From the NCBI GenBank assembly GCA_012271125.1, contig JAAXHB010000004.1:1-34703 (forward strand): 34,703 nt of DNA. Direction: 5' to 3'. The number at the start of each line of letters is the position of its first letter. Position 1 is the stretch's first letter. The stretch comes from Actinomycetota bacterium. GTDB lineage: Bacteria > Actinomycetota > Acidimicrobiia > Acidimicrobiales > Aldehydirespiratoraceae. Below, in pieces: positions 1 through 34,703 of this stretch. The notes beneath the pieces are model-generated. The model was not told the DNA's origin and did not search any database. It worked only from the letters and a program-made list of their open reading frames with translations. Made by a program: the position numbers and the translations under genes.

Positions 1-66
1 GTTTTTGATGACGTTGACGGCACGGCCGCCAACGTTTTTGATGACGTTGACGGCACGGCCGCCAAC
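1..66. repeat. perfect 33-bp tandem duplication (2 copies) at the window edge, in frame inside pheT
   Basis: gtttttgatgacgttgacggcacggccgccaac occurs at 1-33 and again at 34-66, followed by a degenerate partial third start (gttgttgacg). It encodes VFDDVDGTAAN twice. Confidence 0.95.
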
Positions 67-2538
67 GTTGTTGACGTAATCAGCGACGCCTTGAGCGGGC
101 TTGGTCTCACCGTTGAAGATGTCACCGCCACCGGTGCTATCCCTGACGGGATAGTGCTAGGACGGGTCATGGGGTTGAGAGAGCATCCAGACGCAAGCCG
201 CATTCAGCTAGTTGACGTTGATGACGGCTCCGGCACGCAACTGCAGGTCTGTTGCGGGGCGTTCAACATGAGCGAAGGCGACCTGATTCCGTTGGCAAGG
301 GTTGGAACGGTCATGCCGTCGGGCATGGAGATTGCCGAACGAAAGATGCGTGGCCAGGACTCTCAGGGTATGTGCTGCTCCGCTGATGAAATAGGGATGG
401 GGGAGGACGCTGACGGGATTCTGATACTTAATGACCGAGTTCATGCCGATGCCAAGCCCGGTGACGGACTCTCTGAGGCGCTGGGCATCACCGCAGACGT
501 TTTGTGGGACTTGGAGGTCAACGCGAATCGCCCCGACGCCATGTGCGTGATGGGTGTCGCTCGTGACTTAGCCGCCAAGCTTCAGCTGCGCTTTGAGCCA
601 CCTAGCTGGCCTGTCGAAGAGTCCAGCGAAAACGCTACCGATGCCGTGTCGGTTGACATTGTTGATCCGACCTTGTGCGGACGTTTCAGCGTGCGGGTGC
701 TGCGCAACATTGCGGTAGGTGATTCTCCGCGTTGGTTGGCGGATCGTCTCAATGCGCTGGGGATGCGTCCGATCAACAACATTGTCGACATTTCCAACTA
801 TGTGATGCTTGAGCTTGGGCAACCTAGTCATGCCTTTGATCTGGCGAAGGTTCCCGACGGGCATTTGCGTGTCCGTCGAGCTTCTGCCGGTGAAAGCCTC
901 ATCACTCTTGATGGCGCAACTCGTGAGTTGGTCGATGGCGACGGTGTCATCTGTAATAAGTCTGATGAGGTGATTGGTATCGCTGGTGTTATGGGTGGGC
1001 AATCAACTGAGATCAGTGAGACCACGACCGATGTGGTGCTGGAGATGGCATGGTGGGATCCGCCGTCGATTTCCCGCACTGTTAAGCGGTTGAACCTGTC
1101 GAGCGAGGCGGCGGTTCGTTTTCGGCGTGGCACCGACTGGGGCGACAATATCGACCGCTGCTTTGAACGTTTCGCGCAGCTGGTTGCGAAATCTCAGATG
1201 GATGCGCCAGCGATGGCTGCAGGCACCGTCACCGATTGGGGTGACCTGCCGGATCGCACGCCCTTGAAGGTGCGCACCGCCAAGGTCAACGGGTTGCTTG
1301 GCACGGACTTAAGTGCTGATGAGATAGCAACGCTTTTGCGCTCTATTGGTTTTGAAGTGGTCCTACAGGATGATGCAGTTGATAATGGTGACGACGTCAC
1401 GAACACCGTCACTTTGGACGTCACGATTCCGACTTGGCGTTGGGACACTGCCACTGAAACCGATGTTTCTGAAGAAGTCGCACGTCTTTACGGGTATGAG
1501 AAGATCAGCCCGACCTTGCCGATAGGCACCTCATCAGGCGGACTGAGCGAGTATCAGCGTGCTCGACGCCTGGCGCGAGATGTGCTTGTTGGGGCTGGTT
1601 GTGACGAGATTCAGCCGATGCCGTTCTTGGCACCTGGGGCGTTGTTGGATGCGGGCTTGTCTGAGTACGCCATTGAGTTGTCGAACCCGCTTGATAACAA
1701 TGAGTCGCTGCTGCGCACGTCGTTGTTGCCGACAATGTTGAGGGCTGTTGCCTATAACCAGCGTCGTTCCAATCCTGATGTTCGCTTCTTTGAGATTGGT
1801 CACGTGTACTTGCCGAAGGGGGACGCAAAGTCATCGGGGGAGGGGCTGTCCGGGATTGCCACGAGTGGTCATGGATCAACCTTGTCCGTGGCGGCACCCC
1901 ATAGGACAATGCCCATCAGCGCCGGGCGTGGTAATGACTTGTTGCCTGATGAGCGAGAACAGCTGGGCGTGATGTTGTCAGGTTGTGATGCCAGCGATGT
2001 GGTGGCGGTGCTGAAGTTGCTTGAGCAGGCGCTTGCTTTGCCCGCACTGACGCTGCGTTCAGGCGCTCAGGTGGGGTGTCACCCAACTCGTTCGGCAGAG
2101 ATTGAAATTGCCGGCAAGACCCAAGGGGTAATCGGCGAAGTTCACCCCGACGCCCTGGAGCGCTACGGCATTTCAGGAAGCGTTGCTTGGCTGGAGCTTG
2201 ATCTGGGTGCCGTGTTGAATGGTCCGCACGGCAAGCGCAAGTACAAGCCCGTCAGCAAATATCCGCACAGCAGCATCGACTTGGCGTTTGCGGTAGGCGA
2301 CGACGTCCCCGCAGCCACCGTGGAGAAAGCGTTACGTAGCGCCGGAGGTTCGCTGCTCGTGTCGTTGTCGTTGTTTGATGTATTCCGAGGAGACGAAATC
2401 GGAGATAGTGCTCGCAGCCTCGCCTATCGCTTGACGTTCCAAGCCCCAGATCGCACGCTCACCGACGCCGAAGTTGCCGAAATCAGAGAACGCTGTATCC
2501 AAGAAGTAACCCAACGCACAGGTGCCCAACTTCGCTAG
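1..2538 (+). CDS. pheT: phenylalanine--tRNA ligase beta subunit, 5-prime end runs off the window
   Basis: Frame 1 is open from base 1 with no stop before the listed TTG at 91. The N-terminal OB/tRNA-binding region (HPDASRIQLVDVDDG...VCCGAFN) aligns about 20-40 aa into known PheT, so the true start lies upstream. The size (>815 aa) and the C-terminal FDX-ACB-like end (SLAYRLTFQAPDRTLTDAEV) fit PheT. Confidence 0.9.
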   Translation, partial: VFDDVDGTAANVFDDVDGTAANVVDVISDALSGLGLTVEDVTATGAIPDGIVLGRVMGLREHPDASRIQLVDVDDGSGTQLQVCCGAFNMSEGDLIPLARVGTVMPSGMEIAERKMRGQDSQGMCCSADEIGMGEDADGILILNDRVHADAKPGDGLSEALGITADVLWDLEVNANRPDAMCVMGVARDLAAKLQLRFEPPSWPVEESSENATDAVSVDIVDPTLCGRFSVRVLRNIAVGDSPRWLADRLNALGMRPINNIVDISNYVMLELGQPSHAFDLAKVPDGHLRVRRASAGESLITLDGATRELVDGDGVICNKSDEVIGIAGVMGGQSTEISETTTDVVLEMAWWDPPSISRTVKRLNLSSEAAVRFRRGTDWGDNIDRCFERFAQLVAKSQMDAPAMAAGTVTDWGDLPDRTPLKVRTAKVNGLLGTDLSADEIATLLRSIGFEVVLQDDAVDNGDDVTNTVTLDVTIPTWRWDTATETDVSEEVARLYGYEKISPTLPIGTSSGGLSEYQRARRLARDVLVGAGCDEIQPMPFLAPGALLDAGLSEYAIELSNPLDNNESLLRTSLLPTMLRAVAYNQRRSNPDVRFFEIGHVYLPKGDAKSSGEGLSGIATSGHGSTLSVAAPHRTMPISAGRGNDLLPDEREQLGVMLSGCDASDVVAVLKLLEQALALPALTLRSGAQVGCHPTRSAEIEIAGKTQGVIGEVHPDALERYGISGSVAWLELDLGAVLNGPHGKRKYKPVSKYPHSSIDLAFAVGDDVPAATVEKALRSAGGSLLVSLSLFDVFRGDEIGDSARSLAYRLTFQAPDRTLTDAEVAEIRERCIQEVTQRTGAQLR

Positions 2539-2562
2539 GCCAAGACTTGACGAACTGGTAGT

Positions 2563-2637
2563 GAGTTGGGCTGGCGGGCTTGAATGCGCGCAACAGCGTT
2601 TAGCGTGAGCACATTCAAGGCCGATAAAAGCCAACTC
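2563..2637. terminator. nested inverted repeats filling the convergent pheT/nuoN intergenic region; possible bidirectional terminator without a U-tract
   Basis: The outer stem is gagttgg (2563-2569) with ccaactc (2631-2637). The inner stem is cttgaatg (2579-2586) with cattcaag (2612-2619). No T-run follows on either strand. Confidence 0.3.
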
Positions 2638-2643
2638 CCGAAG

Positions 2644-4239
2644 TCAGTTAGAGAGGAGGGTGGAGGCGGCTTCGCGGGCGAGGTCGTCGAGCGGGCCAGG
2701 GAAAATGCCGACGACGATAGTGACGACAACACATGCGGCAATAACAACAGCTGGGCCCTTGGGCAACTTTGAAGACGAGTCAGGCTCGCCAGAGTCGTCG
2801 TCGGAGGAGTCGTCGCCCGTGTCGTCGTCACTGAAGTACATAGCGACAACGGCTCGCAGGTAGGCGAAGGCACCGATCACCGCACTCACCATCGCCACAA
2901 CCGCCAACCACCATGACCGACTACCGGCAGCAGCGGCAATTGCTGAGAACTTCGCCACGAAGCCGGAGGTGAACGGCACGCCGGCTTGGGCGAGCATTAG
3001 CACGGCGAAAGCAGCGGCGAGCAGAGGTTGGCGAGATGAGAGTCCCTTGATGGAATCAACGGTGGACGAACCGGCGAGGATGCCAAGGACGGTGAAGCTG
3101 CCGACAACCATCACTGCGTAGGCGACCAGATAGAACAACACAGCGGCTACGCCGTCTTCCGATGCTGCCTGCACGCCGACAAGGATGAATCCGGCGTGAG
3201 ACACCGACGAGTATGCAAGCAGTCGTTTGAGGTCGCCTTGGACTATTGACAAGATCGCGCCGAGCACCAGCGTTGCTGATGCCAGGGCGAACACGACGAT
3301 GCGCCAGTCGTCGATCTGTACCCGCAGGCCGACCATGAGCACCCGCACCAGACCAGCAAAAGCGGCGGCCTTGACTGCTGATGCCATGAACGACGTCACC
3401 GGCGTCGGAGCGCCCTGGTACACGTCGGGAACCCAGGCATGGAACGGCACTGCCGCTACCTTGAAGCCCAAACCAACCAAGACCATGGCGATACCCAGCA
3501 TCAGCATCACATCGCTGAGCAACAAGTTTGACCGCAGATAAGCGTCCATCGAAGTGAGGCTTGTTGTGCCGGTGGCACCGTAGAGCAACGCAATGCCGTA
3601 CAACAAGAACGCTGATGAGAACGCTCCGAGCACGAAGTATTTGATGCCTGATTCAAGCGAAGTCATTCGCCGGTTGATCGCGGCGAGCACATACAACGCA
3701 ATTGACATGGTCTCAAGGCCTAGGAACAGCACTAGCAAGTCGTTGGCACCTGCCATTACGACCGCTCCTGAAACGGCGAGCAGCATCAGCACATAAAGCT
3801 CGGTGCTAGCAGTTTTTTGATTTTTTTGACACCAGCTGGGCGACACCAGCGACACTGCTGCCAACACTGCGAAGATCACGCCTGAGACCAAAAGCGAGAA
3901 CCGGTCGGAGATGAGATGGTCACCAAATGCTGCGATGGCATGGGGAGCTATGACTATGTCACTGAACCCATCTGGATCGACAAAGTCATCGAGACGGTTC
4001 CATTGAGAGACAACGGCGACAAACCCGACAAGCGCGGTGATGAGAACCCAGACCGAGTCGAACATTGTCCAAAACCCACGACGACGGATGGTGCTTTTGG
4101 CACCGGCGAGGGAGCGCACTAGGACGAGCACGATTGCGCTTGCGGCGGGGATGATGGCAGGCAACAGTCCTGCCCAGTCAACGTTGGGGGTAACCACCGG
4201 AGCGACTTCTTGGAACAGACGCATTGAACTAATAGGCAT
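2644..4239 (-). CDS. nuoN: NADH-quinone oxidoreductase subunit N
   Basis: A 531-aa polytopic membrane ORF and the last gene of the nuo array. It has an ND2/NuoN-type stretch (LLAYSSVSHAGFILVG). It starts 5 bp after the nuoM stop. Confidence 0.9.
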   Translation of the reverse strand: MPISSMRLFQEVAPVVTPNVDWAGLLPAIIPAASAIVLVLVRSLAGAKSTIRRRGFWTMFDSVWVLITALVGFVAVVSQWNRLDDFVDPDGFSDIVIAPHAIAAFGDHLISDRFSLLVSGVIFAVLAAVSLVSPSWCQKNQKTASTELYVLMLLAVSGAVVMAGANDLLVLFLGLETMSIALYVLAAINRRMTSLESGIKYFVLGAFSSAFLLYGIALLYGATGTTSLTSMDAYLRSNLLLSDVMLMLGIAMVLVGLGFKVAAVPFHAWVPDVYQGAPTPVTSFMASAVKAAAFAGLVRVLMVGLRVQIDDWRIVVFALASATLVLGAILSIVQGDLKRLLAYSSVSHAGFILVGVQAASEDGVAAVLFYLVAYAVMVVGSFTVLGILAGSSTVDSIKGLSSRQPLLAAAFAVLMLAQAGVPFTSGFVAKFSAIAAAAGSRSWWLAVVAMVSAVIGAFAYLRAVVAMYFSDDDTGDDSSDDDSGEPDSSSKLPKGPAVVIAACVVVTIVVGIFPGPLDDLAREAASTLLSN

Positions 4240-4244
4240 GGGAA

Positions 4245-5903
4245 CTAGTGGTTGTGGTCGGCGTGAGGGCCGCCGGCATCAGTGCCGGCGCTCGTGGCGT
4301 CGGCACCATTATCTAAAGAATCAGAGTTGAAGCCGGCGTAGCCGGCGTTGTCATCGGCACCGTCATAAACATCTAAGTCAACGGCAGGCAACTTGACCGG
4401 CACTGGCTCGTCGAAAGCGTCAACGGCTTCGTCGATACGGACGATCAGAGCATCCACTGCTGGTTCGATCCGGTCAATCACCGGCTTGGGATACACGCCC
4501 ATGAACACAATCGCCGCAATGAAGGGCACCATTAGCAGACCTTCGCTTAGGCGCATGTCGCTCATTGTGGCGTTGTCGCCGGTGGCGGGACCGTGAAAGA
4601 CACGCTGATATGCCCACAGCAGATATACCGCTGCCAAGATCACGCCCGCTGCTGCCACTACCGCCCACCAGCGATGCGCAACGAACGCTCCGATCAGCAC
4701 CAGGAACTCGCCGATGAAACCGTTCAGGCCGGGCAGCCCGACTGAGGACAGCATCACGACCATGAACACCGCTGCGAGAAGAGGTGCTGGTTTCGCCAGC
4801 CCGCCGAGTTCGGCGATTTGACGGGTGTGGCGGCGTTCGTAGATCATGCCGACTAGCAAGAACAGTGCTCCGGTGGACACGCCATGGTTGACCATTTGCA
4901 GCACTGAGCCGGTCAGGCCTTCGGTATTGAGGGCGAAGATACCGATAACGATGAAGCCCATGTGCGCCACCGATGAGTACGCCACGAGCCGTTTGATGTC
5001 TCGCTGCATCGCTGCGGCGATTGCGCCGTAGAGGACACCGATCACGCCGAGGGTCATCATCAGCGGCGTGAAGTACACCGCGGCTTCGGGGAATAGGTAC
5101 AGCCCGAAGCGCAGGAATCCGTAGGTGCCGAGCTTGAGCATGACCGCGGCGAGGATGACCGAGCCGGCGGTGGGGGCGTTGGTGTGAGCGTCGGGTAGCC
5201 AAGTGTGCACGCCCACCACGGGGACTTTCACGGCGAAGGCACCGGCGAATGCCAAGAACAGCCAGCGGGCGGTGACGATGGGCAGGGTGTGTGATTCGGC
5301 GAGGGCGACTAGGTCGAAGGTGACGGCGTTGCCGGACTGCGCAGCGGTCAAAAACACCAGCGAGACGATGCCGACGAGCATTAGCGCTGAGCCGAACATG
5401 GTGAACAAGAAGAACTTGGTAGCGGCGTAGGCACGTGCGCCGTGTCCCCAGCCGCCGATCAGGAAATACATCGGCACCAAGACGATCTCGAAGCACACGA
5501 AGAACACGAGCAAATCGAGAGCTACGAAAGCGCCGAGGCAGCCGGCCTGCAACAGCAGCATCCAGGCGTAATACGACCGCGGCGAGGACGGCGTGGCGAT
5601 TCCGGCGAGTGCTAACGGGAAAATGAGCGCGGTTAACAGGACTAGAAACAACGACAAGCCGTCGACGCCTAGATGCCAGGAGACACCGAGGCCGGCGATC
5701 CATTCGGAGCGTTCAACGAAATGGAACTCCGCGGCGGCGTTACCGGTGGGGAAATCGATCAGCATCCAGATTGCGACGACGGCTGGGATCGCCGAGATGG
5801 CTGTGGCGGCGTGTTTGATGACGTCGGCACGTGCGGTCGGCAACGACATCAGCGCCAGCGCACCTAGTGCCGGAGCGACAACGAGGACAGTTAGCCAGCT
5901 CAT
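4245..5903 (-). CDS. nuoM: NADH-quinone oxidoreductase subunit M
   Basis: A 552-aa antiporter-like membrane protein with WLPDAHTNAPTAGSVILAAVMLKLGTYG and VAYSSVAHMGFIVIG. It shares a 4-nt ATGA overlap with the nuoL stop. Confidence 0.92.
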   Translation of the reverse strand: MSWLTVLVVAPALGALALMSLPTARADVIKHAATAISAIPAVVAIWMLIDFPTGNAAAEFHFVERSEWIAGLGVSWHLGVDGLSLFLVLLTALIFPLALAGIATPSSPRSYYAWMLLLQAGCLGAFVALDLLVFFVCFEIVLVPMYFLIGGWGHGARAYAATKFFLFTMFGSALMLVGIVSLVFLTAAQSGNAVTFDLVALAESHTLPIVTARWLFLAFAGAFAVKVPVVGVHTWLPDAHTNAPTAGSVILAAVMLKLGTYGFLRFGLYLFPEAAVYFTPLMMTLGVIGVLYGAIAAAMQRDIKRLVAYSSVAHMGFIVIGIFALNTEGLTGSVLQMVNHGVSTGALFLLVGMIYERRHTRQIAELGGLAKPAPLLAAVFMVVMLSSVGLPGLNGFIGEFLVLIGAFVAHRWWAVVAAAGVILAAVYLLWAYQRVFHGPATGDNATMSDMRLSEGLLMVPFIAAIVFMGVYPKPVIDRIEPAVDALIVRIDEAVDAFDEPVPVKLPAVDLDVYDGADDNAGYAGFNSDSLDNGADATSAGTDAGGPHADHNH

Positions 5904-7843
5904 GCTGTTGCCCTCAAGACAAACCAGATGAGCAGAACCAAGGCTCCCAGCGCCACCAGCGCCGCGTAGAAGCGCACGAATCCGGTCTGTATTACTCGTA
6001 GACGTTGGCCGACGAAACGCACGACCTTGCCAGCACCGACGACGGCACCGTCGACCACATGATGGTCAAACGCCGCCACATAGTCAAAGGCTTTGCGTCC
6101 GGGCCCGCCGACGAACTCGGTTACGAAGTCATCGACATACCAGCCGTTTGCCAGCACCCCGATTTCGCCTCGCAATTTCTCGGACTTTGACCGCAGGTAG
6201 ACCCAAGCAGCCGTGCCGATACCAATAGTCGCTCCAGCGATAGCCAAACCTGCGAGCAACCATTTCGTACCGGCTGAGCTGACCAGATGTGCTTCGTTGC
6301 CAAATAATGACGGCTCCAGCCAGCGCCCTAGATAATGCAGCCCCTTGGTGAACGGCAAGTTCAAAGCGCCGGCAAAAATCGCCGCACCTGCGAGCACAAC
6401 CAACGGAGCGATCATCAACGCAGGCGACTCATGTGCCGGTGACTCATGTACCGGTGACTCATGTAATTGTCCGTCACCATGGTCTCCGGCGCCATGGTCT
6501 GAGGAATGCGATGAGTTGATCTCATAGCGAGCGGTGCCGTAGAAGGTCATGAACACCTGCCGGCTCATGTAGTACGCAGTCAAAATCGCGGTGACGAGAC
6601 CCAGACCCCAAAGCAAGCGGCTCGAATCCCAGGCATACACCAAAATCTCGTCTTTGGACCAGAATCCGGAAAACGGCGGCACGCCGGCAATCGCCAACCA
6701 GCCGACGATGAAGGTGCCGGAGGTGACCGGCATCAGCGCCCGCAAGCCGCCGTAGCGGCGCATGTCCTGATCGCCGCCAAGGGCATGAATGACCGAACCT
6801 GACCCCAAGAACAGCAATGCCTTGAAGAACGCATGGGTGACCATGTGAAATATCGCTGCCACATAAGCGCCGGTGCCAACAGCGAGCATCATGTAACCGA
6901 GCTGGCTAATTGTCGAATATGCCAGCGCTTTTTTGATGTCGTTTTGTGCTACAGCAATGGTGGCGGCAAACAGCGCAGTAAGAACGCCAACCCAGGCGAT
7001 CACCTGCGGTGCCAGCGGATCGGCCATGGCGATGACTGGATTGACCCGCACCAGCAGGTATACGCCGGCGGTGACCATCGTTGCGGCGTGGATGAGCGCA
7101 GAAACCGGCGTTGGGCCGGCCATGGCGTCGGGCAGCCAGATGTAAAGCGGTAGCTGAGCGGATTTGCCCGCGGCTCCGAGGAACAACAGCAGCGTGATCG
7201 CCGTAGCCGTTGTCGTGCTTAGCGATGATGCGTGGCCGAACAGGTCGAGGTAGCGGATCGAGCCGATGGCGCTAAAGGCGACGAACATTGCCAGCATGAA
7301 GCCCCAGTCGCCGACCCGGTTCGTGATGAAGGCTTTTTTGCCGGCGGTTGCGTTGGCCTCGTCGCTGAACCAGAACGAGATCAGCAGATACGAACACACG
7401 CCTACGCCTTCCCAGCCGAGGAAGGTCATCAGCAGGTTGTCGCCGAGCACTAACACGAGCATCGAAAATGCGAACAAGTTGAGGTAGATGAAGAATCGGG
7501 AGAAGTCACTGTCGCCGTGCATGTAGCCGATGGCGTAAATGTGGATGAGCGAACCGACTCCGGTGATGAACAGTGCCATGGTCACCGACAGCGGGTCAAC
7601 GAGCAGGGCTGCGTCCACGGAGAAGTCGCCGACTGGAACCCATGAGAACAAGGTGACGACTTCTCGCCGGTCGGCGACGTCACCGTATAGGAAGTTGAGG
7701 AAGGTGACCGACGCCATCAAAAACGACATGCCCAGGGCACCGGTGGCGACCCAGCCGGCTAGGGGTTCACCAATGCGCCGTCCGAAGGCGGCAAGGGTGA
7801 TGAACCCGGCGAGCGGGAAGGCGCAGATTAGGACCGCGGTCAT
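5900..7843 (-). CDS. nuoL: NADH-quinone oxidoreductase subunit L
   Basis: A 647-aa membrane protein with the ND5/NuoL motifs WEGVGVCSYLLISFW and LPLYIWLPDAMAGPTPVSALIHAATMV, sitting between nuoK and nuoM. Confidence 0.93.
   Translation of the reverse strand: MTAVLICAFPLAGFITLAAFGRRIGEPLAGWVATGALGMSFLMASVTFLNFLYGDVADRREVVTLFSWVPVGDFSVDAALLVDPLSVTMALFITGVGSLIHIYAIGYMHGDSDFSRFFIYLNLFAFSMLVLVLGDNLLMTFLGWEGVGVCSYLLISFWFSDEANATAGKKAFITNRVGDWGFMLAMFVAFSAIGSIRYLDLFGHASSLSTTTATAITLLLFLGAAGKSAQLPLYIWLPDAMAGPTPVSALIHAATMVTAGVYLLVRVNPVIAMADPLAPQVIAWVGVLTALFAATIAVAQNDIKKALAYSTISQLGYMMLAVGTGAYVAAIFHMVTHAFFKALLFLGSGSVIHALGGDQDMRRYGGLRALMPVTSGTFIVGWLAIAGVPPFSGFWSKDEILVYAWDSSRLLWGLGLVTAILTAYYMSRQVFMTFYGTARYEINSSHSSDHGAGDHGDGQLHESPVHESPAHESPALMIAPLVVLAGAAIFAGALNLPFTKGLHYLGRWLEPSLFGNEAHLVSSAGTKWLLAGLAIAGATIGIGTAAWVYLRSKSEKLRGEIGVLANGWYVDDFVTEFVGGPGRKAFDYVAAFDHHVVDGAVVGAGKVVRFVGQRLRVIQTGFVRFYAALVALGALVLLIWFVLRATA
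6424..6468. repeat. 15-bp tandem repeat x3 inside nuoL (encodes HESPV-HESPA-HESPA)
   Basis: The units are gcgactcatgtgccg, gtgactcatgtaccg and gtgactcatgtaatt at 6424-6438, 6439-6453 and 6454-6468. Confidence 0.9.
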
Positions 7844-7846
7844 TGG

Positions 7847-8161
7847 CTATCCGCGCAGCAGCGAGACGTCATCGGCGGTTGCGCCGGCGCGTCGTCGGTT
7901 CAAAGCGACGACTAGGGCTAGGCCGATGACGACTTCGGTGGCGGCGACGACTAGCACGAAAAACACTGCGACTTGTCCGCCGACGTCGCCGAGTTCGACG
8001 CCTAGGGCTACGAATGAGATGTTGACGGCGTTGAGCATCAGCTCTACGCACATGAACATGACCAGCGGGTTGCGGCGCACCAGCAAGCCGGCGGCACCAA
8101 TGGTGAAGACGGCTGCGGACAGGATCAGGTACCAGCCGGTTGAGACTTCGGTCCACTCCAT
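7847..8161 (-). CDS. nuoK: NADH-quinone oxidoreductase subunit K
   Basis: A 104-aa protein with 3 TM helices and ELMLNAVN plus ATEVVIGLALVVAL. Its ATG shares one base with the nuoJ TGA (TGATG at 8159-8163). Confidence 0.92.
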   Translation of the reverse strand: MEWTEVSTGWYLILSAAVFTIGAAGLLVRRNPLVMFMCVELMLNAVNISFVALGVELGDVGGQVAVFFVLVVAATEVVIGLALVVALNRRRAGATADDVSLLRG

Positions 8162-8778
8162 CAGTCGGCCCCAGCCGGTTCAGTCGCAGGTTCGGCGGTC
8201 GGATCGGCAGAAGTCGCAGGCTCATCGGCTGAGCTGGGCTTGCGGGTCAACACAACCGCTCCGACTACCGCAATCGTCAACAGTGCCGCGGTGATCTCCA
8301 CCGCGAAGGCGTACTCGCTAAACAGGACCCGTCCGAGGCGTTCGATGTCGGTGAAATCTGAGCCGAGCCAACGTTCGCCGCCGACTTCAATATCTGACTG
8401 GGCTTCGCCACTTCGCCGTGCCCCGGACACAGCCCCGGCGCTAGCGATCACAGCAGCGATAACCGTGGCACCGATACCGGCGCACACGACTATTGCCAGA
8501 GGGCGCTGTCCGGCAATCGGTTCGATCTTGAATTGCTCGGCCTTGTCAACGCCCAACAGCATGATCACAAACAAGAACAAGATGACCACAGCACCCGCGT
8601 AGACGATCAGCTGAACCGCTGCCAAGAAATGCGCATCCTGCAACAAGAACAGCAGTGCCACACCCACAAGGGTCTGCACCAAAAACAATGCCGCGTGGAC
8701 AGGGTTGCGGCTCAGCACCACGCCAAGCGCGCCCACCAAAATCACGACCGCCGAAACGGCAAATACAGCAAGCGTCAC
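8161..8778 (-). CDS. nuoJ: NADH-quinone oxidoreductase subunit J (start uncertain; ORF is open up to 8937)
   Basis: Has the NuoJ core GVVLSRNPVHAALFLV...VQLIVYAGAVVILFLFVIMLLGV. The in-frame GTG at 8778 (VTLAVFAVSAV...) starts just before TM1, as in other NuoJ proteins. The longer form from the ATG at 8937 would overlap nuoI by 101 bp and add a basic segment plus a D9 run. Confidence 0.8.
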   Translation of the reverse strand: MTLAVFAVSAVVILVGALGVVLSRNPVHAALFLVQTLVGVALLFLLQDAHFLAAVQLIVYAGAVVILFLFVIMLLGVDKAEQFKIEPIAGQRPLAIVVCAGIGATVIAAVIASAGAVSGARRSGEAQSDIEVGGERWLGSDFTDIERLGRVLFSEYAFAVEITAALLTIAVVGAVVLTRKPSSADEPATSADPTAEPATEPAGAD

Positions 8779-8799
8779 GGCGTCACCGTCACCACAGGC

Positions 8800-8829
8800 G
8801 TCATCGTCGTCGTCATCGTCGTCGTCACC
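8800..8829. repeat. 12-bp tandem repeat (gtcatcgtcgtc x2.5), a GAC/GAT microsatellite at the nuoI/nuoJ junction
   Basis: gtcatcgtcgtc occurs at 8800-8811 and 8812-8823, then gtcacc. If translated in the nuoJ frame it reads DDDDDDDDD. Confidence 0.9.
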
Positions 8830-8836
8830 GACACAA

Positions 8837-9466
8837 CTAGTTCCACGTATCGGCCTCGGCTTGAGAATCCTCGCTGTCACGCACCCCATAACCCAGCTCG
8901 CCAGCCCACGCCACCTCGCCCACATAGCGCCCGTCACCGGAAGGCGAAGTCGCCCGCATCCAACCCGACGTCAGCGCGTCGTCACCGTCACGCCAATCCT
9001 CCCAAGACTGCTGGCGAGGCCGACCATCGTTGTCAACCACCAGCTCGTCCTTGGTGTAGACCGCATCAGAACGATTCGTAAAGGAAAACTCGAACAACTT
9101 CGACTCAGTAATCGCCTCAGTCGGGCACGCCTCCACGCACAAATCGCAATGAATGCAGCGCAAATAGTTGATCTCATACACATACCCGAAACGCTCCCCC
9201 GGCGAGACCGGATAATCCGGGTCGTTGTCGGCACCCCGCACATAAATGCACTTGGCAGGGCACACGCCGGCGCAAAGCTCACAACCGATGCACTTCTCCA
9301 TCCCGTCGGGGTAACGGTTCAGCACATGACGCCCATGAAGACGCTCAGGCTTGGCACGCTTGGTGTCACGCTTGTCGTTGGGATTGAAACCGCCCCGATA
9401 ATCAGTGGTGACCTTCGGCAAAAACAGCTGCCGCATCGTCACCGCAAAACCACGTAAATATCCCAT
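8837..9466 (-). CDS. nuoI: NADH-quinone oxidoreductase subunit I (2x[4Fe-4S])
   Basis: Has two CxxCxxCxxxCP motifs ([12 protein letters not shown] and [12 protein letters not shown]) and a conserved N-terminus ([10 protein letters not shown]). It carries a C-terminal extension of roughly 45 aa. Confidence 0.93.
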
Positions 9467-9467
9467 G

Positions 9468-10874
9468 TCAGCTCCCGTTTTCTGTGACGACGTCTACAGC
9501 GACGGTTTTATTTACGACAACATCATCATCTGCTTCATTAACAACAACATCTGCAGCGAAAGCATCGTCGGGGTTGTGACCGGTGACGACATCTGCACCA
9601 GCGGCGACAGCAGCAAAGCGAGCATTGCGCAACGCCCGCAACAACAACAACGACGCCACCAGGATCGCTCCCAACGTCACCAGCGTCACAACACCCAGAT
9701 TCCAACCACGATCTCGTCCCTCATCAAGCGCCACCAAATACAGGAACCATCCCAACGCCAACGGAATCAGCAACTTCCAACCCAAATCCATCAACTGGTC
9801 ATAACGGAAACGAGGCAGCGTCGCCCGCATCCACACAAAACAGAACAAGAACACGAACAGCTTCACAAAGAACCACACAAAACCCCAAGCCCAGGCAATG
9901 CCCCAACCAAACAAGCTGTCGGCCAGCACCGGACCCGCCGGCCCGCCGAAGAACAGCGTCACAATGATTGCCGACATCGTGATTGTGTTCATGAACTCCG
10001 CCAAAAAGAACAAGGCGAAGCGAATCGAGGAGTACTCGGTGTGGAATCCGCCCACGAGTTCCTGTTCGGCTTCGACCAAATCAAACGGCGGACGGTTCAG
10101 CTCAGCAGTGCCGGCGATAGCAAAGATCACGAACGGCACCAGTCCGCTGACCAGCACATTCCAGCGCGGGATGATGTCCAAATACCCTTCGCCGGCTTGT
10201 GCCAGCACCATGTCGTGGGTTGACAAGCTGCCAGTGATCAACACCACCGACGCCACCGCCAACCCCAGCGCCGCCTCATATGAGACCATCTGCGCCGAGG
10301 CTCGCACCGACCCGAGCAGCGGATATTTCGACCCCGATGCCCAGCCCGCCAGCATCACCCCGTAAACCGCTACCGAGCTCATCGCCAAAAACAACAAGAT
10401 GCCCACCGGCGGATCGGCGACCTGCAGATACGTGGTGTGGCCGAACCATGTGACGGTGCCGTCGCCGCTGGCAAAGTTGCCTCCCAGAGGCACCACAGCG
10501 AAGATCAAAAACGCCGGAATCAGCGACAAATACGGCGCAAGTTTGAACACGAACCGATCCGACGACGCCGGCACGAGGTCTTCCTTGAAGAACAACTTGA
10601 TGCCATCAGCGAGGGTTTGCAAAATGCCGAACGGCCCGGCAATGGTAGGGCCGATGCGCTGATGCATGCCGCTGATGAGCTTGCGCTCGAACCAGATCAT
10701 CAACATGACCGCAACCATCAAAAAGGCGAACGCCACCAGCACCTTGACAAGCACGAGCACGACCTGGGTGACGGCGATGTCACCGATCAGCATCGGATCA
10801 GCCTGCGCTAGTAGTGCTGATGGCTTCGACGCCACGAGCGCCGAAGCTGCTGACGACGACAACGACAACATCAC
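9468..10874 (-). CDS. nuoH: NADH-quinone oxidoreductase subunit H
   Basis: Has [20 protein letters not shown] and PRFRYDQLM. An alternative start at Met28 (10793) is possible. It has an acidic C-terminal tail. Confidence 0.92.
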
Positions 10875-10876
10875 AG

Positions 10877-13504
10877 CTACACCGACGGGGTAACTGTCAC
10901 AGCGGTGACAGACTCATCTGCGCTTATTAAGGCATTGGCGGGTGCCCCCGGAGCTGCCCAATCCAAAGCAACCGCGTCAATAGGCACACCGGCATCGGCT
11001 CGCAAGACGGCCTTGATACTTGAGCTAGCCGTTGATGACGTCGCGGCAACCTCAACAACGATGTTCACCGGCAGCTGCAACCTGTTCAAGGTGTCTGGAC
11101 TCATCCGCGCAATCGCTTCACGAGCCAAGCTGCGACTTGTTGGACAGTTCCGCAGCATCACACCATCGTCATACATGCGCCGTGTCGCGATCAGCAGCAA
11201 GCTGCTGTTGTTGATGGGCACCGACTTGAGGTCGGTGCCTGTGCCTGGCGATGACTGCGCTTCGCTTGTCACCGCCTCGCTATCCAACCCCGCGGCGCGA
11301 GCAGGCAACACCCCGTTGTTGATGGGCACCGACTTGAGGTCGGTGCCTGTGCCTGGCGATGACTGCGCTTCGCTTGTCACCGCCTCGTTATCCAACCCCG
11401 CGGCGCGAACTAGCAAAGCTCCCTCAGTTGAATCCAGTTCATTGCCGGCTAGTGGCGCGTACAGCGGTGATACTTCTGTCATCTCGGCGCGGACTTCCTC
11501 CAGAGAGGCAAAGCCGCTGCTGGCGATGATTCGTTCCATTAGCTCAGCAGCGATCATCCAATCGGCACGAGCTATACCCGGCGGTGTGACCTTTTGGCTC
11601 AGGGTGCTGAGACGACCTTCCAGGTTGGTGAAACTTCCCTCTGATTCGGTAGGCCCAGATGCTGCTAACACTGTGTGGGCGCCTAGCTGGGCTGAGTCGT
11701 TGATGAACATGTCAACAGAAACCACGTTTGGAATAGTGCGCAAAGCACTTTCGGCAAGACTGCGATCAGCGAAATCATTTAACGGGTCAGCTCCGAGCAG
11801 AATCAGGACGTCCAACTCGCCTGCCGCCCCCGACCCAAGAATCTGTTTGCAGCCGTTGCTAATGGGCATTGGCTTGGCACCGATGCCTGTGCCGGGCACT
11901 AAGCCGGCGTTGAGGGCACCGTGAATGTTGCCGCGACGCAGACCAGACATAAAGCGAACATTCGCCAGCTTTGATAGCTCCAGAGCAGCTTGTTCAACTA
12001 CCTCGGCGGGCTCAGCCAAAGAAGCTCGCCCTACGACAACTGTGACCGGACTAGAACCATCAGAGTTGACACCAGACAGCAAGTTCGCGGCCTCACGCAC
12101 GGCATCGACTAGTTCCGTGTCAAGGTCTTCCAGCTTCGCCTCAGAATCTCCTACCAACTCGACCAATGCCTTAGCAACCGCAGCTACTTCGCCCGGGCGT
12201 GGATGAAGCGACACCGCTGCCAACTCGCTCAAACCGCCGCCACATGGCGTCAACTCAATCAAAGAGACCCCGTCTTGGAGCACTGCGTGACGCAACCGCA
12301 AGTACAACGAACCCAGTTCTTCCTTCGGGTCGGGTGCCATCCAAATGACCGTTCCACCCGGTTCACATAGATCGTTGATGCTTGCCGTTGTCGAAAAGAT
12401 CAGCTCGGCTGCCAAACCGTCGCCGATATGAGCGTCCACATTGTCGGTGCCAACAACAGTTTTGGCCAGCTTTGCCCAGCAGTACTGCGCCTCATTAGAC
12501 AAGCGGGCTCCACCAATCACACCGATCCGCTCCGGTGCTGTCGTCGTCAGCAGCTCAACAACCTGACCCATAGCGGCGTTCCAGGAAACCTCGCTAAACC
12601 CATCAGCTGTTAGTGCTCCAGAACCCGTTGTCGCCGCACTCGATGGCGTCGTAGCTCCACGCTGGATGGGTGTGCGCAGCCGCTGTTGAGAGTTCAGCGC
12701 CTCAAAGCCGAAACGTTCCTTGTCGCTGAGCCAACCCCAGTTCACCGAGTCAGCGTCGACTCCTAAAAGGCGCACCACACGATTGCGGCTTGCCTGCACA
12801 CTTACCCGTGAGCCGACCGAATCCACCCACGCCGTCGAGGGTGTCTCGGTCAAGTCCCAGGGCCGAGCCTTGAACCGATACGGCACCGCAGTGAGCGCAC
12901 CCACCGGGCAAATCTGAACCGTGTTGCCCGAAAAATACGAAGCAAAGGGCTCATCGGCGAAAGTGTTGACCTCAGTGTGATTGCCACGCCCCATGAAGTG
13001 GATCAACTTGTCGCCCGCCACTTCGTCGGCGAAGCGGGTGCAGCGGTCGCACAAGATGCAACGCTCACGGTCGAGATACACGGTTTCGCTGATCGCAATC
13101 GGCTTCTCGAAATGGCGCTTCTCCTCGACCATGCGACTCTCGCCGGGGCCATATGCCATCGTTTGATCCTGCAGCGGGCATTCGCCACCCTTGTCACACA
13201 CCGGACAATCGAGGGGATGGTTGATCAACAAGAACTCAAGCACCCCGTCTTGAGCCTTTTTGACCTTGTCGGAATCGGTCGATACCGCCATGTCCGGGCT
13301 TACGTTGAGCATGCACGACGGCTGCAGTGCCGACCCCCGACCAGTGTCGACCTCAACAATGCACATGCGGCACATGCCGACAGAGCTCATTCGCTTGTGG
13401 TAGCAAAAGCGTGGGATGTAGACGCCGTTGCGTTCGCAGGCGTCGATCAGCAGCTCGCCGTCTTCGGCCTGGACGCCGACCCCGTCAACGGTTATGTCAA
13501 TCAT
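10877..13504 (-). CDS. nuoG: NADH-quinone oxidoreductase subunit G
   Basis: Has N-terminal Fe-S cysteine motifs (CYHKRMSSVGMCRMC, HPLDCPVCDKGGECPLQD, CILCDRCTRF, CPVGAL) and a molybdopterin-oxidoreductase-like body. It overlaps the end of nuoF by 4 nt. Confidence 0.93.
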   Translation of the reverse strand: MIDITVDGVGVQAEDGELLIDACERNGVYIPRFCYHKRMSSVGMCRMCIVEVDTGRGSALQPSCMLNVSPDMAVSTDSDKVKKAQDGVLEFLLINHPLDCPVCDKGGECPLQDQTMAYGPGESRMVEEKRHFEKPIAISETVYLDRERCILCDRCTRFADEVAGDKLIHFMGRGNHTEVNTFADEPFASYFSGNTVQICPVGALTAVPYRFKARPWDLTETPSTAWVDSVGSRVSVQASRNRVVRLLGVDADSVNWGWLSDKERFGFEALNSQQRLRTPIQRGATTPSSAATTGSGALTADGFSEVSWNAAMGQVVELLTTTAPERIGVIGGARLSNEAQYCWAKLAKTVVGTDNVDAHIGDGLAAELIFSTTASINDLCEPGGTVIWMAPDPKEELGSLYLRLRHAVLQDGVSLIELTPCGGGLSELAAVSLHPRPGEVAAVAKALVELVGDSEAKLEDLDTELVDAVREAANLLSGVNSDGSSPVTVVVGRASLAEPAEVVEQAALELSKLANVRFMSGLRRGNIHGALNAGLVPGTGIGAKPMPISNGCKQILGSGAAGELDVLILLGADPLNDFADRSLAESALRTIPNVVSVDMFINDSAQLGAHTVLAASGPTESEGSFTNLEGRLSTLSQKVTPPGIARADWMIAAELMERIIASSGFASLEEVRAEMTEVSPLYAPLAGNELDSTEGALLVRAAGLDNEAVTSEAQSSPGTGTDLKSVPINNGVLPARAAGLDSEAVTSEAQSSPGTGTDLKSVPINNSSLLLIATRRMYDDGVMLRNCPTSRSLAREAIARMSPDTLNRLQLPVNIVVEVAATSSTASSSIKAVLRADAGVPIDAVALDWAAPGAPANALISADESVTAVTVTPSV
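11207..11408. repeat. 108-bp-period tandem duplication inside nuoG (two 94-bp copies, 1 mismatch)
   Basis: The copies at 11207-11300 and 11315-11408 are identical except c/t at 11280 versus 11388. They encode AAGLD(N/S)EAVTSEAQSSPGTGTDLKSVPINN twice. Confidence 0.95.
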
Positions 13505-14991
13505 GTTGCGCCCGCCCCGACTGCGTCTGCCCCAACAGGTGCCATGTCAGATGAAATCGGATCGGCAAGGCTTGTGTCGGCAGGGTTCATATCTGCCGGA
13601 CTCGTCGCGCTAACTGGTATTGAGTGCCGGCGCGTGATTCGTGCCTCATATTCGTGACGGAACCTGCGAATGGTCGACACCACTGGTGCTACCGCGGATG
13701 GGCCGAGCGGACAAATCGTCGTCTGCTGCGGCGGAAACGGCACCGCTTCGAGCTCGCCGTGGGCTGCCACCGGATATGGCCCAGGCGAAATGTTGTCGCC
13801 AATGTCCAACAGCAACTCAATGTCAGAAGGCCGACCCTGACCGTTCAAAATCCGAGCCAAGATTCGCTCGAGCCAAGTCGTGCCCTCACGACACGGGGTG
13901 CACTTGCCGCAAGACTCTCGTGAGAAGAACTGCACCACCCGATGAGCCGCTACCACAGCGTCGGTGGTGTTGTCCATCACCACAATCGCGCCCGAGCCAA
14001 GCATCGAACCAGCCGCTCCCACGGGCTGCGCCTCGAGGGGCAAGTCAAGGTGCTCTTCGAAAAACCAGGGCGCTGAGCCGCCTCCGGGGATAAACATTTT
14101 CAGCTCGTTGCCGTCACGGATTCCTTGGCAGAAATTGTCGCCATATATAAGGTCACGAAAAGTTGTGATTCCATGCTCGGTTTCATACACGCCGGGGCGT
14201 GCCACATGACCCGACACGGCAAACATGCGAGTGCCCGGCGAGGACTCCGAGCCGAACTGCTTGTAGGCAGCTGCTCCGTTGACGAGCAGCCACGGCAGAT
14301 TCGACAAGGTCTCGACATTGTTGACGATGGTTGGCTGCCCGTACAAGCCAATCGCCGCCGGGAAAAACGGCGGCTTGAGCCGAGGCTTACCACGATTTCC
14401 TTCGAGGCTTTCGATCAGCGCCGTCTCTTCGCCGACTATGTAAGCACCAGCGCCGGTCGCCATGGTGATGTCGACAGAAAAATTCGTGTTGCAAATGTTG
14501 CGCCCCACATAGCCGGCTGCGTAGGCGTCGTTAAGCGCCGCAGCGATGCGCTCTTGTGCCAACGCCATCTCGCCACGCACATATAAAAAACACTGCGCCA
14601 AGCCCAGCGCATAACAAGCAATCAAACAGCCTTCGATCAGCTGATGCGGGTCACGCTCCATCAGCAGGCGGTCTTTGTAGGTGCCGGGCTCGCTCTCGTC
14701 ACCGTTGACAACGAGGTAGTACGGGTTTTTGCCCGGCGGCAGGAAGCCCCATTTGACACCGGCGGGAAAGCCGGCACCGCCGCGCCCGAGCAGGGTCGCG
14801 TCACGCACCTCGCTGTGGACGTCTGCTGGAGTGCGCGCTAGGGCTGCCTTTAGGCCGTCGTATCCGCCGGTGTCTTCGTAACGGCTCAAGGTGTGGGAGT
14901 CGTCATGGGTGAAGCGACTGGTGACAACCTTCGGGCCGGCGTTGTCGACATAGCCGGCTGCGTGGGACACGTATTGGTTAGACGACATCAA
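13501..14991 (-). CDS. nuoF: NADH-quinone oxidoreductase subunit F
   Basis: Has the GRGGAGFPAGVKWGF (FMN/NADH) and ESCGKCTPCREG (4Fe-4S) motifs, plus a C-terminal extension of about 45 aa. Confidence 0.94.
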   Translation of the reverse strand: MMSSNQYVSHAAGYVDNAGPKVVTSRFTHDDSHTLSRYEDTGGYDGLKAALARTPADVHSEVRDATLLGRGGAGFPAGVKWGFLPPGKNPYYLVVNGDESEPGTYKDRLLMERDPHQLIEGCLIACYALGLAQCFLYVRGEMALAQERIAAALNDAYAAGYVGRNICNTNFSVDITMATGAGAYIVGEETALIESLEGNRGKPRLKPPFFPAAIGLYGQPTIVNNVETLSNLPWLLVNGAAAYKQFGSESSPGTRMFAVSGHVARPGVYETEHGITTFRDLIYGDNFCQGIRDGNELKMFIPGGGSAPWFFEEHLDLPLEAQPVGAAGSMLGSGAIVVMDNTTDAVVAAHRVVQFFSRESCGKCTPCREGTTWLERILARILNGQGRPSDIELLLDIGDNISPGPYPVAAHGELEAVPFPPQQTTICPLGPSAVAPVVSTIRRFRHEYEARITRRHSIPVSATSPADMNPADTSLADPISSDMAPVGADAVGAGAT

Positions 14992-15005
14992 TTTGCCCAG
15001 CAGCT

Positions 15006-15617
15006 CTACTTGTCGTCAGACGCCGGCGGCATCCATACCGGCATTTTGTTGACAGCTGGATCGGCAGCACCTGCCACCCGCTGCGAATCAACCGACACAT
15101 GCACCTGCGACAAGGTGCCATGCCCCGGAATCTCCGACTTCAAACTGCCAGCGCGCAAGTCATCCAAAAGCTGATCAAAGCCGTCGTTGTCGATCCGGTA
15201 GCGGTAGCGGTAGTTGACCTGCAAGCACGGTGCCTCGGTACAAGCCGCAATGCACTCCACCTCATCAATGGTGAACATGCCATCGTCTGACGTCTCCCCG
15301 GGCGTTACACCAAGGCGTTCACAGGCATGATCTAAAAGCTCACGTCCGCCGTTTAGCAGGCATGAAATGTTCGTGCAAACGTTGACCAAATACTTGCCAA
15401 TTGGTTCAAAGCGAAACATCTCATAGAAGCTCGCCGTGCCCTTGACTTCAGCTGGTGTGGTGCCGGTGAGCTCGGCAATTTCCCGCATCGCGTCGTCGCT
15501 GACATAGCCGTCTTGTTCCTGCGCAAGATGCAGCAGCGAAATCAACGCCGACTTAGGCACCGGAAACCGCGCAATCGTCTCGGCTGCGCGCTGAGCGTTC
15601 GCTGCCGTAAAACTCAT
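15006..15617 (-). CDS. nuoE: NADH-quinone oxidoreductase subunit E
   Basis: Has a thioredoxin-like 2Fe-2S pattern (VCTNISCLLNG ... ECIAACTEAPC) and sits between nuoD and nuoF. Confidence 0.92.
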   Translation of the reverse strand: MSFTAANAQRAAETIARFPVPKSALISLLHLAQEQDGYVSDDAMREIAELTGTTPAEVKGTASFYEMFRFEPIGKYLVNVCTNISCLLNGGRELLDHACERLGVTPGETSDDGMFTIDEVECIAACTEAPCLQVNYRYRYRIDNDGFDQLLDDLRAGSLKSEIPGHGTLSQVHVSVDSQRVAGAADPAVNKMPVWMPPASDDK

Positions 15618-16945
15618 CTATCAACCTCGCCCATGATCGGGTCAACGGATGAAATCACCGCCACCCCGTCGGCGATGAGCCCGCCCGCCATCAAATGCGG
15701 CAGACATTGCAGGTTCACAAAACTCGGTGCCCGCACATGCAGTCGATACGGAGTCGAGGAGCCGTCGCTCACCAGATACACGCCGAGCTCACCCCGCGGC
15801 GACTCCACCGCGGCATACACCTCGCCGGCGGGCACCTTGAACCCCTCGGTGAAAATCTTGAAATGATGGATCAGCGCCTCCATCGAGGTGTCGATGCGAG
15901 CCCGCGGCGGCGGCGTGACCTTCTTGTCCTGCGCCCGATAATCGCCCGACGGCATCAACGCCAAAATCTGGCTCACGATCCGCATCGACTCACGAATCTC
16001 ATTGAGCCGAATCGCATAACGGTCATAGCAATCGCCGTGCGTGCCGACGATGACATCAAACTCCAGCTGGTCATATGCCAGATACGGCTCGTTGCGGCGC
16101 AAGTCCCAGGCATAACCGGCAGCCCGCAGCAGCGGCCCGGTAGCGCCCAGTGCCAGTGCCTCATCCGCGGTCAAAACGCCAACACCTTGCAGCCGGTCAC
16201 GCCAAATTGGTTGCCCAGTCAGCAACGTGTCGTACTCATCGAGGCGAGGATCGATCAGCTCGGTAATGCGCAACACATCGTCACGCCAGCCGCTCGGCAG
16301 ATCAGCCGCTACCCCACCCGGACGGATGTAGTTGTGATTCATGCGCAGCCCGGTGACCTTCTCAAAAAACCGCAGCACCTCCTCACGCTCACGCCAGCCG
16401 TAAATCATCATCGACACCGCGCCGAGGTCCATGCCGTTGGTTGCCATAAACAAAAGATGCGAGCTCATCCGATTGAGCTCACACATGAGCATCCGAATCC
16501 AGGTCGCCCGCTCGGGAATCTCCAGTTCAAGCAACCTTTCGGTCGCCAACGCAAATGCCAACTCGGTAAACAGCGGCGACGCATAATCCATGCGCGTCAC
16601 GTTGGTGCCACCCTGCAAATACGTGAGCTGCTCGCCGGTCTTTTCCATACCCGTGTGCAAGTAACCGATCACCGGCTTGGAACGCATCACGGTCTCACCG
16701 GACAACTCCAACATCAGCCGCAACACGCCATGCGTCGACGGATGCGACGGCCCCATGTTTAACAGCACCCGCTCGTTGTCAGCGGAGAACCCATCTAGTG
16801 ATGTGACTAGATCGGTGACACCTATCTCCGCGGCTTCGGCTTCCGACATTCGCAAAACCGCAGAGGATTCCCGCCCTCGCACACGTTCACTGCTGTTATT
16901 AACGACAACATCTGCAGCAGGCGTCATAGTCGGGCTAGCGCTCAT
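15614..16945 (-). CDS. nuoD: NADH-quinone oxidoreductase subunit D
   Basis: Has NMGPSHPSTHGVLRL near the N-terminus, RAPSFVNLQ, and a C-terminal DPIMGEVDR. Confidence 0.94.
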   Translation of the reverse strand: MSASPTMTPAADVVVNNSSERVRGRESSAVLRMSEAEAAEIGVTDLVTSLDGFSADNERVLLNMGPSHPSTHGVLRLMLELSGETVMRSKPVIGYLHTGMEKTGEQLTYLQGGTNVTRMDYASPLFTELAFALATERLLELEIPERATWIRMLMCELNRMSSHLLFMATNGMDLGAVSMMIYGWREREEVLRFFEKVTGLRMNHNYIRPGGVAADLPSGWRDDVLRITELIDPRLDEYDTLLTGQPIWRDRLQGVGVLTADEALALGATGPLLRAAGYAWDLRRNEPYLAYDQLEFDVIVGTHGDCYDRYAIRLNEIRESMRIVSQILALMPSGDYRAQDKKVTPPPRARIDTSMEALIHHFKIFTEGFKVPAGEVYAAVESPRGELGVYLVSDGSSTPYRLHVRAPSFVNLQCLPHLMAGGLIADGVAVISSVDPIMGEVDR

Positions 16946-17405
16946 TGGACGCTGCCTTGAACTGAACTGGAATAGCGCCGACGTCGTAATCCTTGCGAAG
17001 CGGATGCCCGTTCCAGTCTTCGGGCATAAGGATGCGGGTCATGTCGGGATGTCCGACAAAGTCGATGCCGAACATGTCAAAGACTTCACGTTCAAGGGTC
17101 TCCACCCCTGGCCATACATCAAACAAGGTCGCTACTTGTGGAGAGTCACCATTGACTTGGGTTCGCATGCGGATGCGTTCACCGCTGTCGTGGTTCAGCA
17201 GCGTTGCCGCCACTTCAAAACGCTGCGGCTCGATGCCGTCAGGCAGGTCACGATCAGCGTTGTAGCTGAGGTAGTCAACCGCGGTTAGGTCACTTAGCTG
17301 TACAAAGCCATCATCGCGGGCAGCTTGTGCCACCGTGACCCAGGAGTCGTTAGCAACATGGAGCACGCTTTGTGAGCCAACAACTGCGCCATAGCGGGTC
17401 TCCAT
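16935..17405 (-). CDS. nuoC: NADH-quinone oxidoreductase subunit C
   Basis: A 156-aa protein with EREVFDMFGIDFVGHPDMTRILMPEDW, the 30-kDa subunit signature. Confidence 0.9.
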   Translation of the reverse strand: METRYGAVVGSQSVLHVANDSWVTVAQAARDDGFVQLSDLTAVDYLSYNADRDLPDGIEPQRFEVAATLLNHDSGERIRMRTQVNGDSPQVATLFDVWPGVETLEREVFDMFGIDFVGHPDMTRILMPEDWNGHPLRKDYDVGAIPVQFKAASNER

Positions 17406-17983
17406 TAGCGGACTCGCTTTTTAGCCGGCGGCTGGATCATTCGTGTAGCGGTCTGTCCGTCAAGTTGCTCCACAATCGTCGGAGCATGATTGTCACCGCC
17501 ACGGCGTTGCAGCAGTTCGCCGCTTTGTATCTGATTGTGCAGCGTGAAGATGGCATGCATCAGCGTCTCAGGCCCCGGCGGACAGCCCGGCGCATACACG
17601 TCCACGGGCACCACCTGATCAACGCCTTGGACGATGGCGTAGTTGTTGAACATTCCGCCGCTTGAAGCGCACACGCCCATCGAAATGACCCACTTGGGTT
17701 CCATCATCTGGTCATAAATCTGACGCAGCACCGGTGCCATCTTTTGCGACACCCGTCCGGCAACGATCATCAAATCCGCCTGTCTTGGCGACGCTCGAAA
17801 CACCTCCATGCCGTAGCGGGCTAGGTCATAGTGAGCAGCACCGGTTGCCATCATCTCAATGGCACAACACGCCAATCCAAACGTCGCCGGCCAACAGCTC
17901 CGCGCCCGTGCCCATTTAACAAGGTCCTCTAGCCGGGAAGTAATGAAGTTCTCCCGCAGTGCTTCTAACCCTTGAGGTTCCAT
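17405..17983 (-). CDS. nuoB: NADH-quinone oxidoreductase subunit B (preferred start is the ATG at 17983; ORF is open to 18040)
   Basis: Has [25 protein letters not shown] and PGCPP. The ATG at 17983 shares one base with the nuoA TGA (TGATG) and follows a GGAG 5 nt upstream. That start gives an N-terminal length typical of NuoB. Confidence 0.9.
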
Positions 17984-18585
17984 CAATTCTCCGGCTTTCC
18001 GAACAGCAAACGTGTCGTTGCTGTCTTCATACGTTGCCAATCAAACTTCTTCGGACGCTCCCCTATGAGCGCTTCACGCGCAGCTTCTTGTTGTCGTCGT
18101 TCCTCGGATAGCACCTTCAGGACTTCCCGTGTCGGGCGTCCTTCCATACCGACTCGGCGAACCGTTGACGCCGCCGTGCGCCCTGTCGTTCCTAATGAAT
18201 CAACAGGCTGGGCCGTGGCTGTTGACTTCGGCCCCCACTCAAGCGCCCCCGCTCCGATCAAATACACAAACGACTCAAACACCGCAAAGGTGAACACGAG
18301 CAACGCCACCAGCCCGAACAATCCCAGCCCGCCACGAGCCACCGCGAAGGGATACAACACGATGATCTCAATATCGAACACGATGAAGATCATCGCCACC
18401 AAAAAGAACCGCACCGGAAAGCGTTCCGGCGTTTCAACGCTTGGGACTATGCCGCACTCATAGGCAGCGAGTTTGGCAACCGTCGGACGCCTTGGTGCCA
18501 GCAGCCCGGACGCCACAAAGCTCCCCGCGGCGAACAACGCCGCCAGCGCAAACAGGGCAAAAAGTGGGAGATATTGGCCGAGCAT
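17983..18585 (-). CDS. nuoA: NADH-quinone oxidoreductase subunit A with a C-terminal extension of about 80 aa
   Basis: Has YECGI and [10 protein letters not shown] with 3 TM helices. The usual end (GALEW) is followed by about 80 further residues in the same frame. Confidence 0.88.
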
Positions 18586-18644
18586 GACGTTTAAGGATGC
18601 CGTCTAAATCGTGGGAATCGTCTAGCCGGTTGCGTTATCGCTGG

Positions 18645-19676
18645 CTACGTGCTGGCTTTGACGAGGGTTCCCCTCTGCTGCCAGACCTTTTTGTCACGCT
18701 CATGCAACATCAAACACAGCGCAATGAATATTGCCAACGATCCCAGCGTCACCAGCGCCGGTTTGAGGCGGACGTTGCCTAGGTCGCGCACCATGATGAC
18801 CGACACGATGGGTTTGTCTGAATCGACCACAGCAAGCGGCGGCGGTTCGCCTGGAATCAGCGGCTGGTCGATGACCTCTTGCACTTGCACCACCCCATAA
18901 CGAGTTGGGTGTTGCAGGGTGAACGCGGTGCGAATCTGTGTCCAAATCCGATCCAGCCGGTCCGGATTGTCCGGCAGGCCTTCCTTGCCGCCAATCGTGT
19001 AAGCGTCGAGCACTTTAAAGTCGCCTTGTGAGGTGAAGCTCAGGTTCGGGTTCTCCAACAGCATCGCTATCGCTGAGGCTTGCGCTTCGCCTGCTTCAGC
19101 CGTCGACAACAAGTCCCAGCCGCCGAAGTGAATGCGGCCGGCTGCTTCGGCATCGTCGACAACACCTGGCGCAACCGCAGCAAGCTCAGACAAGGTCGTG
19201 GCTTCGTTGCGGGACTGCTCAGAGGCAACTAGCTCATCGACGTCGGCGCTGCTGAGTCCTTCGGTTTGATCTGCAGTGAGCGTGTCACGGGTGACGATGC
19301 CAAACTCGGCGTTGGCGACGGCGTCGCCGGAGTTGACGGTCAGCTCATATGCAGTTGGTAACTGCGACGGGTTCGGCAGCGCAGTCGCTGCGGGCAGGGC
19401 TGCATCGGCGAGGTCGCCGATGTTGACTTCTTGTAGCTGCCAGGTCGGGTCGTCGCCACGCCAGCCGATGCCGTAAATCCACCAGACCGCTGCCATGATC
19501 ACCATCCATCCGAAGAACCCGGCAAAGGAAAGCAGCGTGCCGAGACGGGTGCCGGTGTTGGTGGCTAGCAGCAGCCATACCGAGCCGATCAGCACGATCA
19601 CGCCGGCGAACACAGCCATGAAGCCCCGTATTTCTGGATCCCATGCCAGCCCTGCGAGTATTTCTATCGATTCCAC
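18645..19676 (-). CDS. hypothetical membrane protein (2 N-terminal TM helices, extracytoplasmic domain of about 230 aa, C-terminal TM helix)
   Basis: The GTG start at 19676 follows AGGAGA 9 nt upstream and lies 16 bp after the cytochrome c stop. The gene ends 59 bp before the nuoA start. I recognise no family motif. Confidence 0.7.
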   Translation of the reverse strand: MESIEILAGLAWDPEIRGFMAVFAGVIVLIGSVWLLLATNTGTRLGTLLSFAGFFGWMVIMAAVWWIYGIGWRGDDPTWQLQEVNIGDLADAALPAATALPNPSQLPTAYELTVNSGDAVANAEFGIVTRDTLTADQTEGLSSADVDELVASEQSRNEATTLSELAAVAPGVVDDAEAAGRIHFGGWDLLSTAEAGEAQASAIAMLLENPNLSFTSQGDFKVLDAYTIGGKEGLPDNPDRLDRIWTQIRTAFTLQHPTRYGVVQVQEVIDQPLIPGEPPPLAVVDSDKPIVSVIMVRDLGNVRLKPALVTLGSLAIFIALCLMLHERDKKVWQQRGTLVKAST

Positions 19677-19692
19677 GACGACGATCTCCTGC

Positions 19693-20973
19693 TTACAGGT
19701 TCCGTTCGAACGCGACCACGGCGTCGATCTGATCTTGGGTCAAGGTCTCTGGGTAGATGACCCCTAGGTCGTCATCTAAACGGCTGCCAAATCCTGGCAT
19801 TTGCCCGTTGCCGCCTGAGCCGCCGCGACCATAGGTCTGTCCAATGCTTTGGCCTTCGCTGATGAAATCGGCCTGACCAGATGCTGTCTCAAATTGATCC
19901 AGCAGCGTCCCAGCGGTCAGGTTCGGTCCGAAAAATCCGCCACCGGTGCGATATTCGGGAATGATCGGCCCGGCGTGTCCGTCGATGGAGTCGTCGCCGT
20001 CAATAGCGGCATCAAATGACCAGCCATAGGTGTGACAGCGGGCGCAGCTGTAGGTGCCACCGGCTGCTTCGTTGTTGAACACGATCTCGCCGTAAGTCCA
20101 GTAGAGCTCGCTGCCTTCCACCGCACCGGCTGACAGCAGCTCCAGACCAGCGACTCGGATCGCTTCAGGGTCGCCTTCTAGGGAGTCGTCGGCCGCGAGT
20201 GCGTGTGAGCGGGCACGGTTGACGACTTCATCTACGGCACTGAGCCATTCGTCAACGGCACTGTCGTCGGAATCCACGCCCAAATGATTAGCGATTCCGT
20301 CACGAATGCCACCATCAACGCTTTCACGTAGCTCCGAGGCGGGCACCTGAATGCGACGCATGTAATGGATCAAATATTCGAGCTGTTGTTCGGTGAGTGG
20401 TCCGCCACCGGGGGCACCCCATGCCGGCATCACGTTGTTGCGTCCGTAGTTGAGGGTGTGCAACACCTCATCTTCGCTGAAACGTGACAGCACCGTGTTC
20501 AACGCCGGAGCGCTCCATGCCACGGTCGCCACGAAGTTGCCTTGGTCGTCGGTGATCGTGTAGGTGGTTGCGCCGCCGGCACCTTCCACGCCGTGGCAGG
20601 CCTGACAATCGGCACCTTCTTCGTAGAGCTCGCCGCCACGGTCGGCGAAAATGCGGTCAGTGTTTTTGACAAGGCCTTCTTGACGGCCTGGCTCGCCGAG
20701 CCAATACAGCGGCAGGCCCACGCCAACGACGACCAGCATGGCAAGGCCTGCGATCAGGGACTTGTCGAGCTTGGTGCCTTCTAGTTCAGTGTCCTCTAGG
20801 TATGGCTTGCGGTTGGCGGCGACTTCGATTTCGCTGCCGAGCTCATCACGGGAGGCATAGGAGTTGATGATGACATAGACGATGAAGCCGATGAAAACAA
20901 TGGCAAGGATCGTGAAGCCAATCGTGCGCTGCGTGGACGCAGCCAACACCGCAGCTGGCATTGTTGCCATCAT
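19693..20973 (-). CDS. membrane-anchored dihaem c-type cytochrome
   Basis: Has two CxxCH motifs (CQACH and CARCH) and two N-terminal TM helices (TIGFTILAIVFIGFIVYVII, LIAGLAMLVVVGVGLPLYW). It lies directly downstream of the Rieske gene. Confidence 0.85.
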   Translation of the reverse strand: MMATMPAAVLAASTQRTIGFTILAIVFIGFIVYVIINSYASRDELGSEIEVAANRKPYLEDTELEGTKLDKSLIAGLAMLVVVGVGLPLYWLGEPGRQEGLVKNTDRIFADRGGELYEEGADCQACHGVEGAGGATTYTITDDQGNFVATVAWSAPALNTVLSRFSEDEVLHTLNYGRNNVMPAWGAPGGGPLTEQQLEYLIHYMRRIQVPASELRESVDGGIRDGIANHLGVDSDDSAVDEWLSAVDEVVNRARSHALAADDSLEGDPEAIRVAGLELLSAGAVEGSELYWTYGEIVFNNEAAGGTYSCARCHTYGWSFDAAIDGDDSIDGHAGPIIPEYRTGGGFFGPNLTAGTLLDQFETASGQADFISEGQSIGQTYGRGGSGGNGQMPGFGSRLDDDLGVIYPETLTQDQIDAVVAFERNL

Positions 20974-20999
20974 GACAACACCCGCGTATCAGGCAACGT

Positions 21000-21023
21000 C
21001 ATCAAATTTGACATCAAATTTCT
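21000..21023. repeat. 12-bp tandem repeat x2 in the AT-rich Rieske/cytochrome c intergenic spacer
   Basis: catcaaatttga is at 21000-21011 and catcaaatttct at 21012-21023. Confidence 0.85.
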
Positions 21024-21030
21024 AGATGGC

Positions 21031-21894
21031 CTAGTGGGTGGCTGCGCCGATGCAGGCCGGCCCTTCGGCTTCTTGGCCTGTGGTGTTGGTGCCAATGGGC
21101 GGGCCTTGGATGATCGTGCCGGTGTCGACCACGAGCGATCCGTCGGTGGTGACTTCCATAGCAAAGCGATCCATGCCTCTTGGTGCTGGACCGGCGCGCT
21201 TTTCGCCGACCTGGTTGTAGCGAGAGCCATGGCACGGGCATTCGAACCATTGCGAAGTGACACATTCCGGCACTCTGCACCCCAGATGCGGGCACTTCTG
21301 ATACAGCGCAACAATGCCAGCGTCAAGCCCAAGGCGTTGCCCGGCGGTCATGCCGGCTAGCTCCGGCCCTGAATAGGCAGCCGCGGCTTTTTCAACCGCG
21401 CCGTTGGGGTATTCGGTCAGCCACATGCGTCCCTCGGGCTTGTACAAAAAGCCGTTGTTGTCACGAATCTCCGACAAGAGGTCACTCACGAGACCAACCT
21501 TGATTTTCGACCCGAACCCGCTGGTGCCTTGCGGCCACAAAAACGCCAGGCACGCCACGCCAAACCCGGACAGGCTCAAACCCATCAACATGACCGCAGT
21601 GCGGTTGAAGAACTGCCGTCGGGTCACGCCAATGGTCTCAGGGTCAAGGGGAACATAAGGCTCAACAACACCACCGGTGCCTTTGCGGGCACGTTCCCGG
21701 GCAGCGGCCCGCTCGACTTGCCTGCCCGTCAAGGGCATATCTAGCGCATCGAGCGAGACGCTGCCGCGGTCACGCTGGCGTGTCTCACGTGAGAGCACGC
21801 CAATGGCTTGGTCGGATTGACGACGACGTGCTGCTGCTAACACCGCAACCGCGGCAAGCAACGCCAAAGCGCCTAGCGCAATGTAAATCACCAT
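21031..21894 (-). CDS. Rieske [2Fe-2S] iron-sulfur subunit of a cytochrome bc/b6 complex
   Basis: Has CPHLGCRV and CPCHGSRYN cluster-binding boxes, an N-terminal TM helix, and a twin-arginine-like TRRQFF before a second hydrophobic helix. Confidence 0.9.
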   Translation of the reverse strand: MVIYIALGALALLAAVAVLAAARRRQSDQAIGVLSRETRQRDRGSVSLDALDMPLTGRQVERAAARERARKGTGGVVEPYVPLDPETIGVTRRQFFNRTAVMLMGLSLSGFGVACLAFLWPQGTSGFGSKIKVGLVSDLLSEIRDNNGFLYKPEGRMWLTEYPNGAVEKAAAAYSGPELAGMTAGQRLGLDAGIVALYQKCPHLGCRVPECVTSQWFECPCHGSRYNQVGEKRAGPAPRGMDRFAMEVTTDGSLVVDTGTIIQGPPIGTNTTGQEAEGPACIGAATH

Positions 21895-21992
21895 CGGTTA
21901 ATCACCCGACCTTGCCAACCACCTTTCATCGTGTCTCTCGGCGGCTTCGTGTATTGCGTCATCATTTATTCCTGTCTAAGACTTGTTCTGGC

Positions 21993-22703
21993 CTACAGCT
22001 CGAAAAAGAGCCCGGATTGCCACGGGAAAATGAAGTTGAACCCTGGACCCCTAAAGAACGACCCGATCATCACCAGCACCGCCCAAAACATCAAGTGAAT
22101 CGTCATCAATGACACTGCGAACTTGCGATCCTCAGGCTTCTTGGACGGGTTCTTGTCTATGTAGGGCGCAATCATCAACACCAGCAAGCCGATGCCGGGA
22201 ATGGTGACGCCTGCGACCATCGGGTGAAACATCGTCAACAGCTCCTGCAGCCCTAGGAAATACCAAGGGGCTTTTGACGGGTTCGGGGTCTGGTTGAAGT
22301 TCGCTAGCTCAAGCAGCGGAGCGTTCACAAAGATTGAAAACAACAGCGTGAACGCGGTGATGAACAGTGCGGAAACGAACTCCACGACCAGCAGGTGCGG
22401 CCAAACATGCACCTTGTCCTGGGGCATGGACTTGACATCTTGAATGGAGCCTGACTTGACAACGGTCAGCAGTCGCTGCGTATGTCCGTCGGGACCGGTC
22501 ATTGCCGGTTGTGCAGAAGCAGCCGCTGTCGCCGGCACTCCGGCGCTCGTGGCGTCACCGGCAGCTCCGGCACTCGTAGCGTCGGAGCCAGCAGAAACAG
22601 CACCAGCAGCACTACCGCCGGCGTCGTTGCCGGCTTCAGCAGCTGCTCTAGCTGCCTTGGCGCGGTCAAGCAAGTGTTGTGGAATCTTCGTCTCTTCAGC
22701 CAC
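21993..22703 (-). CDS. cytochrome b/b6 C-terminal domain protein (subunit IV / PetD-like) with a low-complexity Ala/Gly/Ser N-terminal extension
   Basis: Starts at GTG. Has PNPSKAPWYFLGLQELL (the PEWY-box region) followed by 2-3 TM helices. It lies directly downstream of the b6 gene. Confidence 0.85.
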   Translation of the reverse strand: MAEETKIPQHLLDRAKAARAAAEAGNDAGGSAAGAVSAGSDATSAGAAGDATSAGVPATAAASAQPAMTGPDGHTQRLLTVVKSGSIQDVKSMPQDKVHVWPHLLVVEFVSALFITAFTLLFSIFVNAPLLELANFNQTPNPSKAPWYFLGLQELLTMFHPMVAGVTIPGIGLLVLMIAPYIDKNPSKKPEDRKFAVSLMTIHLMFWAVLVMIGSFFRGPGFNFIFPWQSGLFFEL

Positions 22704-22757
22704 CGTCGTCGATCCCGTCGTCGTCGTCCTAGTCGTTCCTAATAGTCCAGCGACTGC

Positions 22758-23546
22758 CTAGAGCGGACCGGAGATGCCGCCGTCTTTGCGGACGCGCCAG
22801 AAATGGATCGCCATAAAGATCACGATCACGAAAGGCAGCATCAGCACGTGCAGCACATACCATCGCAGCAGCGTGTCGTTGCCGATTTCGACGCCGCCGA
22901 GCAGCACAAAGCGCACCTGGTCACCGAATACGGGTGTGTAGCCCATCATGTTGGTGCCGACCGTGACCGCCCAAAGTGCTAGCTGATCCCAGGGCAGCAG
23001 GTAGCCGGTGAATGACAGCAGCAATGTGAGGGTTAGCAGGATGACGCCGATGACCCAGTTGAATTCGCGTGGCGGTTTGTAGGCACCATGGTAGAAGACT
23101 CGTGCCATGTGCAAAAAGACGGTCAGCACCATGAGGTGCGCTGCCCAGCGATGCATGTTGCGCACGAGCAGGCCGAACGTGACCGAGGTTTGCAGGATGT
23201 AGATGTCGTCCCAGGCTTGGGCGGCGGTGGGGCGGTAGAAGAACATTAGGAAGATGCCGGTGACGGTTAGCAAGATGAACAGGAAGAAGCTGAGCCCGCC
23301 AAGGCACAGGGTGTAGCTGACTTTGACGGCGTGGCGTTTCACCTTGACCGGGTGGAGGTGGTATAAGACGCTGTTCATCACCACATATGAGCGGTTGCGG
23401 GGGCTGTCGGTGTAGCCCTTGCGGAAGATTGAGCCGGGGCGGAAGATCGAGTTCCAGGCTTGGGAGCTTTGGACCTGATCGCCGAGCTGGCTCATCTTGG
23501 CGGAGATGCGCTGCGGCAGTGGTTTGCGCTCTTCGGTGCTAACCAT
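22758..23546 (-). CDS. cytochrome b6-type protein (N-terminal four-helix, haem-binding half of cytochrome b)
   Basis: Has His pairs with 14-residue spacing (MHRWAAHLMVLTVFLHMAR and VLHVLMLPFVIVIFMAIHF), LCLGG at helix A, and a PetB-like C-terminal RVRKDGGISGPL. Confidence 0.9.
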   Translation of the reverse strand: MVSTEERKPLPQRISAKMSQLGDQVQSSQAWNSIFRPGSIFRKGYTDSPRNRSYVVMNSVLYHLHPVKVKRHAVKVSYTLCLGGLSFFLFILLTVTGIFLMFFYRPTAAQAWDDIYILQTSVTFGLLVRNMHRWAAHLMVLTVFLHMARVFYHGAYKPPREFNWVIGVILLTLTLLLSFTGYLLPWDQLALWAVTVGTNMMGYTPVFGDQVRFVLLGGVEIGNDTLLRWYVLHVLMLPFVIVIFMAIHFWRVRKDGGISGPL

Positions 23547-23962
23547 TATGCGAGCCTCATTCCGTAGCCGTAGCCGTGTGAGTTGGTGCGCTGATGCGGG
23601 TCACCGTCGGCGGGTGGCTCGACCATTTTGCCGAGGATAATTACCCCTGTCGGGCAGCGGTCTACGCACAGGGCGCAGCGTGTGCAGACGTCGTCGTCGA
23701 TGGTGAAAATGACCTTGTCGTTGGGGTCGATGCCAGGCAGTTCGGTGTCGACGGCATCGTCGATGGCGTCTGGGGTGACCATGAAAATGCACTTCCAGGG
23801 GCAAATGTCGACGCAGCCTTCGCACATGATGCATTCGGACTGATCAATATGTATGAACTGCTTGGGCTTGACAGCCTTTTCGAGCCAGTCAGCGTTGACT
23901 TCTTGCAGGACATAGTCGTCGCGGAACTCCGGCATCGGGGGATTGGCTTCGGTGACAGTCAT
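23546..23962 (-). CDS. 2[4Fe-4S] dicluster ferredoxin-domain protein, translationally coupled to cytochrome b6
   Basis: Has CIMCEGCVDICP and CTRCALCVDRCP and no signal or TAT peptide. Its TAA stop shares one base with the b6 ATG (TAATG, 23544-23548). Confidence 0.85.
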   Translation of the reverse strand: MTVTEANPPMPEFRDDYVLQEVNADWLEKAVKPKQFIHIDQSECIMCEGCVDICPWKCIFMVTPDAIDDAVDTELPGIDPNDKVIFTIDDDVCTRCALCVDRCPTGVIILGKMVEPPADGDPHQRTNSHGYGYGMRLA

Positions 23963-23971
23963 TTCGTGCGC

Positions 23972-24427
23972 TTAGCTCGCTTGTGCGCCTTCGCGGCGTA
24001 GCGGACGTCCAAACGTCGACAACTCCGGCGCCGGCTCAGCCTTGGGCTTGCCACGGTTTTGCCACATCATCCAAACCGCAATGTTGCCGGCAATAGCAAT
24101 TCCGTAAATGACAACGGCGATCAGGTCACGAATCACCACATAGGTAATAGTGAACGGGAAACTCCCGCCCTGGGCTTGGGCCTTGAGTACTTCGCCCGGC
24201 CCCACAAAGAGCTTGTCAGAGCGCCAGTTCAGCTCGTTGTCCGCCCATGCAAGCCACTGATGCGGCACCACGCCGTAAATCCAAAACAACAAGAAGAACA
24301 CAATCATCGAGCCAAACATGGCTTCGCCCCATGTCACCGGCGTGCCTGCCGGTCTGCGTTTCATGTAGGCCAGGATCGCCGCGGTCAACACGATGGTGAC
24401 CACGACAGAAAGCGTGAAAGCAACCAT
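23972..24427 (-). CDS. hypothetical 3-TM membrane protein, first gene of the Rieske/cyt b cluster
   Basis: The ATG at 24427 follows GAGGGG 5 nt upstream. A 9-bp gap separates it from the ferredoxin gene. Hydrophobic helices lie at about aa 3-21, 36-56 and 95-120. Confidence 0.7.
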   Translation of the reverse strand: MVAFTLSVVVTIVLTAAILAYMKRRPAGTPVTWGEAMFGSMIVFFLLFWIYGVVPHQWLAWADNELNWRSDKLFVGPGEVLKAQAQGGSFPFTITYVVIRDLIAVVIYGIAIAGNIAVWMMWQNRGKPKAEPAPELSTFGRPLRREGAQAS

Positions 24428-24499
24428 AAAAACCCCTCAGAACCTATTGGGGACGATTGCTTGGAGGGCGACTCGAGGGCAATGCACGGCTAGCTGAGT

Positions 24500-24997
24500 C
24501 TAGTGCTTGAACTTGGACTCATAACCAATGCGCATAGCTGGTCTGAAAATCAACTCAACGCCTTGATAGAGGGCACCGAGCATCCAGTCCAAGGCGTCAT
24601 TGTTGACGCTGCCCGCTGGCATGGCACCCGCTAGGTAGATCGCGTCTTCGGGGCCGATTTCAAGCTGTAATCCGGTGAGTGCTCGGTTGCGACGCAGCAG
24701 ATGCTCGTAGAAGACGGCATGGTTTTCTTCGGGGGCTGGGACTAAGTAGGTCTCATAGCGCAGTGTGCGTTGCGCCAAGGTCATCCAAATGGTCCAGACG
24801 TCTTTTTCTTCACCGCGCACTCGCACATACCAACGCCGTTCACGTTCGCCTCTGTTGTCGAACTCAATGCTTCGCTGCACCGATTCAACGACGCCGATTT
24901 TTTCTAGGGCACCGTCAACGCCTTCAAGCCAAGCCTCGATCAACGCCTCAACCTCATCTAGCTGATCCTCGCTCAGCGCTTCGCTATTAAACATCAT
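24500..24997 (-). CDS. YbjN-like (putative sensory-transduction/chaperone-like) domain protein
   Basis: About 165 aa and acidic. Its position directly downstream of mshA mirrors the conserved mshA/Rv0487-type pairing in Actinobacteria. The ORF track start is a TTG at 25003, and the first ATG is at 24997. Confidence 0.6.
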   Translation of the reverse strand: MMFNSEALSEDQLDEVEALIEAWLEGVDGALEKIGVVESVQRSIEFDNRGERERRWYVRVRGEEKDVWTIWMTLAQRTLRYETYLVPAPEENHAVFYEHLLRRNRALTGLQLEIGPEDAIYLAGAMPAGSVNNDALDWMLGALYQGVELIFRPAMRIGYESKFKH

Positions 24998-25014
24998 GGG
25001 CAAACATCACAATT

Positions 25015-25054
25015 ACACGTCACAGGCAACATCTACACATCACAGGCAACATCT
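25015..25054. repeat. 20-bp tandem repeat x2 between the mshA stop and the YbjN-like start
   Basis: acacgtcacaggcaacatct is at 25015-25034 and acacatcacaggcaacatct at 25035-25054. Confidence 0.9.
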
Positions 25055-25056
25055 GC

Positions 25057-26379
25057 CTATTGGGCCAACGAACAAGCTGCCAGCTTCTTTTCAGCGCGGC
25101 CACGCAACACTCGCCGCTTGCTCTTCAACTCAGCTTGAGCGTCCATCTGCCCAACCAACTCCGGCTTCTCAATTAACTCCAGTAACAACGCCTTGAGCTT
25201 GACCGCCATCGACGCCCAGGTGTATCCGCTCGCACTCGCCACGCTTTTGGTACGCATCTCCGCCGCCAATGCCGGATCGCCAAGTATGCGCCTCACCGCA
25301 TCGGCATACAAGGTCGATGACCGCTCAGCCACCCGAAAGCCCGTCTCGCCGTCAATTACAAGAGTGCGCAAACCGCCAACGTCGGCAGCGACCACCGGAA
25401 TCCCACACGCCGCAGCCTCCAGTGCCACCAACCCAAAAGATTCCGAACGGCTCGGCACCAGACACACATCAGCAGCCCGGTAATAGGTCGCCAACAAATG
25501 ATGCGGCTGTGGCGGATCGATGCGCACCCGCTCACCAAGCCCGTGGGTGGCAATTGTTTCCCGCAAACACGCCAGCTCCCCTTCGCCATCCACACCGGAC
25601 GCACCACCAACAATCAGCAGCTTCGCATCGGGATAGTCATCGGCTAGCTCCGCCAAAACTTCCGCAGTAACGCATACCCCCTTGAGCGGTTGTATCCGCC
25701 CCACAAACAAAAGCACCGGTTCATCGCCTAGCCCTAAAGCGGCTCGTGCCCCTTTCTGTGCTCCCGGCGAGAAAAATGCTTGATCCACACCCGGCGAGAG
25801 GATGCGAATCCGCTCCGGCGCGCACTTGTACAAGCTTGTGAGCTGTTGAACCTCTGCTGTCGAGTTGGCGGTAATCACATCTGAACACGCCATTACCTCG
25901 GTCTCGGCCCGGATGCGATTCAGCGGTTCAACGTCACCGGTTGCGGCCTTGACTCTTGCCAAGGTATGAAAAGTGCTAGCCAGCGGCAAGCCCAGGTCGT
26001 GCTTGAGTTGATGCGCCGCCACCCCGCTAAGCCAATAGTTGGCATGCAAGGCATCCACCGGATTGCGCTCTAACCACTTGCGCACTCCCGCAGCAAAGTC
26101 GTCGACAATTTCTGGCAGCGCCTCTTTGGACATATCCGGCTCGCCTGCAGAAATATGAACGACTCGAAACCCCGGCTCAATATCGACGACATCAGCTGTC
26201 TCATCATCCCAGCGACGCACAAACACGGTCGCATCAACTCCGGTTTGTGCCAACGACGACACCAGCTCGCGTATATAGACGTTCATCCCACCCGCGTCAC
26301 CCCGCCCAGGCACGACCAACGGCGAGGTATGCAGCGACAGGACAGCTATTCGCGGTGCGTTGTTCATCTTTGGGTTCAT
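25057..26379 (-). CDS. mshA: D-inositol-3-phosphate glycosyltransferase (mycothiol biosynthesis)
   Basis: A GT4 fold with strong resemblance to MshA along its length: RIAVLSLHTSPLVVPGRGDAGGMNVY, HANYWLSG, FVGRIQPLKG, PSRSESFGLVALEAAACGIPVVAADVGGL. Confidence 0.8.
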   Translation of the reverse strand: MNPKMNNAPRIAVLSLHTSPLVVPGRGDAGGMNVYIRELVSSLAQTGVDATVFVRRWDDETADVVDIEPGFRVVHISAGEPDMSKEALPEIVDDFAAGVRKWLERNPVDALHANYWLSGVAAHQLKHDLGLPLASTFHTLARVKAATGDVEPLNRIRAETEVMACSDVITANSTAEVQQLTSLYKCAPERIRILSPGVDQAFFSPGAQKGARAALGLGDEPVLLFVGRIQPLKGVCVTAEVLAELADDYPDAKLLIVGGASGVDGEGELACLRETIATHGLGERVRIDPPQPHHLLATYYRAADVCLVPSRSESFGLVALEAAACGIPVVAADVGGLRTLVIDGETGFRVAERSSTLYADAVRRILGDPALAAEMRTKSVASASGYTWASMAVKLKALLLELIEKPELVGQMDAQAELKSKRRVLRGRAEKKLAACSLAQ

Positions 26380-26385
26380 CTTTGG
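26362..26385. repeat. perfect 12-bp tandem duplication covering the mshA start codon
   Basis: gttcatctttgg occurs at 26362-26373 and 26374-26385. On the coding strand this is CCAAAGATGAAC x2, giving in-frame ATGs at 26379 and 26367 (MNPKMNN). Confidence 0.95.
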
Positions 26386-26401
26386 AACTGACGACAGGGA
26401 G

Positions 26402-26638
26402 TCAGCCTCCCGACACTGGCGGCAAAATCGCTATCTCGTCGTCTTCGCCAACGGGTTTGCTCGGCTCCACAACTTCGCCGTTGCACCAGACCTGACACGA
26501 CTCCAAAAGCGACGCAAAATCGCGTCCATAGCGTGCGCACGCTGCCTCAAGCACTTGGCGCACCGTTGCGCCTTCAATCGTGTCATGCCCAATGCCGGCA
26601 GCCTCTCTAGCCGAAGCAAAAAGCCGCACCCTCGCCAC
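26402..26638 (-). CDS. MoaD/ThiS-family sulfur-carrier protein
   Basis: A 78-aa protein with a beta-grasp-type sequence ending in ILPPVSGG (C-terminal Gly-Gly). It lies 22 bp upstream of mshA on the same strand. Confidence 0.8.
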   Translation of the reverse strand: MARVRLFASAREAAGIGHDTIEGATVRQVLEAACARYGRDFASLLESCQVWCNGEVVEPSKPVGEDDEIAILPPVSGG

Positions 26639-26677
26639 ACCCGCAGGGTAATACCGTCACCGTGGGGCAAAATAGGG

Positions 26678-27337
26678 GTGGTGGAGTTTTGGTTGGTGAG
26701 GCATGCCCAGTCGCGGTGGAATGCGTTGGGCAAATGGCAGGGCCAAGCAGACCCAGACCTATCAGCAAGAGGACGTAAACAGGCTGAAGAAGCCGCCAGC
26801 AGGCAAGCCTCTAAAGCAACCCACCAACCGCTAAAAACCAGCCCGTTTGCGGCGGTGGCATCAAGTGATCTAGCACGGGCAAAAAGCACCGCGGAGATCA
26901 TTGCTTCAGCTACTGGCTGTGGCCCGGTAGTCGTTGATGCTGGGCTGCGAGAACGTGAAATTGGCGAATGGGAAGGCCTAACTGCTGAAGAGATCGAGGC
27001 TCGTGATCCGGGTGCGCTCGACAGCGGATGGCGTCCCCCAGGCTGGGAACTTGACGAGCCACTGCTTGAGCGTGCCGTTGCCGCCTTTCACCGCATCCGC
27101 AATGCCGTCTCTTCTACCCATTCTCCCAAATCGCCACCCGACCCTCGACCCATTCTAGTTGTAATACATGCTGGCATATTGTATGCTCTTGAAATGTATT
27201 TTGATCACGAATTTAGGAAGACCAGCAACCTCACCGGTCGCGTCCTCACATATACCGCAGATGACAACACCAGACTTAGTGGGGGACTTAATGGCGGACT
27301 TGATGGCTATGTCCTCGGCGAACGTATCACTTTATGA
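26678..27337 (+). CDS. histidine phosphatase (phosphoglycerate-mutase-like) family protein
   Basis: Has WLVRHAQSRWN (RH catalytic motif), SSDLARAKSTAEII, LREREIGEWEGLT and VVIHAGIL. The start is placed at the GTG at 26678, because the longer ORF from 26360 overlaps moaD-like and mshA on the opposite strand. Confidence 0.8.
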   Translation: MVEFWLVRHAQSRWNALGKWQGQADPDLSARGRKQAEEAASRQASKATHQPLKTSPFAAVASSDLARAKSTAEIIASATGCGPVVVDAGLREREIGEWEGLTAEEIEARDPGALDSGWRPPGWELDEPLLERAVAAFHRIRNAVSSTHSPKSPPDPRPILVVIHAGILYALEMYFDHEFRKTSNLTGRVLTYTADDNTRLSGGLNGGLDGYVLGERITL

Positions 27338-27346
27338 GAACTGCTT

Positions 27347-27850
27347 ATGAGTAGCAGCCGGTTGCCCATAAAACTGATCAAGAGCCGACAGCGCAAAAAG
27401 TCAAGCGCGGCACGCATCGTCGACGGTGTCATCGAGGTGCGAGTGCCCTGGCACTTTTCAGACACCGAGGCTGCCAAAACTGCACGCGAACTTGCAGACA
27501 AGGTTCAACGCAAGAACCGCTGCGCCGATGTCGATCTCGCCAAAAAAGCCGCTGTGCTCGCAAAACGTTTTGATCTGCCAAACCCGGAATCGATTCAATG
27601 GTCAGACCGTCAAAACAAACGCTGGGGCTCGTGTAACACAATCAAGGGAACGATCAACATTTCAGCTTGGCTTGTTGATCATCCCCAATATGTGCTCGAC
27701 CATGTCATTGTCCATGAGCTCGCCCACCTAATCGAAGCCAACCACTCCAAGAAGTTCAAAGCCCTTGTCGCCCGCAACCCCAAAGCCGAACGCGCCGAGG
27801 GCTATTTGCATTGCCTCGCCCGCGTCGGAGCAGCTTCTCAAGGCTGCTAA
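27347..27850 (+). CDS. YgjP-like / DUF45 zinc metallopeptidase-fold protein
   Basis: Has WGSCN...I, then VIVHELAHLIEANHSKKF (HExxH plus NHS), the typical DUF45 layout. Confidence 0.75.
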   Translation: MSSSRLPIKLIKSRQRKKSSAARIVDGVIEVRVPWHFSDTEAAKTARELADKVQRKNRCADVDLAKKAAVLAKRFDLPNPESIQWSDRQNKRWGSCNTIKGTINISAWLVDHPQYVLDHVIVHELAHLIEANHSKKFKALVARNPKAERAEGYLHCLARVGAASQGC

Positions 27851-27868
27851 CCCTTGTAGCGTTTTAGT

Positions 27869-27941
27869 GGGCCGCTAGCTCATCGGGTAGAGCAGGAGAC
27901 TTTTAATCTCAAGGTGCCGGGTTCGAGCCCCGGGCGGCCTA
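27869..27941 (+). tRNA. tRNA-Lys (anticodon UUU), no encoded CCA
   Basis: Hand-folded cloverleaf: acceptor GGGCCGC/GCGGCCT (G1-U72 wobble), D arm GCTC-ATCGGGTA-GAGC, anticodon arm GGAGA-CTTTTAA-TCTCA (27-43 mismatch), variable AGGTG, T arm CCGGG-TTCGAGC-CCCGG, discriminator A. It is 73 nt long. Confidence 0.85.
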
Positions 27942-27943
27942 CT

Positions 27944-28687
27944 GTGGACTGGCCACCCGATCACACCACAGAGGGGTTCGGGTTTCCATCAAGTCGTCGT
28001 TCAAGAAGCATCAACTGGCGACTCATTTTCGTTGCCCTAATAACACTTGCGGTCATTTTGGCTATCGCGATCTGGGCAATCGGAGGCGGCTCAGATGAAC
28101 CCGCCACGGTTGACACCGTCGAAACCACCACGACGACGACCTCTACAACCACCACTTCCACAACGGTCGCTATCTCCACTACAACCTTCACCACAACGAT
28201 TCCGCTCAACGCCGGCGACTACGGCCCGTCAAAACTCGGCGACCATTCGACGCTTTCAACCGTCGGCCTTGATGTTGTCTCCTTCGGGCTGACCGTCGCC
28301 CAAGCCCAGCGAGCCGCCGGCACCCTGCTGGTGCCGATCACACCCGTCGGCGATTGCTACCACGTTGTGCCCCATGACGCCCCCGAGGGGATTGTCTTTT
28401 TAGTTCAGTCAGGCACTATCGAACGTGCCGACATCAACAGCGGCATCATCACCACCCGCTCAGGCGTGGGCATCGGCACACTCGATGAGACGATCTTTGC
28501 CCTCTTTGGCGACTCCATCGAGACCTCGATCCGCAACGACGGAACCGTCGACCTGGTCTTCGTGCCTCAAGACTCCGGCGACGCCAACTTCCGTGTTGTG
28601 TTCAACATCGCCGATGGCAAGGTGCGCATGATGAAAGCCGGACGCATCCCCTACGTCCTCGCCGACACGGGCTGCGAGACGTCTTAA
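27944..28687 (+). CDS. hypothetical membrane-anchored exported protein (TM anchor, Thr-rich linker, globular domain of about 150 aa)
   Basis: The listed start at 27914 lies inside the tRNA. The only downstream in-frame start before the TM helix is the GTG at 27944. The layout is a basic stretch RRSRS, TM helix LIFVALITLAVILAIAIWAI, then TTTTTSTTTTSTT. Confidence 0.6.
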   Translation: MDWPPDHTTEGFGFPSSRRSRSINWRLIFVALITLAVILAIAIWAIGGGSDEPATVDTVETTTTTTSTTTTSTTVAISTTTFTTTIPLNAGDYGPSKLGDHSTLSTVGLDVVSFGLTVAQAQRAAGTLLVPITPVGDCYHVVPHDAPEGIVFLVQSGTIERADINSGIITTRSGVGIGTLDETIFALFGDSIETSIRNDGTVDLVFVPQDSGDANFRVVFNIADGKVRMMKAGRIPYVLADTGCETS

Positions 28688-29226
28688 CGGAACCAGCCTG
28701 TCTTGTAACTGTTACAAGCAACCTCCACCGTCCCAAAGCCAAGCTCGCTGGACTGACCCGTCTCAAGGTCCAGTCCTGACGCCAATCGCAGCGCCGAGGC
28801 GCGGATCACATCGTCTTGCAAAAACAACTCAAGTGGCGCATCCAAAGTCGACTCCACCAAGGTCCCGTTACTGAGTCGCAGCCCTATATATGGCTCCCCC
28901 AGAAACGACCGTACGTATAGCTCGGTAGGTCCGGAGTCGTCGCTGCCCGACCCTAATGCCAGCACTTCGCCTGCTCCTACGTCGTAGCAGGTCACGTCAA
29001 AGGAATAGTCCCGCCCTGCCACCGAAACCAGTCCTGTGGAGCCGGTGTCGTCGTCAACGTCGTCGTCAATGTCATCGTCAACGTCGTCGCCAACGTTGTC
29101 GTTTACAGCGGCTGACGTAGTTGGCGTTGTCACAGCTGAGTCGTCCAACGATTCATCCAGCGTCAAACATCCGGTCGCTATAAATAAAGCCAAGGGGAAT
29201 AAAAGCAGCGCCGCCACGAATCTCAC
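28684..29226 (-). CDS. hypothetical lipoprotein with an acidic repeat linker
   Basis: Has a signal peptide with a lipobox-like LFIATGC, a D-rich linker (NDNVGDDVDDDIDDDVDDDTG) and a C-terminal domain with 2 Cys. Its stop codon overlaps that of the convergent gene (TTAA at 28684-28687). Confidence 0.65.
   Translation of the reverse strand: MRFVAALLLFPLALFIATGCLTLDESLDDSAVTTPTTSAAVNDNVGDDVDDDIDDDVDDDTGSTGLVSVAGRDYSFDVTCYDVGAGEVLALGSGSDDSGPTELYVRSFLGEPYIGLRLSNGTLVESTLDAPLELFLQDDVIRASALRLASGLDLETGQSSELGFGTVEVACNSYKTGWFR
29047..29106. repeat. 12-bp tandem repeat x5 (degenerate) inside the lipoprotein gene
   Basis: The units are gtcgtcgtcaac, gtcgtcgtcaat, gtcatcgtcaac, gtcgtcgccaac and gttgtcgtttac. 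Confidence 0.85.
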
Positions 29227-29234
29227 GCGCTCAA

Positions 29235-29468
29235 ATGTTAGAACCCCGCCACATATTGCTATTTGTCACCGGGCTATTTGTCACTGGGCTATTCGTTGCC
29301 GGACTGTTCGGCACCGGCTTATGCCATCCATCACCGCCTCAGATTCAGGTAGCGTTTTGCGCCGTGTCAAGCACCTACCGCCGCCCCCGCTTGCTGCTCA
29401 CAATCGTGGCACTTCTGGTGGTGTCGATGATGGTGGCGTCACTAGCTGTCGGGCTCATTTCCACCTAG
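29235..29468 (+). CDS. candidate small two-TM protein (77 aa) with an (LFVTG)x4 repeat; uncertain
   Basis: The ATG is at 29235 and the TAG at 29466-29468. There are two hydrophobic segments, the first built from the 15-bp repeat. I see no clear RBS, so this could be a non-coding repeat region instead. Confidence 0.3.
   Translation: MLEPRHILLFVTGLFVTGLFVAGLFGTGLCHPSPPQIQVAFCAVSSTYRRPRLLLTIVALLVVSMMVASLAVGLIST
29258..29317. repeat. 15-bp tandem repeat x4, progressively diverging
   Basis: The units are gctatttgtcaccgg, gctatttgtcactgg, gctattcgttgccgg and actgttcggcaccgg. Confidence 0.9.
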
Positions 29469-29475
29469 TAACACA

Positions 29476-29543
29476 ATGAGTCTGTCAAATGAGCACAGCC
29501 CGATGAGCCCTACTCAATGAGTACAGCCCAATGAGCACAGCAA
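29476..29543 (+). repeat. ladder of five ATGAG-containing units (13/14-bp period) ending on the PPIase start codon
   Basis: ATGAG occurs at 29476, 29489, 29503, 29517 and 29531. The units aatgagcacagccc (29488), aatgagtacagccc (29516) and aatgagcacagcaa (29530) are near-identical. Confidence 0.9.
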
Positions 29544-30643
29544 AGCGTACGCGGCAACGCCAAAACCGCAGCCTGCGCCGAGCTGCCGAGGAAGAGTTAG
29601 CACGCAAGGCAGCGACCGCTAGGCGAGTTAAGCGCATCGGCATTCTCGCCACTATTGCGGCACTGCTGCTAGTCGGTTTGGCTCTCTGGCAAAACCGAGG
29701 CGACGACGGCGACGATCCGACCGCGATCACCGACACTGCTGACCTCGATCCCGGAAACAATGATCCTGGAAACAATGATCCTGCCAATACTGATAGTGCC
29801 GACCCACTTAACGACGCCGACCCGCCGGAACCAACGTTCCCAACTGATGACGACAACGATGACAATGATGATGGTGCCGACGGCACTGACGACGGTGACG
29901 ATGCCACAGACGACACTGATTCTTCAAGTGACGATTCCGGCGACGACACTGACGATGCCGACATAGCCGATGACACCGACGATTCAAGCAGCGCAGACGA
30001 ACCCGCAACACTCCTTGAATCCGACAACCCTGACTGTCCGCCAGTCGGTGGTGTAGCCACCCCGGTCATTGACTTCGACGATCAGCAGCCCTTCTGCATA
30101 AATCCCACGGGCAACTACACAGCGGTTATGGACACAAGTGAAGGCACCATGCGCTTCAGCCTTGACGCTTCTCAGTTGCCCGTCACTGTCAACAACTTCG
30201 TCACCTTGGCACGCTGGGGTTACTACGACAACACGACCTTGTTCCGCACCGACCCTTCAATCGACATCATCCAAGGCGGCTCACCTCATACCAACAGCGC
30301 CTCAGACCCCGGCCCCGGCTACACGATCCCTGATGAGCCAGCCTTTGACATTGACCCCGACACCGGACAGCTAACCGGCCCGTACCGCTATGAGCCAGGA
30401 CAACTGGTGATGGCACGTTCCTCTGGGCGCGACGCTGCCGGTGCGCAGTTCTTCATCACCACCGGTCCCAACGCTTCGCTGCTTGACGGCCAGGGCACCT
30501 ATGTGATCTTTGGCGACACCGACTCAGCAGGTTTGGAGGTAGCGCAGTCCATCATTGCGCTGCATGAACCCGGTGGTGCTTTAGGCGGCGCACCTTCACG
30601 CGAGGTGCGCGTTAACTCTGTGACGATTGAGGCAACGCCCTAA
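29531..30643 (+). CDS. membrane-anchored cyclophilin-type peptidyl-prolyl cis-trans isomerase with a long acidic linker
   Basis: Has a basic N-terminus, TM helix IGILATIAALLLVGLALW and a D/T/S-rich linker of about 110 aa. The cyclophilin motifs are FRTDPSIDIIQGG, GQLVMARSSGRDAAGAQFFITTG and YVIFGDT. Confidence 0.85.
   Translation: MSTAKRTRQRQNRSLRRAAEEELARKAATARRVKRIGILATIAALLLVGLALWQNRGDDGDDPTAITDTADLDPGNNDPGNNDPANTDSADPLNDADPPEPTFPTDDDNDDNDDGADGTDDGDDATDDTDSSSDDSGDDTDDADIADDTDDSSSADEPATLLESDNPDCPPVGGVATPVIDFDDQQPFCINPTGNYTAVMDTSEGTMRFSLDASQLPVTVNNFVTLARWGYYDNTTLFRTDPSIDIIQGGSPHTNSASDPGPGYTIPDEPAFDIDPDTGQLTGPYRYEPGQLVMARSSGRDAAGAQFFITTGPNASLLDGQGTYVIFGDTDSAGLEVAQSIIALHEPGGALGGAPSREVRVNSVTIEATP
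29747..29791. repeat. 15-bp tandem repeat x3 inside the PPIase linker (DPGNN-DPGNN-DPANT)
   Basis: The units are gatcccggaaacaat, gatcctggaaacaat and gatcctgccaatact. Confidence 0.85.
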
Positions 30644-30719
30644 CTCACCTTGCCTAATCCACCTTGCTCTAACAATCTTTGTCCTAATCAATCTTTGCCC
30701 TAACTCAGCTCCGCCCTAC
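30639..30719. repeat. degenerate tandem array of about 15 bp (..CTTTGCCCTAA..) x5-6 filling the convergent intergenic region
   Basis: (C)CCTAA recurs with TAA at 30641, 30655, 30670, 30685 and 30701, then ccctac at 30714. The first TAA is the PPIase stop. The cta at 30700-30702 is the stop of the minus-strand gene. Confidence 0.8.
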
Positions 30720-31212
30720 CCCTGCTGTCGGCGTCTCCAGTTATTGGCGATGTCGATGTTGACGATGTCGACGTTGTGGCGTGACGAGCTCTTAGCTCCA
30801 CATAGTTGCCTCGAGATGTACCGGCTGCTTTGAATCGCCGCACATCGGTAACAGCAAGTCCTCCAGCCCAAAGCGCAGCAACAAGACTTGATGAACCCAG
30901 CCGGCTCCGTCGCCAATAAGCATGACTCCAGCGACTTGGCATCGGTTCAACCATCCAAAGCCAACCATCTGACGCAAGCACCGCCGTCAACATCTCCGGC
31001 AACGTCTCGGGCAGATTATTGAGACCGCTAGTGGTTTCGGTTTCTGAGACCCAGATGATCGTGTCAAAGGTTTCGCCCAGCTGCACATGTTCTCGAAGCG
31101 TCGCCAACAAGGAACTCGCCGACATATCCGACAAGTCCAAGACCTTGCCCTGCGCTGCAGCGTGTATCGCCTCGGTGCAACGCCGCAGCGCAGTTGCTGT
31201 GTTTGTCACCAC
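30700..31212 (-). CDS. hypothetical protein, possibly a class I methyltransferase-like fold with a degenerate SAM motif
   Basis: A 170-aa ORF. KVLDLSDMSASSL sits where VLDLGCGTG would be, followed by FDTIIWV and DGWLWMVEP. The resemblance is weak and judged only by eye. Confidence 0.45.
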   Translation of the reverse strand: MVTNTATALRRCTEAIHAAAQGKVLDLSDMSASSLLATLREHVQLGETFDTIIWVSETETTSGLNNLPETLPEMLTAVLASDGWLWMVEPMPSRWSHAYWRRSRLGSSSLVAALWAGGLAVTDVRRFKAAGTSRGNYVELRARHATTSTSSTSTSPITGDADSRGRAELS

Positions 31213-31335
31213 TTCAAACTAGCTACGCCGTCCGACTCAGCTTGAGCCTTCTTCCTTTTTGCTTACCTGACCTCGCAATTATGAACCCCGCAGCGAGCAC
31301 AAGGTTCGTTGCTAAATCCCCTAAAGGAGATCCAA

Positions 31336-31908
31336 ATGAAGAAACGTTTTGCTCCAGTCGTCGCCGTGCTGATCGCCAGCATGATCGCGGCACTTGCGCT
31401 GACAGTGTCACCTGCCGCCGCCCATGACGGCGATGATGCTCACAACGCTCTGGACCGTCGCGAGCATCGCCAAGCTCACCGCAGCGAAAAGGCAGCGGTG
31501 CTAGCCGAGGCGCTAGGCATTGAAGTTGAGGATCTGCGCACTCAGCTCAAGGCCGGCGCATCGCTAGCTGAGATTGCTGAAGCCAACGACGTCGATCCTC
31601 AAAATGTCATTGATGCCATCGTTACAAAAATGACAGAGCGGATGACTGAGCGCATCAATACCGCCGTTGAGAATGGTCGCCTAACCCAAGAGCAGGCTGG
31701 CACCATCTTGGCTATGGCCGAAGAACGCGCCAACGCCAAAGTCAACGGCACATATGGCAAAGGTGCCGGTAAAGGCTTTGACAAAGGTTTCGGGGGCAAA
31801 GGCTTCGGGCACCGAGGTCTCGGCAAGCACTTCGGACACCGTGGCTTTGGCGGAGCTGACTCTGGCACCAGCTCTAACACAGCTATTCCGGCAGCACTAG
31901 CCGCCTAA
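31336..31908 (+). CDS. hypothetical secreted protein with a Gly/Lys/Phe/His-rich C-terminal tail
   Basis: The ATG at 31336 follows AAAGGAGA. It has a signal peptide (MKKRFAPVVAVLIASMIAALALTVSPAAA), a helical middle region (GRLTQEQAGTILAMAEER) and the tail GKGAGKGFDKGFGGKGFGHRGLGKHFGHRGFGG. Confidence 0.7.
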   Translation: MKKRFAPVVAVLIASMIAALALTVSPAAAHDGDDAHNALDRREHRQAHRSEKAAVLAEALGIEVEDLRTQLKAGASLAEIAEANDVDPQNVIDAIVTKMTERMTERINTAVENGRLTQEQAGTILAMAEERANAKVNGTYGKGAGKGFDKGFGGKGFGHRGLGKHFGHRGFGGADSGTSSNTAIPAALAA

Positions 31909-31976
31909 ATCACCACAAGGATCTCCACGATCCTCCCCCAATGCGCTGATTACGCCAGCAGTCAGCGCACCACTAA

Positions 31977-32005
31977 AGCGGGGCCCATCCGGGCCCCGCT
32001 TTTTC
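31977..32005. terminator. rho-independent terminator between convergent genes
   Basis: A perfect 10-bp GC-rich stem, AGCGGGGCCC (31977-31986) with GGGCCCCGCT (31991-32000), has loop atcc and is followed by TTTTT. The T-run overlaps the stop codon of the minus-strand gene. Confidence 0.8.
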
Positions 32006-34703
32006 AATCTCTAGACGTGATCCCCCAGCACACAATGTCGTTGTCAGAAGTCAGAGCACACGAGTGAAGTCGCCCCAAAGCAACTGCGGTGTAGTTGGAA
32101 CCTTCAGGCGGTGAAGCCTTGCCATAGAAGTCACTACCCCAGCACGCAAGCGTGCCGTCGGTTTTAACGGCGCACGCATGATCATTCCCAACGGCAACCT
32201 TGTCATAGTCGGTCCCACCAGGCGGCGTTTTAAGGTTGTTGAGTGCGTTGCTACCCCAGCAGGCAAGGCTGCCGCTTTCACGCACACCACATCCGGTATA
32301 GCCACCACCAGCAACATGAGTGAAATTGCCACCTTCGGGTGAGGTAACCCCTTGAGCTAACAAGTCGATTCCCCAACACGCCAGCTCTTTGTCGGATTTG
32401 AGGCCACAGTAGTGAGACAAACCCGCTGAGATCTGCGAGAAAGCTGTACCTGATGGCGGCTGGTCACCTTGCAGCGACCCCCAACATTCCACACTGCCAT
32501 CGGCTTTACGTGCGCACGCGGAAGCATCAGCGGTTGCTACCTCTTCAAAGTCCCCGTTGTTTGGAGTCGCTCTGTTGCCGGTGTTGCTTCCCCAACAGGC
32601 AACCTCGCTGTCTGTTTTGACTCCACAGCCAAATTGAGCAGACAGCGAAAGGCTGGAAAACAAACCGTCCATTGAAGAAGGTGCCTGATTTAGAGAATTG
32701 TTGCCCCAACAAGTAACTGATTTGTTACGAGTGATCCCGCAAGAGGAATGCTCACTCGCGCCTACAAAGTCGAAATCCTCATCGGACGGCTCACCTTGCT
32801 CACTATATGGCGAACCCCAGCATTGCCGTATTCCGCTTGTCCTCAAGGCGCAATTGCTGTCAGCAATCACCGCAAGTGTTGAGTAGTTACCCAAAGGTGC
32901 CTGCGTGTTGTCGTTGTTTTCGAGCCCCCAGCATTCAATCCCGCCAGTATCTCGAATCGCGCAGTTGTGGTTCACTCCAACTTTCACAGCTGAGAACGGC
33001 CCATTCCGATCATCTCTTTTAGCGCCGACCTTGCTGCTCCAACAAATGACTTTGCCATCGGATTTTCTAACTGCGCAAGCATGTTCTCGACTGACATCAA
33101 CAGATGCGAAGCTGCCGACGGGTTCGTTTTGCAAGCCGCCAAAGTTGCTGCCCCAACAAATAAGATCATCGTTTGAGTCAACGGCACAAGCGGCTCTGTT
33201 GCCGGAACTAACGTACTTGTGGCCCCCCTCTGTGGGATGATTATTTCGGGCACCATCGGTGTTTGAGCCCCAGCATTCAACTTCTTTGCTTGTGGTTTTG
33301 ATCCCACAGGTCAGGTTGCTACCTGCGTCGATCATTTCATATTTGTCAGGTGGATCGGTTGACTCGCCATCACCGTTATCGCCCCAGCATGTGACGGTGT
33401 TGTCGTTTTTTCGTGCGCACACATGATCTATCCCGCCGGTGATCTCTACAAAATCGGTGCCTCCAGGGATGGCGCCAGTTACAACGTCGGTTCCTTGACA
33501 CTCAATGGCACTCTTTGCGTTAATGCCGCACCAGTAGTTGTTCCCTATGGCAATTTGTTGGTAGGTCTTGCGCACAAGAACATTGATGGTGACGGTCGCG
33601 GGGCTGCGCGAGTCATCAGTTTCGAATTGAAACGACGTCTGGGGAAGGATGTCGTCATTATCGGCGATTGTGTAGGTGAACTTGTCGTTGGTGGAGTCAT
33701 ACGGGCTCAAAGTGCCCACACCGATTGAACTGACAACGTTGACGTTGTTACAACCTCCGTTACAAGTTGAGCCTTGAAGGATGTCGGACAAGTCGACGCT
33801 AAAGGATCGATTATCGAGGTGTTCAATGTTGTAGGTCTTGTCGATGAGGACATCTACAGGGTCTTGTGTGATTGTGATTTGAATGGTGACAGTGGCATCT
33901 GCGACCGAAGCATCAGTGGCGTAGTCAAAGCTCAACGACGACGGAGCCTGCACGCCTTGTGGCACTGTGAAAATGATCCGATTCTTTCCTGTGTCCCAGC
34001 GGGCACCGCCGACAGACGGATCACGAGTAACGACAACATTGTCACATCCTGCTTGGCACCAGTCCCCGTCAAGAACGTCGATTTCTTCATCAATAGCAGC
34101 TAGTCCTGCTCTTTCGATGACGACTAGATCATTGATAAGGCGATCCGCCGCCGCCGGCAAAGTCGTTGTCGTCGTGGTGGTAGTCGTTGTTGCCGCTGGA
34201 CGCCGCACGGGAACAGCTGTCGTGCGCGCAGTTGTAGTCGTCGCCGTGACCTCAACCGGACCGACAACAGGCGCCGCGCTTCGTGCCATCGATCCCCTGG
34301 TCAGCATTGTGCGCAGCTGACGCTGCGTAATCGTTGCCCCATCACAATAGTTAGACCCGTCACCACAGCCAATAGTGATCCCAGCTGCAGCTAACGCTGC
34401 TATCTCACTTGCAAAGCGATGCCCATCGCCTATATCAGCAAAAGCCGGTCGCACTGCCGGCACCGGCAAATCAAAAGCCCGCACCAAAAACGCCGACATC
34501 TGCCCACGCGTCACCGTGTCATCAGGACAAAACCGACTCCCATCACCACAACCCTGAGTAACCCCAAGCTCAGCAGCCCGTTCTACATAAGCAACATACG
34601 GGTGACCATCACCAACATCGCTAAATCGACGCACCGCCGCAGGTGTTGGCTCAATGCCGTTATCTACAACCTGAACAATCCAAACCGCCGCCAACCACCG
34701 CGG
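32004..34703 (-). CDS. SLH-domain surface protein with two Ig-like domains and 14 BLIP-II/RCC1-like repeats; 5-prime end runs off the window
   Basis: The frame is open to the window end (PRW before the listed TTG at 34694). Two SLH-like modules are present (FSDVGDGHPYVAYVERAAELGVTQGCGDGSRFCPDDTVTRGQMSAFLVRAF and FADIGDGHRFASEIAALAAAGITIGCGDGSNYCD). They are followed by poly-Thr, two beta-sandwich-like modules of about 90 aa, and then 14 units of about 37 aa matching G..H.C....dG...CWG. Confidence 0.8.
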   Translation of the reverse strand, partial: PRWLAAVWIVQVVDNGIEPTPAAVRRFSDVGDGHPYVAYVERAAELGVTQGCGDGSRFCPDDTVTRGQMSAFLVRAFDLPVPAVRPAFADIGDGHRFASEIAALAAAGITIGCGDGSNYCDGATITQRQLRTMLTRGSMARSAAPVVGPVEVTATTTTARTTAVPVRRPAATTTTTTTTTTLPAAADRLINDLVVIERAGLAAIDEEIDVLDGDWCQAGCDNVVVTRDPSVGGARWDTGKNRIIFTVPQGVQAPSSLSFDYATDASVADATVTIQITITQDPVDVLIDKTYNIEHLDNRSFSVDLSDILQGSTCNGGCNNVNVVSSIGVGTLSPYDSTNDKFTYTIADNDDILPQTSFQFETDDSRSPATVTINVLVRKTYQQIAIGNNYWCGINAKSAIECQGTDVVTGAIPGGTDFVEITGGIDHVCARKNDNTVTCWGDNGDGESTDPPDKYEMIDAGSNLTCGIKTTSKEVECWGSNTDGARNNHPTEGGHKYVSSGNRAACAVDSNDDLICWGSNFGGLQNEPVGSFASVDVSREHACAVRKSDGKVICWSSKVGAKRDDRNGPFSAVKVGVNHNCAIRDTGGIECWGLENNDNTQAPLGNYSTLAVIADSNCALRTSGIRQCWGSPYSEQGEPSDEDFDFVGASEHSSCGITRNKSVTCWGNNSLNQAPSSMDGLFSSLSLSAQFGCGVKTDSEVACWGSNTGNRATPNNGDFEEVATADASACARKADGSVECWGSLQGDQPPSGTAFSQISAGLSHYCGLKSDKELACWGIDLLAQGVTSPEGGNFTHVAGGGYTGCGVRESGSLACWGSNALNNLKTPPGGTDYDKVAVGNDHACAVKTDGTLACWGSDFYGKASPPEGSNYTAVALGRLHSCALTSDNDIVCWGITSRD

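Follow-up and report, generated by a model that had tools for sequence, protein, structure and literature searches.

A ferredoxin and a three-helix membrane protein encoded ahead of a split cytochrome b6 in an Acidimicrobiia bacterium: a candidate cytoplasmic-side electron port

The stretch of DNA analysed here (the window, 34,703 nt) comes from a bacterium of the class Acidimicrobiia. It carries a co-directional gene cluster coding, in this order, for a three-helix membrane protein (TM3), a 2x[4Fe-4S] ferredoxin, cytochrome b6, subunit IV, a Rieske protein, a dihaem cytochrome c, and a 343-aa membrane protein, followed by nuoA-N. The first six ORFs, running from 24427 to 19693, had been recognized in a sequence-only reading of the window; an ORF check returned the same coordinates, all on the minus strand, and Pfam, hydrophobicity, and motif checks agree. 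The features are as follows.

23972..24427, minus strand: TM3, 151 aa (ORF, three hydrophobic segments, AF2 model)
23546..23962, minus strand: 2x[4Fe-4S] ferredoxin-like protein, 138 aa, cytoplasmic (ORF, Fer4 Pfam matches)
23798-23833 (aa 44-55) and 23651-23686 (aa 93-104), minus strand: the two CxxCxxCxxxCP motifs of the ferredoxin
22758..23546, minus strand: cytochrome b6, 262 aa (Pfam Cytochrome_B)
23415-23450, minus strand: SIFRPG/SIFRKG repeat of b6, class-specific
23349-23360 (aa 63-66), minus strand: HLHP in the clade-typical n-side N-terminal extension of b6
23295-23306, minus strand: CLGG haem-ci motif of b6
21993..22703, minus strand: subunit IV, 236 aa (Pfam Cytochrom_B_C)
22377-22403, minus strand: WPHLLVVEF, end of the conserved n-side segment of subunit IV
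22260-22271, minus strand: APWY Qo motif of subunit IV
21031..21894, minus strand: Rieske [2Fe-2S] protein, 287 aa (domain searches, motifs)
21601-21621, minus strand: Rieske Tat motif RRQFFNR
21277-21294, minus strand: Rieske CPHLGC
21217-21240, minus strand: Rieske CPCHGSRY ("S-Y" signature)
19693..20973, minus strand: membrane-anchored dihaem cytochrome c, 426 aa (two N-terminal hydrophobic helices)
20593-20607 and 20032-20046, minus strand: haem motifs CQACH and CARCH of the cytochrome c
18645..19676, minus strand: 343-aa membrane protein
2644..18585, minus strand: complete nuoA-N operon (complex I), directly downstream of the 343-aa gene
8837-9466, minus strand: NuoI of the nuo operon itself

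The six genes of the proposed unit are real, but a seventh conserved gene (343-aa, 19676-18645) belongs to the module and the unit continues into nuoA-N. The order from TM3 to the 343-aa gene is kept in 80/80 Acidimicrobiia genome loci; such identity of gene order in related genomes is far beyond chance. The 343-aa gene lies 3' of the cytochrome c gene in all genome loci of sufficient length, its start and the cytochrome c stop share bases in 35/68 loci, and nuoA follows it after 3 nt in 32/66 genomes. Two N-terminal and one C-terminal helix of its product flank a non-cytoplasmic domain of about 240 aa, to which the domain search assigned no family. No terminator-like site was found between the genes; the predicted sites fall in coding sequence and their number is at shuffled expectation. 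As described earlier, 9 nt separate the TM3 stop from the ferredoxin start in the window, and this junction is tight in general (overlap in 45/80 loci, 15 nt or less in 76/80). The ferredoxin stop and the b6 start share TAATG, an overlap that is real because the N-terminus of b6 is homologous from its first residues. It is peculiar to the window genome, and the translational coupling read from it is thus genome-specific: elsewhere the gap has a median of 39 nt, with overlap in 0/89 loci.

HMM searches on the proteins matched Fer4, Cytochrome_B, and Cytochrom_B_C. The best PDB matches of the window b6 are cyanobacterial and chloroplast b6 (E 1.5e-48), with b6f thus providing the closest solved structures, and its cysteine aligns to b6 Cys35. 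In b6f-type enzymes the CxGG cysteine binds haem ci. With the NCBIfam QcrCAB models, b6 reached 118.9 against a QcrB cutoff of 500 and the Rieske protein 23.6 against 275. Pfam, NCBIfam scores, and PDB matches thus agree with the earlier view of a split b6 plus subunit IV complex and not qcrCAB. Actinobacterial QcrCAB (cytochrome bcc) occurs in the same phylum, has a dihaem cytochrome c outlet likewise, and its Rieske protein also bears one or more additional N-terminal membrane helices before the Tat motif; QcrB, however, is a single long cytochrome b that is not split and lacks haem ci, and gene order and accessory proteins are unlike those of the window. The Rieske protein had been named correctly, only the extra hydrophobic helix ahead of RRQFFNR is to be added to its description. 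Its CPCHGS.Y is at least 90% conserved (80 genomes), and following PMC4122944 the S-Y signature predicts a potential above 260 mV. Conserved in the cytochrome c are both haem motifs and MPxxG segments, while the N-terminal region of subunit IV is variable and Ala/Gly/Ser-rich. The cyanobacterial/chloroplast b6f and Firmicute/heliobacterial b6c (QcrABC) complexes have a split b, the haem ci cysteine, and subunit IV as well, but the window cluster is without cytochrome f, has APWY instead of PEWY/PDWY, and the n-side N-terminus of its b6 is 45 residues longer.

Judged by split b, CxGG, APWY, and S-Y Rieske protein, the cytochrome b is a member of the published APWY clade (Kao & Hunte 2014, PMC4122944), which equals subfamily G of Dibrova 2013/2017 (PMC5600118). 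According to these papers, the clade combines split b, CxGG, and the APWY Qo motif with a Rieske protein of Mid+ to high predicted potential, as in the window, and Ilumatobacter (Acidimicrobidae) is explicitly listed. Co-occurrence with FeS/NAD(P) oxidoreductases is noted, reverse operation is suggested, and no member was characterised at that time; in their accessible text, a stand-alone dicluster ferredoxin or 3-TM protein is not described.

The ferredoxin has no hydrophobic or TM segment, no signal, and no RR motif, in line with the absence of a signal or TAT peptide stated before. All eight ligand cysteines are conserved in the alignment, seven invariantly and C93 nearly so (one row deviates, probably erroneously), and Cys58 (CPWKC) is a further invariant cysteine. 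More than 2000 homologues with about 80% identity were found, and the family is narrow, with 158 representatives at E<1e-10 among 1.84 billion proteins. Mean identity over 80 genomes is 84% for the ferredoxin, 89% for b6, 70% for NuoB, and 67% for the Rieske protein; the ferredoxin is roughly on a par with cytochrome b6 in conservation, and 76% of its columns are at least 90% conserved, the N- and C-terminal parts outside the clusters included. The domain search of this 138-aa protein returned no DNA-binding or signalling domain. It also returned no Fer4_20, FAD, or NAD(P) domain, and without these the protein cannot serve to form NAD(P)H. Its single-chain model is poor (pLDDT 51). NuoI/NdhI and PsaC are likewise small 2x[4Fe-4S] proteins, located on the cytoplasmic or stromal side of a membrane complex, whose electron wire they terminate or extend. 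Sequence similarity to them is weak, and the window ferredoxin differs in its long inter-motif insert, its conserved N- and C-terminal extensions, and the presence of a separate genuine NuoI.

The AF2 model of TM3 (pLDDT 83.5) has helices at 2-24, 33-64, and 96-123 and a low-confidence tail. Loop 1 and tail are rich in K/R, and an N-out/C-in topology is predicted; a conserved S-x-FGRPL motif (aa 137-143) lies in the predicted cytoplasmic C-terminus. Low confidence of this conserved tail when TM3 is modelled alone is what is expected of a partner-binding segment. The protein had no match in Pfam or NCBIfam and none in PDB at E<1 (Foldseek), and its 581 homologues, about 150 aa long, are all unnamed.

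To compare what stands 5' of b6, metagenome loci from this b6 clade were classified wherever they extended far enough upstream, 71 in all: 24 carry TM3 and a stand-alone ferredoxin (class A), 30 an oxidoreductase (class B), and 17 neither (class C). Conservation of the ferredoxin/TM3 adjacency 5' of b6, on which the sequence-only reading depended, was found in 80/80 Acidimicrobiia loci and in divergent loci. TM3 precedes the ferredoxin in all of those 80 and in 21/21 class A metagenome loci that reach far enough upstream, and it accompanies only the stand-alone ferredoxin (0 in class B or C). Ferredoxins of 35-47% identity, in other genomic contexts, are also preceded by a small membrane protein and followed by b6; two of their clusters are labelled Actinomycetota. 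The entire cluster is present in two long loci around such divergent ferredoxins (L087 and L090), with a 275-341-aa protein at the position of the 343-aa gene. One divergent homologue, P0140 (L081), has no adjacent b6 gene, which counts against a fixed partnership.

The class B protein is a GltD-like NAD(P)/FAD oxidoreductase of about 600 aa that ends in a dicluster domain similar to the ferredoxin, the anammox-type n-side module. Its gene is mostly directly 5' of b6, with the Rieske gene or a further gap intervening in four loci. The ferredoxin-family HMM matches the oxidoreductase C-terminal domains with 48-77 bits at HMM positions 32-118, these domains are among the best matches outside the family in the 1.84-billion-protein search, and, like the ferredoxin, they have the CPxxC feature and a long insert separating the cluster motifs; at 23-35% identity the homology is moderate. 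Four cluster-linked oxidoreductases score 48-53 bits and two relatives, scored without gene context, 52; P0337, a GltD-like protein beside a 2-oxoacid oxidoreductase and with no Rieske/cyt b genes adjoining, scores 43. As these scores are almost equal, gene position contributes as much as sequence to linking the ferredoxin with the Rieske/cyt b-bound module. In the clade, class A b6 proteins form one cluster and oxidoreductase-associated ones are their nearest neighbours.

The anammox complexes Kuste4569-4574 and Kustd1480-1485 (Kartal 2013; de Almeida 2016; PMC12954380) were compared through metagenomic relatives as stand-ins (L091, L095/L096, class B loci). They likewise have a split b6 with subunit IV, there with haem cN, a high-potential Rieske protein with a low-potential quinone, and an n-side iron-sulfur module encoded in the cluster. 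The analogy drawn earlier is supported, as the oxidoreductase gene of the anammox-type relatives occupies the ferredoxin's position 5' of b6 and its product ends in a similar dicluster domain. The window and anammox b6 proteins further share a conserved segment with His near the N-terminus (HLHP in the window), for which PMC12954380 predicts binding of an additional haem b on the dimer axis. This N-terminal extension (W-x-S-x-FR, HxHP) is clade-wide, the 17 loci without an adjacent FeS gene included, and hence no docking feature specific to the ferredoxin. In contrast to anammox, the window protein has 138 aa, two clusters only, and a 3-TM companion; subunit IV has three helices instead of five, a dihaem cytochrome takes the place of hexa- or octahaem proteins as the c-type partner, and the host is an Acidimicrobiia bacterium with an adjoining nuo operon. 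In anammox bacteria, the NAD(P) oxidoreductase subunits migrate together with the corresponding Rieske/cyt b complexes, and in AF3 models four FeS clusters chain the n-side haems to FAD (PMC12954380).

We consider it moderately probable that the cluster encodes a b6c-type quinol:cytochrome c oxidoreductase of the APWY clade/subfamily G with the ferredoxin and TM3 as fixed partners giving an n-side electron port. As read from motifs, the core parts are a split b6 with subunit IV, CxGG, an APWY Qo site, a Tat-exported Rieske protein with S-Y (high potential), and, as the high-potential outlet, a dihaem cytochrome c anchored in the membrane. The substrate is presumably menaquinol, judging by the lineage, and we take the class Acidimicrobiia to be aerobic. 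The 138-aa ferredoxin would be the stand-alone counterpart of the membrane-proximal C-terminal 2x[4Fe-4S] domain of the anammox-type NAD(P)/FAD oxidoreductase, and TM3, its conserved tail cytoplasmic, would tether it to the n-side of the b6 dimer, both being putative fixed partners of the b6 core. Strict TM3-ferredoxin-b6 adjacency over 35-90% identity and whole-length conservation including the tails argue for fixed protein contacts. The two clusters would extend the low-potential chain (haem bp to bn/ci) into the cytoplasm, and the complex would gain a second electron port besides the Qi site, the ferredoxin linking the low-potential haems to a cytoplasmic partner; the NAD(P)/FAD part is absent in the window cluster. 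The nearest functional analogy is ferredoxin reaching haem cn in cyclic electron flow, although in b6f it is a transient soluble partner and in the window it is operon-encoded with its own membrane protein. A high-potential Rieske protein with a low-potential quinone, as argued for anammox enzymes, implies a very low-potential haem bp, so we lean to quinol-driven bifurcation in which some low-potential electrons may exit to a cytoplasmic acceptor; alternatively, electrons may enter from reduced ferredoxin via haem ci to quinone. All 22 class A loci with a correct motif reading have the CxGG cysteine (in two others the pattern matched another site). The invariance of this cysteine counts against the port, as it suggests a working Qi site with which an extra port would be dispensable.

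The ferredoxin could instead be a soluble or loosely associated carrier, unrelated to TM3 and co-transcribed with the respiratory genes for common regulation only; it might then work for complex I or some other enzyme. The junction with the nuo operon in Acidimicrobiia, the NuoI-type protein as best NCBIfam similarity (41, far under the cutoff of 113), and the homologue away from b6 speak for such a role, which we still hold unlikely: the nuo operon has its own NuoI, the ferredoxin adjoins b6 in L087 and L090 with no nuo genes nearby, and the strict adjacency and whole-length conservation are against it.

Also improbable is that the ferredoxin and TM3 are biogenesis factors and not stable subunits, e.g., an n-side system keeping the apocytochrome cysteine/haem reduced for single thioether attachment of haem ci, or serving b6-core assembly. 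Their genes open the operon, upstream of b6; no solved complex subunit resembles TM3 in structure; and the haem-ci cysteine constant in class A is variable among the oxidoreductase-associated b6 relatives. Oxygenic phototrophs have CCB factors for haem-ci maturation, of which no counterpart is known to have been described in non-phototrophs, which leaves some factor unaccounted for. However, assembly factors are seldom conserved like a catalytic core, as the ferredoxin is; its closest extra-family relatives are electron-transfer domains of oxidoreductase subunits at the same gene position, and such oxidoreductases are also found in clusters whose b6 lacks the haem-ci cysteine (L096, WGLGG).

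[4Fe-4S] clusters are common O2/redox sensors, and a sensor that tunes the complex through gating of the low-potential chain or of supercomplex assembly would suit the extra Cys58 and the domain search of the window neighbours, where no partner or catalytic module for the clusters is encoded. It is very unlikely, as the two canonical low-potential-type motifs are arranged like those of electron-transfer ferredoxins, and the protein is homologous to wire domains and without regulatory domains. An ExtOPQ-type selenite/tellurite reduction system, suggested by automatic annotation of close homologues (b6 with 308.7 bits against the ExtP cutoff of 290, and one member of its 90% cluster named ExtP by NCBI), is contradicted by the operon content and can hardly be entertained: subunit IV matches ExtQ weakly (48 bits against 150), rhodanese ExtH, porin ExtI, and multihaem ExtKL/M/N/S, the defining genes per PMC5877670, are absent from the window, the c-type cytochrome is of the dihaem class I, and the neighbours are nuo genes.

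To return to the fixed-partner reading, the earlier suggestion of an undescribed respiratory module goes too far, since the class is already known as the APWY clade or subfamily G from PMC4122944 and PMC5600118, and n-side FeS modules on this cytochrome b class are known as well (PMC12954380). What the cluster points to is a variant, as yet undescribed, within a family of complexes that has been little studied; this variant would have an extra electron port on the cytoplasmic side.

The Rieske/cytochrome b module consists of seven tightly packed genes on the minus strand and includes a 151-aa protein with three transmembrane helices (TM3) and a 138-aa ferredoxin with two [4Fe-4S] clusters (Fd). 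The module and its surroundings in the window are as follows:

18645-24427, minus strand: seven tightly packed genes with ORFs of 151, 138, 262, 236, 287, 426, and 343 aa
18645-19676, minus strand: 343-aa membrane protein, the seventh module gene, with two N-terminal helices and one C-terminal membrane helix
2644-24427, minus strand: Rieske/cytochrome b module and nuoA-N block, about 22 kb in one direction
24500-26379, minus strand: YbjN-like protein and GT4 glycosyltransferase, upstream of the module
32004-34694, minus strand: 896-aa protein with an S-layer homology domain and then RCC1-like repeats, unrelated to the finding

Gene identities of the cluster are backed by Pfam and NCBIfam searches. 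The six assignments made in the sequence-only reading stand, but its list lacked the seventh gene, coding for the conserved 343-aa protein. Neither this protein nor the 151-aa protein matched any Pfam or NCBIfam family. The 9-nt gap between TM3 and Fd and the TAATG stop/start overlap between Fd and the b6-type cytochrome (b6) are both present as described. The latter overlap is genuine, because homology in b6 begins with the first residues of the N-terminus, but it is peculiar to the window genome: over 89 loci, the gap from Fd to b6 has a median of 39 nt and zero overlaps. The conserved junction is that of TM3 and Fd, which overlap in 45 of 80 loci and are separated by 15 nt or less in 76 of 80. 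Also, the stop of the cytochrome c gene overlaps the start of the 343-aa gene in 35 of 68 genome loci. Downstream of the module lies a complete, co-directional nuoA-N operon with its own NuoI, and no terminator-like sites were found between genes across the module and the nuoA-N block. In 32 of 66 Acidimicrobiia genomes, the 343-aa gene and nuoA are only 3 nt apart. This arrangement suggests joint transcription of the complex I and complex III genes in Acidimicrobiia, unlike in the divergent relatives L087 and L090. Fd as a second NuoI was considered and rejected, as a NuoI is already coded in the nuo operon, and L087 and L090 have the module without nuo neighbours. Synteny of the YbjN-like and GT4 genes is limited to the 17 closest among the 80 genomes, and so they lie outside the conserved unit.

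What had been observed from the window alone is confirmed, and the gene arrangement shows strong conservation. Fd is encoded in at least 567 genomes in a scan of one genome per species. Synteny was compared in the 80 best of these, all of them Acidimicrobiia, with Microthrixaceae and Iamiaceae among them. The order TM3, Fd, b6, subunit IV (SUIV), Rieske protein, cytochrome c, 343-aa protein, nuoA, and nuoB was found in 80 of 80, within contig reach. The adjacency of ferredoxin and b6 is thus kept in every one of these loci, and, from the Pfam/NCBIfam matches and this synteny, the Rieske/b6-type cluster with a ferredoxin and a 3-TM protein is real. Fd and b6 are the most conserved of the proteins compared.

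Mean identity to the window protein across the 80 genomes
b6: 89%
Ferredoxin: 84%
SUIV: 71%
NuoB: 70%
Rieske protein: 67%
TM3: 57%
Cytochrome c: 53%
343-aa protein: 52%

More than 2000 Fd homologues are known at about 80% identity, under generic names only. The family is narrow: when 1.84 billion representative proteins were searched exhaustively, 158 representatives, a large share of which are fragments, fell below 1e-10. In the full-length homologues P0206, P0164, and P0183 (35-47% identical), Fd is again coded between a small membrane protein and the b6 gene, and two of the divergent-Fd clusters carry an Actinomycetota label. In the long loci L087 and L090, b6 is followed by SUIV, Rieske protein, a cytochrome c, and a protein of about 300 aa, and the adjoining genes are ccm/ResB and haem-copper oxidase genes, not nuo. 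Proteins of 275-341 aa occupy the place of the 343-aa gene there, one of them with a weak biotin/lipoyl-like match. The divergent homologue P0140 (locus L081) has an altered first cluster motif and no adjoining b6 gene:

L081 672-2784: P0140 paralogue, 52% identical to Fd, first motif CIQCGAGYGCVDICP, followed by a 511-aa protein

No b6 gene was found within 9 kb of P0140 on this single contig, and the 511-aa protein 3' of it had no family match.

The core of the complex is of a known kind. The 262-aa b6 matched Pfam Cytochrome_B at 1.7e-46, and the b6 proteins of cyanobacteria and chloroplasts were its best structural-database alignments (E 1.5e-48). Compared with b6 of 2zt9, it keeps the four conserved His of helices B and D (in HRW, LHM, LH, and IHF) that are ligands of the two b haems. 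The Cys of C81-LGG aligns with Cys35 of b6 (CxGG) and is invariant in 77 orthologues; by this alignment, it probably binds haem ci. Cytochrome_B and Cytochrom_B_C domains are on separate genes, the latter on the 236-aa SUIV, which has three hydrophobic segments. The Qo motif of SUIV is APWY in place of PEWY (aa 145-148, at least 90% conserved), and likewise in the SUIV of L091. The Rieske [2Fe-2S] protein has the boxes CPHLGC and CPCHGS and the Tat motif RRQFFNR, all conserved in 69 orthologues, and its box II (CPCH-G-S-R-Y) carries the S-Y signature. In the 426-aa cytochrome c there are two CxxCH motifs only. An actinobacterial QcrCAB complex was rejected, with the QcrB model at 118.9 (cut-off 500) and the QcrA model at 23.6 (cut-off 275); the layout is a split b6 and subunit IV, as had been proposed.

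In the work of Kao and Hunte (PMC4122944), the APWY clade, of which these authors are the source, includes the split cytochrome b of Ilumatobacter and carries CxGG; Mid+ to high Rieske potentials were predicted for it, and no member was characterised then. The Rieske protein of the window is predicted to have a Mid+ to high potential by the rule of the same paper. Dibrova et al. (PMC5600118) treat the same group as subfamily G and note that large FeS/NAD(P) oxidoreductases accompany its short cytochromes b. Split cytochrome b, CxGG, APWY, and S-Y are the traits that define the clade, and the core is therefore a known, poorly studied kind. New is the stand-alone dicluster ferredoxin with the 3-TM protein; APWY/subfamily G complexes with FeS modules on the n-side (cytoplasmic side) are already known, though uncharacterised. 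The earlier proposal of an undescribed module thus holds for the Fd/3-TM pair, of which no description was found in full-text literature (a mention in operon figures of older reviews is possible), but not for the core.

Several features were located in b6, SUIV, and the Rieske protein:

23415-23450, minus strand: tandem repeat SIFRPG-SIFRKG, b6 aa 33-44, in the n-side N-terminus
23349-23360, minus strand: invariant HLHP, b6 aa 63-66, HxHP clade-wide
22377-22403, minus strand: conserved WPHLLVVEF just ahead of the first SUIV helix, aa 101-109
22500-22703, minus strand: Ala/Gly/Ser-rich, poorly conserved, low-complexity N-terminal stretch of about 70 residues of SUIV, aa 1-70
21031-21894, minus strand: Rieske protein, with an extra hydrophobic helix in its N-terminal region, aa 1-120

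The Glu of WPHLLVVEF lies, as we take it from an alignment by eye, at or beside the SUIV Phe that faces haem ci in b6f. In organisms that use menaquinol, a Glu at that position is believed to result in a haem ci of low potential. In SUIV, the low-complexity stretch lies between a conserved start, IPxHLLxR, and the highly conserved segment GHTQRLLTVVKSGSIQDVK. In the Rieske protein, RRQFFNR and the second helix are preceded by the extra N-terminal helix and about 65 cytoplasmic residues, a layout that recalls the multi-helix Rieske proteins, targeted by both Sec and Tat, of other Actinobacteria.

Fd gave Pfam and NCBIfam matches to 4Fe-4S dicluster families only. It has two CxxCxxCxxxCP motifs (aa 44-55 and 93-104), and neither a hydrophobic segment nor a twin-arginine motif was found in it. 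In the 80 genomes, 76% of its columns are at least 90% conserved, and its non-ligand ends, N-terminal ANPPMPEFRDDYVLQEV and C-terminal HGYGYGMRL, are conserved also. Such whole-surface constraint points to a protein locked into a complex rather than to a freely diffusing carrier. The AF2 model of Fd alone, computed from a 36-row alignment, reached pLDDT 51. TM3 gave a confident three-helix AF2 model (pLDDT 83.5), in which, as a single chain, the conserved C-terminal tail S-x-FGRPL has low confidence; from charge distribution, loop 1 and the tail are predicted to be cytoplasmic. A Foldseek comparison of the TM3 model with the PDB gave chance-level matches only (E>1), and a sequence search of the PDB revealed no relative. 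TM3 would be the anchor for Fd, judging from their strict co-occurrence, gene overlap, and topology. Fusions of TM3 to Fd or of Fd to b6 were considered as Rosetta-stone evidence and discarded, since P0131, P0151, P0173, P0142, P0158, P0222, and P0223 read as frameshifted translations; among the best 120 TM3 homologues, there was no TM3-Fd fusion.

Among the best matches to Fd outside its family were the C-terminal ends of GltD-like NAD(P)/FAD oxidoreductases (P0260 and P0267), which share with Fd a long insert between the cluster motifs and a CPxxC feature. P0260 is coded after b6 and SUIV (also APWY) and ahead of multihaem cytochromes, P0299 is directly 5' of b6, SUIV, Rieske protein, and dihaem cytochrome c, and P0267, from a Chloroflexota genome, adjoins a Rieske gene. 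The oxidoreductase follows SUIV in L091 and is 5' of b6 in L095, L096, and most of 30 further loci described below as class B. The Fd-family HMM matched the oxidoreductase C-terminal domains with 48-77 bits at positions 32-118, and the control P0337, a GltD-like protein outside any Rieske/cytochrome b cluster, with 43 bits; specificity is therefore moderate, and sequence alone does not single out complex-bound oxidoreductases.

A metagenome scan with P0260 as query found nothing, and a scan with the b6 alignment gave 80 loci, 71 of them with enough upstream sequence. TM3 and Fd are 5' of b6 in 24 of the 71 (class A), an oxidoreductase with a dicluster domain in 30 (class B), and neither in 17 (class C). 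All 21 class A loci with room for TM3 have it, and none of class B or C does. The b6 sequences of class A form one cluster, with oxidoreductase-associated b6 as nearest neighbours. A 45-residue n-side extension of b6 (W-x-S-x-FR ... HLHP) occurs in all three classes, and only the six-residue SIFRPG-SIFRKG repeat in it is specific to class A. The oxidoreductase-associated b6 of L096 has one repeat copy, with a six-residue gap in alignment A2, and b6 of classes B and C also appear to be single-copy. The extension was rejected as an Fd-specific docking site, as W-x-S-x-FR and HxHP are likewise present where no FeS gene adjoins b6.

The analogy to anammox bacteria drawn earlier is backed by relatives, most of which have the oxidoreductase 5' of b6, with C-terminal domains matched by the Fd HMM; in its place, the window has a cluster-encoded dicluster Fd similar to that domain. 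GltD-like proteins have two N-terminal clusters beside the flavin, as is established for the family, and so the C-terminal dicluster domain must be the membrane-proximal part. By homology, Fd would correspond to this membrane-proximal dicluster part of the oxidoreductase alone. Anammox-type complexes differ in their FAD/NAD(P) subunit, since P0260 and P0299 contain Pyr_redox_2 and Fer4_20, which are absent from the whole window cluster, where Fd has Fer4-type matches only. They also have hexa- or octahaem p-side c-type cytochromes, in contrast to the two CxxCH of the window protein. The anammox oxidoreductase co-migrates with the Rieske/cytochrome b complex, and AF3 models place four FeS clusters from the n-side haems to FAD, with an extra haem b predicted between two N-terminal His of the b6 dimer (PMC12954380, 2025). 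These residues, His43/His62, would fall about where HLHP lies in the window b6.

Cultured Acidimicrobiia use menaquinone. By sequence, the complex has everything required to oxidise quinol at Qo, a low-potential chain of two b haems that probably includes haem ci as well, and an outlet through dihaem cytochrome c. As comparative genomics suggests, Fd would dock on the n-side and extend the low-potential chain by two clusters. In anammox bacteria, a very low-potential haem bp is argued to be able to reduce low-potential acceptors (PMC12954380). An S-Y Rieske protein with menaquinone reproduces this energetic argument, which inclines the analysis to electron exit, where electrons may leave via the Fd clusters to the cytoplasm. 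Alternatively, reduced ferredoxin would deliver electrons to haem ci or quinone. The cluster lacks the flavin/NAD(P) part from which a partner of Fd could be told. It is rather improbable that Fd makes the enzyme a quinol-driven bifurcating machine or, backwards, a ferredoxin:menaquinone reductase built into the Q cycle. In bifurcation, the high-potential branch would run from the Rieske protein through dihaem cytochrome c to an oxidase, and the second electron, probably of menaquinol, would pass over very low-potential b haems and the two [4Fe-4S] clusters to a cytoplasmic acceptor. Respiration in this common and aerobic lineage would then make ferredoxin-level reductant directly, as a minimal form of such coupling without an NAD(P) module. 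To our knowledge, the coupling mode of either direction has not been demonstrated for any Rieske/cytochrome b complex.

A biogenesis role for Fd and TM3, such as haem ci attachment, and a role of Fd as a merely co-transcribed carrier are both less likely than a built-in electron path, given the level of Fd conservation and its homology to the wire domains. Fd as a redox sensor is a further, unlikely explanation. According to annotation, the genes would be an ExtP-type selenite/tellurite system: b6 passes the ExtP equivalog HMM by 19 bits (308.7, cut-off 290), and NCBI applies the name 'selenite/tellurite reduction operon b-type cytochrome ExtP' to a protein in its 90%-identity cluster, which has 1578 members. 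The ExtOPQ operon of Geobacter is defined by the context of ExtH, ExtI, and ExtKL/M/N/S (PMC5877670), but neither the ExtH rhodanese, the ExtI porin, nor multihaem ExtKL/M/N/S were found in the window, and SUIV scored 48.4 with the ExtQ equivalog (cut-off 150), so the ExtP naming is likely a systematic mis-annotation in Acidimicrobiia.

This likely annotation error of cytochromes b is thereby flagged. Few energy converters are understood as well as the Rieske/cytochrome b complexes, yet almost no biochemistry exists for the APWY/subfamily G branch, whose n-side iron-sulfur modules have mostly been described in anammox bacteria, organisms that are difficult to cultivate. The present variant retains only two clusters and a small membrane protein. 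In Acidimicrobiia, it appears to be the usual arrangement. These bacteria occur abundantly in sea water, soil, and activated sludge, with cultured aerobes among them. They would offer a tractable system for asking whether electrons can enter or leave the haem bn/ci chain from the cytoplasmic side, the same question that lies behind ferredoxin-dependent cyclic electron flow at b6f and the proposed NAD(P)H production of anammox bacteria.
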